Translations under genes and position numbers: made by a program | From: Leucoraja ocellata | Taxonomy: Eukaryota | NCBI GenBank assembly: GCA_036785375.1 | Contig: JAWMAR010000276.1 | Span: forward strand, 1,054,001-1,118,000 | Length of the DNA stretch: 64,000 nt | Direction: 5' to 3' | In this document: positions 1 through 64,000 of the stretch, piece by piece | Numbering within the stretch: position 1 is the stretch's first letter | Layout of the letters: every line of letters starts with the position of its first letter | Notes under the pieces: model-generated | The model's database searches: none | Seen by the model: only the letters and a program-made list of their open reading frames with translations | Told to the model about the DNA's origin: nothing

Positions 1-500
1 GGAATCCTGCACCAGCACTCTCAAGTCCCTTTGCACCTTCGATTCCTGGATTCTGTCCCCATTTAAAAAATAGTCTACGCCTTTATTCCTACTACCAAAA
101 TGCACACCTGCACAATTTGCTACACTATATGCCATCTGCCACTTCTCTGCCCACTCTACCAACCTGTCCAAGTCTTTCTGCAGAGTCCCTGCTTTCTCCA
201 ACCTACCTGCCTCTTCACCTATTTTGGTATCATCCGTAAACCTGGCCACAAAGCCTTCAATCATCCTAATCATTAATATACATCATGAAGAGTAATGGCC
301 TCAGCATCGACCCCTGCAGAACTCCACCAGTCACTGGCGGCCAACCAGAAAAAGCCCCCTTTATTGCCAGTCTTTGCCTTTTGCCATCCAGCCAACCTGC
401 AGGCCATACTAGTATCTGCCCTTTGATACCATGGGCTCTCATCTTCCTTAGCAGTTTAACGTGTGGCACTTTATCAAAAGCTTTCTGAAAATGTAGTTAA
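1..500 (-). mobile_element. CR1 LINE RT fragment (approximate)
   Basis: Minus-strand translation KVPH..LL.K..AHGI.G..W...RQR...SGW.PVT.GV.QGS.L.PLLF..YIND. Confidence 0.85.
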
Positions 501-838
501 GCAACATATACTGATGGTACTCAAGGTGATATGGTTCCTAGGAACTGAGATGTTTGAGGGGCAGCAGGATGGTGATTGGGTCTTGTCATTGAGACCGGGG
601 AGCAAGATGTTTATGCAGATGGGCAGGATCCCCACTATCATCTTCTGAACATGTGTTTGAGAGAATGCTCACATTATTTGCACAATAGCAAGTGCCAACA
701 ACAGCTAAACGAATCACCACCTACATAAGTTTCCATCAACCTGGCCTCCAAACAGATCATATAATTGAAGACCAATTTCTGCTTCACCTATTATATGTCC
801 TCTCGAGGTTATGATGGGATTCCATTCTTAAGAATCTG

Positions 839-1120
839 AGCAAGTGCCCACCGAGTCCACACCGACCAGCGATCCCCACACATTAACACTATCCTACACA
901 CAGTAGGGAAAATTTTACATTTACACCAGACCAATTAATCTACAAACCTGTACGTCTTTGGAGTACGGGAGGAAACCAAGGATCTCGGAGAAACCCTACG
1001 TAGTCATGTGGAGAATGTACAAACTCCATACAGATAGCACCCGTAGTCAAGATCAAACCCAGGTCTCCGGCTGCAAACGCTGTAAGGCAGCAACTCTACC
1101 GCTGCACCACCGTGGCCGCC
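839..1120 (-). mobile_element. tRNA-derived SINE (approximate)
   Basis: Reverse complement of the ggtggtgcagcggtagagttgctgccttacagc... family; other copies at 2360-2660, 43645-43975 and 63415-63690. Confidence 0.75.
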
Positions 1121-2359
1121 CATTAAGTGTACATAATGGGCGGCCATATTGTCCACAATTAGTGATAATTTTGCTTTTGTTTTGTTTAAAAAATGCTAGC
1201 ATTTTTACAACTTTAAAAGCTAGGTCTGAACCGCATGTAAACTTTCCCCAATCAGCTTCTCTTTCTACAAAGTTAAAGGTTGTTAACTTTGGTACCTTGT
1301 TCCATCACAGATGCATGTAGAATCTCTATAAAATTGAAATTTCCAGGCATTACTAAAGGGGTAAATTAATTTTGAAGACGAAACCTGATTTTCCAATCAT
1401 TTAATCCCAATAAACTGCCAAAAAATAAATAAAGCTGAGATTTTAAAGGCCAAATTCAATTGCTCACATAAACAGATTTAAATTTCTCAGGTGAAGCTGG
1501 GGATTCAGGGCTTTATGCCTGCCATTTTGTGGGCTGATTTTACTGCTACCTAATATCAGGCTGCATCTCTTAAAGTGGAGATATATTTTCATTAGGTACA
1601 CAAAGATGCTGGAGAAACTCAGCGGGTGCATTGATTTTCATTGGCAGGCAGTGTTGGCAAATATACTGTGTTGCCTAATATTCAGTGGCCGTACACTTGA
1701 GGTTAAGATTACCAAATACAACTTATCAGCTTCACCACCACCTGCGGCTTCATCATTGGCTATGAATCAGGTCACACATTTCAAATTTTGAATTAGGATA
1801 TAAATACAACATTGAGGCAGGAAATAACAACTGGTCAAAAATCATATATAAAGAAACCTAGATTTGAGTTGTAAGCAGACAATGGAGCAGCTAACAGCTC
1901 ATTCCCATTTTAGGGCAAACAAAGTGAATGTTATAATGCATGAGTTAGATATATGAAAAGTTGCATTTATTTTATACGTATCCTTTGCAAAGGATAATAA
2001 AGCATCACATTGGAATTAGACTGAACTGACCTGCTTCAGAAAACAAAACTCTGCAAGTCCAGCAACAAGTGTGAAAAGAGAAACCAGTAAATGGAACTCT
2101 TCTGAGGACGATGGTGTTTTGATTGACTGAGTTCTTCCAGCATTTTCATCCACATCAATGCGATAAAACTCTCTACGATGTAATTTGAAAGTGCAATCGG
2201 TGAGCCACTCAACTATTCTTTTGAGCTATTTCATACCTGATTATACTTCAATTCTCCTTTTTCCTTTGGAAAGCACTATGGGATTTCTATTACAAAATTA
2301 ATTCTGCCAATCTTATGCAAAGAATTATCACAACAACTGTTCACCGGTTCATTAGGTGA

Positions 2360-2660
2360 AGGCGGCACAGTGGTGCAGCGAAAGAATCGCCAGAGATCCT
2401 GACCTCGGGTACTGTCTTTACAGAGTTTGTATGTTCTCTCTGTGACTGTTTGTACGTTCTCTCTTTGATTGAAATTTTGATGAAAGTTTCGCAGGTTTCC
2501 TCCCACATTCTAAAGATGTGCAGGTTTGTAGCTTAATTGCTTTCTGTAAATTGTCCATAGTGTGAAGGATTAAACTAGTGTACGAGTGGTTGCTGGCCGG
2601 CGTGGATTCGGTGGGTCAAAGGGCCTGTTTCCACACTGTATCTGTAAACTAAATTAAAAC
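2360..2660 (+). mobile_element. tRNA-derived SINE (approximate)
   Basis: Same family as 839-1120, with an (AAACT)n tail. Confidence 0.7.
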
Positions 2661-3570
2661 TGAACACTAGGAACAAGGGGGAAAAATCTCCAGTGCAAAG
2701 TTCATGCAAATTGCTACTCTAAATTTCCGGTGAGATCTTTCTTCAAAATTCTTCCATTGTACCTCACAGCTTTTCTATGGAAGCATGATTGAATCAACAG
2801 TTACTGGCGTACAAGTTATGTTGGTCTTATGTAAACTTTCAAAGTCTGATTGTCTTTTCTGGGGGACAATTTGCAACCTTGTCGTCGTCGTCTGTTAGGG
2901 CCTCCCATGCTGAACAGGTCGAAGGGTAGAGGCGAGACAAAGAGTGATCCACTGGTCCTCTTAAGCACATGGCTAACACCCCTGTCTCGTAAAACAAATG
3001 TTACGGAAACAGCAATTGACAGGAGTGGAGGACCTTTGTTGCTGCCCTACATGCCAGGAGGTATAATAGGCAGTAAGTAAGTAATTTGGCATGGCACCAG
3101 TTTAAATCGTATGAGCTTGTCTGAACAAAAAATATTCTGCATGTAAAGATCAAGCCACAAACTTGTATATGTGAAATTCTGAATCCCCCGCCTTAATTGG
3201 TATGTTTAAATATTTCATTTTCTATTATGCTGCATTGAAAAATGCAAATATTTTTCATGCAACTTTGCTTAAAAAGTTACCAGTTTAGCCACACTAAATG
3301 TTTCTTTAGCATACTCAATCTATATTTGTGGTAAAGATCAGAGTCGTGACGTACAAAAATTATACCAATCACATGTGCCCAATGCCTTTGCATAAAAGCC
3401 AAGAGGAATTAGTGGTCTAACAAAACTTGCAACAATTATACTCGTCTGCCTTCACACATTGTATCTTTGTATGTAAAGAAACGGATCATCTGATGATTTA
3501 CAAGAAATAATAGGGTGAGCTGCGTTGTGGTTGCTGAGAGTTTCATGGTCCAGCTGGTGACTACGGTGAC

Positions 3571-6500
3571 ATGGAGACATCATTTTACATTATCCTACAG
3601 CTGTTAATACCTTTTGCAGGTATGAGACCCAACTGTAATACTTTATACAGAATTTGATTTCACCAAGCAAATGGAGATTGCTGATGTTGGAATCTAGAAT
3701 TGAAAAAAGAGTGCTGAAAGAACTTGGTGATCAAGGCAAAAAGTGTAAGTCATTATTTCATGATGAAATTCTAAATCAGTCCTGATCAGGGGCTCGAACC
3801 AAAACATTGACCTACACTTTTTCATAGTCATACGGCGTGGAAACAGGCCCTTTGGCCCAATTTGCTCACGCTGACTGCATTTGTCCCAACTACCTGCATT
3901 TGGCCCATATATTCTTCTAAACCTATCCTATTCATGTACCTGTCCAAATGTTATTTTTTAATATTGTGAAAGTACCATTTTTTTTGCCTTCACAAATGCT
4001 GTTTGATCCACTGATTTCTTCCAACGTTGTGTTCTTTAATTTTATCAAATTTGGATAGGCATTAAGTTCATACTATATGTTGTCAATTGCATGGAATGTA
4101 ACAGTCAAAGTGAATGATAGCAAAATTGATGTGATTCTACTTTTGTTAGTGCATTTTGTGTTGAATTTACTTGATGAAATTGAAATGGGTTAGCAACACT
4201 GAATGTTTGCTATTACTTTATTTTCAAACCATCTTGAACATTCACAATTGTGTTTTTTATTTTCCTAAGTTGAAATGACTAATATATATTGACACTTTTA
4301 AATTTCATGATATAGCATGCCACAGCCATTTGAGCTTTTAAACTTAAAGAGCATTAATTTAAACTTTCCAAAACTTTCATTGTAATTCAGAAATGTGGTA
4401 TTCCATGTAAGCCTATGATCCCCTGGTGTTGAGACCCTTTGTGCATTTATCCTTTGTATACCTCATTGTTCTTATGTTGCTTGTTTTGTTCATTTGTTTC
4501 AATCTGGTGATATTTTGTTAAAATACCATAATAGTCTCAGTTCATAAAATGGCTACAGCTGGCATTATTTTCCATTCCATGCCTTATTGTGTTGTTACAT
4601 GGTACCTAATGGATTTGTTTTGGGAAGTATTGTTCTTGCAGCAGAGATAGAATATATCTTGAAAACAATTCTGTTCTATGGTATTTGAATGTTTAAAATT
4701 CCTCTGTTTACATTTTTAAAACATGCAGGAGCAGTGTTAAAATTGTACTCCAAATACAGCTGCAAATGTACTAATATGAAGTGTTAAGCTATGAAGTTTC
4801 TCTACAAACAAAGAAATGTAATGTGTTGACCACTCATATGGCAATCGCAGAGGAGGTTCAAACAAGCACAGTTACATTTATTACAATTATTACCGCGGGG
4901 AAGATTAACTTTGACATACGGCATTTTAATTACATTTTCTGAATCTCCTTTTCTCAGCTGTACACAAGACAAATAATGATTTACAACAACCTGATACCCT
5001 TACCATCGCAAAAGGACATTCGATCTCATTACATTGTTCCTATTCCATGCATTATCTATCAAGATTTACAGTAAAGTGGTTTTTATGCAATGATAGCCCA
5101 TATTCTTTAACGATAATCGCAAACCTATCTACCGATAAACCTTGGGTTTCTCATTCTCGATATTGCGTAAGGCATAATTCTACATTGAAGGCATTCATCT
5201 TAACAATTATCGATGTTCAAGTCAGTGACAATGGAATCTACTGCTGTGAGGTGATTCGGTTGGCACCACCGCCAACTTTAACAGGCAAAGGAAATGGCAC
5301 CCTACTGAATGTAACTGGTAATTATTTTTTTAATTCTTTAAAAAGTGTTTTGGCAGTTTTACTTGGAACATTAATGCAAACTTTTGCAGCAATTAACTTT
5401 GTACAGTTGTGTCAGTTATATGAGAGATGTGTCAGATATGATCATCACACGGCAGTGAGTTAGCTCTAAATCAGCATGCTGGCTGAAGTTCTTAATTTGT
5501 CCTTAGTGGTCCGGAATAGGAAGGTTTAGGACACATATATTTTTGGCAGGTTGGACCTACTTTTGAGATAACAAATAAAAACAGGAAACACTGGATATAA
5601 TGGGACAGGCAGAGCCTGCAGAAAAGGAAACAGAATAAATATTTCATATCTTTCTCCTTTTGTCAGAACAAGGAAATATTTGAAATTACTTTTTGTGCCT
5701 GTTTGTGTGAAAATTGAAGGTAGCATGATTTATCAATTTCAATGATAACTATCTATACTTCCAAATGATATTTATCTTATTAAGGACTATTTTATTCATA
5801 GCTTTCACTGTTGTGAGAAATAAAGGAAGTTTAACTTAATTTTCATCAAAAGGCACAAATATAGGACTAACATCAGTCATGCTTGTTCTTACAGCAGTAG
5901 AGTGGTCTGAATTAGACATGAGGCCAAATGTGTTTCAAATCGACAGTGTAGTTGTGCTTGATTTAGATTGACAGTGAGATAATTTCAAGTTAATTTATCA
6001 GCAAAGAGAGGAAGCACAGTAGAATCGGGCATAGTCAAGGCTTATAGCCAAATCAGACCAGAATCCTAATTTATGATGCTGTTATACTAGAGACAGGAAT
6101 TTAATTGACATAACGAACACATCATGGTTACAAAATAGACACAAAAAGCTGGAGTAACTCAGCAGGACAGGCAGCATCTTTGGCGCGAAGGAATGGGTGA
6201 TGTTTCGGGACAAGACCCTACTTCTTGACCCGAAATGTCACACATTCCTTCTCTACAGAGAAACTGCCTGTCCTGCTGAGTTACTCCAGTTTTTTATGTT
6301 TATCTTCGGTTTAAACCAGCATCTGTAGTTCTTTAACAGAATGGTAACAAAATATTTTGCTTTAAATTTACAGCACAGCGGAGACCTTTTGTCCTTTGTA
6401 TAAAAGCTATGTTTTATTCGTGCTGTACATTTTGCACATACCATCATGGTTGACAAGTATCGGATTTTGTTGCATTTTGCTACCGAATGTATAAATTGTG

Positions 6501-9500
6501 TCAATATTTAATTGGTACTTTATTGTCTCAATTATGGTATGTGCTTAATGGTCAATTCTCTACTGCTTATGGATCAGCTTTGAAGAAACAGAAGAGAAAA
6601 TAGAATCTTTATGAATGTCAATTTTCCTGATTAAGATCTACAAAAATCCAACTGGCTCATTTATGACAAGAAAAAATGAAAGTAGATTTGCATCTATTGA
6701 AGGCTGCAGCAAACACATCTACCTTGAAGATAAACAAATAAGTAACTTTAATTCAGTTCTTCTCTGATTAACCATTAGAATGGATTGAAAATGATAACTA
6801 GACTGTTGTATTAAATGACACTCTTATGTGCAGTGAGGAAGCATTTAGGATTTGGTTGTTGGTTGTAGTATTGTGTGAGAACATAGTGGTTAACTTCAAT
6901 TGACATCGATGGAAGAGGAAATTTGAAAAGGCTGATACAACCAAAGCAAGAGGCCAAGAATGATCGTGGAACAGCATAGTCAACATGATCAAGACCCACA
7001 GTCAGAGAAGGCCAATTAAAATAAGTGAATGAGTAAAACAAAAAATAAGCACATTACTATACACATATGTCTGAAGAAGGGTCTCGACCTGAAACGTCAT
7101 CCATTCTTTCTCTTCAGAGATGCTGCCTGTCCCGCTGAGTTACTCCAACATTTTGTGTCTACATAGTATTCGAGTTAGGTTGGAAATGCGTGAAAGTGGC
7201 TAGTTATATGTGTGTCCTTACAGGATTGGAACAATAGTGGGAATAGGATGGTTGGGATGGGGATGAATGCTTTAGAATGAGGAAATAAGAGCAAAACATT
7301 TTGTATAATTATAGAGCTTCATATATATTTGTAGATTAAGCAAACAGAAAATATTCAGGTGTTCAGTTCTGCATAGAAAAATCATAACTGATTTCAAGAA
7401 ATGTATATTTATAATTAGTACTGTTTATGTAATTAAATATGAACCTCAGTACCTTTGTAATTTGGATACCTTTGAAGAATGATATGCCACTTCAGAATTA
7501 TACCATTGCTAATCTAACGAAAGCATGATCATGTTTCACACCTTTTGGCCTCTCTCCACTGGCTGCCTATTCAGTATAGGATTCGTTTTAAAATTATTTT
7601 ATTTACTTTTAAATCCCTAAGTGGTCTTGCCCCGTCCTACCTATCTGAGCTTCTTCACCCTTATTCGCCCTCCCGCTCTCTCAGGTCAGATGATCAGCTG
7701 CTCCTGATTGAGCCAAAGACTAAGCGGAAGCTCAGAGGGGACCGTGCCTTTGCTGTGTCGGCTCCGAGATTGTGGAATGAATTGCCTCTGCACGTTAAAC
7801 AGACCCCTTCTCTAGCTGTTTTTAAGACACTCCTGAAGACATATCTGTTCTCCATGGCCTTTGTAGACCAGTGAGGTGTTAAATTGTTTATTAACTTTAT
7901 TTGCTTGGTTTTGCTGCGTTGTTCGTACTCGTGTTTTATGTTTTTTAATTTATTGTTTGGATTTTTGTATGTAATTTATGCGCCTCGTGTTAGTTGTATG
8001 TTCTGTTGTTCTGCCTGTTTTATGATGTCTTGCTTGTTTTCTTTTTTCTGTACAGCACTTTGGTCAGCTTTGGTTGTTTTTAAGGTGCTTAACAAATAAA
8101 GTTGTTATTATTATTATTATTATTAATCTATCTTTTTTTTATTACCAGCTTGTCCTTCTTTTCGGCTCATGGAATCTTACGACAAGATTTCTTCTTCACC
8201 ATCAATTATCATTACATGCTTAGCATATGGGTTTTATCCAAATATTATTACATTTTGGATACAACCAACCTGTCTCACCCACAGGCGCATCAGTACAAGC
8301 AACTCAACCAATCCCAATGGAACCTATAACTACAATGCAACGTTTAGCATCTCCACAGAAAATTGCTCCAACTCCACTGAATTCATGTGTGTAGTTCAAC
8401 ATCCAGCATCACAGACCGAGCTAAATGTTACTATCATCATAGATGTTCATACAGTTGCTCAAGGTAGGATGGTATCATAAAATCAATTCAGCAGGAAGGC
8501 CAACAAAGCCCCTGCTGGAATGTGTTGTAAAATAAATGCTTTACTAGATATAAAGAAAGTGTGATAGAAATAAAGAAGGCCAAATTTACTTTTTTTAAAT
8601 CAAATCAAACTCACTTTATAATATTACCTTATTAACAGGCACACCTTATTTTTCTGGCTGGCTAATTGTTGTTTCCCACTTGAATTACTTCCTTGACATA
8701 CAATCTCTGCTCTTCCTGATTTATGACACCCTCAAAGGAGGCACAGTTTTATTTCCTGATATCAACAAAATGATATCAAGAAATAATGTTGTGCCTCCTT
8801 TGTGGAAATTAACAAAAATGTATAATTATGTGATTGTAATCAGAATAAGAGTTCACACGCTAGATTCCTGGTGAAGAACCATGCATACTGGGGAAAGAAA
8901 TGTTTAAAGCAAAGTCGCCAGACTTCTGGAGTTTAACATTCAATTCTGGAAATTAACAGGTTAACATTCCGGCTGCTGCAAGCTGAAGAATTAAGAGAAA
9001 GCTTATCAGTGCTCTCTATCCGATGTAGAATTCTTAACCCAAAAACCTTCATTACGATAAACTACATGTAAACACTGTGACTGCGAAATACTGCCATGAG
9101 TGTCCTTTGTTTAGGTAGGATCTGATGCCCTGTGTGAGCTGCTTTGCCTGTGGCTGCTTAGGGCTCCATGCCAACAAATTTATACATGTTGGGTTCCTTT
9201 CAGGCCAGAGCTGGAAATAGTCATGTTATTTCCTGATTTGCCGTCCACTTTTATTGAAGGGAAGTCACCGTTGCCTTCCAGCAGATCACATATTTGTTCT
9301 TGCTAGAGACAAGCAAGTGGATTGAGCACACACATTTGGAATGGTTGTTGTCTTCTCAATGCTGCTGAATGTCATTGACGCACCCATGCTGCATTGCAGG
9401 ATTCACATATCAACACAGGGATGTACCACAACTGGTATAAAATTTATTCCCTTAATAGCCAGTGCATGCACAAGCATACCCAGTATTCTGGCAGCAGTAT

Positions 9501-12500
9501 AAACACCTATATTCTTTGGTGATGCACTGTGTTTCAGTGCTTGAGCATCAGCAATAAACATAAAATTGGCAAGTGGAAACAAGGACATTAAGCTGAACAT
9601 ATGATACCGCAACACATGGATAGTATGCATATTATGAATATCATGCCGGCATATACAGTCTGATGGAACAGACAGTCATAGCATCACATGGCCACCAATG
9701 GATTCGGGGATGACAAGGCCCTTCATTTCTGCCATATAGGTAGCTCCTCACTTACCAGAACCTTCTCAAATGGCTCAATCATACCATATTAGCAGAATTT
9801 TTGTGATAAACTAGATTAAGTGGGACCCGTTGGCTCCCTGTCACACGGATGCAACCGGTTCCCCAACACAATAGTCCACTCACCCGTTCCCCCAATGCAA
9901 CCTGTCCCCCCAACTCAATATTGCACCACTCATGCATAGCCCTCACCTGCGCAGGCACGGCTCATTTCCCCTCATCCCCCAGCACTCCCTCCCCCTCTTC
10001 ACCCTCCCTCTTCTTTCCCTTCTCCTCCCCAATCCCTCCCTCACCTCTCCCTCCATCTACTTTCCCCTACCCTCAGTCACTCCCTCTCTCCACAACTCCT
10101 CTCCCCTCCCTACCCCCCTCCTATCCCTCTATCCCCCACTCCTCACCTCCCCTATTCCCCCCACTATCCTTCCTGACCTCCCCCACTGTCCTCGTCTGCC
10201 TCTATTCCCCACTCCCTGCCTCTCCCACCCCCCCTCATCTCCCTCTATTCCCCCACTCTCCTTACCTCCCCCACTTTCCCCCTCTCCCTCACTACCCTTT
10301 CCTCTCCCTCAATCCCCCCACTCTCCCTCCTCACCTCCCCAGGATCTTTCCCCTCTCCTCCTCCCCTCCCCAATCCCTCCCTCTCCTTTCCCTTACCCTC
10401 AGTCACTCCCTCGCTCCATCCATAAAGAGCAGCATCTACAGTTCTCTCCTCCACAGGTCATCCATTGTTAGATGTGGTTTAGATCCAGTTGACATGACGA
10501 TTGGACCAGTTTGCATCGTGTGTGTGAGTTACTCAAACTCCGTGCAAACTGCTCAGCCACTCTGCAACCCGACTCTAGTAGAAGCAATGTGACACACCAC
10601 TCTGAGAGCTCAGGAAATTTCCTTTCTACTTTCAGCTTAATTCACTTGGCAACATTCTAATTCAAGTCTGAAGTTTAAACTCCATTAATGGCATATAAAC
10701 ATTATCCTGGAAAACATTCCATCCATACATGATCTGGTGTACATCATGCTGTTGTTTTCCAGACATTGTTGAGTATGAATCAGCCACGATATTTACCTTT
10801 GTTACAATTCAAGACATTTATTTTAGTTTTTGTTTAGTTTATTATCACATTTACAGAAAAGCATTTGTTGCGTGCTATTCAGTCAGCAGAAAGACAATAC
10901 ATTATTACATTCGAGCCATTTACAGTGTATAGATAGATATATGATAAGAGAATAATGTTTAGTGCAAGGTAAAGCCACCAATACCCGTTCAAGGATAGTC
11001 TGAGAGTCATCGAAGAGGTGTATATCTATATATATATATAGATATACACTTATTCTAATTACGTTAAACTTTTTTATTAGAAATTTTTTATTAGAAATTT
11101 TTATTAGAAATTACATATATATATATAGATATAATTTCTAATTAAAAAGTAAAACATGTCATTAGAATAAGGATCCAAAAGCTGGGTTTGATTCTAAACT
11201 AAATTGAGGAATTACAAAACTTTGTCACTTTACATGACCTAAAAATTGTGCAAACATTTTCCACACACATTTCCATTTCCTCTATTCATAAAAAACATGT
11301 TTTGTGGTTTTTGGTGTTGTGCTATTTCTAAAGGTCAGCAAATTGATCTTTTAGTTCAGTTTATGTATGACCAGGTCTAATCCAGTCAAATAACTTTGTG
11401 CATTATTATTTTTAAAGAAAATGAAAAGCATAAACCCCGATCTGGAAGGTGAATATACTGATGAAATAATTCAAATATGTTAAAGCATTTAAAAATAAAT
11501 TAACTAAGAATTAGTGAAATCAAATAACTTTATGTAATCAAAATTAAAGATCTCACTATAAAATAATTTCATAAACAGCAAGAAAGAAAAGGACTTAAAT
11601 GAACATAACAATTGAAAATAGTTATAGAAAATAGAAAACCTGAGCACAACATTTGAATGGAGAGGTGGATTGATTTTTAAATGTGGTGGAAGTTATAAAT
11701 AAAAAGCCTTCAAATGTTTGGTCCCAAGTTCAGATCAGATTAGTTTATTATCATCTCCAAGAGGGTGGTCCTTGTTTCTTGTTCATATGAAGCTCACAGT
11801 GTATCAGTAAACATACACTAATGATAAATACAACAATATGACGACGAGAGCAAAACAGCAGAATTGTACACGATTGTCATGCGAAATTCATGTAGTGTAA
11901 AAGAATATTAAAATACAAAAATAGAATAATCAATGAGATAGAGCATCTCTGGAAATGGGGTGTAAAAGAGATGATTGTTTCAGGAGTCAGTTAGCAATGG
12001 GGAAAGTGGCTCTTAATTCTGGACATCTGGGCTTTCATGCTCCTGTATCCTCTCACAGAAGGTAGAAGGGGGAAAAAGGAATGGCCGGGACAGCAGGTAC
12101 ACTTGACAATACTTCCAGCCTACCTGATGCAATGCACCATGAGGGTGGACTGTATGGAAGGAAGAGACAAGCCTGTGATGGACTGGAGATACAGGTAAAC
12201 AAAATAACCATTGCAGGTCAGGGTGAGTGAGTCTGAAGAAGGGTCCCGATCTGAAACAGAGCCTACCCATCTTCTCCAAAGATGCTGCCTGACCTGCTGA
12301 GTTACAGTACTCCAGCATTTTGTGTCCTGTGATGGACTGTTTTGTGTTCAGTACTCTCTGCAGGTTCAGATGGTCAAGAACAGAGCAGATCCCATACCAT
12401 TCTGAGATGCACCCTTCACAATGCATCCGGTAGTGCATCTATAGAAGTTTAAGAAAATCCTCATGAAAAAGACATGTTGAATCTTCTCAGGCACATAAGA

Positions 12501-15500
12501 GAGTAAATGTATTGATGAGCTTTCCCGATCACTGCATTAGTGTCAAAGGACCAGGTTAGGTTGTTGCTGATACAGATACAAAGAAACATTAAGCTGTCGA
12601 CCATCTTCACAGCCGCTCAGTTAATGAGGACAGGGTTGGGTTCATCCCCTCACCAGCCCTATTTCCTTAGGTCAACGATCAACTTTGGTAACAGTCCTGG
12701 GACTAGATAATGGAATCGCCAAATGAGGAAGAGTTAAGAACCTCTGTGAAAGTTTTGTGTAGGTGGTGCTCATCTCCGCTGCACAACCTCAACCATAAAT
12801 AGACTTACCCTGAAACTGTAACTTGTCATCAGCGATAGAGATATTTTGGGAGAGCTGTTTTCAGAAAGATGATTTCCGCAATCTTTCAGAGAACCATTCA
12901 GATCCACGTCTTTGTCAGATGGACTTTGCTTTTTACAAAACTGTATGCCCTTGCTTTGCTGAATGAGGTAATCTGCTAACCCATTCTTGTTAATGTTGAT
13001 GATATTATAAAGCAGAAAAGATCAATCATTAACATGCCATCCTGATCATTCCCAGTTGGACCTTGAAAGCTCAGACATCCGGACTTAATAACACCAACTT
13101 TCCCATTGCTATCCAACTCCTGAACTAATCATCTCATTTCACACCCCTTTCCCCAGAGGTGCTGCCATGTAATCTTATTCTTAACTCTATCTCACTCGTT
13201 TTTCCACTTTTACACTTTTTTTGTACTATTTTCAGATTGTACTATAATCTTTACACCATTCTCATGTTTTGCATTTGCCACTGCATTTATTGTTCATGTA
13301 TTTATTGTTTACTCTATGAGCTTCATGCAAACTAAGAATTTCAGTGTCCTACTGGAGTCTATAACAATAATCTAATCTGTATTTTCATTATTTTGAACAA
13401 CAAATGAAGCCTCACTCTTTGAGAACTTTTCCCAGGATCTTCATTGGCTTTTCAGGCCCAATGGGTTTTTACAAGTTGAAATCAAACTCCAGTTTTTATC
13501 AAATTCAAATGGGGTGAAATGGCATTATTAACTGGCCAAGCCAAAATATTCTGATTGATAACTTAAATTATATTTGTACAGAACTTTGTACATTTATACA
13601 AAAGGAAAACGGCTTTGAGACGACGCAAACTATAAATTATTATTAATACTGCAATTATACTTTGGTAATGATTAATTGGAAGAGAAAAGAAAGTGTAAAG
13701 TGCAGGGAAATTAATAGTTGTAAAAAGTTTCTATAAATAAAATGATTAAATGTATTGAACTTGAAATCGTTCTGGAGAGTTGTTTAAATCGACCATGCAT
13801 AACGTGATTTAACAATTCCAATTTTCCACAGATCATAAATGGAGTACCTGGATTTCCATTTTACTTTCCATAAGTGGAGGAACAGCTTGCCTTTTCCCTC
13901 TTGTGCTCTTCCTTATAAAATGTGCATGCAGTAAGTGACTTCACAGCCAACTTTCCCAAAAGCAAACAATCCAGTTTTAGGTGTAATCCTGATTCTGTAC
14001 AGTGATTCTCCCTTCATTAATTCCGTGTTTGCATCTATTGTCCCACTTTTTAAAATTGACATAATAATATGAAGTAAATTATTAGATATGTCTACTTTTG
14101 AAGCTACATAATATATTCCTAACATGACATAAGATATCTAGTATTATGTTGATTCACATGCTTGATCAATGGTGTTTTATCATTAATGTTTTATTATTAT
14201 TGTTTAGTGTTTTTTGAGTCGTTCGTAACTGTCAATGTATGTCATGTTGTTACTTGAGGGCAGAGCACGAAGGTAAATTCCTTGTGTGAATACTTGACCA
14301 GTAAACCTACTTACTTACTTACTTACTTACTTATAATATAGTTCACTTTACTACAGACTTTAAAACTAATTATTCCACTTCATTATTATTTCTCATAGAA
14401 AGGAAAGGAATGCAAGAGCAAACAAGAATTCAAAGTAATCGAACTTTGAACCTTGAATGGAATAACATGGTAAATATTTGATTTTTTTTTAAAGATAATG
14501 TATATTTAGTCTTCTTTGGTTACTTATTCAACGCAAATGTTGGACTGTCTGTCCCTTCTCAGAATTCTCTGGGATTTCCACATAAACAGACCAAGAGAAG
14601 CAGGCTTGTGAGTTTGAATGTATGTATGACAATGTTTAATAGCCTGATGTGGACCTTGGATACTCCTGCAAAGTTTTAATTGCAATTACAAAATCAAGCA
14701 AACAGCTCATTAGAAATAGAAACATAGAAACATAGAAAATCGGTGCAGGAGGAGGCCATTCAGCCCTTCGAGCCAGCACCGCCATTCATTGTGATCATGG
14801 CTGATTGTCCCCAATCAATAACCCGTGCCTGCTACTAGTAGGCTAGTCCTGATACTATGTATCACATGGTGAGGAAACAGTAATTAAATGAGTGATCCTA
14901 TGGATTTTTTGGTAAATAGTGTAACAATAATAAATGAAACAAAACTAGGTGATTCATCAATGGTAATGCCATTAAATGTCAAGGGTAGGTGGTTACTGTC
15001 ACACTTGTTGGATATGGTCAGTGCAAATGGTTAATTTCGCTTGAAGTGGCAAACGATTGTTGGGCATAGCACATTGCCTGGAGGAACCCCTGATGAGATA
15101 TCTGATGACTGGTATAAGTGATCAGCAGCAAAGTACCATTTTGCTTTCTTTGAAGTATGATTGCATATTGGAGTGCTTTCTCCTTGATGCCCATTGACTT
15201 TTGACTGGCCAAGGATCTAGAATATCGTACCTGGCCATCTGCAAAGTCAATCTTCTCACCTCTGAAAGGTGATGAGGACAGGAGCTGTGAAAATCTGGCA
15301 AAACCTAAACTGGACATCAGTGAACCATTTATTAGAAAGTCAGTGCAGCTTCACTGGCGCTTCTCAATGCTTTGTTGATGACTGAGACTAAGATGACTGA
15401 GAACATGCTGAGTGGTTGGCACATTAAACCATTAGAAGTTAATGCACTATGTTTTGCTATTTTGTAGAATGAAACCAATGAGGAAGAGATCTGCTATGCC

Positions 15501-15611
15501 AAACTGCAATGGGCAATGACACGGAGAGCTAGAAAGGAGGAGGAGGAGGAGGAGACTGTGTACAGCCCAGTTCTTCAGTGGAAGACTAATGGAGAGGGCA
15601 GCTGCAAATAA
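3571..15611 (+). CDS. Inhibitory IgSF receptor, VJ-C1-TM-ITIM-ITSM (CD28/PD-1/NKp30-related), 6 coding exons, 345 aa
   Basis: Exons 3571-3619 (leader METSFYIILQLLIPFA), 4958-5317 (V), 8149-8463 (C1), 13832-13930 (TM), 14399-14469 and 15468-15611 (tail, TAA). All introns are GT-AG with compatible phases 1,1,1,1,0; total 1038 nt. AATAAA at 15629 and 15643. Confidence 0.85.
4958..5317 (+). CDS. Exon: IgV domain with in-exon J-like segment
   Basis: QQP..G.SISLHC...VKWF...DVQVSDNGIYCCEVIRLAPPPTLTGKGNGTLLNV. Has the B-strand Cys, C-strand Trp, DxGxYxC and GxGT. Acceptor ttctcag, donor G|GTAATT. Confidence 0.92.
7517..8123 (+). mobile_element. 5'-truncated L2-clade LINE 3' end with (TTA)n tail and 7-bp TSD
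   Basis: LHWLP..RI.FKI...GDRAFAVSAPRLWNELP; AATAAA followed by (TTA)n; TAATCTA duplicated at 7510-7516 and 8124-8130. Confidence 0.88.
8149..8463 (+). CDS. Exon: Ig C1-set domain
   Basis: ITCLAYGFYPNIITFW...NPNGTY...FMCVVQH are C1-set signatures. Phase 1-1 exon. Confidence 0.9.
9960..10420. repeat. Polypyrimidine (C/T) low-complexity tract
   Basis: About 450 bp that are almost entirely C/T. Confidence 0.9.
11740..12700 (-). mobile_element. Rex1/Babar-like LINE 3' fragment with a nested Penelope-type repeat (approximate)
   Basis: Minus ORF GCISEWYGICS.LD..NLQRV.NT.QSITG resembles the Rex1 RT C-terminus. Confidence 0.6.
13832..13930 (+). CDS. Exon: transmembrane helix of the VJ-C1 receptor
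   Basis: DHKWSTWISILLSISGGTACLFPLVLFLIKCAC, with no charged residue in the hydrophobic core. Acceptor ttttccacag, donor A|GTAAGT. Confidence 0.8.
15468..15611 (+). CDS. Terminal exon with ITIM (ICYAKL) and ITSM (TVYSPV)
   Basis: NETNEEEICYAKLQWAMTRRARKEEEEEETVYSPVLQWKTNGEGSCK*, followed by two AATAAA. Confidence 0.85.
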   Translation, partial: NETNEEEICYAKLQWAMTRRARKEEEEEETVYSPVLQWKTNGEGSCK

Positions 15612-16584
15612 TGAAACCATTCAATACAAATAAACGTGCTTGAATAAACCTTGGATCAAACCTTTGCATCCAAATCTTCCTATGTGATCATTCTCAATGT
15701 ATTTCTCTTAATTCTGTTTACTTTGTTGATTAGATGCAATTCATGTTTGTAGGTTTTCCAACATTCCTCTTTGAGCTGTGCTTGGGTGAATATTTTGCCT
15801 GTTTTGTATGAGCTGCCTTTGAGCTCCTTTCACCTTTATGGAAGTTCTAGTTTTGTCATCAGTGGTGTCCCAGTGTCATGTATTATTATGTGCAAGCATA
15901 CAATCATGTGCATGTAACCTAAAACAATGATTATTTTAGCCACTGTGTAAATATTTTTTTTAAGAATCTTTAAAACCAAGTATCTAAGTGCTTCAGCTAG
16001 AATTAAATATAAATCCTAACAAGGACCAACTTGCTGCGATTATTTCCCTGCCCACTAAAGCACACTCTTGGAGTAAATCACAGATGTGAAACTCTTCAGG
16101 TCAGCTGATATCAGGTGAACACAGCAAAGGCCAACACAGCCAGAAAGACCTTTGTGTTTGTAACGGGCAACTCCACCCACAAAACCACTTTGATAGGCAA
16201 TTGGACATGCACAGCTTAAGCCCCCAGGAGTCTGCAGCTCTTGTGTGGCCAAACTCAACAACCGATGGATTCAGGGGGAGCTCGCTGAGCCAGTCCGTCA
16301 CAGCCAAACTCAAGACCTGGCAGATCTCCACTTTATGGGTTACATATAAGAACAAAATTGAACTGCATCACCATCTAAAAATTTTACTTCTACGTTGAGC
16401 CATGTTTTTAAAGATTGCCAAGGCTTACTGACATTCAGTGATCACTCTATTCACATATTGAGCATAATCGTCACACCAGCCTACTCTGCCCCAAACCCCA
16501 CTCCAAATTCCACTTTAAAATTAGTACTGCAGTCAAAAGCGGTTACATTTGTCAGCATCTGATCTGCAGTAAATTTCTGAATTT

Positions 16585-17460
16585 TACTTCGGAGTCACGT
16601 GAGTGACTACGTGAAGAAGGCCGTCCTGGCGCACGCGCGTCATCTCGTCAGACGCATTGCGCTGCGTAGGAGGACAGACCTCCAAGCGGTGAGTGCAAGA
16701 AAACCTGAACGTTAGTATTTTACTTTCATTTCAGGCTGCTTTCCTCCGTGGAGACCGCGTGCAGAGACACAGGCAAGTCTTATGTATGGAGAAGGGTGGG
16801 AGGAAGAATGGTAAGTGCACCGCAGTAAGCACTCAATAAGACGAAGTGTCTGAGAGTAGCGGGCGCCCAACTAAAAAGTCGATTGTAAAGAAATAACTTT
16901 TACACGGGGGAAAAAGTCCCGTTGTAACTCCCACAGGAAACTGGTGAAGGAACAAGTCGTTTGTACCCGCATACACGATATTGGCGTACGACCCCAGGAT
17001 GTGGAGGACATGGTTATTCCCACAAGGGGCAAGGTACAAAAAGTGACACCAGCAAATCCTTAGGTAGGTGGTTCTGGTTCTGAGACAAACATATCAAATG
17101 TGTCCTATTCACAAATTGGGGGAAAATTACAATTCTTCCTAATAGAAGGGCAACAAATAACATCTGATGCCTATATACTGTGCAGTATAATGGGGTTTAG
17201 AATTGAATTCTACCAAAAAGTGAAAATTCCCCTACTCAACATATTCCAAAACGAATACATGTTCTCTAAAGAAGAGATTAGAATTATTCAAGTAGAACTT
17301 GACATATTGAGTAAAAAAGGGGTAATTGAGAAAACAACTTATCAAAAACCACCAGTGCATATCTAGTATTTTCTCTATACCTAAAAAAGGATGGTGGCAG
17401 TAGAATCATTCCGACTTTACAAGTCTCAACATTTCAAAATGGAGACATTTACTTATGCTT
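16585..17460 (+). mobile_element. DIRS-like retroelement relic (approximate)
   Basis: IGGKLQFF...ITSDAYIL..IMGFRIEF...ELDILSKKGVIE, then a frameshifted SIFSIPKKDGG.R, as in DIRS RT N-termini. 5' hairpin cttc..gtcacgtgagtgac..gaag. Confidence 0.65.
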
Positions 17461-19109
17461 TGCAGTTAAATTCAACAAGCGATCTCTCTGTCTCCATCAC
17501 AGGGGACAGACTACGAACTAACGTCCACTACAAACGATTAGGTTAATTAGCCTTTGCAAATCACCCTTCGTGTAGAGAGTTGACGAGGAAGTGGAATAAC
17601 ATTGATCTGTCTTGAATAGGCGGTTAGTGGAATAAAGGGCCTGTTTCAATCAAATAGTTGTACCATAAACTTTCTGCACTTGCAGAGTTAATGAAAACAA
17701 GTATCCAATGTTCTTGTTTGATAATTTATTTAATTCTTCTATTTGGCTGAAGATGGTGCCTGATCCGGGACGTCGGCTTCACATGTTCTCCAGAAATAGT
17801 GTCTGACCCGCTCGGTTACTGAAGCACTTTATGCCTCTTTTTGTAAAGTAGTTCCTTGTGGCAACAATTTATCTACATGTGTTGTTATAGTTGGGGATCC
17901 TTACATATGGGCATTGAAGCCCGTCTGTTCCTCAATACTTACCATTTACTGTGTATGGCCTTATCAGTCCTCCTAAAACATAAGACATATCCCCTAACAT
18001 GGTGAATGCGGATGTGAAACGTCCACATCCTCACATCGGGCACACTGGTCTCGACGGGGCCCTAACTGAAACTGCCCGGACACAATGAACTCTACCGTAA
18101 TGTGACCGGGTTAACAACTAAGTACACCGTTTTCAGGGCATGGTGCGGCGTGTGACCCAAGTACCCGGTAAAATGCTACCTCAGCCGTTGCAGAAATTAT
18201 CCATGAGTTCTATTTTCTTAAATGTGAAAGAGGGTGGATCCGCAGAACTGCTTCCGTGTTGCCATTGCGCACACAAAATTAGCTATTTATTTATTTTGCA
18301 CAGCGTTCTGCTGTAAACGAAAAAGTGTTTAACCTTGTGGAGGTGGCCGAGTTATTTCTGTTTCGGGGGTTTTAGTGTCCGAAAAAACCAAGGGGAGAGG
18401 CTCAATCCGATTAAAATAACGTGTGTATTTAGATCATCGTGGATAAAAGCTGATAGATCACTGTGTTGGAAGGAACTGCAGATGCTAATTTAAATCGAAG
18501 ATAAGACACAAAATGCTGCAGTAACTCAGCGGGACAGGCAGCATCTCTGGAGAGAAGGAATGGGTGACATGACGGTCTGAAGAAGGGTCTCGCCCGAAAC
18601 GTCTCCCGTTCCTTCTATCCAGAAATGCTACCTGTCCCACTGAGTTACTCCGGCATTTTGTGCCTCACTGTTGGTCCCGCCTTCACATTCACCGCCTCGA
18701 CGTTTCAAGTTCAAGGGCGGGGAGGGTTGGCGAGAAATAGGAGCGGGGCACAAGGGGGAGGGGAGGAGGGGAGGAGGGGAGGGGGGGAGGGGGGAGGGGA
18801 GGGGGGGAGGGGGGGGGGGGGAAGAGTTGTACGGGGCGGGCACAAGGGTTGACGAGGAAGAGATGACGGTGCGGGAAGGGAAGGGCGCAACAGATTTTAT
18901 CGCGCATCAGCCTGGTGTTCAGTAACGTGTGTTGTTTACCAGAGTATATGTTTCTCAGCAGAGTGATGCAAGAGGTGGAGACCAAAGACGGACGGGACCA
19001 ATAGGATACGTCCATAGGCTCCACCTCTAGCTTATAATGTCTCTGTGTGCTTGTGTTTGAAAACAAATTCATTGAAACGCAAAGAACTACACACTGTGGC
19101 TGACAAACC

Positions 19110-20130
19110 AGACTCAAAGTGCCGGAGAAACTCGGCGAGTCGAGCGATAACTCTGGAGAACGTGGATGAGTGACTTTTCAGTCAGGACTCTTCTTCAGGC
19201 GGATTGAAATGGGGGTAAAAGAAAGCAGGGAGCGAGGAGACGCTGGACGCAGTGTGGCAGGTGATGGGGAGACTCTGGCGATGGGGTTTTTTTAAAGCGT
19301 GGTAGAAAAGGAGGGCTATGGGGTAGGAGGGAGGCGGTGGTTTATAGGGGTTACCTAAAATTGGAGATTTAAATGCGCATACAACTGGGTTGCAAGTTAT
19401 CCAAGCAGAATGTGAGGTGTTGGCCCTTCAGTTTGTATGTGGCCTCGCTCTGGCAATGGTGGAGGTCTAGGAAAGAAAGGTCAGTGTGGGAATGGGAAGA
19501 GGTGAGGGGGAGGGAGGGGTTAAAATCAAAGATCTTAGAGCGAGGGTTAAAATGGTGAGACACCATTGAATGGTGAGACACCGGGAGATCCAGTAGGCCT
19601 TTGCTGTCCAAGCGCAAGTGTTCGGCAAAATGGTCATCGATTCTGGGCTTGTTCTTGGCAATATGCAGGAGGCCACGTTAGGAACACCAGATGCAGATGA
19701 CGAGATTAGAGAAGGTGCACGTGAACCACTGTCTTACTTGGAAGCACTGCTGGGTGCCTGGATGGAGACGAGGTTGGATCGCCTGTGAATGTAGATGCAA
19801 ATACCTGGGAATGGAGTGGATTGGGAGCGAAGGGATGAGTGAAGCAAGGAGATGCGAAGGAAGCGGATCTGTGGAAGGCAAAAAGAAGTGGAGATGGGAA
19901 GATGTGAGTGGTGGGATCATGTTGAAGGTGATGGAAATGTCGGAGAAAGACGTGTTGGATGCAGAGACTGGTGGGGTGGTTGTGAAGATCAGGGGAACTA
20001 TCCTCGTGTTGGATATGCAAGAGTTTTAGGGAAGAGGGGTGAAACATGGTCTCTGATACCTCTCTGCCCTAAATTCTATCTCTCCCCATTTCTTGATCTG
20101 TCTTCATAACAGGGGACAGACTATCGACTG
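19110..20130 (-). mobile_element. Penelope-like element fragment (GIY-YIG region plus terminal repeat; approximate)
   Basis: Minus frames FQVRQWFTCTFSNLVICIWCS..GLL and HCQSEAT.KL..QHL.F.L..LQP..M.I. Confidence 0.75.
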
Positions 20131-20137
20131 ACATATA

Positions 20138-21011
20138 GGGAGGTTTCACGGCAGTCGGGTCACGACCCATGACCCGTACTGTTGCTACGCTACTCCAAAT
20201 GGATTACACGCGATGTACTGCAGGTAGGCACTTACCATTGTTTCCAGCGTAGCGGGCCCGTTAAAACCCGCTGAAATTGTCAATTTTAGCGCTGTAAATA
20301 ATTATGTTAATCGGGACAAGCGTGAGAGACATTTAGCCTACTTCAGAATTCCAAAAGTGAGGCGAAATGACGGTAGATAGAAACAAGAGCTGAAGGGACA
20401 ACAACAGCCTGAGTGCTTGGCGAACATTGGCCGTTTGCTCACTGCATTTCATCAACGGTAAGGCATTATTTGTGTTTTTTCTTGATCCCTTTGGCATCTA
20501 AAAAGTTTCAGAAGTGATAAATCTGGCTGTAATTTTTTTAATCGCCCATGGTTCTCGTGGGTTTTTACATACAAAATGAAAACGCATCTGAAGAAAAATT
20601 TACAGCCAGATTTATCACTTCTGAGAATTTTTAGATACCAAAGGAATCAAGGAAAAATACAAATGATGCCTTACTTGATGAAATGCAGTGAGCAAACGCG
20701 ATAATTCCCAATATTTTCAATGTTTACCAAGCACTTTAGCTGCTGTTGTCCCTTCAGTTCTCGCTTCTCTTTACCTTCATTTCACTTCACGTTTGGAATT
20801 CTGAAGTTGGGTGCATGTCTCTCACACTTACTCCGACTCCCACAATTTTTTTCAGCGCAAAAATTCAACATTTTGGCGGTTTTTAACAGGTAGGAAAGTA
20901 CTCGTTTCTAGCATTAATAACATATACCGGAAGTGACGGATGTCTTCCAGTTGGATTTAGCGGATCTGTGCGTCGTGCCCTATGACCCTTGCACCTTTCG
21001 TGCAACCTCCC
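20138..21011. mobile_element. Foldback MITE with TA-flanked TIRs
   Basis: TA|GGGAGGTTTCACG ... CGTGCAACCTCCC|TA; internal arms of ~300 bp (~20270-20560 and ~20585-20885) are inverted copies. Confidence 0.85.
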
Positions 21012-21159
21012 TATTACAATAAGGTTAATGGGGCTCTGTATATTACCCTTCTTGTGTAGGGAGTGGATGAGGAAATGTGATGAGTTAGAACTGGTGTGAA
21101 TGGGCATGGAGTTGCGACAAAGTACTTGGTGCCGTTTTTTGTTTTCAACGAATCAATCA

Positions 21160-22070
21160 AATAATTTAGATGATGGATTTGATGGCAGTGGCCATGTTTG
21201 TGGATGATACAAAGATATGTGGAGGAGTAGGCAGTATTGAAGCAAGGCGTTTGCAGAATGACTTAAGACAGGTTGGAAGAGCGGGCAAAGAAGTGGCAGA
21301 TGGAATACAGTGTAGCAAAGTGTGCGGACACGCACTTTGGTAGTAGGAATGAAGGTGTAGATTATTTTCTAAATGGGAATTCAGAAATTGGACGTTTAAA
21401 TGGACTTGGAAGTGCTGGTGCACGATTCCTAAAGGGTTAATTTGCACGTTAAATTGTTAGTAAAGAAGGCAAATGCAATGTTAGCATTTATTTGGAGAGA
21501 ACTGGAATATAAAAACAAGGATGGTAATGCTGAGGGTTTATAAGGCACTGTTCATACCGCATTTGGAATATTGTGAGCGGTTTTGGGTCTCGTATTGGCA
21601 GAGGGATGTGCTGGCATTAGAGAGGGTCCAGAGGAAGTTTACGAGAATGATCTTGGGGATGAATGGGTTAATATGTGATCAGCGATTGACGACACTGGGC
21701 CTGTATTTGCTTGAGTTTACAAGGATGAGGGAGGGGCCTAATTGAAACTTACTGAATAGCGAAAAGCAAAGATATGCCTGCATAGAATGGATGTGGACAG
21801 GATATTTCCACTAATGGGGGAGTCTGGCACCAGACCTTAGAATAAAAATAAATATATTTAGTCAGAGGGTGGTGAATCTGGAATTCATTGTTGCAGACGA
21901 CTATGGAGGCTGTCATTGGGTATTTTAAAGCAGAAATTGGCATAAGGGTGTCAAAGGTTACAGGGAGAAGGTTGGCGAATGGAATTGAAAGTGATAGATT
22001 AGCCAGCATTGAGTGGTGAAGTAGACTCGATGAGCCAAATGGTCTAATTCTGCTCCTATAATTTATAAAC
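21160..22070 (+). mobile_element. CR1 LINE 3' fragment (approximate)
   Basis: MLRVYKALFIPHLEYC..FW....DVLALERVQRKFTRMI. Confidence 0.85.
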
Positions 22071-24899
22071 TTACGAACTTCTAAATGGTTGTACGGCAAC
22101 CTTTCTACCCTTGCAAAGCGAATGAAAACTAGTATCCAACGTGCTTGCTGGACAATTTTTCTAGTTATTCGACTTGAAGAAGGGTCCTGACCAGAGTGTG
22201 GTATTTCCATTTTCTCCAGAGATGCTGTCTGAGCCGCGGAATTACTCCAGCACTTTGTGTCACAACGTTTGCAGCCCCTTGTGTCTATAATGTATCTACT
22301 TGTGTTGTTACAGTTGGGGATCATTTCATATGCGCACTGAAGTCCGTCGTCCCTCTGTACTTGCGGAGTTCTACATTTTACCGTGTATGACCTTCCCCGT
22401 CTCTCAAAATACATCCCCTAACATGGTGAATACAGATGAGAAATGGCCAAGTCCACGCTTATGGCTACACACTTGGCTCGATTGTGCTCCACGGAAACTG
22501 CCCGAACAGTGAACTGTCTCAACGAAACCGAGTTAAGAACTTAATGCACCATTGTCGGGGCAAGGTGCAGCGTGTGATCCGAGTGCCCGGAAAAAGGCTG
22601 CCTCGACCGTTGCAGAAATTGTCTATGAGACGCATTTTATGAAATGTGGCGAATCAGGACTTTTGAAACTCGTCAGAGAAAAACAAGTGGGCGTGTGGCA
22701 TATTTGCCGTTGTGAGTGGTGATATTGCTGTTTGTTTCCTGGTTTCCTTTATTAACTTTGCACCGCGTCCCGCTGCGAAAACGCTGTAGAGATGACCGCG
22801 ATTTTTCAATATGAGGGTTTTAGTGTCCTGACAACCCAAAAGGAGAGAGGACAAATGCAACCCGAATAATTAGTGAGTGTGTTTCGGTTGACGTGGCATG
22901 AAACTGATAGTTCGCTGCAAAGATCTATAAAATCTTTGGTTCGCTATTGGTTTCATATTCACGGCTCGAACATTCAAGGTTCAAGGGCGAGGAGGGTGAG
23001 CGGTGACGGATCAAAGGGGGGGAGCGGGGCGAGGGGCAAGGGTTTGGGGAGGAAGAGTTGCGCGGGACGGGCGGCAATGGGCAGGGAGGGAAAGGGGACG
23101 GGACAGGGCAAGGGGAGGGGGAAGCGGGGACGGGGCATGCGGAGGGGGTGGTACAAGGGGAGAAGGACAGAGGGGAGGATGAGGAGCGAGTGAGGAAAGA
23201 GGGACGCGATGAAACTATATAGTAATATGCAACAGATTCCACAGACTGGTGTTTAGCGAGGCCGTGTTGTTTACCAGAACACTTTACAAACTGCGCGACC
23301 CGATGAGTTGCTCCGGACCGGAAGTTTGTGTATTTTGCTATGTAAAAACAGCATCTGCATTTCCTTGTGTCAATAACCGTGCTGCTGCCGTTGTTGGGTG
23401 ATTGTGAAATGTGACCTCTAGGTCCCTTTGTTTCTCAGTATTCGTCCTCACAAAACGTATCAACTAATATGGCGAATACAAATAAACATGTTTAATCCTC
23501 TCTTGCGACCTCGGGCTCCACACACGGTTGAGTCCTGCTCTTCCCCGCCACTTTCTATAGGCGGGGCAGCAAAATGTCTGACTGTAAACAAGTTGTTTTC
23601 TGTCCGGACACAATAAACTCTACCGCAATGAGAGCGAGTTAACGACTTAGTACAGTGTTCGGGGATTATACAGCGTGTGTGACCCAATGATCCGCACTAT
23701 GATCCGCCGACCACTGCAGACATTTGTATACGTCGCATTTTATAAAAAAGTTTGAGTGTTAGGCCGTTTGAAACTTGTCAGACAAGAAAAGCAAGAAAAG
23801 ACAAGGAACTGCAGATGCCAGAGAAAGATACACATAGTTTGGAGTAACTCAGCGGGTCGTGCAGCATTTCTGGAGAACATGGATAAACGAATCTTAAGAA
23901 GGGTCCCGAAACAAAACGTCGACCATCTATGTTCTCCAGAGAAGCTGCCTGACCCCAGCCTTTTGTTCATTTATAACACTAATAAACAGATGGAGTCGTT
24001 GAGGGTCTTTCGGCTTCGTTTCCGCACAGCCCCCTGCCGCGAATGACGGATGTGGTCGAACCGAAGACGGTACCTGGCTCCGGACAACCCAAAGGGAGAG
24101 GATAAATGCGATCCAAATACTTTGTGAGTTTGTGTTTGGATCATCTTGCTTTAACGCCGATAGTTCGCTGTTGGGTTCACCTTCGCATTCGCGCCCCGAA
24201 CATTTCAAGTTCAAGGGCGAGGAGGGTAGGCGAGGGAGGGCGGAGGGGGGTAAAGCAAGAGAGGGACGTGGACGTGAGTGGGGGGGTGGGGGAAGGGAAG
24301 TAAAGGAGATGAGCGGTGGGGGAGGGAGAGGGAAACCGGGCCGGGGCGGGGGGGGGGGGGGGTGGGGGTGAAATAAGGACTCAGGGAAGTGAAGAAGAGT
24401 CGCAATGAAATGAAACAATCTGGTCGACACAGCGATAGAGTTGCTGCCTCACAGCGCCAGAGACCCTAAAAATAAAATAGAAGGCAAAGGATCCCACCGC
24501 GGACCAGCCTGGTGTTCAGTGAGGTGTCACACAAAATGCTGGGGTTACTCAGCGGCACAGGTAGCATCTCTGGGGAGAAGGAATGGGTGACATTTGTGGT
24601 CGAGACACTTCTTCAGATTGAGAGTCAGGGGAGAGAGAGACTAGAGATATGTAGAGTAAAGTGTGAAATGCTAAATGCATTTCGTTGTCTCTGTACTGTA
24701 CACTGACAATGACAATTAAAATTGAATCTGAATCTGAAAGCAACTTCCTTGAGGCGTGTTGTTTACCAGAACCCATTTATATATATATTTCTCGGAAATG
24801 TTACGCAATTGGTTAGAGGTGGAGCTAATGGGCTGGACCAATAAGATACCAACCACCTCCTTCCCCTCCCCCCCCCCCCCCCCCCCCCCCACTCTGAGC

Positions 24900-26345
24900 C
24901 AAAGATCTTATAGCGGAGCAACATGGGTTACTCTCACGCAAACGTGTAGTACGCTCATGGGCGGATTCATGGGTGATTATGATTCATTTTAGCAACCAGC
25001 CCCCGCCATCTTGTTCCGCCCAAGATTGGATCCGCAGCGGGGAGAGGGCATAGGAGGGGGGGAGACATTGTAGTGTGGGGGCAGGCGAGGGGGGGGGGGG
25101 GTAAGGCCTAGTGTGTGTGAAGTTGCAGGGGAGGTTTACAATGTTTCTTATTTACAATATTTCTTATTTAATGTCCCTTGTCTAGTCTGAAATAAAGTTC
25201 ATTATTGAATCAGAAGAAATATAATTATGTGTGTTATATGATATATATTTATATAATTTTCATGTATGTATGTTATAAACATTTTATTCTTTAACAAGAA
25301 TTAACAGAATTATGAACTAACAGATTATGAATCTAACCCTTTCTCACACACAAAAGTCCCCCCCCTGTCAATTACCCTGCGAGTCGGGTCGGTTCCGGTT
25401 ACTACAAAATCAACTCAAACACTGCTTGTGAGCCATTTAAAAAATAAATGATTTAAAAAAAAATTCAAAAAGACAATACCAGAGTAAAATTTTATTCTTG
25501 ACAAGAAGTTTGAACTGGCAGATTTATGAATCTAAACCGACACAAAACTGTTGCCCCGCAACATTGATTACACTGCGAGTCGGGTCGGGTCAGGTAGGCT
25601 CAGGTTACTAAAATGGGCGGCGAAAAATGCCCAGGATCATCCTCCATAGCGCACTACACGTCAGCCCATTGCATTTAGCAGGAGTAGCCTATCTTGCTCC
25701 GCTATAAGATCTTTGGCCGGGAGAGGGAGTGCGCGGCCCGGGGATAGGGAGTGTGGGGCCCGGGGATAAAGCCTAGTGTGTGTGAAGTTGCGGGGAGGTT
25801 TACAATGTTTCTTATTTAATGTCCCTTGTCTAGTCTGAAATAAAGTTCATCATTGGATCAGAAGAAATATAATTGTGTGTGTTATATGATTGTATACATT
25901 TATATCACATTCATGTAGGTGTGTTTATAAACATTTTATTCTTTAACAAGAATTAACAGAATTATGAATCTAACCCTATATCACGCACAAAAACTTCCCC
26001 CGCAATGCCAATTACCCTGCGAGTCGGGTCGGTTCAGGTTACAAGAAAATCAACTCAAACACTGCTTGTGAGCCATTTAAAAAGAAATGATTTAAAATAT
26101 ATTAAAAAAGACAATTACCAGTCAAATTTTATTCTTGACAAGAAGTATGAACTGACAGAATGATGAATCTAACCCTATATCACACACACAAACTGTTAAT
26201 TGATTACACTGCGAGTCGGGTCAGGTAGGCTCCGGTTACTAAAATGGGCGGGGAAAAATGCCCAGGATCCCGTCCGTAGCGTACTACATGTCAGCCCATT
26301 GTATTTAGCAGGAGTAGCCTATCTTACTCCGCTATAAGATCTTTG
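24900..26345. mobile_element. hAT-like non-autonomous DNA transposon with duplicated right arm
   Basis: TIR CAAAGATCTTATAGCGGAG at the left end and its inverse at both ~25697-25715 and 26327-26345; 8-bp TSD CTCTGAGC/CTCTGAGT. Confidence 0.85.
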
Positions 26346-26739
26346 CTCTGAGTGGCAGTGAGCAAGTGACGGCTCTGTGTGCTTGTGTTTCAAGATCAAG
26401 TCGTTGAGACACAAGGAACTGCAGATACTGATTTACAAAAAAAGAGAAAGAGTGATCTTGCATTAATGATCTTGACACAAAGATAGATACTTGATTAGTA
26501 CGGGTGTCAAGGGTTATGGGGAGAAGGCAGGAGATTGAGGTTCAGAGGGAGAGATAGATCAGCCATGGTGGAGTAGACTTAATAGGCAGATTGGCCTAAT
26601 CACATGACCTTATGATGGAGTAATTTAGCAGATTGAGCGCATCTCTGGAGAACATGGGTTAGTCTGAAGAAGGATCCCAACCTGAAATGTCACAATTGCT
26701 GCCTGACCCACTGAGTTACTCTAATACACCAGAATTATA

Positions 26740-27995
26740 GTCATATGGTGTGCAAATGGGCCCAACCTGCCCATGTCCCAACATGTCCCATCTAGATTAG
26801 TCTAACTTGCCTGCGTTTGTTTGGCCCATATCCATCTAAACCTGTCCTATCCACATACCAGTCTAATTGCTCCTTAAACATTGCTATAATCCCTGCCTCT
26901 GCCATCTCCTCCAGCTGTTTGTTGCATACACCCAGCACCCCTTGCCTGAAAATGTTATCCCTCAGATTCCTATAAAATCTTTTCCCCTTCACCTTAAAAC
27001 TATGCCCTTTGATTTGCGATTTCCCCCACCCTGGGCTAGAAACTCTGTGTGTCCACCTGATGTATTCCTCTCATGATTTTATACACCTCTATAAGATCAC
27101 ACCTCGTCATCCTGCTCTCCAGGTAATTGAGTCCCTGACTGCTCAATCTCTCCCAACAGCTCAGATTCTCGAGTCCTGGCCACATTCTTGTAAATCTTCT
27201 CTGCACCCTTTCCAACTAAACATATTTTCTATAACACGGTGCCCAGGACTGAATGCAATCCTATAAATGTGGCCTCACTGACATCTTGTATAATGGCAAT
27301 ATGATCTCCCAGGTTCTATACTCAATTCTCTGACTGATGAAGGCCAATTTTCCAAAAGCCTTTTTGACCACATTGATGCTACTTTCAAGGAATGATGTAC
27401 CTGCACATAGATCCCTCTGCTCTACAGCAATTCACAGAGCCCGACCAGTCACCCTGTAGGTCTTACCTGTATTAAACTTTCCAAAATACAACGACTGAAT
27501 TTTTTTCTGTATTAAATTCCATCAACCATTTCTGAGCCCACCAGGCCAACATATCAAGATCCTGCTGCAATTATTGACAACCATCTTCACTATCTGCAAT
27601 ACCACCCACTTTTGTATCATCTGCAAATTTGTTAATCTTGCCATGTACACAGTGGCAGACTGGCCAGGGTGTCAGCTTGCCCGATGGCAAGTGGGCCCCT
27701 GATCAAGTGGGCCCCCTATATCAAGTGGGCCCCCTTTATTTCCTGGCAACCAATATTTTTGGACCCAGTCCGCCACTGCATGTATATACTCATGCAAATC
27801 ATTGAAATAGGTAACAAATAGTAATGTGTCCAGCACCGAACCCTGAGGCACACTACTAGTCACAGACCTCCAGTCCAAGAAGCAGCCTTCCACCATCACC
27901 CTCTGCTCCTTCCAAGAAGCTAATTTTCTATCCATTCAACTATCTCTCCATGGATCCCATGTGATTTAACCTTCCAGAGCAGCCTACCATGTGGT
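26740..27995 (-). mobile_element. CR1 LINE fragment (approximate)
   Basis: QRVMVEGCFLDWRSVTSSVPQGSVL..LLFV and a CR1 3' end. Confidence 0.8.
27650..27778. mobile_element. 129-bp hAT-type MITE nested in CR1
   Basis: TIR CAGTGGC(A/G)GACTGG; TSD CATGTACA/CATGTATA; three internal CAAGTGGGCCCC repeats. Confidence 0.85.
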
Positions 27996-28303
27996 ATTGG
28001 TTCATGCAAGTCATTGAGTATTGACATGCACTGAAGCACATGAGATCATCAGTCTTATGATCACAATCCACAGGTCAAGGGTCCAGTGTTAGCCCAGCTG
28101 TGTCAACAGCAGTGCCCTCTGACAATAAAGGTCAACCCTGTGACCCTGGAGGATGTGGACCATTTATTATTTATTTGGAGCAGTCTTCTGATGAAATTTT
28201 GCATCAACTTGGTTTGTTATCCATCGCTCCCGATGCACTGTTCCTGAAGATTTGGAGAAGATGCTCAATAAAATAACTTGTTCTATTTTTAATCTTCAAG
28301 GCA

Positions 28304-28358
28304 ATGGATTGTACGTTGAGAAAGATGCTGTTGTCATTGATGCTGTTCCCTAACTTGG
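28304..28358 (+). CDS. Exon: signal peptide
   Basis: gcaATGG Kozak context; MDCTLRKMLLSLMLFPNL; donor G|GTGAGT. An acceptor at 28300 implies an upstream non-coding exon. Confidence 0.75.
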
Positions 28359-31300
28359 GTGAGTGTTCATCTGAATGGGGAGATTGTGTACATTTGTTAT
28401 CCACTAACTGGCTGCTTCTCACAAGTTATGAATCTGATCTTAGAGGCAATTAAGTTTTCTGTTTTATTCATTGCCTAATTTAAGATTGAAGAGTAAACCC
28501 TTTGCTCAACAATATAACAAAGATTCTCACACATTTTTTCTTTCATTGCTTATTTGCCTATTGAGGTGACATTATTCTCCTGCTTTTACCTTCATTTCAA
28601 TCCTTTTTCCCTTCATTTCATTTTGTAACTAAAGTAATATCTTGTAAAGTGTGATAGAGTCAGTAGATGTGGAAACACGTCAGTGGATTGGATTTGTGGC
28701 ATGCTGGAAGCTTTAGCATACCGCAGCCAGAGAGCAGTGCTGAACTACTATCTACCTCTTTGGTGACTCTCAGACTTTCCTTGTTCGGACTTTGCTGGCT
28801 TTACCTTGCACTAAACATTATTCCCTTGTCCAGCACTGTAATACACTGTAAATAAACTGTACACTGCCTGGCTCAATTGTTATCATGTATTGTCTTTCTA
28901 TTGACTGGATAGCACGTAACAAAAGTATTTCACTGTGCCTCGGTGCATGTGTCAATAAACTAAACAACTCTGTTGGAGCACAGGAAGTTTGGAGGTAGAT
29001 GACTCCAACTTTATCTGCAAGTTAACGCATGCATTTTCATTTCCTCTATTTTCCCAGCTGAAGGATCTTTCTCTCGATCCTTTGGGATGTTGAATAGAGA
29101 CATCCTGCTGCCCTGCGCCTTCCATGCTTCATCCAACTTCAATCTGAAAAATCTCATCATCACATGGCAGCGGACAGGCAGTCTCACCGTGGTTTACAGT
29201 TTCTATTCTGGAACAATCCATCGGGAGCATCAGGACAAAGCATTCCTGGACCGCACTCAACTATTTCTCTCCGAATTCACCAAAGGGAATGCGAGCCTGA
29301 AATTGGAAAGAATGTTGTTATCTGATGTGGGAAACTATACTTGTTTTGTAACTGTAGATGATGGAATGCCACACATTGAGAACGTGGTGGAACTAAAATT
29401 AAATGGTGAGTGCATCTTGTGACAGATAGATCGATGTTTTGTTGTGTACATTTCATAGAATTGTAAAGCACAGAAAGGGAATCTTTTGGCCGTCTCATAC
29501 CAATGCTATTCTCTGCAAATCCCATTTGTCTGCATTAGACCAGTGTCTTTCCCATCCAAGTACCTTTCCAAATGTCTTTCAAACATTGTCATAGTATCAC
29601 TTTCTACTACTTCCTCTGGAAGCTCATCCCAGATATTGTCATCCTGTGTGAAAACATTCTCATCAGATCTCTTTTAAAAGTCTCTCCTCTCACCTTGAAC
29701 CTGGTCTTTGTCTCGACCCGCAATCTTATCTGTCCATTTCCCTCCGTGGATGTCGAGTTTCTCCTGCATTTTTGTATTTTGATCAAGATTCCAGCATCTG
29801 TCACAACTTGCATCCCCATTAAACCTGTGCCTTCTAGTTCTGGCTCCCTGCGGAAAAAGACTCTGACTATATCCCATTGATATCCAATTTAAACTGGTAG
29901 AGGCAGAATCCCCGGTTGTCTGGCATTCCAGTGAGTGAAAAACCAGCCTTTCCATTTTCTCATTATAATTACAGTCCACTATTCTGGGCGACATGTGCTG
30001 AATATCTTGTGAATGCTTTTACAATAACACTTCCTGTAACGTGACAACTGGAACTGCACTCAGTATTCCAAATGCAGTGTAAGCAGTGTTTAGTACAGCT
30101 CCAACATGATGTTCCAACTCTTGCAGTCATTGCCCTGGCTTATGAAAGCAAAGAGACCATCCGATTTGTGTTTTGCTATCTCTGGTGATAGGATTGCAAG
30201 TGCAAGTGAATAAGTGCCTCATCTAGGAAGTCTGTATCCCTGGACAGTGGGAAGGGAAGAGATGAAAAAGCAGGTTTTGCAACTTCTGCGATTGCATGAG
30301 AGAGTTTCCCAATCTTGGGAGCGATTGATAATACAGAAGACCGGACCAGGGCAATACATAGAATGTAAAACAGTGCAGCACAGGAACAGGATATTCGGCC
30401 TGCAAGGTCCACGCCAAACATGATGTCAGGTTAAAATAACTGCCCTCTGCCTGCACTCAAACTTTCTTCAAAATGCTGAAAAGGGAGGAGAGGAAAGTAG
30501 TCTGAAGAAGGGTCTCGACCCGAAACGTCACCCATTCATTCTCTCCAGAGATGCTGCCTGTCCTGCTGAGTTACTCCAGCATTTTGTGTCTACCTTCGAT
30601 TTAAACCAGCATCTGCAGTTCTTTCCTGCACAGAGGAAAATATATGTTTGGTGGTCAAGTCTTGTTGGAGCTGCTGGAATTGGCAAAGATGATCCATTGA
30701 ACGGAGAGACAACTGGGTCCAGGGAACTCTGTTGTGTAGGAAGGAACTGCAGTTGCTGGTTTACACCAATGATCGACACACAAAGCTGGAGCAACTCAGT
30801 GGGTCGGGCAGCATCTCTGGAGAAAAGGAATAGGTGACGTTTCAGATCGAGACTGCAATGTCAGTTTGTCGCTCGCCAATCCCTGAACTGACAACAGAGA
30901 TCCAGAAAGAGAAGGGGAGTGTCAGATGCTGTAAATTGGAAGCAAAAATGGAAGGCATTTGAGTTGTGCCTGAGTGCAGGAAGCAGCACTGATATAATCG
31001 TCGATGTACTAGAAGATGAGTTGAGGGGTGTGCCAGAGTTGCCCCAAAACAGTGATAGCTTCCTATATCCCACAAAAAGACAGGCATAGCTTAGCCCATG
31101 TGAACTGCACTGTTGATCTGGAGACTATGGTCATGGTCCATTTGTGACAGGTTTGTATCGTGTGAGCACTTGTTGCTTATAAAAAATTGTATTCAAAATA
31201 GAAGACTTACACTACTATTACACTTGCAATAAAAAAGGGTCCATCAGATTTTCACAATTCTGTTCCCAAATGCAAATTATAAAATTAATTACATTATAAT

Positions 31301-34300
31301 ATATCTTGATTTGAAAATGTGGTTTAGCTCAATTCTTAATTGAACACTAACCATTTGGTTTTTTTTGTGTTCTGAACATCGTAGATATATCGGAGAATAA
31401 TACATGCGGTGGCACCGATCCAGCTTCAGAAAGGAAAAAGGTTGTACTCATACTTCCATTGCTACTTGTCATTTTAATTGCAGTTGGAATTTTGCATTGG
31501 CAAATGAAAAACAAGGAGAAACCAGATATTGAAGAGAGTGAGTAAAATGTTTAGGATTTTGGCCATTAATCACACAAACTGAATACCTATTCGAGAATGT
31601 GTTCAGAACACTGCATTGGGAATGGATTTCTAGGCACTTTCAGCCATAGTGTATATGACATCCTTTGAGAGGAACATGTTCTAACATGTGGTTTATTCTA
31701 TTTCTTTTTAGTGATTCATTTACTGGAAGACAATATAAAAGGTAAAGAACCAACCTCCGTTGAGATTTTCTTAAGTTATGCAGACTTACCTACGTGGAGC
31801 TGGCCGGCTTCGGGGCGTGGAGAGCGGCGGTTGCACATTGATGTGACCCGGCTCCAGTGGATGGTAACACCAGGAGCTCGCGGATCCCCGGTGGGAGACT
31901 GCTTTGCGGGGCACCGGCAGCGGCGACTTCTCCAGCCCGAATTGCGGGGTTGAGAGTGACCTGGAGGGGGGCCCTACAACGCCCGGCGCGGCCTTAATTT
32001 GCCGCGGACTAGCGCCCGCTGGGGGCTTTGACCTCGACTTCGGGAGGGAAATGGAGTGCAGGGGAGAGACAAGAACTTTGCCTTCCATCATAGTGAGGAG
32101 GAGAGCCACTGTGATGGATGTTTATGTGAATAGTGTTGGTGTGTGTTTTGGTTCTTTTATTGTATTGTATGGCTGCAGAAACTACATTTCGTTTGAACCT
32201 CATGTGAGGTTCAAATGACAAATAAAGGTATTGTATATTGTATATAGTTTCTGCCCACAATAGTAGAAGTGGTCTCCTTGTCCACTACTGGAATCTGCCA
32301 TGGAATTAATCTTCAGAAGGGTGTGAAATAATTGTTTTTAGAATGTGGTCGTTGAATGAATAAAATAATTAAATATGAATTTTGAAAGAAAGAACATACA
32401 AAATATATATAAAATCCAGACCTGTTTGAGCAAAGTATCTTAACAAGAAATTAATTTTATTCTTTTCAGGAAGCCCATCCAGTCTCACAGCTCATTCAGC
32501 AGCTTGACCTTTTAAGCCACATCAGGCTAGAATGGCAGATAACTGAAATTATTGATGCAGATGGAATTTGACGGCAGTCTTGTCACTTCCTCATCACCTT
32601 TACTGAGATTGTTTGAATCTTCAATTCCACAGCTGCTGTGGTGGGATTTAGGCTGATGTCACTTGATCAATGGTCCAAGCCTGTAGATATTAATCACTAT
32701 GCCAGCATACTCCACTGCTTGCCCTACTCCTCTCTGTACAGCCTCATAGTGAACCTTGACACCATTGGTTCAATCAGTGTCCCTCACCCCTTGGTCTGGT
32801 GTAATCATACAGTGACCAACGTAGAGTCCCACCAGTATGTCCTGAATGGTACCGTAGTGTTGGGTGCAAGGATAGTCCCTTGTTTCTCACTCCGTTTTGC
32901 TGCCCTCCAAATCATGGATCCATTCTACAATGGAGTTGCATGCTGGAAGATTATAATCTAGCCATTGAGTATTATTTGGCAGGAGGACCGTCATTCTGCA
33001 TCATCTCCAAGCACCCAGGAATCCAAGGTTCACCTTCAAACTGTATCAGATTTTATTATGTGAAATATTTTCATAATATGGATATTTTGAACTGTGTAAC
33101 AAAGTGCCAACCAAAAGCTGGTGTAGATGATGAATGGAAAATCTGCAAGATTTTAATACCTGTGTCAGCAGGGCATACTGACCAACAGTTGGCAAATGGA
33201 ATAGTATAGGTGGTTACTTGATGTTTGGCATGGACAAGGTGGGCTGAAGGGGCTGTTTCTGTGCTGCATAACTCTGACAACTTAAACCTGAAGCGATGTG
33301 GGAATTCTTAAAGGGGATCAGCAATTTAATGGATATCTGATGCTCACAGTTCTCACATTTTGTTAATCCATGATAATAAAATACTTGCTCGTTCTGAGAA
33401 ATGTGTTTTTTTTTCTTTTCTTCAGATGCCATTCTGAATTATAAAGAGTACATCTTGAAAGATAAAATGCATTTATGTTGTTCATTAACACAACGGCGAT
33501 TCGAAAACTATCCGCTTGCCAGAACCATCAATATTACCAACCCGAAGGAACAAGACCTAGATGGTGATCTTATCAGGAGCGATGACTCAAATATTGCACA
33601 AGAAGTACAAATTTCACAACTGCTGTCATTGCTTCGGGAAGAAAACTTCTCAAAGCGAGTCCTGCTGGTAGGTGATGCAGGAGTAGGGAAGAGTTGGACT
33701 GTTGTCAGCATGGAGCAAGAGTGGGCATCTCAACCAACCCATCCCTTGAGGTGCGTCTTTGTTCTCAGATTCCGTGACTTGAATGAGGTTAAAGGAAAGA
33801 CATCTCTCCGGGATCTGCTGAAGAAGCATTGCACACCTTTGTCATCAGTCCTAACAGAACTCCTCTCGAACCCTCAAGATGTGTTGATCATTTTGGACGG
33901 GCTGGATGAATTCGCCCATCAGTTGCAATGGAATCCATCAGGTTGTGATTTCGACCTGGATAGTGAGGCTGAAGTAGGTGTTCTTGTTTCCAAACTAATA
34001 TTCAAGAACCTCCTTCGAGAAGCCCAGGTGTTGGTTACCTCCCGGTGGAATACCAAGCAGATAGAATTTAACAAGAAGTACTTTGATCAGCTTTTTGTTA
34101 TCTCTGGCTTTACCAATGATCAGCTGAAAAGATATTGTGAGGTGTTTTGTGGAGAGAAGCAAAAGGCGGAAGTAATGTTTCAACGCATTACAGAGAATGC
34201 AACCATCAAATGTCTGGCTTCCAATCCCCTCAACAGCTTCATTCTGTGCAATATTTTGGACAAGTGTACCAGCTCTCAAGCAAATGTACCAGTGACAAAT

Positions 34301-37300
34301 AGCAAAGTGTTTACATTGTTGCTGTACAGTCTGTTTAACTGCAGCACGAGTAAAGAAACAGACGCTGAGAATAAGAGTGAAGAGGAGAAGCAATTGTTTA
34401 AAGACACCATCCTGAAACTGGGAGAACTATCCTTCAACTCTCTGCTATCAGGGAAACTTAAAATAAATGTGACTGATCTGAAGACCTATGGAATAGATCC
34501 AGACATCCTTTCAAAATATCTCTCAAATCTTGTGCTGGACTGTAAATGCCAAGGAGTCTTTGAGTTCCACCATGCAGTGCTGAAGGAACAATTTGCAGCT
34601 TTGTATTGTGCTACTTTACTCAACAATGAAGCTGAAGAGTTGGTCAAGTGTCTGGATCTGTGGTGCTTTGGGAAAATGCCACTAAATCAAATGAGCCAAT
34701 TTTATTTGCAATCTTTTCAACCTGACCACACAGAGAAACTGTACAATTTTCTGAGGTTTCTCACTGGCTTCTTAACCGCAGGAAGAGATGGCAAGTTGTG
34801 GAACTATACAACTCCTCTCCCCCCTTCTACAGCCAGAGCTCTCACAACATGGTTCAAAAACAGCCTTCAGCGAGACATTAAGAAGGCAGAATTGCTGAAT
34901 TTGATGCACTGTCTCTTTGAACTGAATGATGCCACTGTAACGGCAGAAGTATCTCCTTGCATCCGAGATGTGGGTTTTCACAACGTTTCTCTGAGCCCAC
35001 TCGATCTGCGTGCTTTGTGCTACTGTCTCAATCATTCCACCGTGGAGGAGATGGATTTGAGGCACTGTAGCATTGGTGATAAAGGAATAAAGCAGCTCCA
35101 AGAAATACTAGTCAAGTGCAGAACTCTTTTGTGAGTAATGATTTTCAAAAGAATATTAAGCTCCAGTTGCACTAATCTACCTTCTTGCATGCACAATGTT
35201 TGTTGACATGTTTTATACTTTTGTCACATTTTATGCCCTACATGTCCTGATTTATTCTAGCCCAGCTAATATTTGTGCCTGAAAGTTGTAATGAAATATA
35301 TACAAATGGAGATACTACTCTTCAAGACTAGAATGGAAACAATGTGTGCAATTATCTCCCTCAACTACATTGTTCTATGGTAACCCCACCCTCCTCCAAT
35401 GTTGCCCTGTGGAGCCACAGAGCTTCATTGTAATAACCACAAGGGCAGAGATTTAATTCTATGCATTCATTCTAGTTGTTGCTCTTATGAATACACATGC
35501 ATTGATCACTATAAAAATACTTGGGGGCGGTTTGCTTTATCTGCAAATACACCTGTTGGGGGTTTGATCTTTCTGTAAATCTTGGCCCACCCCATTTCCA
35601 ACGCAGCAGTGTCAATGGACAGGTATTCATAAATCTAGAGGAACAGCATCTCCTATCTCACCTGGGTGGTCTACAACCTAATGGTATGAACATCAAATTC
35701 ATGTAACCCCTCTGTCTATTTGTTGTCTCCTGATACACCTAGATTATCTGTATGTCACTGTATGTCATGTTGTTACTTGTGGGTGGAGCACCTAGGCTAA
35801 TTCCTTGTATGTGAATACTTGGCCAATAAACTTACTAACTTACTTACTTGTCTCATATGCCCCTTCTTTTCAAACCCAACCCCTCTTTCAGTTTCTGTAA
35901 TCACCCTACCCCATCCCAAATGATTCCATCTGTGTATCACTTGCACATTACACCCACTTGATTTCCCAATTCCCTCCACTGTTCCCCTTTTGCCCACTAT
36001 CCCACCCTAATGTGGTTCCACTCACCATTATCCTTTCTTATCAGATTCTATAATCTACCCATGTACCCATGTACCCATTATCACCTCCTCAGCTTCAGGT
36101 TCATCTCAGCATTCCTCATCTGGGCCCACCTATTACTTAAGGACACAAAGTGCTGGGGCAACTCAGCGGGTCAGGCATCATCTTTGGAGAACACGGATCA
36201 CTGACGTTTCAGTTCGGGACCCCACTACAGACTGATCATTAGTTTGAAGAAGAATCCTGATATGAAACATAATCTATTACGTTCTCCAGAGATGCTGCCT
36301 GACCTGCTGAGTTACTACAGCATTTTGTGTTCTTTTGTGTAAATCGGCATCTACAGTTCCTTGTTTCCTCTTTTACTGTACCACTCTACTGCTTTTTTTT
36401 AAATTGCTGCTTTTTTCCCTTTTTCCTTCCGCCCACAATATCTAAAAGAATATGTGATTCTGTTCCATTCTGTTTGTAGTTTGTTTGTTTGTTTGTCTTT
36501 TTGCACAAAGTCCGCGAGCATTGCCACTTTTCATTTCACTGCACATCTCGAAAGTGTATGTGACAAATAAACTTGACTTGACTTGACTTGACTTTATGCT
36601 CTAAATCCTCGACCGCAAACATCGACTGTCTGTCTGCCGCCACCGATGCTGCTTAACCCGCTGAGTTCCTCCACTAGTTCGTTTTTGCTCCAGATTCCTG
36701 CGTTTGCTGTCTCTTGTATATCCAAATATCCAAACATTGATTATTATCAACAAGGTTGAATTGATTTTGTGTATTAGAAAGTGCTCAAGCAGAAACAAAG
36801 GATCTCTTAAACTATGTAATTACCTTAAGTCATTTTAAGCCCCATTTGCACTATCGTTCAAAAATCATTGCCCAGACACATGTGTTAGACCAAGGTTAGA
36901 CTCTGCTCTCCCAGCAGTGCCACAATTGTTTATTTTGCAGCTACCTTTGCAGGCAGCAGTTTGTGAGGATTGTGTTCTGTCCCCAGGCACTCGGGTCTCT
37001 AATTGTTTTCAACGTCTTGTGTTTCCAGGGTAAGCTCCAACAAACTGACTGTAAAGTCAGCAAAGAGTTTGAATGCCGTCCTTGAAGACCCAAAGTGCAG
37101 GATTGAGACATTATCGTGAGATTTTTCATCACATAAATCCTCTTGTAAAATTCTCCAAGTTTCTATAGAGCTTCCAATCGCTGACATTTGCCATTTGGTT
37201 CCGTTTTCAGGTGTGGTACAAACTCTTTTGGTTCGGCGGGGGCTCAGATTCTGTGGAAAGCTCTGGCACGAAACAGAAGTCTCAAAATCCTTCGCCTGTA

Positions 37301-38772
37301 TGACAATGGGATCACAGTTGAAGGCACAGAGAACATGACTCAGTACCTGACATGCAACAAAACTCTCCAGAAACTCTTGTAAGTAGCTGGTAGATGTGAG
37401 AACATAAGCAGTATATTTGATAAATGCTCACACGGATTGGTTTGTGTGCAATTATGTTGGCGTTGGTGAGTTTGAGATGTGTTATGTAAATGTGAACATG
37501 TAGAAACAAGGTGCGGCAGATGCTAGTTTACCCGGGAAAGACACAAAAAGCTGGAGTTATGCAGCGGGTCGGGCAGCATTCCTGGAGAACATGGAAAAGT
37601 AACGTTTTGGGACAAGACCCTTTGCTCAGACTGATTAGTCTGAAGAAGTGCCCCGACCTGCAGGTTTGATGAATCTGATTGATCAGTTTGATCTGATTGA
37701 TCAATTCAGACTGATTAAACTGAAGAAGGGTCCCGACTAGTAATATTATATATCCATGTTCTCCAGGGATGCTGACTGACCAGCTGAGTTACTCCAACAT
37801 TTTGTGTCTTTCCTTGTATAAATGTGGCTTTTTTTTTCTTTCCCAGTCTCCATGGGACCCTCTACCACACAAGGAACACTGCTGTTCCAGGCATGACCGT
37901 ATGTTTTTGTTTCAGTGTGAAGGAGCGGCAGGAAAGGAGCAATGATTGAGACAGCATTCTAACTCAAGACTGTGGCTGAATCACCATTAGCAATTGCACT
38001 AAGATTAGCTGGCAAAGATTACGCCTTTCGGAAGGAACTGGGCACATTCTTAATTGAGTAATAAATAAAAGAAACGAGTTGTGGAAATAGTTTAGATCAG
38101 TAAAAGGAAATTAGGATATAAGGGAACTTGTGTTCAAATTTTCAAATAGGAATAATAATATTTGAAGAAGAAACATTTGCATGGATTAGAGAAAGAGTAG
38201 AAAGAGTGAGCAAGTACAAAGTTCCCTATATGTCTGCACAGTCATGATGCTGAATGGCCACTTCCTCATTGTAGAATTTGATGATTATTAAGATACCGTG
38301 AATGAGATGGTTGGAATTTAATTTTCTAATTCCTGATTTAAATACGATTGAAGCATTCACTAATTTTCATTGCCTTGTTGCTTTCAGTTTATGTGTAAAC
38401 AAACTTGATGACCTTGAACAGAAAAACATTCAACAAGTCGAAAAGCTGTGTCACGGGCTAAAGATCGTCACTAAAATCAGAGACGATGAAGAGCTCTTAC
38501 TCCGAGTTGAAAGTCAGGTTCAAATGCTTCCCTCCCTTGAGCAGAGTTACGGCACAGAGTGGCTGTGCAAACTATTGAAATCCATTCTGAAAGACTTGGG
38601 AGATGAGAGTACCATACCTGATGTAGACACCCGGGTAAGGATAGGAAAGATAAAAGCAAATATTAACAAATATCTTCAGAAGAACAAAGTCACCATGATT
38701 GATGTTCCAGACACGGAGAATGTGTTGCAGCTCCATACCCCTGCACCACTTCTTCTGAAACAACTTCCTTAA
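28304..38772 (+). CDS. Predicted type I membrane protein: signal peptide, B7-like IgV, TM, NACHT, LRR and helical tail (976 aa)
   Basis: Exons 28304-28358, 29058-29405, 31385-31537, 31712-31741, 33426-35130, 37029-37115, 37211-37378 and 38388-38772. All GT-AG, phases 1,1,1,1,2,2,2; 2931 nt with no internal stop. Confidence 0.72.
29058..29405 (+). CDS. Exon: B7/butyrophilin-family IgV domain (CD276/VTCN1/HHLA2-like)
   Basis: DILLPCAF..LIITWQ..VVYSFYSG..QDKAFLDRTQLF..EFTKGNASLKL..SDVGNYTCFV is the typical B7-family V pattern. Confidence 0.92.
30502..30530 (+). ncRNA. Minimal hammerhead ribozyme motif of the Penelope-type repeat (representative copy)
   Basis: CTGAAGA-AGGGTC-TC-GACCC-GAAAC-GTCA; similar copies at 7071, 18577, 41685 and 56302 (+) and 47126-47154 (-). 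Confidence 0.7.
31385..31537 (+). CDS. Exon: stalk and transmembrane helix
   Basis: DISENNTCGGTDPASERKK-VVLILPLLLVILIAVGIL-HWQMKNKEKPDIEE; donor A|GTGAGT. Confidence 0.85.
33426..35130 (+). CDS. Exon: NACHT NTPase, helical/winged-helix domains and first LRRs (NLRC3/NLRP-like)
   Basis: Walker A GDAGVGKS (33671-33694), Walker B LIILDGLDE, sensor-1 VLVTSR, WHD FEFHHAVLKEQFAA, LLNLMHCLFEL, and LRR MDLRHCSIGDKGIKQL. Lies within a 577-aa open frame. Confidence 0.95.
37029..37378 (+). CDS. Two ribonuclease-inhibitor-type LRR exons (37029-37115, 87 nt; 37211-37378, 168 nt)
   Basis: Phase 2-2 exons of 29 aa and 2x28 aa: SSNKLTVKSAKSL..KCRIETL and NSFGSAGAQILWKALARNRSLKILRLYDNGI. Confidence 0.88.
38388..38772 (+). 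CDS. Terminal exon of the NLR: last LRR plus ~100-aa C-terminal extension
   Basis: Acceptor ttgctttcag, phase 2; LCVNKLDDLEQKNI... to TAA at 38770-38772. Confidence 0.8.
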
Positions 38773-38868
38773 TCGTTTCTTTTCTACGTCACGGTGGTGC
38801 AGCGGTAGAGTTGTTGCCTTACAGCGAATGTATCGCCAGAGACTCGGGTTTGAACCCGACTACGGGTT

Positions 38869-40526
38869 ACATAGACATAGAAACATAGAAATTAGATGCA
38901 GGAGTAGGCCATTCAGCCCTTCGAGCCTGCACCGCCATTCAATATGATCATGGCTGATCATCCAACTCAGTATCCCTTACCTGCCTTCTCTCCATACCCT
39001 CTGATCCCCTTAGCCACAAGGGCCACATCTAACTCCCTCTTAAATATAGCCAATGAACTGGCCTCGACTACCCTCTGTGGCAGAGAGTTCCAGAGATTCA
39101 CCGCTCTCTGTGTGAAAAAAGTTCTTCGCATCTCGGTTTTAAAGGATTTCCCCCTTATCCTTAAGCTGTGACCCCTTGTCCTGGACTTCCCCAACATCGG
39201 GAACAATCTTCCTGCATCTAGCCTGTCCAACCCCTTAAGAATTTTGTAAGTTTCTATAAGATCCCCTCTCAATCTCCTAAATTCTAGAGAGTATAAACCA
39301 AGTCTATCCAGTCTTTCTTCCTAAGACAGTCCTGACATCCCAGGAATCAGTCTGGTGAACCTTCTCTGCACTCCCTCTATGGCAATAATGTCCTTCCTCA
39401 GATTTGGAGACCAAAACTGTACGCAATACTCCAGGTGTGGTCTCACCAAGACCCTGTACAACTGCAGTAGAACCTCCCTGCTCCTATACTCAAATCCTTT
39501 TGCTATGAAAGCTAACATGCCATTCACTTTCTTCACTGCCTGCTGCACCTGCATGCCTACTTTCAATGACTGGTGTACCATGACACCCAAGTCTCGCTGC
39601 ATCTCCCCTTTTCCTAATCGGCCACCATTTAGATGAAAGATTATTACTAATGCATCCACTATTTCTGGAGCTACTTCCTTAAGTACTCTGGGATGCAGCC
39701 TATCTGGCCCTGGGGATTTATCGGCCTTTAATCCATTCAATTTACCCAACACTGCTTCCCGAATAACCTGGATTTCCGGCAGATTATTTATGTCTTCCTT
39801 AGTGAAGACGGAACCAAAGTAGTTATTCAATTGGTCCGCCATATCCTTGTTCCCCATGATCAACTCACCTGTTTTGACTGCAAGGGACCTACATTTGTTT
39901 TAACTAATCTCTTTCTTTTCACATATCTATAAAAACTTTTGCAGTCAGTTCCCTGCCAGTTTTCTTTCATAATCTATTTTTCCTTTCCTAATTAATCCCT
40001 TTGTCCTCCTCTGCTGGTCTCTGAATTTCTCCCAGTCCTCTGGTATGCTGCTTTTTCTGGCTAATTTGTACGCATCATCCTTCGCTTTGATACTATCCCT
40101 GATTTCCCTTGTTATCCACGGATGCACTACCTTACCTGATTTATTCTTTTGCCAAACTGGGATGAACATTTTTTGTAGTTCATCCATGCAGTCTTTAAAT
40201 GTCTTCCATTGCATATCCACCTTCAACCCTTTTAGAATTAATTGCCAGTCAATCTTGGCCAATTCATGTCTCATACCATCAAAGTTACCTTTCTTTAAGT
40301 TCAGAACCATTGTTTCTGAATTAACAATGTCACTCTCCATCCTAATGAAGAACATAACCATATTATGGTCACTCTTGCCTAAGGGGGCACGTACAACAAG
40401 CCTGCTAACTAACCCTTCCTCATTACTCAATGCCCAGTCTAAAATAGCCTGCTCTCTCGTTGGTTCCTCTACAGGTTGATTAGATAACTATCCCGCATAC
40501 ATTCCAAGAAATCCTGTCTATCCTGA
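38869..40526 (-). mobile_element. CR1 LINE (internally deleted) inserted into a tRNA-SINE
   Basis: Minus ORFs ..KSPGPD..HPRVLKE.., VRPHLEYCVQFWSP and RGDLIETYKI. The SINE halves at 38790-38868 and ~40527-40660 are contiguous when the LINE is removed. Confidence 0.88.
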
Positions 40527-41042
40527 GGGTTCTGTCTATATGGAGTTTGTACGTTCTCCCCGTGACCTGCATGGGGTTTCGTCGAGATCTTTGGTTTCCT
40601 CCGACGGTCCGAAGATGTACAGGTTTCTAGGTTAATTGGTTTGGTAAATGTTTTTAAAAAAATCAAAGCTCTTCGAAGGAACGCTCCTCGAAGGAAAAAT
40701 TAAAATACTGGCAGAATTATTTCTGCTAGTATTTTTCAAATAAAGAGGTCCATAAAGTGGGCAAATAACATAATATAAGATATTGGGTTGTCAGCACGCA
40801 ATATCCAACATTTTCATATATTTTATATTTCATATATCCAACATCCATGTATTTTTTTACGGTGGTTGTATTTTTTCAATGCGTGTTTTCTTAATTTCCC
40901 AACTATTTGGGAGTTAATTATGCAGGGCCTAGCCCATCAGTGTCCAGTGACAGTAATTCCACGTAATGTTGCCTATCTCAGAGAGCCTTTGCAGTGGCAT
41001 CAGTGTGGCCTTCAGCACTTCTTCCAGTAGAAACAAGCTTCC

Positions 41043-41328
41043 AAACATGTCTTCACATTCACTTAGTCTACCTTAGAGCACTTCCCGGGTGAGAAAGTTT
41101 CCATTGCAACCAGGAGGTAAATGTTGACAGTCTACAAATAATACGAAGCCGCATTTTGCGTACGGTTTTAGAGAACAAGACAAGTGCAAATATGCATTAA
41201 GTGTAGTGGAGCAGAAAATGCCACAGGTGTTGCTGTCAACAACTGTTAGGGGAAAAACAAGTGCAAAAAGGTTGAAGTTAAAGTCAACAAATGTTCCAAG
41301 GTAGACCAAGTGAATGTGAAGAATGTTT
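41043..41328. mobile_element. MITE-like element with ~35-bp terminal inverted repeats
   Basis: aaacatgtcttcacattcacttagtctacctt ... aaggtagaccaagtgaatgtgaagaatgttt. Confidence 0.6.
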
Positions 41329-43644
41329 CTCTGTCCAATATGTGTGACATTACATAAAGCTAACTGCTGTAATTAATGATTGCGTTCAATCTATCTTTGT
41401 AATCAAATTGACAAGATCTGACTATGCACTATATGAAGGCATATTATTATGGCTGTAGATGGAGGCAAAGTAACAGGATACAGTGCTGATAGACACAAAA
41501 TGCTGGCGTAACTCAGTGGGTCAGACAGCATCTCTGGAGAAAAGGAATAGGTGACACTATATGAGAGTCAGGAAGAGGAAACGAGGGATATAAATGATGT
41601 ATATGCATATCTTTCATTCATTAATTCTATATCTCTCTACATCACCGTCTATATCACTCATTTCCCTTTCCCCTGACTCTCAGTCTGAAGAAGAGTCTCG
41701 GCTCGAAACGTCACCTACTCCTTTTCTCCATAGATGCTGTCTGACCCGCTGAGTTACTCCAGATTTTTGTGTCAACCTTTAGTTTAAACCAGCATCTACA
41801 GTTCTTTCCTACACAGGACACAGTGCAGATAATGATGAAGCAAGCCTTCAAATGATGGGAATGTATCCGTTAGAAATACAAAATACAAACATATACGACA
41901 TCAAATACCAGAGCTTTCCACTGTAGCAGCAGTGAATGGAATGGGGGACAACAGTTGAGCTAAAATCATGGATAAGATGCATATGCCATGCACTGGTGAA
42001 GAATTGGCTGGTCATTGCGCTCTGTTTGCTATGACTAGTAGTGATTGAGAAACAACACCTTGAGTAGAAAAGCAGCAAAAGTTAATGTGTAAGATTTTAG
42101 TTCAGCAAGAATGAGAGGCATTGAGAACATGAATTGTCAGGACAGTTGTCATTTGAAGTTCAAAGCCGGTAGCCGGACCTGTTGCATTAAATGTGCTTAA
42201 CTTCTGGCAAACCTAAACGACAATATTAACCAAGACTTCATTTCCTAGCTTCTACACGCTCAAACTGATTGTATATAAATCCACAAATTACAACAGTAAT
42301 GTAGATCATAATCGAAATTTAATGGCATTTAGATAATATAATTATATTGTATTTTAATCAAAATCTAAATCAAATTGGCAGTAGCTGGAGGGAGGATCAA
42401 TTCATGGGGTGCATAAGAGACAGTTTTCTGAATCATTCTGTGGAGAAAGCAACAATGAATAGACTATTTTAGATTTGGGATACTGCAATGGAAAGGGTTA
42501 CATGATCTAAGTGACTATTGGGGAAAAGAGATCATAATAAGATAGAATTTTGTTCAGAGTTGAAAGTGGTTTAGTTCAATCTGAAGATAGCATCCAAACA
42601 GGGATATAGAAATCACAAGCATTAGGGATGAGGTGGCCTGATAGGTTGGGGAACAACATTAATAAGTGTAACAGTAAAAAAGCAATAAAATAAACAATAA
42701 AAAATTACCACATAGTTTACTTGTGATATTTATATATCTCTTTGTGGAATAAAATACAGCAATTATTACCATCATGAGAACGATAACAATATGTCAAAGG
42801 AAAGGGTTTATGTTACTAAATAAAGCAGTTGGCTTGAGGTTTGGGAACGTTATTAGGCACGTGGACATGTGGGGAATGGAGGGATATGGATCACATACAG
42901 ACAGAGGAGAATAGTTTAATTTGGAATCATGATCATGAACTAAGGGCCTGTTCCTGTGTTTTACATTCTGTCTACGTTCTAAAACCACAAGTCATGAAAT
43001 AAATCAAGTCAAGACTTGACTTGACTTGATGAAATAAATGCTTTATGTACTTCAAAGTACAGCAAGGTAAGACCAAGGTATTGACAATGAAAATGAGGGG
43101 AGACTGTAAGAATAGCTGAGAGATAAATATCCTGTAAGAGTTTCTAAAGGTACGTAAAGAGGAAAATATTAGTTGAAATTAAGGTGAAAACACTTTGCAG
43201 GTGTTAAAGAAAACTTTAAAACACAGCACCAAAATCAGGCAAGGCGACCAAGACTTTATTAAAAGCATCAAATACAGTGATCAGTGGGAGCACTAGGAGT
43301 TGCTCCCTGAAAACAGATTCATCTACTCCTTATATACAGAATTTTACTTTGTTATGTCGTTTACTATAGCAGGCACGTGTGCATTTTTCCTTCTGCTGCA
43401 TGATCTTATAACAATTATAAATCATGCACCTCTGTAAAATACAAATCAGTTTTGCTGAGCCCAATTCCACCCCACTGAAGATTAGCCAATGTTCTGTTAC
43501 CCTTTCAACCTCTTTTAATTGTTTTTGAGATTGCCATTTGTTCTTTGACAACAGAACAGAATCTGACTAAAGTGGACTGCATTAAGTGCCAGGTACACAG
43601 GCTCAGTTTCAACCTTCTTTAAAGTACAGAATTATTATGACACG

Positions 43645-43975
43645 TGGTGGCGCGGTGGTGTAGCGGTAAAGTTGCTGCCTTACAGCAAATGCAGCGCTGG
43701 AGACCCGGGTTCGATCCTAAATATGGGTGCTGTACTGTACGGAGTTTGTACCTTCTCCCCGTGACTTGCATGGGTTTACTCGGAGATCATCGGTTTCCTC
43801 CCACACTCCATGGACAAACAGATTTGTAGGTTAATTGGCAGTAAATGTTTAAAAAAAATTGTCCCCAGTGTGTGTAGGATAGTGTTAAAGTGAGGGGATT
43901 ACTGGTCGGCACGGACCCGGTGGGCCAAAGGGCCTGTTTTCGTGCTGTATCTCTAAAGTAAACTAAACTAATGAA
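43645..43975 (+). mobile_element. tRNA-derived SINE, near full length
   Basis: Pol III A/B-box-like TGGTGTAGCGG..GGTTCGATCC and an (AAACT)n tail. Confidence 0.8.
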
Positions 43976-44049
43976 GAGGACTTTGAGCATTTTTAGGCAC
44001 TCTACCTGTCCTCATCCCCTGCTGTCTTCTTGAATTATTTGCAATTTAT

Positions 44050-45150
44050 TTTTGACACAGGTCAGATATCATCTATGGAAAGTGAAAAGAGTATACGTCA
44101 TAGATAGGAGATTCCTCAGCAAGACGTTTGATGAGGTTTTGCACGGTGGATGGCTCTGGAAGGCTTGGTCACGTGGGATCCAGAGAGAGCTAGCCAACTG
44201 ATTACAGAATTGGTTTGATACAGAATAAGGGTGGTACGCCTCACGATCAGTGCTGGGCCCATTGCTGTTTGTGGTTTACATCAATAATTTGGTTGAGAAT
44301 GTACAAAGCATGATTAGCAAGTTTACAGATGACACTAAAGTGGGAGGTATTGTAAATAGTAAAGATAGTTATCAAAAATTACCTCAAGTGAACTGAGGAA
44401 TGGCTAATGGACTCTAATTACAGGTAAGTGTGAGATGTTTCATTTTGGGAAGTCAAACCAGGGCAGGACCTTCACAATAAATGGTAGGGTCCTGGGGTGT
44501 ATGGTAGGGCACAGGAATCGAGGAGTACCGGTACATAGTTCTCTGAAAATGGTGTCATGGGTAGATCTGGTGGTCAAGAAAGCTTTCAGTATATCGGCCA
44601 TCATCAGTCAGGGTATTGAGTATAAAGGTTGGGATATTATGTTACACTAGGACAAGACATTGGTGGGGCCACATTTGGACCATTCTGTTCAGTTTTAGTC
44701 TCCCTGCTATAGGAAAGATGCTGTTAAGCTTGAAAGACTGCAGAGAAGATTTATGAGGATTTTATCAGGACTCATAGGCATGAGCAACAGGGAGAGGTTG
44801 GATGGACTAGGGTTTTATTCCTTGGAGCACAGGAGGTTGAATTGTGATCTAGAGGTGTGTAAAATCATGGAGGGATAGATGGGGTTAATGCAGTCTTTTA
44901 CTAGAATGGAGGGGGGATCAAGTTTAAGGGAAACATTTAATAGGAATCTGAGGAGCACCTTTTTCACACAGGGTGGTGGAAAAGAACCGCCAGATGGGGT
45001 AGTTTGAGGCAAGAACCATTGGCAAAATTTAAAATACATTTGTACGTGTATCATGGATAGGAAATGTTTAGAGGGATCTGGGTCAATGCGGGCAGGTGGG
45101 ATTAATGCATATGGGCACCTTGGTTAGCATGGACAAGTTGGGCCTAAGGT
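44050..45150 (+). mobile_element. Degraded CR1 LINE fragment (approximate)
   Basis: SKFTDDTKVGG and HFGKSNQGRTFTINGRVL. Confidence 0.75.
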
Positions 45151-45899
45151 CACTGTGCCTTGGTCTCGCAGATACTGCCCGGCCTGCTGAGTATTTACGG
45201 CATTTTCTTTTTTCATTTAATGTGGAGTCTCAGTTATGAAATAGACAATAGGTGCAGAAGTAGGACATTCGGCCCATCGAACCAGCACCGCCATTCAATG
45301 TGATCATGGCTGATCATCCCCAATCAGTACCCCGTTCCTGCCTCCTCCCCATATCCCCTGACTCCGCTATTTTTAAGAGCCCGATAGCTCTCTCTTGAAA
45401 GCATCCAGAGCACCGCCCTCTGAGGCAGAGAATTCCACAGACAGGGAGAGTCAAAAGACTGCAAATGCTGGAATCTGGAGCAAAAAGTACTGGAGTAAGT
45501 CAGCGAGCCAGGCAGCATCTGTGGAGACAACGGACAAGGCGACGTTTCGGTTTGGGATCCTTCTTTCGGACGTTATGTTGATCACAGAAGGTGAATTAAA
45601 GTGAGCGCGTCTGTGGTCAGTTGGGCTGTCACTGATCTAGAACCTGTTGCTTAGAATGCACCAAAGATAGACACAAAATGGTGGAATAACTCAGCGGGAC
45701 AGGGAGAGAAGGAATGGGTGACGTTTCGGATCGAGACCATTCTTTAGGCTGAAGACGATGCTGCTGCCCCGCTGAGTGACTCCAGGGTCTGTCTTCGGTT
45801 TAAACCAGCATCTGCAGTTCCACGCTTAGAATGCACCAACGTGTTGGACGTGGAGAGCCTCTCTTGCTCTAACATATTTGGTGTCCATTGCTGTCCCGT

Positions 45900-46089
45900 C
45901 AGCTGATCGAGGGGAGGTTGGTGAGATGACACCGCCTCTGGTGAGTCACCAGGGAGCGGCCACAGCCCGCCCTATAGACGAGGCGCAGCGTGAGCCGGGC
46001 GGAGCTTCCCCTAACGCGGACAAGGCCAATGCAAAGATCCTATAGCGAGCTCCCAGGAAGCGCGGAGTGAAAGCTTACACTCGGTGAGT
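45900..46089 (+). promoter_or_regulatory. CpG-rich promoter and putative non-coding first exon of the legumain-prodomain gene
   Basis: CpG-rich patch with GGGCGG, CCAAT (~46026), GGAAG and a consensus donor TCG|GTGAGT at 46083/46084. Confidence 0.55.
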
Positions 46090-47396
46090 TCAGTTCCCAT
46101 TTGGGGGACATCCCTCCCCCAACCTCTGTATCTGAATATGTAAGATTTATTCTGTTGAAATTGACCGTGGATTATTGTAAATCGCTTTTTAAAGTGGAAA
46201 GAAGTATCAATGTAACAAATTTAAAGTGTAATCCAATTAAAAGACGTTTGAAGAAGGGTCTCGACCCGAAGCGTCACCAGAGATGCTGCCTGTCCCGCTG
46301 AGTTACTCCAGCATTTTGTATCTATTTTTGGTGAAAACCAGCATCTGCAGTTCCTACATTAAAGATGTTTTCTCCTGGGAAGAACATGATTAAATTGGTA
46401 AATATAATAGCTGGGATGTTGATGATCAGGGAGGTTGGTGGGATTAGGGAATCATACAGTGTAGGGCGAGGGGGACGAGGAGTCAAGGAGGAAGGCACAA
46501 AGTGCTGGAGGACTCAGTGGGTCAGGCAGCCTCCCCCAGTGGCGGGCACAGACACACGATGTTCTCGGTCGAGACCTTTCTTCAGCCTCCGGTCAGGTTT
46601 TGCCCCCTCGTGTTCAGTTTAGGAAAAGCCTGAAGCGGAAACTCTGACAGAATTCCTTGATCGACATCCCCTCTTCACATGGTACACTTCCTTATCTATG
46701 TATCTCCCTCTCCCCTGACCCGAAATGTCACCCATTCCTTCTCTCCAGAGATGCTGCCTGTCCCGCTGAGTTACTCCAGCATTCTGTGTGTATCTGGCAG
46801 AAATGCCACTGGCCCCCTCCTTCCCGCGCCGTGAGATATCTGTCAGGTCACAAGATTGTCACATTCCATGCGGTGGCGTCGATGCAAAATCCTCAAGACG
46901 AGCCTTTTGGCGAGAGAGTGACAATCTGCCAACCTTTTTTGATTTGATTCACGGCTCAGTTATCTGGTGGTTACCAGGAAGCAAATACACTGCCATAGTC
47001 CCTACAACACAACAACCATTCTGCATCGCACAGTGTCTCAGCAGCCGTGTAAATCTCGGAAATAAGACACAAAATGCTGGAGTAACTCAGCTGGGCAGGC
47101 AGCATCTCTGGAGAGAAGGAATGGTTGACGTTTCGGGTCGAGACCCTTCTTCAGTTTCTCGGGGTATTTCTGAACTCATGAAATGATATGCATGAGAATG
47201 AACTGTAAAAGCCTCTGAATGTTTTCATGTTTAAGTCACTGATTAGGAGAATTCTGATGATAAATATTGATTCCTGCTCCTTGAGGTGTCCAGACTCTCT
47301 GTGCTGCTCCCTTAGGATTGGAGAGCTTTGTTTCATTGTGAGAATTACAATATTCCCATGTTGCTTCCTGCTGCAGGCACGGGCAAACCCACAGTA

Positions 47397-50384
47397 ATGG
47401 CAGGAATGGAGACTGTGGCACCGTGCGACGTACCTGTTACTCTTCTTGAGAATAGGATCAAAGCTGCTAAGGATCCAGAGGAGAAGGAAAAGCTGCAGAA
47501 AGACCTGGACCATCTCCTTGAGGTAATGGTGCAAAGTTGTTCCTCTACCCTGGGCCCCATACGAGGCATCTCCACTCATCGGGAACCAGCAAGGAGACTG
47601 TTGGATGGTGCTAGTCAGTGTGGGGCAGACATTCTCACTAACCTGCCTACAGTGCAGGGAGACACACACTGGTGGGTGTGCTGCTGTCAAATGGGGCTCA
47701 TGCTCCAGGGAATTCTTCATTGTTCCCAGGACGGGCAGTAAAATGATGGATTCCCAGTCCTTGTCTACAGTTTAGTTTATTGTCACGTGAACCGAGGTAC
47801 AGTGAAAAGCATTTGTGGCGTGCTATCTAGTCAGCGGAAAGACAATACATGATTACGTAAATCGCGCCATTTATAGTGTACAGATACACGATGTGGGTTC
47901 TTCCTGTGTGGACGGGGTGTAACCAAACAGCTCTGTTGTGTTGCAGGTGAGGGAGCTAATCCGAAAGACAGTGCGAGAGATTGTTACTCTGGCCACGGAC
48001 TCCGAGGAACAGGCTGAGCGAGTGCTCGGCCCCAAGAAGCGTCTCACGGAGCGGGAAAACTACCGCTCTGCGGTGGAGTATTTCCAAATGCGGTGCTTTG
48101 ACTGGCACAATCCAGAGGTACGTCTGCGATGCATTCACATAGTACAGAGATAGCTGCCAAGGTGAGTTCATGCGGCCATTGTCAAGTCTATATTATCCAG
48201 AGGCCAAAGAGAAAATATATCAAAAGCTGGGTCAACGTGTTAGCTTTAAGGAGGGGCGAGAGGCAGGGTGGTTGGGGGGTGAATTCTGGAGCATGAGGGC
48301 GAGATAGCAGAGGGTTTGGCCACCGATGATGGTGCGGATGAAGACAATGAAGCATATACTGTAGCAGCTGAGGGGGTGTGGAAACACTGCGGGAGTTGCA
48401 GGGTTACGGAGTTGTCGAGGTGTAGAGACCTGGCCAAGGAGGGTTTTACACCATTGTAAACAAGGGTAGGTCACTTGGACCCAGGTGTTGTGATGGTAGG
48501 CCATGACGTGGATGGCAGAAGTTTGGATGAGCTCGAGGTACCGCAGTGGAGAGACTTGGCTGCAACCAGGAGATCAATCGTTAAATCAAGAATAGAGGGA
48601 TGATATCCTGGGTGAACAGGGATGGGGACTAGGGTCTGATGAAGGGTCTCAACACCAAACCTTCATCAATCCAGGTTCTTCACAGATGCTGCCTGACCCT
48701 CTGAGTTACTCCAGCACTTTGTGTCCTTTTGTGTAAATCAGCATGTCTGCATTTCCTTGTTTCTACTGGGTGGCCCTCGTCACCCACTCTTCCAACACAC
48801 ACAGGCATCAAAGAGGTTAAAATCCAGAAATAGCTTCCTACCTGCAGTTCAACCCCTGAATGATAACCCCCGCACCTGTAGGATAGATGCTTGACACACC
48901 TACAATCAAAACCCCACACACTGACACTATACCCTGAGGAGTCCCATCCATTGGGAGCGAAAGACACATGGCCAGTCTGGCTCTGCTTCAATCACCTCAG
49001 AACATGGGTCGGACGGTGCAAGCCTTCATGCTGAAGTGGGGGTACAACAACGAACAACTGAATGTGACTACGGGGATGCAACCCAAACTAGTTGAGAATT
49101 TTGGAGTATCTCATGGTTGTGAATGGTGTGGAAAAGAGGAATTTCTCTGTTCCAGTCTGGGCATTGTAAATAATTGTTCTGATGTATATTGTTCCAGTAT
49201 GTTACTTAATGATGGGTAGGAAAATGAGTTGTGGGGATGACATAAGGGTGACACATAGAGGCAAAAAAAAGGGTGCGCATGGCCAAAGATTGGGTTAATG
49301 TGAGAGAATGTGGGGTAGTCCAATGTTGTGCTTTGTTGTTACAGTTTGAATATGCTCTTCACCAGTTGAGTCCCTTCGTCAATTTATGTGTGGAGAAGAT
49401 CCCACTGACACGGTACAGTAATACCCAACGCTCTCTCTTTGCTCAAGTAATCAAAGCAAATAACATCTGGAATTAACTCTTAACCGATCATTGATCCCTT
49501 TAACAAAAAACTCGTGTAGGTTCATTTGCCTCTGTAAATTGCCCCCTGTGTGTAAGCATGGGTGAGAAGGTGGGATGGCATGGAATTAGTGTGAGCGGGT
49601 GATTGATTGTAGGTTTGGACTCCGTGGGGCGAAGGGCTTGTTTCCATGCTGTATCTTTAAACTAAACTAAACAGCATGGTAGTATGTTTCTGTGCCACTT
49701 AATGTAGTGGATGTTATTTTATGTAATTAAACTGATCGGGTCTATTATACTCAGAGTAATGGGGGCTAAGCTCCGCAATACAAATATTCAACAGGGATAT
49801 CATGAGTTAGGTCAGGTTACCCAGAGTAAAAACAGGAATAGCCTTTGTCAAACTTGAAATAAACATCAAAATCATCCTTCGAGTCTGAATTAGCAGCAGG
49901 CTAACTTTGTACAGTCTTGTCTTTTTGAAGCAGGGAATCCCGGGCAGAGGGATAGTTTACAGCCAATGACCCAGCACAATCAAAGCCTTTTAGTCATCAG
50001 TTCAGGACCATTCAAGTCCTAAGGAGAATTAAGGAAAGTGCTGGTAATATAATCATGAAATTATTGTCAATAAGCTGACAGTATTGAAAAGCATTAAATA
50101 TACGGACTTATTTTTGTCCAAAATAAGTGTCTCCGCTTTGTCATCTTGAATCAAACATTGGTTGAAATTGTTCATTTTGGTCTCTTGTCTTGGAAAGGAG
50201 CCTTCAAAATTGTAACAGATCTTTGCCTCTTTTCTTAACAAATGTAGATTGTGTTCGATTTTTTTGTAACGCTTTTTTTTTCTGTGCTATCCCCATGTCC
50301 ACAAGCTGCATTGTAATCACTCCTTTGTTTTTAAACAGGATCAAGGAAGCGGTTGACCAAGTCAGTGAAAAGCTGAAGAAATGA
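47397..50384 (+). CDS. Legumain-like, C-terminal prodomain (LSAM) only; ~136 aa, 4 exons
   Basis: Exons 47397-47522, 47947-48117, 49345-49412 and 50339-50384. DVPVTLLENRI / LIRKTVREIV / RCFDWHNPE / FEYALHQL..VNLC / RIKEAVDQV align with the human legumain C-terminus (DVPLTIMKRKL..LIEKSVRKIV..HCFNWHSPTYEYALRHL..VNLC..RIKLSMDHV). The start codon is uncertain; possible acceptors at 47315 or 47376. Confidence 0.85.
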
Positions 50385-53300
50385 AGAGCTGGCTCTCCTC
50401 ATCTTCAGCACAGCAGAGGGAGGGACCCTTAAGGACCTGTCCCTCCCTCGGCCTGTGTGCTTTCCAACTGGAATTGTAATTTTTTTTAGAGTCTTTCTCT
50501 CTCTCTCTCTCTCTGCTGGTCAGATCATCTTGCTTGCAATAACTGGGAGGAGGTTTCTGCTGAAAGCAAATCATGGGAGACAAAAGCAAATTATAGACAG
50601 CTTTTATACTTTAAATAATCAAATGATTACACAATGATACCAATGCTACCTCAGATGGTAGAAACATTTCTGTGCCATTAATATTTGTAATATTGAAAAT
50701 TCATTCTCAATAGGTATGGGGTCAGATTAGTTAAATATACTTGATTATCACAAATCAATTTACTATTATTTTTTTTTCCAAATCTTTATTTTAAAGATTT
50801 AAACAGCTTCTGAGTGGCCTACCTTGATTTCTCTCACCATTCACATCTGCACTGTGGGGCAATTTAATCAGAAGTTGACAATCGGGCTTCACTAAATCTC
50901 CTTTAGGCAACGGCGAGGCTTAATTTTGCAGTGATTTTAGTCATTTCTTACCAGCAGGACAGGCGGTTAGTTCTACGGTGGCTGAGCCTTGAGAACAAGA
51001 CCCAGACTGATTCATAAGGGCATTTCTGAGAGAGTGCAGTATCTGTGTGCATGCCGACTTCTGGGTGAGATTTATACCAAAGCCATCCAACCTTTACCAG
51101 GATGTAATGTAAAAGACCCTATCCAAATATTAGTGAAGATGAAAGTAGACAAAAATGCTGGAGAAACTCAGTGGGTGAGGCAGCGTCTATGGAGTGGAGG
51201 AAATAGACAACGTTTCGGGTCAAAACCCTTCTTCAGAAGTGAAGATGAATGTGGATTCCCGGCCAGCGTTTACTGCTAAACGAGACCTTTTGGCCTGTCC
51301 TTTGTTTAATATCATTCTGTGTACAAACATTCCCAATGGTAACTACGTTTCAATTGGCTGGGACGGCTTCAAGAACAGTGCTTGAGAAATGTCAAATAAA
51401 TTTGAATCTTTTTTTTTAATTATTGCTTTTATTTTAAGTAAATGAAATGATTAAGTCATTGTTCTGATTATTTGTTCTCTGTGTTAGTATTTCTAATTAT
51501 TGCTCTTCTGATCACATTATGTTTTCAATAACTAGAGTTTTCCAATACAGAGTAAAGCAGCGACACTTTCTCATTGAACCCACATGTGAGGACTAGGACT
51601 TGTAGCAACTAATGCTTCCATTAAGAGGAGGAGAAGAAGTATGATTGCAAGTTGCTTATTTATTTGTAGAATCATTTGTGGGCATATTTGCTTCTAAATC
51701 AAGAGATTTCGGATTTAAGTCTAACTTCAGGAACCTGAGCACACGTTAGAACATCCCAGATTGTTGGAGATGACCAAGTATGCCAGCTGTTGAATTTATC
51801 TCCACCCTTACTCGCAGGCGAATGGGGTTAGGAGGGAGTGATAGATCGATCAGCCATGATTGAATGGCGGAATAGACTTGATGGGCCGAATGGCCTAATT
51901 CTAACCTATTCCTATGACCATATGAAACAGGCCATTGTTAGCTGTGGCCTATGTGAAAACGAGTGTAGACGTGGAGTACATCTCATTTCCTGCTTCCTCC
52001 TCCCTACTACAACCAGTCTGAAGAAGGAGCCTGAACTGAAAGGTCACCTGTCCATTCCCTCCACAGATGGTACCTGAGTTCCTCCAGCACTTTGTGCTTT
52101 GTCCACTATCCTGCAGGTTGTCCTTGATGAGCTGATGCTTTGACTAAATCTCTTTTTCTTTAGTCTCGCCGAGATTCAGGTCTGTGTTTTGACAGAGAAA
52201 GAGAGGCTGGAAATGAGGGTAAGATCAGATTACAGGCATTTGCGTTGGACACTGTCCAGGAATGCAACGAAGGAGACAGATAGAGTTCTGAAGGTTCAGG
52301 TAAAACGGAGCTATTATTTCTGTAACAGTGTTTTTCTAACACACAATCTCCTGGCAGGTGAGTTTTAAGATGCCATTGCTACTTTAGGTAGCTTTGCTCG
52401 TGAGAGAGTGAGAATAGACCTTGCACATCCCATCGTGCTGTGTTAGAACCACGCCTCATATATAACTAATGTCTGACCCTTGCACAAAGTCAATGGCAAT
52501 AATAAACTCTAGATGCTTTTCATCTTCTGTAACCAAAGCTCTGCTCAGTTCCAGAATGATTAATATCAAAGCTAGAAGTATATCTGAGAAGAGGGGAATC
52601 TAATTTCTCCGACAGCTGACAAATTCATTAGCAATGCACTGTCAGCTCAGCCGTACAATATGCCCAACAAAAGTCATCCCAACGTGAACTAATGTTGAAT
52701 CGATTATTTATTTGTTAGGTTTCTCCTCTGCCGTATAGTGCTGAGTGTCAGTCTCTGTCTTAGTACCTCGTGCCAAGTGGCTGCTCTCCAGCTACTGATT
52801 AAACAAAATGAATACAGGTAGGATATTCATTCATGCGGGTAACTCGATATCTTCATTTAGGCTCTGCACACAAGTGCTTAAAGCAAAGTGATTCGGGTGA
52901 TTCTCCTGGTTGACGACTGTATGGGGGAGGGCATATTGACTGGTTGCCTCACTGTCAAGTTCAACAAGTCAAAAGCTAAAGAACAAATTGATTGATTGAT
53001 ACTTTATTGTCACGTGTACTAGGTACAGTGAGATTCCTTCTTTGCAAACAGTACAAGTGTGCAAGAGTTGCCATGGAAAGGACGCTGGCAAGGTTACAAA
53101 AGTATTTAATATAATGCCTCTTCCTTCTCTCAGAGAGGTAAACGCTGCTTGGTCCATCACAGCTACTGACCTTCAAAAGGATTTAGAGGAGGTGCTGTCC
53201 TAAAAGCCAATCCGACCTCTCTGTCCTGGGTCTCCTCCATGGCCAGAGCGAGCAACATCGGAAATTGGAGAAACAGCACCTCATATTCCGCTTGGGGAGT

Positions 53301-54133
53301 CTGCATCCTGGGGGCATGAACATTGAATTCTCCCAATTTTGTTTGCCCTTGCTGTCTCCTCCCATCCCTCAGCCCTCGGGCTCCTCCTTTTTCCTTTCTT
53401 CTCCCCCCCCCAACCCCCCATCAGTCTGAAGAAGGGTTTTGGCCCGAAACGTTGCCTATTTCCTTCGCTCCATAGATGCTGCTGCAACCGCTGAGTTTCT
53501 CCAGCATTTTTGTGTACCTCCAATATCATCAAAGACCCCCTACACCCTAGCCATGCTTGCATTTTGCTCCTACCACCAGGAAGAAGTTATTAGAGTGGAA
53601 ACCGTGACAACCAGGTTCAAGAACAGTTTTTTAGAGCCATACAGCACGGAAACTGCCTTCGGCCCAACTCGCCCATGATGCCCCATCTACACAGGTCTCA
53701 ATTGCCCAAATCCCACTAAGCATTTCCTATTCATGTACCTGTCCAAATGTCTTAAAGGTTGTTGCCTCAACTACCACCTCTGGCAGCTCATTCCTTATTT
53801 CTCCATCAGGTTTCTATTAAATTTATCCCCTCACCTTAAACCTACGTCCTCTAGTTCTTGATTCCTCGACTCTCGGTAAAAGACTACATTCATCCTATCT
53901 TCCCCTCATGGGTTTATACACCTCTAAAATCACCCCTCGGCCTTCTGTGCTCCAAGGAATAATATCCTAACCACCCAATCTCTCTCTATATCTCAGGCCC
54001 TCGTGTCCTGGCAACATCCTCGTAAATCCTCTCTGCATTCAATCCAGCTGAACAACGTGCTTCCTACAGCAGGGCGACCAAACTGAACACGTTACCCCAA
54101 ATGCAGCCTCGTCAATATTTTGTAGAACTGTAA

Positions 54134-54911
54134 AGGGGGTGTCCCACTGGGGCGACCTAATCCGCGAGTTAAGAAGAGTGTCTTTGACCTTGAAGCTCGA
54201 GGGCACTCGCCTGAAAAACCTCCAGCTGGATCGACCGTCAGCGTTGAAACTGCNNNNNNNNNNNNNNNNNNNNNNNNNNNNNNNNNNNNNNNNNNNNNNN
54301 NNNNNNNNNNNNNNNNNNNNNNNNNNNNNNNNNNNNNNNNNNNNNNNNNNNNNNNNNNNNNNNNNNNNNNNNNNNNNNNNNNNNNNNNNNNNNNNNNNNN
54401 NNGGAAAGCAGGGGAGCTCTGTCTGAAATTCACACACGCGATGAAAAGAAAGCTAAAAGGCGGCTGCACAGTGTACGGTAAGTCCTTTAAAGAGTGTGGA
54501 GAGGGGGAGGGGGGTGAGAAGGAGAGAGAAGGGGGGGGGGGAGAAGGAGTGGAGACGCTTAAGAAGTATAATAAAGTTTAGCGGGCATTTTACCTAACGG
54601 CCAGTTTCCCTTGGTCCTGAAAACTCCAATGAGCCAATCATAATGCCCGGTCAGTGAAGGAGATTGCCTACGGCTGCCCTCGACTGCCTGTAACTAAAGA
54701 GCGACCCCACTCCACTGCACTACGAGTTAAAAAGAACCATGCCGACCAAATTTTACTCTGGCTGAGTTAGCGTGTTTGCGGGAACTTCCCTCGAACATGA
54801 AGGAGAGTTCCAGTGACCTCATAGGACCAAGTGAGGACCATGCTGCGAGTTTGAGTCAAGGGCAAATTTATCTAAACTCGCAGATTAGGTCACCACAGTG
54901 GGACAGCCCCT
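54134..54911. mobile_element. PIF/Harbinger-like MITE nested in CR1, spanning the assembly gap
   Basis: TAA|AGGGGGTGTCCCACTG..GACCTAATC.GCGAGTT ... AACTCGCAGATTAGGTC..CAGTGGGACAGCCCCT|TAA (3-bp TSD). Confidence 0.8.
54254..54402. other. Assembly gap (149 N)
   Basis: Run of N. Confidence 1.
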
Positions 54912-56989
54912 TAACATATCATCACAACTTCTATATTCAGTACCCTGACTGATAAAGGCTAATGCACCATAAGCCTTCTTGACTACTCTATGAGGAAAAA
55001 CTTTTTCACACACAGGGTTGTGAATCTGGGGAATTCTCTGCCTCAGAAGGCAGTGGAGGCCAATTCTCTGGATGCTTTCAAGAGAGAGTTAGAGCTCTTT
55101 ATAGCGAAGTCAGGGAATATGGGGAGAAGGCAGAAACGGGGGGTAGTGATTGGATGATCAGCCATGATCACAGTGAATGGTGGTGCTGGCTCGAAGGGCC
55201 AAATAGCCTACTCCTGCACCTATTGTCTAATGTCTATCAGATGTTTTTGTTTGTACGAAGGACTGGATTCTTTGCACAGTATTATGGTTACAGATTTTTT
55301 TTTGGCTTTATATTTTTTCTGTGTGTATTACGTTTGCAGGCCTGTTATGCTGCTGCAAGTAAAAAAAGGAATCGATCAATTGTCAGAACATAAGATAATT
55401 AAAGACTTGATCTCTCTATGCCAGCCTCCTACTGTCCCAGTAGAGTCTTTAATATTCATTCTTGCAATGTGAACAGTTATGGCAAGACTAACATGTATTG
55501 CCTTTCCCCTGTTAGCTTTAGATGGGTGTGATTAACCTTCTTATCTGATGCATCTGACTTTTATTTCTTGCAGTGAATACATTCAAATTGTTACTTGCTT
55601 GCTCCTTAGCTTCAGGGAGTAGCTGATGATTATCTGATTCCTGTGGGACTGGAGGCGGATGTGACCCAGACTGAGCATGGGTGGACCATAGCGAACGTTA
55701 GTTAGCAAACTAGATTTGTCACTAGATTTGATTCAACGGCTTCACAGTCAACGGAAATAGAAGCCTTTTAAAAACTTAAAATACTCACGTTGGCATGGCG
55801 GGTTTGAAATGCGGGTGAAAAAAACCAGCAACAGAACCACTGCAACACACAAATCGTCTGCAGCTCACGCCTGAGTGTGGGACCCTGCCCAATTTATACA
55901 ATGCTACCAGGTCACCAGAGGTTTGATGAGACCCAATTTAATGCCCCGAGGTGATCTTGTCAAACAACTGTGCTACAGGAATGCTCGCTGTACTCACAGT
56001 CTGTAAACAGTGACACGCACCGCAGATGTGTTACAATCTCACTTAGCACATACGCACACTCGTCAAATATTTATGCAAATTCATGTCCAAAATTAATTGG
56101 ATATTAACGTCTTCAATCGCACTGACCTACAAGTGTGTTGTTAAAATCACTTCAAATTTTATTTCTGCGTTGCTAAATCCAGGCTGTTCAATATGTTTAA
56201 GAAAGAACTTCAGATGCTGGAAAAATTGAAGGTAGACAAAAAGCTGGAGAAACTCAGCGGGTGAGGCAGCATCTATGGAGCGAAGGAATGGGTGACGCAG
56301 TCTGAAGATGGGTCTCGACCCGAAACGTCACCCCTTCTTTCGCTCCATAGATGCTGCCTCACCCGCTGAGTTTCTCCAGCTTTTTGTCTACCTCAGACTG
56401 TTCAATAAGTTGATTCACATACAAACTTTCACCATTGTCATTAATGGGATGAGACTTGCATGCCAGTCCTTCTCTGTCTCTGCTTTGTTCTCTCCCTCTG
56501 CCACTGTTTATTTGTCTCTGCCTCCTTGCATTTTTCTTCCTGGCATTGCCTCCATCTGTAATATCCTCTTCTTATAAATCACTTTTTTTCCCCATTGGTG
56601 GAAGGAAATGTCCAAACATTTTTACAGTAAGTATTATGCCTGTTGATTTGGACTTACTGCTTTGTGGGAACCTATTTTGTGGACTGGGTCTCGGGTGAGT
56701 GAACACAAGGCTCTAGACCTCGATGCCATTGACAATGCTTTATGTGATATCTCACATACCCATCAACTTAGATGATCTTGTTGCCACTTAACTACATGAA
56801 AGGATAATTTACAGTAGCCAATAGATCTGCCGGTGTATTTTTGGGGGTGTGTGAGGAAAGGAGCCATGGTCTGGACTGACCCATGCCTGCTCGTCGGGAG
56901 TATAGGAAATTATTGATCTACCTGGAGTCACCAGTCAATGGTGAGACTTTGACCTCGTATTCCCTTTCGGCACATATAATAGTTCTTTC

Positions 56990-58400
56990 TACGTACAGAT
57001 CCATACAGAAACAGGCCCTTCATCCCACACATCCATCCTGACCCTTTTCGCCTGCCTATAGTATTCCTGTTTGCCTTCATTAAATCCATAACTTTCCATA
57101 CCCATGGCTATTTAAAGCTGTGCTCTCGTGTTTATGATACCCCTGCCACAAGAAAAAGATTCTGACTATGTAATCTTATCATTTTATATAGATCTCAACT
57201 CCTAGGAGAACAAATTCAGCCTATCCAGCCCCCCCTGTAATTAGTCTTCCAACCAAGCTCCAGCCTGGTGAATCTCTTCTGCACTCTCTCCAGTACCACA
57301 GCATCCATCTAACGGGGTGGCACCAACATTACATTCAATGTGTGGTCCAGCTAGAGTCTTTGTAACATTGCAACATAATGTCCCAGCTTTTATATTCCAT
57401 GTCCTAACTATGAAGCCAAGCATGCAATATGCCTTCTTCACTACCCAATTTATCTGCATTGCCATCAGGGAATTATATAGAACCCTAAGGTTCCCCTTTT
57501 CATCACTATTCCCTTGTGCCCCACTATTTCCTGTATATGTCCAACTAATGTCAACTGGTTTCACTTTCCACATATGCTGTGTGGCTGGCTGAATTCTGTC
57601 AGCATTTCTGGTTTGGTTTCAGATTCCAGCGCTTGGAAATGTATTTATTTTCCTTCTCTTCTCCCCCGACAGCCACTTGTCTCTGATTTTTACTTTCCAC
57701 TTCTCTTTCTCAGTTTCCCCTGCCTGACTCTTGGTTGTCAACCTGCACTTCCTAAAATATACTTTACAGCACTGGGTACATTGTCTGCTCTTTGTTCTAT
57801 TTTCTTGTCGGGGGCAGGAGCAGGATATCTACATTGGAGGAACACATGGATATGTCTTTAACATGGAGCAATCATGCAGATACTCATCTCTTAATGCTTA
57901 TTGTTCAACATCTTACAAAATGATTCTGCAGTCCCCATACACTACTTTGTTGATGCTACCATTTATAGAACATAGAATAATGCAGCACAGGAACAGGCCC
58001 ACAATGTCTGTGCTGAACATGAAACCAAGGTAAACTAGTCTAACCTGCCTGCACATGATCCATATATCACCATTCCCTGCATATCCATGTGCCTATCCAA
58101 AGGCTTCTTAAATGTCACTATCATGTCTGCCTCCACCACCGCCCCTGGTAGCACGTTCCAGGCACCCGCCTCTCTCTGTGTAAATAGACACGCCTGCACA
58201 TCTCCTTTCAACTTTGCCCGTCTCACCCTTAAATCTATGCCTCTCATAACTTTATCCACTTCTATCAGGTCTCCCCTCAATCTCCTGTACACCAATGAAA
58301 ACAATCCAAGTGTCTCTCCAAATCCTTTGAGGAACTGGTTCCCCCTAATCCGAGCAGCATTCTGGTAAACCTTCTTGTACCCTCTCCAACCCCATCATGT
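56990..58400 (-). mobile_element. Two CR1 3' fragments (approximate)
   Basis: VVKKAYCMLGFI and FSLVYRRLRGDLIEV.KVMRG. Confidence 0.7.
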
Positions 58401-59049
58401 CCTTACTATTTTATTCCCCTTTTCAAATCTGTTTCTTTCTTCATAGATGCGGCCTGACCTGCTGACAATTTCCAAGCAGTTTGCACCCCAGCGGTATGAA
58501 CATTGACTTCTCTAATTTCAGGTAGTCCTTACTTTCTCCTCCCTTTCTCATCTCTCCCTCAGCCCTCTGGCTCCACCTCTTCCTTTTTTCCTCCCACCCT
58601 CACATCAGTCTGAAAAAAGATTTCGACCCGAAACGTTGCCTATTTCCTTAGCTCCACAGATGCTGCCTCACCCGCGGAGTTTCTCCAGCATTTTTGTCTA
58701 CCTTCGATTTTCCAGCATCTGCAGTTTCTTCTTAGATAATCTTTACGTGTTACTTCCTTTCCAATCCCCCACCCACCATCGCAGGAAATTTCCTGTCTGA
58801 TTCCCATTCTTTCCCACAGGATTCTCTTCCCGGCCAATCCCTTCCCATTTATGGTGGACACGCTGTTGTAACTCAGCGGGACAGGCAGCATCTCTAGAGA
58901 GATGGAATGAGTGACGTTTTAGACTCTTCTCTCCATAGATGCTGCCTGTCCCGCTGAGTTACTCCAGCATTTTTCGTGTCAATCATCGGTGTAAACCAGC
59001 ATCTGCACCTCCTTTCCTGTACACACCTGTAACAGCTGAATGAGGTCGA

Positions 59050-59517
59050 AGTGGGGCAGGTTGTGGGACGTGCAGTGAGTGGCGGACAGTGATGGGCGTC
59101 GGCAAGGTTTTAACCAAAGATCTTTGGTTTTAACGGTAGGCATTGAATGGCAGGGGCGGATCAACGAGGTGTGGAGAGAGGAGAACCATTGGTGAAGAAT
59201 CTGGACCGCAAGAAGCGGGCGGGACCATCACCGGCGCCTCCCCCTTCCAGGTTGGTGTTGGCCCCACAGCGCCGGCTCGCCAGTTTCACGTTAAGTTCAG
59301 GAGGAGGAGGGGAGGTGGCGCTGCCGCCGCTGCTCCATTCCACTGGCAGGTAATTGCCTCGCCGCGAAATTACAGCCTCTCCAAATCCTCAACCTTCTCT
59401 AATCCCCAGTGTAACCGGAGACGGAGTACGTGGTTTTAATCCGACTGATACAATTTTCGCAACGCAGCCCCGGCTGATTGAGTGTGGACTTGAGACCCAG
59501 AGGGACATTCGCCGACC
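59050..59517 (+). promoter_or_regulatory. CpG-rich promoter / 5' UTR of TSPAN33
   Basis: Several GC boxes (GGGCGG), ATTGG and high CpG density; possible UTR donor CAG|GTAATT at 59350. Confidence 0.6.
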
Positions 59518-59607
59518 ATGGCTCGCAGCCGCACTCTGGGGGAGGATTTCACCTTCGTCAACCCCGTGGTTAAATATTTACTATTTTTGTTCAACATGCT
59601 GTTCTGG
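59518..59607 (+). CDS. TSPAN33: Tetraspanin-33 (TspanC8 family), first coding exon; no further exon recognised in the window
   Basis: ACCATGG; MARSRTLGEDFTFVNPVVKYLLFLFNMLFW matches the TSPAN33 N-terminus (GEEFSFVSPLVKYLLFFFNMLFW); donor TGG|GTAAGT. Confidence 0.88.
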
Positions 59608-62600
59608 GTAAGTAATTCCCTATCGTTATCTCTGGGTAATCGCGCCGTGGATGTGTTTTTGTTTCCCCCCTTGTACTGGAGGGCACCATATCTGGGTCTG
59701 CGTGCTCGGGTTTTTGAGCAGGCTGCGAGCTTGCAGCTTAGCAACCTGTCCGGCGCAGGCATGTCCACTGTCTCACTGAATCAATGAGTGAAAGGACAGA
59801 GGATAATCCTCTCTCACCATTCAACGTTGCCCGTTCAACCACCCGGGGCTTTCCTGACGACCGGAGGGGTTTCTGAACATTGGAGCTTCCCCCTGCGATG
59901 CGTCGGGAAATTGTGGACAATTCTTGTAAAGTTACTGACAAACCCGGGTGGAATTTTCACAACATTTCGGAGAAAATGTCACTTCCTCCTCCCTTTCCCC
60001 AGTCAGTATTTTGTTGTTTTCAAAGATGCGTGTGCCTCAATCCACGTCCAATCCCGACCTTGCCCTGCATTACATTGAACGCTCAGCTCGCCTGGAATAA
60101 CGGAGTCGCAAGATACTGGCATCTTGTGCAAGACAGAATATATATATATACTCAAGGAATTCAGTGGCTCGGATACCATCTGTGGATGGAATGGACCTGA
60201 AATGCCATCTGCCCATCACCTCCACAGTTGCTGCCTGACCCGCTGAGTTCCTCCACCACTTTGCTTTTTGCTCTAACTTCCCCCTGTAACTTTTGACTAA
60301 CCAGTCAGTAGACCCCGGCCACAATCTATCATCCTGGTCTTGTTTTTGTTGACATTTGACTACCCGCAAATCAACAAAGACTTTACAAGGACCTGTTTAC
60401 AGTACATTCGTTGTATTAGTGAGGGAAACGCAGCAGCTATTTTGCATAGAGCAATACGATAATGGCCGATGCTGCCTGCGTTGTAATAATGTTGGTTGAG
60501 AAGATGGGGGAAGAAGTCCTTGGTTTGTTCAAAATACTCGCATCTTTGAATCGTTTCTAGAGGGTAGAAGGCCCTCGGTTAAATGTGCTGCCTGGATGGA
60601 TGGCTCCTCTGGCAGAGAGGCATCCCCTCAGGACTACACTGTCAGCTGTCAGCCTTTAACCAGTGCTCAAAAACAACAACAACCCCGCGCTGAGTTCCAC
60701 CAGCAGTTTCTATTGTGCTTCAGTTTCCAGCGTCTTCAGGCGTATTTGTCTCCATTCTGTGTCCAAGCCTCTTGTAAGTAAGGCTAAAGTGCTGCCCACC
60801 AGCGGAGTCGAGGAAACACTTTTTCTCACAGAGAGTGGTGAGTCGGTGGAATTCTCTGCCTCAGAGGCCGGTTCTCTGGATACTTTCAAGAGAGAGCTAG
60901 ATAGGGCTCTTAAAGATAACGGAGTCGGGGGATATGGGGAGGAGGCAGGAACGGGATACTGATTGGTGATGATCAGCCATGATCACATTGAATGGTGGTG
61001 CTGGCTCGAAGGGCCGAATGGCCTACTCTTGCACCTATTGTCTATTGACCTTGGGCTGCACTTTTATAAGATGCCTTGTCCCTGATATTGGCCGAGTCCT
61101 GTTTCTAACAAGTGATGATGTGATACCAATCGGCAGAGACTGTTGCCTGCTTTCTTTTGCCTTCTTTGTGGATGAATTGTTGGTGAATTCCATTCAGTCC
61201 ATGATATTTGACCACTGCCACGTACACAGTGAGTCTCTGCGATGCATGCTGAGATATTTTCACTACCAAGGGTCAGCAGTGGACTCCCATGCACCATAAT
61301 CTATTCAGCATCAAGCAAGCCTTTGCTCTGCACATCCGTGTCTAGTTACTTGCTGACTACATCCACTGACGCAGGGTCAGCGTCCACACTTAAAGTGAAG
61401 TCACCCATTTATACCCAGGGTACACAAAAATGCTGGTGAAACTCAGCGGATGTAGCAGCATCTATGGAACGAAGGAAATGGGCAACGTTTCGGGCCGAAA
61501 CCCTTCTTCAGACTGATATAAACACCTCTTGTGCACCCTACACCCTCTGTGGCTTCAGACCGCTGGGTCTGCTACGTTGGTCTGGATGGCCTGGTTTCCT
61601 GCAGCAGGACATTGGGAAGAAGGCAGATTGAAACATTGCTCACTGCTGCAACCTCTGCACGCATGGCATCAGGTTCATTGCAGTTATCACCTGGCAACAG
61701 GATTGCTGGAAGATGACCAGATCTTTTCTGGTCTTTGGCCCTTCAGCAGCTTCTATAAACCTTTCAACTGTAGGCTCTTGGTGGAACCAGACCCTCTGAG
61801 CTTCAATCCCCATATTCCACAGCGCACTGACCCACTGCTTCCATCTCTGAGGTTCTGCCACTGCCTCGAGTCACCAGCTAACAGCTCACCCCGCCCTCTA
61901 ACACCACACAGGATGGACAGGGTCAACAACCTCCTGCCTGAAAGGGAGGATGAGACTAAAACCTTTTATCTCTGGATTCTCTATCATTGCTGCTCTAGCC
62001 CCTTTTATCGCCTTAAATCTTGGTAGCAAGCCTATTAATATCCATATGTACAGCAATATTTTGGAAACAATATTTAATTGCAGCTACTGAAATAACTTTA
62101 TGGATAAATGCAACAAAGTACAATTGAACCAACAGTCCAATTGGTCATAGCATGTTTGGGAAGTTTCAATGGATGTTGAGAAAAGCCTGGGCTATATCTG
62201 CAGATATTCATGGTCAGATATTCGGGGTTGTTATGTTGGCAAAACAAATTGTGACATTTGTCATATTAAAATCAGGAATGCTTAATTAAGTTTAGTTTGT
62301 ATTGCAACATTGTGATTGAGAAGATTAGCTACATTTATAATTTGTTGAGGGAGACATAGGTGAGGGATCCATCTACAACAGCAGGGGTGGAAACCATGTT
62401 TACTAAAGAAAGAAGATATCGCAGACATCCAGGAATAGAAAGCCTTATCTTGGGAATCCATGCGGTGGAGATGAAGAAATTGAGAGCAGGGGACAACGCC
62501 CTTGCAAGAAGCAGGGCGAGAAGAAGTCATTTCTTGTTGAAATATAAATCAGCCATGTATGTGTGTGTGTGTGTGTGTGTCTGAGTGTGATCAATAAAAC

Positions 62601-64000
62601 ATGTTTGGCCAGAAGTTTTTACCCTGTTTATTTGCAGTGCAAAACAACAACAGTGAGCAGAACCTACGGATGCTGCAGGATATTAAGGAAGTGAACAGGA
62701 GAGTGGAATCGGACTAGATGATGTGTTGAAAATGATAGCAGTAGAGACTGCATAGCCTGCACAGTAAAATAACAGCATGGCCTTGATATACAGAATGTTC
62801 TTTGTCAGTCCTGAAGCATTTTTTTGATTCCAAGTTTCAGCTTGTTTGTGACAATTTTTCCCAGGCACATGTTCAAGTGTGTGGCTTCTGATTGAGGAAA
62901 TACAACCAGCATTGAATGTTTCAGTTCTGTATCAGACTCGGCCACATTGAGAACAAGAGGTTTTGGCTTAAAACTACCTTATTTGGCCTTGGCGTGTTGT
63001 TCATGGCCAGGCTTCTGGGCTCAGCGAAGGGAGGGCATTTTGTTACAGTTCAGCGTAGACCTTGTGCATGGGCAGTGCTGAGCTCTGCGCATATTCACAG
63101 TGTTGTACCCCATTGTATTAAATGGTTGGAACTTGGAAACTCCATGGGCGTTGCTGCACGAGTCATAGCTCGGGATGTTCGCTTTGGAATTAGAGAATTT
63201 TTAATTATCTTCAAAGGGTGATCTAACTGCGAGCCTAGCAACGTCCTGGGCACTGGGACACTTCACTTCCCACCACCAGCTACAGGCAGCCATTAACTGG
63301 ATCCACAGACTACAAAGTCACGTGACCTCTGTGCTTTGCAGGGCAATGATTTTGAGATGCTCACCTTGCCAGGACATGACAAAAATAAACACGCCCTGTG
63401 AGCAAGAGCTGTACTTTAGACTTTAGAGATGCAGCATGCAATCAGGCTCTCTGGCTCACCAAGTTTGCACTGACCAGCGATCACCCTAGCTAGCACTGTC
63501 CTGAACACTTTACAATTTCAGAAGCCAATTAACCTACAAACCTGTATGTCTTTGGACTGTGGGAGGAAAGAGGAGCACCTGGAGAAAACCTACACAGTCA
63601 CAGGGAGAACGTCCAAACTCAATACAGACAGCTTCTGTAGTCGGGATTGAACCCAGATCCCTGGCAATGTAAGGCTTTACTGCTGCGTCACTGCTAGCAG
63701 CATCTATGTGGCATCCTCGCTCCTCTCACTGATTTAACTTATGGTGATTTAATTAAGTGTTTCAGGAGCTCCATTCCACCGATCATGGATGAAACATAGT
63801 TTAGGGAAGAACTGGAACAGTAGCTCATCACTAAGGTTACGGTGTTTTCAGACGAGAGATGGATTATAAAATGATAGATGGTTATGGTAAAAGGATAATG
63901 AAAGGCCTAGATAGAGTGGATGTAGAAAGGATGTTTCTAGCAATGGGGGAGGTTAGAACCAGTGGGTACCGCCTCAGAATAAAAGGATGTACCTTTGGAA

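Follow-up and report, generated by a model that had tools for sequence, protein, structure and literature searches.

The question raised by this locus was whether a gene of the skate Leucoraja ocellata combines the VJ-C1 layout of antigen-receptor chains with a CD28-like loop and a PD-1-like tail, and whether such a gene has a particular bearing on how antigen receptors arose. Both had been proposed in a first-pass annotation of the window, the whole 64,000-nucleotide stretch of DNA that was analysed (contig JAWMAR010000276.1, positions 1,054,001 to 1,118,000). Coordinates below are window positions unless a contig is named.

The skate gene is spliced and does not rearrange

The gene was found to be intact, with six exons, GT-AG borders and compatible phases, giving a protein of 345 amino acids with the layout signal-VJ-C1-TM-tail. 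Its coding features were as follows:

3571..3619 (+): exon 1, signal peptide; the Mobula orthologue P0009 has a matching leader
3684..3744 (+): alternative 5′ coding segment that runs to a second donor and lacks a signal peptide; the same peptide opens P0001 and P0005
4958..5317 (+): exon 2, V encoded in one exon, with a PPP loop and a GxG G strand and without RSS
8149..8463 (+): exon 3, atypical C1-set domain (without C-strand Trp, with an extra Cys pair)
13832..13930 (+): exon 4, uncharged TM and juxtamembrane cysteines; contig X1 record 2 joins exons 3 and 4
14399..14469 (+): exon 5, proximal tail, found in P0001, P0005 and P0007
15468..15611 (+): exon 6, ITIM (Y308), ITIM/ITSM (Y330) and stop; X1 record 7 begins at its acceptor

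AATAAA signals were present 3′ of exon 6. Exon 2 matched the Pfam V-set at 7e-15 and exon 3 the C1-set at 2.3e-7, above the cut-off. P0001, which comes from a Logan contig of at most 1354 bases, contained the V, the C1 and the TM in a single frame that ran on into the first part of exon 5. One contig of run X1, which comes from a related species and whose status as RNA was guessed, spanned the junction of exons 3 and 4, and others stopped at the exon 2 donor or the exon 6 acceptor. The second donor at 3744 was used by P0001 and by the Leucoraja model, with loss of the signal peptide. Identity with Leucoraja and Amblyraja proteins was 94-97% per domain. On those exons that are free of repeats, three raw RNA runs from unspecified tissue had a depth below 1, too low to be informative. 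When bases 1-20000 were searched in a relaxed RSS scan, none was found at the V, the sole match being unrelated and located in intron 3; in the skate's own TCR V genes the heptamer lay 9-21 bases past the second Cys. A two-domain V-C Ig fold was predicted with a pLDDT of about 90, and the protein carried six N-glycan sequons.

These findings show that the skate gene is real and encodes a germline-encoded, spliced, non-rearranging V-C1-TM receptor, and they bear out the earlier proposal that it does not rearrange and support co-transcription of its exons.

The V domain is likely of the CD28/CD28H type

The loop RLAPPPT and the G strand GKGNGTLLNV both lay inside exon 2, as had been annotated. 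PPP was present in 22 of 23 family rows, so that the CD28-like loop is conserved, and GxG in 13 of 19 family V domains. The description of the G strand as a J motif stood for the GxG strand and failed for the Phe or Trp that precedes it, which was found in 0/19 domains (Lys in the skate). WYxQ was likewise found in 0/19, the catshark retaining Gln alone. The F-G region had the pattern YxC-x6-PPP-x5-GxG, which fits the CD28X signature YxCx6PPPx4/5GxG given in PMC11599192.

All 19 family V domains scored best against CD28-like groups and not against TCR, Ig or SIRP; the best-scoring group was a single-V gene on contig C531 for eight, a sister V-C1 family for seven, a CD28H-like pair for two and CD28X for two. 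The skate CD28/CTLA4 co-orthologues scored low against the family (mean 58, under TCR at 66 and SIRP at 64). When V exons of the skate genome were ranked with the family V profile, the CD28-like ones reached 45-68 bits, compared to 44.5 for the best TCR V and at most 33 for germline-joined IgL. In a V tree of 42 rows, from which 40 of 82 rows had been omitted for speed and long branches, TCR, Ig and SIRP were split at 98/97 from the family together with the CD28-like and NCR3-like domains, and family V monophyly received 68/78. The V references came from the skate genome and from search matches, CD28/CTLA4 and CD28X being assigned by supplement match, TCR by RSS and IgL by FGxG. The SIRP and NCR3-like V references were labelled by motifs typical of them, and true PD-1, NKp30, NITR, CD28HL3 and PRARP sequences were not part of the V and C1 trees. 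CTLA-4 was among the top PDB matches of the V. These comparisons suggest that the V domain is likely of the CD28/CD28H type, although an AU test did not reject a grouping with TCR/Ig or SIRP (p=0.199).

The C1 domain and its relatives

The annotation of exon 3 as a true C1 domain was upheld by the Pfam match and needed qualification in two respects, since the C-strand Trp is absent and there is an extra cysteine pair, C178/C209, predicted to form a second disulfide. Both features were found in 11/11 family rows. The boundary of the family C1 was sharp (members at least 63 bits, all others at most 48), and the family C1 formed a 99/95 clade. In the C1 tree it was located outside the IgH/TCR clade (95/85), on the SIRP/B7-H6-like side (83/78).

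An alternative is a myeloid inhibitory receptor of SIRP-like kind that has been shortened to V-C1 and would sense a self ligand, CD47-like or other. Automatic RefSeq names often point to SIRP, the full-length profile matched SIRP-alpha best in PDB, followed by antibodies and UrIg2, and hhalign aligned it to an unnamed SIRP-type protein at 98% with 21% identity, the SIRP labels of unnamed reference proteins being a motif-based reading. However, the skate protein has one C1 where SIRP has two, its V fell outside the SIRP clade with 0/19 V domains scoring best against SIRP, and the SIRP-type V domains compared had no PPP loop. Architecture and V tree speak against a SIRP orthologue, and the shortened SIRP was considered improbable.

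That the gene bears directly on the antigen-receptor ancestor was considered very improbable. The V-J-C1 layout and the fold do match TCR and Fab chains, TCR delta V was by a hair the top single PDB match of the V, and the AU test left a grouping with TCR/Ig (or SIRP) unrejected at p=0.199. Foldseek with the predicted fold, however, returned TCR and Fab chains only, at 15-21% identity, and does not discriminate. Against this reading, the V fell on the CD28/NKp30-like side, F/W118 was absent and neither FGxG nor WYxQ was present, the C1 lay outside the Ig/TCR clade, a stalk cysteine was found in 0/17 family members, the tailed forms had no TM charge, and Ig/TCR or MHC markers were not linked to the gene within the 460 kb examined. 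In addition, UrIg and UrIg2 are reported in PMC12227049 to be nearer to antigen receptors than NCR3-type V domains. The special relevance to antigen-receptor origin claimed in the first-pass annotation was therefore not retained, and a VJ-C1 layout taken by itself does not indicate kinship with that ancestor.

Tail, membrane and a proposed inhibitory mechanism

The uncharged TM of the earlier annotation was confirmed, with no charged residue in the skate segment. In the tail, Tyr308 (ICYAKL) and Tyr330 (TVYSPV) are 22 residues apart, and two such motifs arose in 40 of 100000 tail shuffles. Both were kept in 12/12 full-tailed cartilaginous fish, with a spacing of 19-22 residues, as well as in gar and axolotl, and are 19-23 residues apart across the family, so that the inhibitory-type tail is conserved. 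The ITIM-plus-ITSM description fits the skate, where both motifs are present; a Thr two residues ahead of the distal Tyr was found in only 3/12 cartilaginous fish, the others having a plain ITIM. The likeness to the PD-1 tail holds loosely: the skate tail departs from the PD-1 consensus motifs (I/V)(D/E)YG(E/V)L and (T/V)EYATI as given in PMC12151841. Three frogs and the axolotl had a distal TEYxx[IVL]. In both turtles and the newt examined, an Arg was found in the TM and the paired motifs were missing. Because of the tandem tyrosine motifs and the uncharged TM, versus the TM Arg of the turtle and newt members, the layout, as read from sequence, fits an inhibitory receptor that has activating relatives and not a CD3-coupled chain.

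We favor the reading, at a probability of roughly 60%, that the skate gene is an inhibitory co-receptor of the CD28/CTLA-4/PD-1 type in an ancient jawed-vertebrate V-C1-TM family whose V is of the CD28/CD28H type. From CD28-family biology, the PPP loop would be the part that contacts a B7-family ligand carried by another cell. By analogy with CD28-family and ITIM biology, the receptor would be expressed on lymphocytes, and its tail tyrosines would be phosphorylated by Src kinases and then recruit SHP-1/SHP-2. With less assurance, the C1, with the extra disulfide and the six sequons, may act as a rigid, heavily glycosylated spacer and not as a chain-pairing module. The turtle and newt members, which have a TM arginine and lack paired motifs, would be activating counterparts.

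An old and apparently unnamed family

The family was searched for among 1.84 billion representatives, with follow-up searches. Besides batoids and five shark orders, it is represented in Callorhinchus, spotted gar, coelacanth, axolotl, newt, frogs and turtles. Of 422 matches, 150 were listed, 20 of them named by look-up; those listed included no recognisable member from a teleost, a bird or a mammal, which leaves absence unproven. Orthologue database names were automatic (SIRP-like, Ig light chain-like, uncharacterised). In the literature searched, no description of the family was found, and six accession numbers, five from the family and one from the sister family, were unnamed; none occurs in the nine supplements of PMC11599192. 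The V-C1 receptor family is thus real, conserved and apparently unnamed.

Variant ectodomains were also noted. Annotated isoforms without the C1 exon, which correspond to the classical single-V CD28-like form, were seen for P0003 (stingray) and P0108 (axolotl), and the axolotl member P0018 has a doubled V-C1-V-C1 ectodomain.

Genomic setting and described relatives

A second copy, 97-99% identical, was found 333.5 kb downstream, its exon 6 not being an exact match. Because of this identity, and because SMO- and AHCYL2-type genes were duplicated along with it, the copy is probably the other haplotype and not a paralogue, and there is likely one V-C1 gene per haplotype. A tetraspanin (weak matches), a Frizzled-family gene of several exons and an AdoHcyase gene were located 3′ of the V-C1 gene, which is the TSPAN33-SMO-AHCYL2 order of human 7q32. 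What looks by eye like the opening coding exon of a TSPAN33-like tetraspanin lies at 59494-59787 (+), with later exons on contig C276 matching PF00335 weakly. An ORF at 47316-47741 (+) resembled a legumain exon by eye, unsupported by Pfam and PDB; PRRT4-, legumain- and SMO-tail-like ORFs were left unnamed by both. Upstream, two acyl-CoA thioesterase/BAAT exons (L112 and L114) were found at G000:C276:1015859-1036463 (-).

Two non-rearranging VJ-C1 families are said to have been described in 2019, PRARP by Fu et al. and Xenopus VJC1 by Ohta et al., and it is possible, if rather unlikely, that the skate gene is the cartilaginous-fish member of one of them. The question would then be one of naming and would not conflict with an inhibitory mechanism. 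PRARP genes encode VJ(-C1) receptors that carry an ITIM/ITSM, and they occur in bony fish, amphibians and reptiles, a range similar to that of the V-C1 family. PRARP is reportedly a gene pair that is present in birds, whereas the skate has one gene per haplotype and no bird member was among the family-search matches listed. In PMC11599192, PRARP is listed among joined-VJ genes with GxG. PMC10751288 treats it as an MHC-encoded VJ gene, whereas the skate gene sits in the tetraspanin-SMO-AHCYL2-type block, which is none of the CD28-family marker sets in the available text of PMC11599192.

We give hardly any credence to the V-C1 gene being the missing cartilaginous-fish orthologue of CD28HL3, retaining a C1 exon that bony fish have lost. 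The CD28HL3 proteins of bichir and sterlet have CEVxRxxP..GNGT and an xCYAxL-type ITIM in common with the skate protein (by eye, supplement 3), and the authors of PMC11599192 demanded a single-V structure and found no CD28HL3 in Chondrichthyes. Of the three syntenic markers (prkab1b, pla2g1b, tmem233), two were searched; the PLA2 and AMPK-beta matches lay on other contigs and none on C276. Gar has its own V-C1 member (XP_015207742) besides its CD28HL3 (XP_015221322), and the single-V, TM, ITIM-like gene on contig C531 is a better candidate. CD28HL3 orthology was rejected on the synteny of the two markers searched and the gar gene pair. The C531 gene (G000:C531:807000-823534; L003, L068-L070), which has a PP loop and GNG and adjoins germline-joined Ig light-chain genes, is a candidate, from its sequence features, for the CD28HL3 not found in Chondrichthyes.

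A neighbouring B7-like gene and a second V-C1 family

The V-C1 gene is followed by a second Ig gene:

28304..35131 (+): B7-like chimera with signal peptide, IgV (29058-29405), TM (31385-31537), micro-exon and NACHT exon (33426-35131)

Its V lies 13 kb downstream of the V-C1 gene and matched B7-H3 and B7-H4 best in PDB. The IgV-TM-NACHT reading frame was open over 764 codons, and an LRR-like exon was located beyond it, near 37185. One 1210-base contig of X24 ran across the V, TM and NACHT exons, X1 joined TM to NACHT, and X22 joined V to TM. The product is predicted to be a membrane-anchored NLR. In the literature searched, parts of papers included, no IgV-TM-NACHT chimera of cartilaginous fish was found, the papers on Ig or membrane NLRs dealing with echinoderms and sea anemones; the accessible part of the whale shark genome paper (PMC8455134) held no such chimera. 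The neighbour would be a candidate ligand of the V-C1 receptor, although linkage is no proof of binding, and is a less firm element of the proposed mechanism.

On contig C175 (G000:C175:1.07-1.24 Mb; L072-L075, L086-L093), a second PPP-loop V-C1 family was found interleaved with V-C-V B7-like genes, the layout of which resembles that of HHLA2. It has an EIPPP loop, a canonical C1 and a single tail tyrosine, and its relatives occur in chimaera, sharks, lungfish and turtles.

A bolder reading, which we regard as doubtful, is that the V-C1 family represents a tenth CD28-family branch, so far undescribed and extending from sharks to turtles, with a disulfide-modified C1 and with tails that inhibit or activate; its skate member would then bind the neighbouring B7-like IgV-TM-NACHT-LRR product. 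If true, a checkpoint receptor and a membrane NLR would signal in opposite directions. Apart from this, V-C1 receptors too probably carry CD28-type V domains; at least two old families are of this kind, and in the skate each lies beside B7-like genes. Single-V surveys would miss such families, and databases mislabel them as antibody chains or SIRP. The V-C1 gene offers a testable, putative single-locus inhibitory receptor with a candidate ligand in cartilaginous fish.

Comparison with known receptor systems

As described, PRARP and VJC1 resemble the skate gene in being non-rearranging VJ-C1-TM receptors with a tyrosine motif. NITRs have a V and an I-set domain and form multigene clusters, whereas the second domain of the skate gene is C1-set and its locus is single. 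SIRP-alpha, like the V-C1 family, has a VJ-type V, C1, ITIMs and activating relatives with a charged TM; it differs in its V-C1-C1 layout, its separate V clade and the absence of the PPP loop. Ig light chain and TCR genes have either RSS-flanked V and J or a germline-joined V with FGxG, and their products have an inter-chain Cys, a charged TM and a short tail, whereas none of these is found in the skate gene or receptor. According to PMC12227049, the elasmobranch UrIg and UrIg2 have, as the skate gene does, a single-exon VJ followed by C1, but UrIg is secreted, has three C1 domains, is linked to the MHC or an AgR complex and has no ITIM.

PD-1 has two tail tyrosines about 20-25 residues apart, as in the skate receptor, and its distal motif is approached by the TEYxx[IVL] of the amphibian members. 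In contrast, PD-1 has no PPP, GxG or C1, and is represented in sharks and skates by orthologues of its own, with a synteny of its own (PMC11599192, PMC12151841). The CD28 family has a PPP-type CDR3 motif, often with GxG, and so does the skate V-C1 protein, although the aromatic residues of MYPPPY are missing from its loop. As defined in PMC11599192, that family has a single V, in an IgV-TM-tail layout, whereas in the skate receptor a C1 exon is present and spliced. CD28HL3, with its PPP-loop V, GxG without the J Phe, and ITIM plus ITIM/ITSM tail, matches the skate protein and differs in C1 and synteny. The combination that had been called unusual was therefore partly known, PPP, GxG and ITIM/ITSM being already joined in the single-V CD28HL3 and CD28X (PMC11599192, Quiniou et al. 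2024); the new element of the skate receptor is the C1 domain.

What the first reader, a model, noticed from the sequence alone, without database searches (positions are those of the whole stretch)
28304..38772. Candidate cell-surface NLR: B7-family IgV ectodomain and TM spliced in frame to NACHT-LRR
Seen in the sequence: the leader, B7-type IgV, TM and a 30-nt linker exon (MIHLLEDNIK) all end in phase 1. The NACHT exon starts at a strong phase-1 acceptor (long pyrimidine tract, CAG at 33425), giving G|AT = Asp and one 976-aa frame. I found no PYD, CARD or BIR exon and no CpG promoter between 31742 and 33425 that could give the NLR its own start. Established: typical vertebrate NLRs are soluble cytosolic sensors with N-terminal death-fold or BIR effector domains, and B7 ligands mostly have short tails. 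Inference: phase-1 exon shuffling replaced the effector domain with a B7 ectodomain and TM, so extracellular engagement could drive NACHT oligomerisation, or cytosolic sensing could cluster a co-signalling ligand. I do not know of a description of this architecture but could not search the literature.
Basis: partly seen in the sequence, partly recalled or inferred. Interest (0 to 1): 0.95.

Follow-up and report, generated by a model that had tools for sequence, protein, structure and literature searches.

The report
Membrane-anchored NLR with B7-like ectodomain
A skate gene, shared with sharks, chimaeras, coelacanth and amphibians, makes an innate immune sensor of the normally cytosolic NLR type that is instead anchored in a membrane behind an antibody-like B7 domain, an arrangement I could not find described for any vertebrate.

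Summary
Transcript contigs from two studies join leader, B7-type IgV, TM, 30-nt linker and NACHT exons at GT..AG borders, including 31741^33426. Raw oligo-dT RNA reads of a third study show the same joints, but only one read for the key one.

Corrections:
- The true start codon lies in an upstream exon (24106-24123) inside a CpG-rich region. The ATG at 28304 is internal.
- The linker-NACHT intron holds an alternative terminal exon (from 32470). It gives a 214-aa NLR-less B7 isoform seen in 8 transcript contigs.

The architecture is not a skate oddity. V-set + TM + NACHT-LRR proteins occur in rays, sharks, Callorhinchus and amphibians. Coelacanth has NACHT-LRR models plus one chimeric model carrying the IgV-TM. 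They form one NACHT clade (SH-aLRT 100). RefSeq names them "NLRC3-like" or "NLRP1 homolog".

Ten full-text searches found no vertebrate description. The nearest precedents are sea-cucumber AjNLRC4 (Ig+TM+NACHT) and sponge TM-NLRs.

Topology (type I, NACHT cytosolic) and mechanism are inferred. I favour NACHT oligomerisation clustering the B7 domain ("inside-out", about 0.4). The scan flagged a second copy about 298 kb beyond this window (s1-884578).

The parts
22500..24500 (.). CpG-rich region around the first exon; candidate promoter
   Evidence: GC 0.46-0.57 and CpG o/e 0.88-1.12 in 500-nt windows, against 0.12-0.3 further downstream. Promoter function is inferred, not tested.
24106..24123 (+). 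Coding part of exon 1: start codon plus five codons (MRSKYF), followed by a GT donor
   Evidence: The only match to this peptide upstream of the gene in the window's + strand frames. All skate transcripts and RefSeq models begin with it. The X1 contig extends 136 nt 5' of the IgV exon, but only 57 nt of that lie at exon 2.
28301..28358 (+).
   Evidence: AG acceptor at 28299-28300 and GT donor at 28359. Joint 28358^29058 is seen in X1 and X3 contigs and in 3 raw reads of X24.
29058..29405 (+). IgV exon (348 nt, phase 1 to 1), B7-H3/B7-H4-like
   Evidence: Pfam V-set 5e-7. PDB best matches: CD276 and VTCN1. Covered by contigs of X1, X3 and X7.
31385..31537 (+). Stalk + transmembrane helix + basic juxtamembrane stretch (153 nt, phase 1 to 1)
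   Evidence: Sequence. Hydropathy peak. Joint 29405^31385 in 3 runs' contigs and 1 raw read.
31712..31741 (+). 30-nt linker exon; together with the end of the TM exon it encodes the conserved [DE]xxxL[LI] motif
   Evidence: Joints 31537^31712 and 31741^33426 in X1 and X3 contigs; 2 and 1 raw reads of X24. Motif count.
32470..32507 (+). Coding part of an alternative terminal exon (12 codons + stop) giving a 214-aa NLR-less IgV-TM isoform. The 3' UTR probably runs to about 33400, where an AATAAA lies near 33376
   Evidence: P0174 and 4 cluster mates (8 Logan contigs of 1.1-1.7 kb) end with exactly this peptide. Acceptor read. X24 depth of 1-4 over 32490-33289 is compatible but ambiguous. The UTR end is inferred.
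33426..35130 (+). Large exon: pre-NACHT helix, NACHT NBD, HD1, WH, HD2 and first LRR; starts in phase 1, ends in phase 2
   Evidence: Pfam NACHT 7e-26, NOD2_WH, NLRC4_HD2. PDB NLRP3/NOD2. X1 contig with 0 other letters on 33424-34289.
37029..37115 (+). LRR exon (87 nt, phase 2 to 2)
   Evidence: Borders. 100% tblastn match to P0001 residues 771-799.
37211..37378 (+). LRR exon (168 nt, phase 2 to 2)
   Evidence: Borders. Weak LRR_6. tblastn to P0001.
38388..38772 (+). Last exon: last LRR and a conserved helical C-terminal tail; stop at 38770-38772
   Evidence: tblastn to P0001 residues 856-982, 95%. The tail is conserved as far as amphibians and modelled as helices 889-956 at high pLDDT. No Pfam family.

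Best explanation
Shown:
- This is one expressed gene, about 14.7 kb from start codon to stop (24106-38772).
- Its long mRNA encodes, in order: a signal peptide, a single B7-H3/B7-H4-like IgV domain, a short stalk, one transmembrane helix, a lysine-rich juxtamembrane stretch with a conserved acidic di-leucine motif, a conserved helix, and then a complete NACHT-WH-HD2 switch with about seven LRRs and a helical tail.
- No CARD, PYD or BIR is present.
- It belongs to an old jawed-vertebrate family (cartilaginous fishes, coelacanth, amphibians).
- A second mRNA ends in the intron before the NACHT exon and encodes only the IgV-TM part.

Inferred:
- The protein is type I, with the IgV outside the cell or in the lumen of an endosome, and the NACHT-LRR in the cytosol (about 0.9).
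- In NLRs the N-terminal module is what oligomerisation brings together. Here that module is the TM helix with the B7 domain.
- I therefore favour an inside-out mode (about 0.4). A cytosolic cue relieves LRR autoinhibition. Nucleotide exchange then drives NACHT oligomerisation. That clusters the B7 domain into a multivalent ligand read by a receptor on another cell. This would resemble the way butyrophilins report a cytosolic signal through a B7-like ectodomain.
- The short isoform would act as a constitutive or competing form of the same ligand.
For: - Splicing: all four joints are in X1 and X3 contigs and in raw RNA reads.
- Domains.
- Type I topology: a hydrophobic 19-mer lies between the IgV and the Walker A motif in 30 of 35 models, and 3-6 K/R fall within the 15 residues after it in those 30 models. 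The AF2 model has a helix at 164-182.
- Intact switch: Walker A G/K/S, the Walker B aspartates and R408 are invariant or nearly so across 17 sequences. The model's cytosolic part matches ADP-bound NOD2 (Foldseek E 2.9e-29).
- One family: the 34 Ig/TM NLRs form one clade (SH-aLRT 100) split into cartilaginous-fish and coelacanth+amphibian halves.
- The NLR-borne IgVs cluster together (27-row clade, support 83).
- The IgV is as conserved as the NBD between skate and amphibians (32-41% against 25-40%), so the ectodomain is under constraint.
- The sister clade has a CARD-like N-terminus, so the IgV-TM stands where an effector stood.
- The short isoform is seen in 8 contigs.
Against: - There is no localisation, topology or binding experiment. 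Signal peptide and TM rest on hydropathy and on an AF2 helix of low confidence (pLDDT about 50-61).
- The direction of signalling is not addressed by any result here.
- The conserved [DE]xxxL[LI] motif (24 of 30 models with a TM; no shuffled control was run) fits an internalising receptor at least as well.
- The published echinoderm analogue works outside-in.
- The key joint has only 1 raw read, at about 5% sampling. X1, X3 and X7 are 'RNA?' by guess only.
- Five of 35 models lack a TM, and several lack the IgV (isoforms or poor models).
- Amblyraja, and the second gene in a species whose name was cut to 'Pristi...' (P0337), have Ser in place of the first Ig cysteine.
- No counter-receptor is known.
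Confidence: 0.4

Rival explanations
1. Outside-in receptor. The IgV binds a microbial or host ligand at the surface or inside a phagosome. Clustering then nucleates NACHT oligomerisation on the cytosolic face. This recruits partners (cytoskeleton, adaptors) through the NACHT, LRR or tail and drives uptake or signalling.
For: - Sea-cucumber AjNLRC4 (Ig + TM + NACHT) is reported as a membrane receptor. Its Ig domain binds microbes and its intracellular part binds actin to drive phagocytosis (PMC8699970 abstract; PMC13133943 passages).
- A conserved acidic di-leucine motif lies 8-14 residues after the TM in 24 of 30 models. By established knowledge this motif type is an AP-adaptor endocytic/lysosomal sorting signal.
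Against: - No death-fold or other known output domain is present.
- The closed, LRR-capped NACHT is not expected to open by proximity alone.
- The IgV is of the B7 co-signalling type, not a known microbe-binding type.
- AjNLRC4 has two TM segments and no LRR, so it is probably an independent invention.
Confidence: 0.3
2. Anchor only. The IgV-TM part merely places a regulatory, effector-less NLR (like NLRC3 or NLRX1) on a particular membrane. The ectodomain serves folding, trafficking or homophilic contact, and no signal crosses the membrane.
For: - There is no effector domain.
- RefSeq names the members NLRC3-like.
- A sorting motif is present.
- IgV-less but TM-bearing isoforms exist: P0010 and P0014.
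Against: - The IgV is as conserved as the NBD over the skate-amphibian distance.
- The IgV is kept as a stand-alone protein in the short isoform, and apparently in alligator, turtle and lungfish relatives. This argues for a binding function of its own.
Confidence: 0.15
3. TM bundle as effector. NACHT oligomerisation brings 5-10 TM helices together into a membrane-perturbing pore, as N-terminal helices do in plant CC-NLR resistosomes (recalled knowledge).
For: Only the logic that the N-terminal module of an NLR is its output, together with the lack of any other effector.
Against: - The TM segment is the least conserved part (9-50% identity).
- It has no conserved polar face that I could see.
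- This reading leaves the conserved IgV unexplained.
Confidence: 0.07
4. Two separate genes (a short B7 gene and an NLR gene). On this reading the long form is read-through, a chimeric assembly or an annotation fusion.
For: - A B7-only mRNA does exist.
- RefSeq of Ascaphus lists the IgV part as short 'CD276 antigen homolog' isoforms.
- One Latimeria model is plainly a chimera of two neighbouring genes (P0295).
- Only 1 raw read spans 31741^33426.
Against: - The same four in-frame GT..AG joints appear in contigs of two studies and in raw reads of a third.
- No other first exon for the NACHT was seen among the listed joints.
- The layout recurs in about 30 models from two vertebrate classes, with congruent NACHT and IgV trees.
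- The TM and linker are conserved next to the NACHT even in IgV-less isoforms.
Confidence: 0.03

Closest known systems
Vertebrate NLRs of the NOD2 / NLRP3 / NLRC3 type
   Same: - NACHT with Walker A and B, winged helix, HD2 and C-terminal ribonuclease-inhibitor-type LRRs.
- The model superposes on ADP-bound NOD2 and on NLRP3.
   Different: - No CARD, PYD or BIR. The N-terminus is a signal peptide, an IgV domain and a TM helix, so the protein should be membrane-inserted rather than soluble.
- Only about seven LRRs, followed by a helical tail with no Pfam family.
B7 family ligands, especially CD276 (B7-H3) and VTCN1 (B7-H4)
   Same: IgV sequence similarity, including the GNASL-type motif and the Y-x-C strand (alignment); a signal peptide; a phase-1 exon layout; a single TM.
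   Different: - No IgC domain. Transcripts splice IgV directly to the TM exon.
- The cytoplasmic part is about 800 residues of NACHT-LRR instead of a short tail.
Butyrophilins (BTN3A1/BTN2A1; recalled knowledge, not tested here)
   Same: - A B7-like ectodomain, a TM, short phase-1 cytoplasmic exons, then an intracellular sensor domain.
- This serves as a model for inside-out signalling.
- BTN3A IgV domains are weaker PDB matches of this IgV (E about 1e-6).
   Different: - The intracellular sensor is B30.2, not NACHT-LRR.
- Butyrophilins keep an IgC domain.
AjNLRC4 of the sea cucumber Apostichopus japonicus (PMC8699970, abstract read; PMC13133943, passages read)
   Same: An extracellular Ig domain, a membrane anchor and an intracellular NACHT. 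It is experimentally a membrane receptor.
   Different: - Described with two TM segments and without LRRs.
- It is from an echinoderm, and its Ig is not stated to be B7-like.
- Homology to this family was not tested, because no sequence was in hand. It is probably convergent.
Transmembrane NLRs of sponges (PMC12909245, passage read; it cites Amphimedon)
   Same: NACHT proteins with predicted TM segments, taken as putative membrane-bound NLRs.
   Different: They are invertebrate, have no Ig ectodomain in the passage read, and rest on prediction only.

Membership tests
NLR (NACHT-LRR STAND ATPases) | NACHT domain with Walker A and Walker B | tested here: met
   Pfam NACHT 7e-26 on the exon. The G-K-S and D-G-L-D residues are invariant in 17 sequences.
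NLR (NACHT-LRR STAND ATPases) | Winged helix / HD2 after the NBD and C-terminal LRRs | tested here: met
   NOD2_WH and NLRC4_HD2. LRR strands at 716-882 in the model. Foldseek to NOD2/NLRP3.
NLR (NACHT-LRR STAND ATPases) | N-terminal death-fold or BIR effector, as in named vertebrate subfamilies (NLRC, NLRP, NAIP) | tested here: not met
   No CARD, PYD or BIR at E up to 1 in any exon, or at E up to 0.01 in 7 full-length relatives. It is therefore not an NLRC3, NLRP1, NLRP5, NLRP6 or NOD1 orthologue, despite the RefSeq names.
NLR (NACHT-LRR STAND ATPases) | Soluble cytosolic protein | tested here: not met
   Leader plus TM segment in 30 of 35 models. This rests on prediction only.
B7 family | B7-type IgV domain | tested here: met
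   Best PDB matches are CD276 (two domains, about 5e-13 each) and VTCN1 (3e-14).
B7 family | Membrane-proximal IgC domain | tested here: not met
   Transcripts join 29405 directly to 31385. No second Ig match in the relatives, apart from a duplicated IgV in Pleurodeles.
B7 family | Binds a CD28-family or other counter-receptor | not testable with these tools
   No binding data. A CTLA-4-like IgV gene lies upstream in the window, which is only a lead.
Butyrophilin | Cytoplasmic B30.2/SPRY domain | tested here: not met
   No SPRY/B30.2.
Echinoderm Ig-TM-NACHT receptors (AjNLRC4) | Sequence homology and common origin | not tested
   No AjNLRC4 sequence was available from a tool. The comparison rests on the papers' descriptions.
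Type I membrane protein | Cleavable signal peptide, one TM, positive-inside | tested here: inconclusive
   Hydropathy and K/R counts and an AF2 helix agree. SignalP and DeepTMHMM were not on hand, and no experiment exists.

The most novel reading that the evidence does not exclude
Jawed vertebrates ancestrally had a class of NLRs that signal across a membrane. A cytosolic NACHT-LRR sensor has, as its output, the clustered display of a B7-family ligand to lymphocytes. This would be a direct, single-polypeptide link between innate cytosolic sensing and co-signalling. It is kept in cartilaginous fishes, coelacanth and amphibians, and reduced to a B7-only remnant in some reptiles. The neighbouring CTLA-4-like receptor gene is a candidate partner.
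Probability: 0.25. Interest if true: 0.92.

Novelty: new variant of a known kind. Interest (0 to 1): 0.8.

Why it matters
- Textbook vertebrate NLRs are soluble cytosolic sensors with death-fold effectors. Here a conserved family, traceable to before the split of cartilaginous and bony vertebrates, replaces the effector with a B7 ectodomain and a membrane anchor.
- If the protein is what the sequence says, it gives a natural test case for whether NACHT oligomerisation can be coupled across a membrane.
- It offers a new partner-hunting handle for the B7-H3/B7-H4 branch, whose receptors are, to my recollection, still unsettled in mammals.
- It parallels butyrophilins, which pair a B7 ectodomain with an intracellular sensor.
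- It shows that automatic names ('NLRC3-like', 'NLRP1 homolog', 'CD276 homolog') hide a distinct family.
- Tractable amphibians (Pleurodeles, Ambystoma) carry members, so function can be tested.

Tried and rejected
- **Bacterial-type promoter/terminator scan around exon 1.** It found nothing and is not meaningful for a vertebrate. CpG statistics were used instead.
- **Diversifying selection on the ectodomain.** The transcript variants listed are denser in the IgV/TM exons. X3 has 6 in 348 nt and 2 in 154 nt there, against 1 in about 894 nt of NACHT. Of the 13 coded, 7 are non-synonymous and 6 synonymous, and a second gene copy exists. I therefore draw no conclusion.
- **Exon structure of orthologous loci.** So I could not check whether the phase-1 junctions are conserved in other species. 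The evidence there is gene models only.
- **Absence from teleosts, birds and mammals.** None turned up. These searches are capped (8000 candidates, best 150 shown), so I do not claim absence.
- **A named family in print.** Ten searches gave no vertebrate Ig-TM-NLR.
- **The whale-shark genome paper (PMC8455134).** I saw 12 of 31 passages. [quoted passage not shown] Its figures and Supplementary file 12 were not visible, so an overlap cannot be excluded.
- **Other papers read as passages only.** PMC4852459, PMC12909245, PMC13133943, PMC2858798, PMC4016189 and PMC12436146. For PMC8699970 I read the abstract and outline.
- **Alternative exon in raw reads.** X24 coverage of 32490-33289 is as deep as the exons. 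However, it shows many differing letters and a different mate-strand balance. I treat it as compatible, not as proof. The proof is the protein cluster.

Full report
**What is in the sequence.** I read 28200-33600 and 35000-39000 and fixed the exon borders with a script. On the + strand these exons follow one another:
- 28301-28358: hydrophobic leader, ending in phase 1.
- 29058-29405: 348 nt, phase 1 to 1.
- 31385-31537: 153 nt, phase 1 to 1.
- 31712-31741: 30 nt, phase 1 to 1.
- 33426-35130: 1705 nt, phase 1 to 2.
- 37029-37115, 37211-37378 and 38388-38772 (stop at 38770).

Each exon was scanned on its own:
- The second is a V-set domain (E 5e-7).
- The third has a hydrophobic stretch followed by lysines.
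- The large one has NACHT (7e-26), NOD2_WH and NLRC4_HD2.
- The small 3' exons give weak LRR_6 matches, and the last exon matches no family.
- No CARD, PYD or BIR appeared at E up to 1.

Against solved structures, the IgV is closest to CD276/B7-H3 (both of its IgV domains, about 5e-13 each) and VTCN1/B7-H4 (3e-14). Butyrophilins, MOG, PD-L1 and CD47 come far behind. The NACHT exon is closest to NLRP3, NOD2 and NLRP5. Full-length analyses used database proteins.

**Is it really spliced together?** The NACHT exon is held by 20 public runs from 7 studies. Fourteen of them are small contig sets that look like transcriptomes but are labelled RNA only by guess. I laid four runs on 28290-34289.
- One 3042-nt contig of X1 (depth 13.8) contains IgV, TM, linker and NACHT with 0 other letters on the listed pieces.
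- That contig carries the joints 28358^29058, 29405^31385, 31537^31712 and 31741^33426, all GT..AG.
- A 723-nt contig of X3, from a different study, carries the same four joints.
- X7 shows only IgV^TM, and its contigs do not reach the other joints.
- X24 is recorded as oligo-dT RNA-seq and was read at about 5 in 100. It gave 3, 1, 2 and 1 raw reads on the four joints.

The weak points are that the key joint has a single raw read, and that 61 further joints were not displayed.

The window encodes the first six at 24106-24123, followed directly by a GT donor. An AG acceptor sits at 28299-28300. The X1 contig also has about 79 nt upstream of exon 2 that do not lie next to it. The start exon sits in a CpG-rich stretch (22500-24500, CpG o/e 0.88-1.12), whereas the DNA around 28304 is CpG-poor (0.15). 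I could not lay reads on this junction, so it is inferred.

Second, the intron before the NACHT exon is not empty. 31700-32199 is CpG-rich (o/e 0.82), but it is covered by separate repeat-like contigs.

Third, at 32470 a good acceptor opens a 12-codon terminal exon.
- A protein cluster of five sequences from eight Logan transcript contigs (1.1-1.7 kb) ends with exactly that peptide after the linker exon.
- The four complete members have 214 residues, and the fifth is a 145-residue fragment.
- Two of the five carry the window's own TM-exon sequence.
- The locus thus makes both a B7-only membrane protein and the B7-NLR. This agrees with the scan note s1-885592.

**The family.**

Cartilaginous fishes (query: the NACHT exon alone):
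- A 982-aa Logan transcript protein matched at 100% local identity (99.8% over the whole exon by tblastn), with V-set, NACHT and HD2.
- Twelve further top hits were 57-85% identical, from rays and sharks: Rhinoraja, Pristis, Narcine, Mobula, Hemitrygon, Hypanus, Heterodontus, Mustelus, Scyliorhinus, Stegostoma, Chiloscyllium and P0010, whose species name was cut to 'Pristi...'.
- Of the 13 top hits, 11 are flagged V-set. One more (Rhinoraja) has the IgV by eye.
- The remaining one (P0010) is an IgV-less isoform of a gene whose other isoform, P0337, has it.
- Its cluster mates are RefSeq 'protein NLRC3-like' of Leucoraja erinacea and Amblyraja radiata, the latter at two loci.
- The window is nearest to Leucoraja (98.9% in the NACHT exon), so it is a skate.
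- A profile of 17 members added Callorhinchus, Pristiophorus and Scyliorhinus torazame.

Bony vertebrates:
- The next-best hits, at about 35%, were a caecilian protein and coelacanth fragments.
- The caecilian protein has a TM helix, lysines and the same linker ahead of its NACHT.
- Searching with it brought V-set + NACHT proteins from eight amphibians: Ascaphus, Lissotriton, Mantella, Gastrophryne, Pleurodeles, Bufo, Leptodactylus and Engystomops.
- It also brought Pyxicephalus, which has the IgV by eye, salamander fragments and the shark Heptranchias.

Trees and conservation:
- In a quick maximum-likelihood tree of the NACHT-to-HD2 region (50 rows), the 34 Ig/TM proteins form one clade (SH-aLRT 100). 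It splits into cartilaginous fishes and coelacanth + amphibians.
- Its sister (support 97) is a teleost/Xenopus group whose N-termini give sub-threshold, nearly full-length CARD matches in 2 of the 3 tested.
- An IgV-only tree (56 rows) puts the 23 NLR-borne IgVs into one 27-row clade with moderate support (83).
- The other four rows of that clade are short IgV-only proteins. They come from alligator ('CD276 antigen-like'), snapping turtle, African lungfish and Ascaphus.
- Between skate and amphibians the IgV is 32-41% identical, the NBD 25-40%, the helical domains 21-32% and the stalk + TM 9-21%.

One ancient fusion, kept under constraint on both sides of the membrane, is the simplest reading. 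I found no teleost, bird or mammal member, but the searches are capped, so I do not claim loss.

**What the protein looks like.**
- In 30 of 35 models a 19-residue hydrophobic peak lies between the IgV and the Walker A motif.
- In those 30 models it is followed by 3-6 Lys/Arg within 15 residues.
- With the N-terminal leader, this predicts a type I protein: IgV outside or in a lumen, NACHT-LRR in the cytosol.
- Eight to fourteen residues after the TM, 24 of the 30 have [DE]xxxL[LI]. That includes 18 of the 20 cartilaginous-fish rows.
- By established knowledge this is the acidic di-leucine class of AP-adaptor sorting signals. I ran no shuffled control, so its weight rests on positional conservation.
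- An AlphaFold2 model of P0001, built with the 17-sequence alignment, has mean pLDDT 75.7.
- It shows a confident IgV (30-140), a low-confidence helix at 164-182, and a confident helix at 196-218 (the conserved stretch encoded at the linker/NACHT exon junction).
- It also shows a closed NACHT, about seven LRR strands (716-882) and a helical tail (889-956).
- Foldseek puts ADP-bound NOD2 first (E 2.9e-29), followed by NLRP9, NLRP14 and NLRP3.
- Walker A, the Walker B aspartates and the sensor arginine are invariant or nearly so, so the nucleotide switch looks working.
- Oddities: Amblyraja and P0337 have Ser for the first Ig cysteine. One Stegostoma isoform skips the TM exon.

**How it may work.** The architecture is shown; the rest is inference. 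In NLRs, oligomerisation of the NACHT brings the N-terminal modules together. Here that module is the TM helix with a B7 domain.
- **Inside-out reporter (about 0.4).** A cytosolic cue opens the LRR-capped NACHT. The oligomer clusters the B7 domain, and another cell reads it. Butyrophilins work in a comparable way (recalled).
- **Outside-in receptor (about 0.3).** This is the mode reported for sea-cucumber AjNLRC4, and the di-leucine motif fits it well.
- **A mere membrane anchor for a regulatory NLR (0.15).**
- **A TM-bundle pore (0.07).**
- **Two separate genes (0.03).**

The short isoform and the reptile and lungfish IgV-only relatives suggest that the ectodomain binds something in its own right.

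**Known or new.** The proteins sit in RefSeq under misleading automatic names. Ten full-text searches found no description of an Ig-TM-NLR in a vertebrate.
- The whale-shark genome paper does not mention it in the passages I saw.
- Precedents exist outside vertebrates: AjNLRC4 (PMC8699970, abstract; PMC13133943, passages) and predicted TM-NLRs of sponges (PMC12909245, passage).

I therefore rate it a new variant of a known kind and of high interest. Subscription-only literature was not searchable.

**Other scan notes.** s1-884578 reports the same architecture about 298 kb beyond this window in the same genome. That fits the two Amblyraja loci and the allele-like differences between transcripts. 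I could not read that DNA.

Noticed in passing
window 5047-5463 (+), within 3571-15611: An IgV exon whose best solved relatives are CTLA-4 chains (E about 4e-5 to 6e-4), with CD28 further down. A CD28/CTLA-4-like receptor gene thus lies about 10-20 kb upstream of the B7-like NLR on the same strand. This could be a linked receptor-ligand pair. Scan note s1-884831 covers it.
   Followed up: partly
window 30490-30890: A repeat with enormous summed depth in all four runs (up to about 37,000 in contig word depth; about 500 raw reads per bin). It shows many inverted joints and loose ends. It is probably an abundant, transcribed SINE-like element inside the IgV-TM intron.
   Followed up: no
window 31790-32215: A CpG-rich element of about 0.4 kb (GC 0.53, CpG o/e 0.82) in the linker-NACHT intron. 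It is covered by separate contigs, mostly on the minus strand, at depths 9-70, with a 5-nt deletion variant. Its nature is unknown.
   Followed up: no
window 28340; 29089-29338; 31441-31450: Transcript contigs differ from the window more densely in the leader, IgV and TM exons than in the NACHT exon. 7 of 13 coded variants are non-synonymous. This could be alleles or the second gene copy, and is not resolved.
   Followed up: partly
proteins P0324-P0329 (Amblyraja radiata) and P0337: The first canonical Ig cysteine is replaced by serine in all Amblyraja models and in P0337, the IgV-bearing isoform of a second gene in a species whose name was cut to 'Pristi...'. The IgV of these copies would lack the usual disulfide.
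   Followed up: no
proteins P0268, P0334, P0335 (Alligator), P0265 (Chelydra), P0280 (Protopterus): Short IgV-only membrane proteins fall inside the clade of NLR-borne IgVs. They may be remnants or short isoforms of the same gene in lineages where no NLR-bearing form was found.
   Followed up: partly
window 38780-38850, just after the stop codon: A tRNA-like/SINE-looking sequence starts within about 10 nt of the stop. The X1 contig ends about 29 nt after the stop by my arithmetic, so the true 3' UTR and poly(A) site of the long mRNA are not defined.
   Followed up: no
window 45900-50384: Scan note s1-884892 reports a stand-alone legumain-prodomain gene downstream. I did not examine it.
   Followed up: no

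Follow-up and report, generated by a model that had tools for sequence, protein, structure and literature searches.

The question raised by this locus is whether the C-terminal prodomain (the lid) of the protease legumain can persist as a gene of its own, and what such a lid could do without its enzyme. Within the window, a 64,000-nucleotide stretch of Leucoraja ocellata contig JAWMAR010000276.1, four forward-strand exons (47377–47522, 47947–48117, 49345–49412, and 50339–50384) with AG/GT ends splice in frame into an open reading frame of 411 nt, running from the ATG at 47397 to the TGA at 50384. The 136-aa product consists of the end of the legumain activation peptide plus LSAM and has neither a catalytic domain nor a signal peptide. 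Coding exon 1 (146 nt) carries the active-site plug segment (residues 5–12), activation-peptide helix α-6, and the beginning of LSAM; exon 2, whose 171 nt equal the length in the canonical gene, encodes Arg44 (equivalent to R342), Asn80 in place of C378, and Cys92 (C390); exon 3 (68 nt) encodes His105 in place of R403 and Cys114 (C412); and the last exon, ending at the TGA, encodes Ser131 in place of C429. The donor of exon 3 is weak by a simple consensus score, yet it is present in both copies of the gene in this genome. A likely 3′ UTR occupies 50385–51400, with the first AATAAA at 51395 and a putative extent.

A likely promoter and non-coding first exon lie upstream on the same strand (45900–46083), in a CpG-enriched patch with a GC box (45997–46002), a CCAAT box (46026–46030), and a donor at 46083 that also occurs in the second copy. 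The enrichment is modest, with repeats inside the patch (CpG observed/expected 0.68–0.76 in 400-bp windows starting at 45400–46000 vs. 0.06–0.37 at 44000–44800). A RefSeq model from Amblyraja radiata carries an N-terminal extension that matches positions 45990–46083 at 88–93%; the junction 46083^47377 is a predicted one. Ahead of the start codon, the reading frame is closed by an in-frame TGA at 46068–46070. Both the four intact, in-frame legumain-type exons and the CpG/CCAAT patch with its donor, as described in the original prediction, were therefore recovered.

This lid-only legumain gene is conserved in sharks, rays, and several ray-finned groups. Orthologues of 133–141 aa occur in 15 shark/ray clusters, with 68–82% identity between rays and sharks, and relatives are found in sturgeon, tarpon/bonefish, milkfish, suckers, characins, and catfish; spliced transcript-sized contigs also exist, and a transcribed, conserved protein of ~136 aa without a signal peptide is thus supported. 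The alignment used below comprises 36 lid-only proteins (16 shark/ray rows and 20 ray-finned). No lid-only protein named from chimaera, gar, bichir, lobe-finned fish, or tetrapods appeared among the database matches and the 20 of 95 representatives checked by name, an absence that is weak evidence given word-index searches of one-per-cluster libraries. In L. ocellata, the gene lies within a recent segmental duplicate (95–98.5% identity) in which >80 kb, including a neighboring NLR gene, was copied as a block. Between the two copies there are three synonymous and two non-synonymous differences (pN/pS 0.2), a number too small for a test. The flank annotation covers 100 of the 232 ORFs that passed filtering, which is not enough to argue for a paralogon.

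Catalytic exons are missing from the vicinity. Five catalytic-domain sequences and nine pieces of exons from the legumain gene of this genome retrieved nothing above chance from the 104 kb of JAWMAR010000276.1:1,034,001–1,138,000 (best unrelated E values 0.03–0.85), whereas the same five queries matched the canonical gene on another contig (C99) with E values down to 4e-26. Because the sole N stretch in the window is at 54254–54402, no gap conceals exons upstream, and hidden catalytic exons are ruled out by the searches of the 104 kb around the gene and of the genome. The canonical gene on contig C99 is 36% identical to the lid-only protein, retains all four cysteines, and ends in exons of 195/171/65/43 nt vs. 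146/171/68/46 nt here. A search of this genome for a signal-less catalytic partner found none; it scored 10 and 19 candidates, missed PIGK (a PF01650 member), and could let a very divergent signal-less legumain escape. A whole-genome PF20985 search gave no match and is uninformative, as its controls likewise gave none. A signal peptide is found neither in the skate gene nor in the 16 shark/ray rows, and the sole candidate running from an ATG to a phase-1 donor in 38.8–47.4 kb is not hydrophobic. The absence of catalytic exons nearby and of a signal-peptide exon in 38.8–47.3 kb, both proposed originally, is accordingly upheld. Hydrophobic N-terminal extensions occur in 3 of the 36 models (Albula and two Megalops, i.e., 3/20 ray-finned), with a 10-residue hydropathy of 2.6–3.3 vs. 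2.4–2.9 for canonical signal peptides. Set beside the MEROPS C13 peptidases, the protein is without the caspase-like His-Cys catalytic domain, the signal peptide, and the set of four LSAM cysteines.

In legumain, the LSAM cysteines pair as C378–C412 and C390–C429. The skate protein has Cys at positions 10, 92, and 114 only, and alignment to human prolegumain agrees with the earlier reading of Asn and Ser at the C378 and C429 positions and of retained C390 and C412. The C378 and C429 equivalents are missing in all 36 lid-only proteins, and six, all characiform, have lost all four cysteines. Two features had gone unnoticed, namely, the extra Cys10, which is invariant in the 16 shark/ray rows, and the presence within the protein of the activation peptide's end (helix α-6 and the active-site plug). 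The relationship to prolegumain is evident from a phmmer match to 4fgu (E 1e-23) and from the PF20985 profile, which scores 34.3 bits against a curated cut-off of 25.2 and is matched by all 36 members. The predicted structure (pLDDT 88.4) begins its first helix at residue 12, with residues 1–9 predicted to be disordered (pLDDT <50), and superposes on prolegumain 4nok with Z 16.4 and rmsd 2.4 over 133 aligned residues, activation-peptide helix α-6 and the helical LSAM fold being present. A search of the ESM Atlas with the protein gave no usable match. The R342 equivalent is basic in 36/36 proteins; the K316 position is Gln/Glu in 36/36, and the R403 position is basic in only 2/36. Net charge ranges from −1 to −8 in the shark/ray proteins vs. 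−2 to +4 in canonical segments, and Glu45, Asp60, Glu63, and Arg122 are kept only in the lid-only family.

In trees, the split of the lid-only lineage precedes the shark/bony-fish divergence, which is >400 million years old, and an origin by truncation of the genome's own legumain in the skate lineage is rejected (AU p 0.0002). The family groups with signal-less full-length teleost legumains (support 100/95, and 98/92 with the Cys columns removed), a grouping whose alternative has an AU p of 0.096 and which is thus not proven. These legumains (Chanos XP_030630733, Electrophorus XP_026877345, and Albula KAG9330020) have no hydrophobic N-terminus and have also lost the C378/C429 equivalents, as has an oyster legumain likewise starting without a signal peptide; of the three, those of Chanos and Electrophorus retain the catalytic His-Gly and Cys positions. 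Whether the lid-only form arose once is neither shown nor rejected by the two trees (support 85/41 and 66/16).

The plug offers a clue to function. Val7 and Asp11 are present in 36/36 lid-only proteins, position 5 is Asp/Glu in 35/36, and position 9 is Gln/Asn/Ser in 34/36 (Gln 15, Asn 14, Ser 5, Pro 1, and Gly 1). The start codon falls 4–8 residues ahead of the position whose side chain occupies the zymogen S1 pocket, which is Ser307 in the human enzyme (PMC4357240) and Gln346/347, preceded by Val-Val-Asn, in plants (PMC7489914, PMC10240336), and the lid-only start is close to that of a natural AP-LSAM fragment of plant legumain (PMC7489914). Because residues 1–9 are predicted to be disordered in the free protein, its own fold does not account for Val7 and position 9 being constrained. 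In canonical legumain above pH 4, the cut LSAM remains attached to the catalytic domain, which it stabilizes (PMC9788469), and legumain has also been reported in the cytosol and nucleus (PMC9788469, PMC9579014). The lid-only protein may therefore be a cytosolic, separately encoded cap that docks on a legumain-type catalytic domain, blocks its active site, and steadies it at neutral pH, a reading to which we would give a little under an even chance. A legumain duplicate would have arisen before the shark/bony-fish split and then shed its signal peptide along with one Cys per disulfide. Its descendants would be the signal-less full-length enzymes of some teleosts and the lid-only form, the latter binding in trans by means of the N-terminal plug (Val-Ala-Gln/Asn/Ser-x-Asp) and helix α-6. 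For this skate, where the search recovered no signal-less enzyme, canonical legumain escaped from the lysosome could be the target. More tentatively still, jawed fishes may possess a second, cytosolic legumain system, apparently missing in tetrapods, in which a signal-less, disulfide-free lineage has divided into an enzyme (in some teleosts) and a separate, putatively trans-capping lid (in sharks, rays, sturgeon, and several teleost groups); the lid would be the first dedicated prodomain-derived inhibitor/stabilizer of the legumain family. The original prediction had offered a trans regulator of legumain or an adaptor for the adjacent NLR; the retained plug favors the former, and the latter was left with adjacency.

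Several observations run against a cap. Capping is electrostatic, with a positive lid on a negative enzyme (PMC9788469), whereas the shark/ray proteins have shifted toward acidity and the lid-only family has lost K316 and R403. Plug position 9 is Pro in this skate protein and in the little-skate cluster, and the tarpon/bonefish extensions (3/36) are as hydrophobic as real signal peptides. Because the canonical enzyme is mainly lysosomal and its free mature form denatures above pH 6 (PMC9788469), lid and legumain may rarely meet. The plug motif is ancestral in invertebrate and skate legumains, and its conservation may therefore partly be structural inertia.

The same charge shift would fit a helical, disulfide-less domain that now serves in the cytosol as an interaction module for some unrelated partner, legumain contact having been lost, an alternative that is a real contender though doubtful as it stands. 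The family-specific Glu45, Asp60, Glu63, and Arg122 fit this alternative, and conservation of Glu45, Glu63, and Arg122 only among lid-only proteins suggests another partner; the gene is also retained in a genome where a cytosolic catalytic partner was not found, and a legumain C-terminal fragment is reported as active on osteoclasts (in work cited by PMC9788469). Such repurposing, however, leaves unexplained why the plug residues of an otherwise disordered tail are kept in 34–36 of 36 proteins. The Albula and Megalops extensions could instead indicate a secretory/lysosomal route, via an unseen signal exon or unconventional export, by which the protein caps or chaperones legumain there, but this is unlikely: none of the 16 shark/ray rows has such an extension, the in-frame stop precedes the ATG, the one candidate leader exon is not hydrophobic, the protein has no N-glycosylation sequon, and the six characiform rows have dispensed with every LSAM cysteine. 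It is very improbable that the protein serves the adjacent Ig-transmembrane-NACHT-LRR receptor as a death-fold-like adaptor. The gene does lie on the same strand, 8.6 kb downstream of the last exon of the NLR, which is without a death-fold Pfam domain, and LSAM has been called DD-like (PMC4357240); nevertheless, joint presence in the second copy reflects the block duplication and is not independent, no solved death fold (DD, CARD, PYD, or DED) is among the 50 matches listed in either wide fold search (an absence that is indecisive by the search's own rule), Z 5 was reached by only 1 of 48,161 chains in the wide fold search, and no death-clan Pfam is among the 25 families listed for the 36 members. 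A neutral truncated duplicate or assembly artefact is scarcely credible, since despite its place in a recent segmental duplicate the gene keeps an open frame across 15 shark/ray clusters and has 68–82% ray–shark identity, ray-finned relatives, spliced contigs, and 36% identity to the canonical gene, with a skate-specific origin rejected; both this and hidden catalytic exons, the two grounds of refutation named in the original prediction, thus fail.

Among known systems, the closest is the C-terminal prodomain of prolegumain (MEROPS C13, PF20985, 4FGU/4NOK), with which the lid-only protein shares sequence, fold, last-four-exon layout, plug motif (with Pro at position 9 in this skate), and R342; it differs in being encoded by a separate gene, in the loss of C378, C429, K316, and R403, and in its acidity and Cys10 in sharks/rays. 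The signal-less legumains of Chanos, Electrophorus, and Albula share the missing hydrophobic N-terminus and both Cys losses but retain a catalytic domain. CARD-only and PYD-only decoys are likewise truncated duplicates that keep only a pro-domain; they are true death folds that bind homotypically, whereas no death-fold match to the lid-only protein appears among the matches listed. As in propeptide-like trans inhibitors, the lid-only gene is a free gene homologous to a protease pro-region; the cathepsin inhibitors CTLA-2α/β and Drosophila crammer (MEROPS I29) are of this kind, with inhibition in trans measured (PMC3286859). Their fold and protease clan are unrelated, crammer is considered lysosomal, and inhibition by the lid-only protein is putative.

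In a literature mostly excluding subscription papers, nothing was found on any vertebrate legumain that is prodomain-only or signal-less, and the proteins carry the database label "legumain-like." Two sources may bear on novelty, namely, a 585-bp "Legumain" orthogroup common to catfish and mormyrids (PMC12107551) and a supplementary elasmobranch LGMN alignment (PMC5278576). What LSAM does once released is still an open question, and its two disulfides make the human domain hard to produce (PMC12320161); a natural disulfide-free LSAM with its own gene makes lid function testable without the enzyme. Cytosolic legumain has been linked to cancer and neurodegeneration (PMC9579014), and the protein offers a candidate scaffold for legumain inhibitors or stabilizers that withstand reduction. 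The comparison also brings to light an apparently unstudied lineage of signal-less legumains in fish.

The four exons of the original prediction are real, with AG/GT ends and an open frame at 47377–47522, 47947–48117, 49345–49412, and 50339–50384 of the window (+ strand), and together they make up a lid-only gene, so called because its product comprises just the end of the legumain activation peptide together with the LSAM domain. Splicing of these exons gives a frame of 136 codons opened by the ATG at 47397, and the product matches residues about 307–428 of human prolegumain (phmmer, E 1e-23; human number = lid-only position + 298). The nearest named proteins come from skates, and the repeats and base composition of the DNA indicate a cartilaginous fish. 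The LSAM disulfides pair C378 with C412 and C390 with C429 (human numbering). Alignment bears out both the loss of two cysteines (C378 → Asn80, C429 → Ser131) and the retention of the other two (C390 = Cys92, C412 = Cys114) in a domain described with two disulfides (PMC12320161; PMC7489914). A CpG-enriched patch lies 5′ of the coding exons and terminates at the donor at 46083, and the first exon of the Amblyraja RefSeq model is the homologue of the sequence upstream of this donor. In this genome the upstream exon contains an in-frame stop at 46068–46070, and translation would therefore begin at 47397. A scan for signal-type exons across 38.8–47.4 kb returned a single candidate, which lacks hydrophobicity.

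The predicted absence of catalytic exons also held: five catalytic-domain queries (first 290 residues) and the canonical legumain gene in nine exon pieces located none in the 104 kb around the lid-only gene, and the sole match at E 0.003 came from a short query, whose prodomain part fell on coding exon 1. The window occupies G000:C276:1,054,001–1,118,000. The canonical gene, on contig C99, has catalytic exons and all four LSAM cysteines, and its product shares 36% identity with the lid-only protein over 128 columns. A second, intact lid-only copy is situated 334 kb away in a block of >80 kb (G000:C276:1,380,001–1,460,000, stretches L014–L021, same orientation) with 95–98.5% identity to the window, and the same five and nine queries found no catalytic exons in 80 kb around it. 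The block carries second copies of both the NLR and lid genes, the two lid-only copies differ by three synonymous and two non-synonymous changes, and the second could be either a genuine duplicate or a haplotype that was retained. A 13-codon upstream ORF (46029–46070, + strand), which overlaps a CCAAT box and ends at the in-frame stop preceding the donor, is common to both copies and may be part of the transcript.

Judging from assembled contigs, the lid-only gene is expressed: at least 12 proteins of 136 aa, among the 15 listed of 20 cluster members, occur in Logan only, and their longest contigs (1242–1373 nt) appear from their size to be spliced, because the coding region covers 2,988 genomic bases. 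One Logan protein is identical to the product of the second copy, and two combine Lys49 of the window copy with Val127.

With the Rhinoraja protein as query, 16 of 46 candidates matched (15 clusters from sharks and rays, 133–141 aa long and named 'legumain-like', and one chimeric model), and a profile search gave 39 matches among 5,273, adding 23 members from ray-finned fish or near them (sturgeon, bonefish, tarpon, milkfish, razorback sucker, characins, and catfish), of which three are unnamed Logan contigs; both searches covered proteins of 63–300 residues. A degenerate opah protein had its top score against the lid-only family. Among longer proteins, a search with exon 2 returned just two 136-aa members among 15 candidates, and no fusion of the lid-only protein was shown in a length-unrestricted HMMER search with 95 matches. 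In an alignment of 16 shark/ray and 20 ray-finned rows (four partial, degenerate, or redundant rows omitted and one isoform added), the C378 and C429 equivalents are missing in 36/36 rows, while C390 is retained in 16/16 shark/ray and 14/20 ray-finned rows and C412 in 16/16 and 6/20, respectively; all four are missing in six characiform rows. The C390 and C412 equivalents are therefore independent of each other, and the LSAM domain can do without any disulfide. Identity between rays and sharks is 68–82%, and by these comparisons the gene is old and conserved. RefSeq and UniRef list the lid-only proteins with automatically assigned names, and no literature description of one was found. Elasmobranch legumain shows positive selection at catalytic-domain sites (PMC5278576), with the lid-only gene unmentioned in the available part of that paper; the word legumain is absent from PMC8455134, the available parts of PMC9604545 and PMC12310710 contain nothing relevant to the gene, and a legumain orthogroup that may or may not be related to the lid-only gene is listed in an excerpt of PMC12107551. 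The lid-only gene, a free pro-region gene, is real and undescribed, and a gene of this kind is new for legumain.

Also among the HMMER matches are full-length legumains of the teleosts Chanos (P0046), Electrophorus (P0047), and Albula (P0044) that begin without a signal peptide; they lack the C378 and C429 equivalents and are likely cytosolic enzymes, apparently undescribed. In trees of 128 columns these fall with the lid-only family and apart from the canonical vertebrate legumains (100/95), as they do after removal of the four cysteine columns with 38 rows kept (98/92), and long branches meet in these trees. Descent from skate legumain alone was rejected (AU p 0.0002); placing the signal-less enzymes together with the canonical legumains (p 0.096) or the shark lid-only proteins with all canonical ones (p 0.096) was not, and support for a single origin of the truncation (85/41 and 66/16) is in neither case decisive. 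One of 20 invertebrate rows, oyster P0116 (Crassostrea virginica XP_022329830), starts without a signal peptide and lacks the same two cysteines; it is placed among invertebrates and its loss is apparently independent, which suggests that the two-cysteine loss follows loss of secretion.

The model built from 36 sequences (pLDDT 88.4) has residues 1–9 below 50, followed by seven helices. Every fold match listed is a legumain proenzyme (4nok, Z 16.4, rmsd 2.4, 133 aligned), and a wide search gave one of 48,161 representatives at Z 5, a plant proenzyme. No death-fold domain was among the matches listed in the fold searches; the lid-only domain may nonetheless share the topological likeness to death folds described for LSAM (PMC4357240). 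In the zymogen, the S1 pocket is occupied by the residue directly before helix alpha-6, Ser307 in human (PMC4357240) and Gln346/347 in plants, where it is preceded by Val-Val-Asn at the interface (PMC7489914, PMC10240336). The lid-only N-terminus lies a few residues before this position, and the plug residues (those filling the active site in prolegumain) are Val7 in 36/36 rows, Gln/Asn/Ser9 in 34/36, and Asp11 in 36/36. The plug position is Asn, the preferred P1 residue of legumain, in 14/20 ray-finned rows. These residues are kept although the tail that carries them is predicted to have no order in the free protein; retained substrate-like binding in trans to a legumain-type cleft is proposed, and the protein is tentatively read as a separately encoded cap for a legumain-type protease, at slightly below an even chance. 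This would be a predicted parallel to propeptide-like cathepsin proteins, which are free and bind their protease in trans (PMC3286859). After cleavage, LSAM remains attached to the catalytic domain at pH values over 4 and stabilises it (PMC9788469), and legumain has been observed in the cytosol and nucleus (PMC9788469, PMC9579014).

Counting against a cap, net charge is −1 to −8 in shark/ray lid-only proteins versus −2 to +4 in canonical ones, the K316 and R403 equivalents are lost, Pro9 is at the plug position in this skate lineage, and searches of this genome turned up no signal-less enzyme. New residues conserved specifically in the lid-only family also count against it, and service to a new, unrelated partner is a serious if somewhat doubtful explanation. 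Signal-like N-terminal extensions in 3/36 models are a further point against the cap, and a secretory role is unlikely. The neighbouring NLR lacks a death fold by domain annotation, as the original prediction had claimed; adjacency is the sole link between the NLR and the lid-only gene, its repeat in the second copy being due to block duplication, and a role as NLR adaptor is very unlikely. A neutral remnant is exceedingly improbable for a gene conserved from rays to ray-finned fish.

The NLR gene (28304–38772, + strand) lies upstream of the lid-only gene, and its exons at 28304–28358 (spliced in frame), 29058–29405 (IgV, B7-like V-set), 31385–31537 (transmembrane, 19-residue hydropathy 3.05), 31712–31741 (spliced in frame), and 33426–35130 (NACHT, WH, HD2, and LRR start) splice with no stop across 763 codons into a leader, IgV, transmembrane segment, and NACHT-LRR. 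The gene is predicted to encode a single-pass Ig-TM-NLR receptor, on which no literature was found. V-set and C1-set immunoglobulin exons at 4930–5463 and 8127–8480 (+ strand) are probably one or two more immune receptor genes, and acyl-CoA thioesterase/BAAT-family exons (L025:1996–2463, 7755–7997, and 8531–8809, − strand) lie about 11–18 kb upstream of the window.
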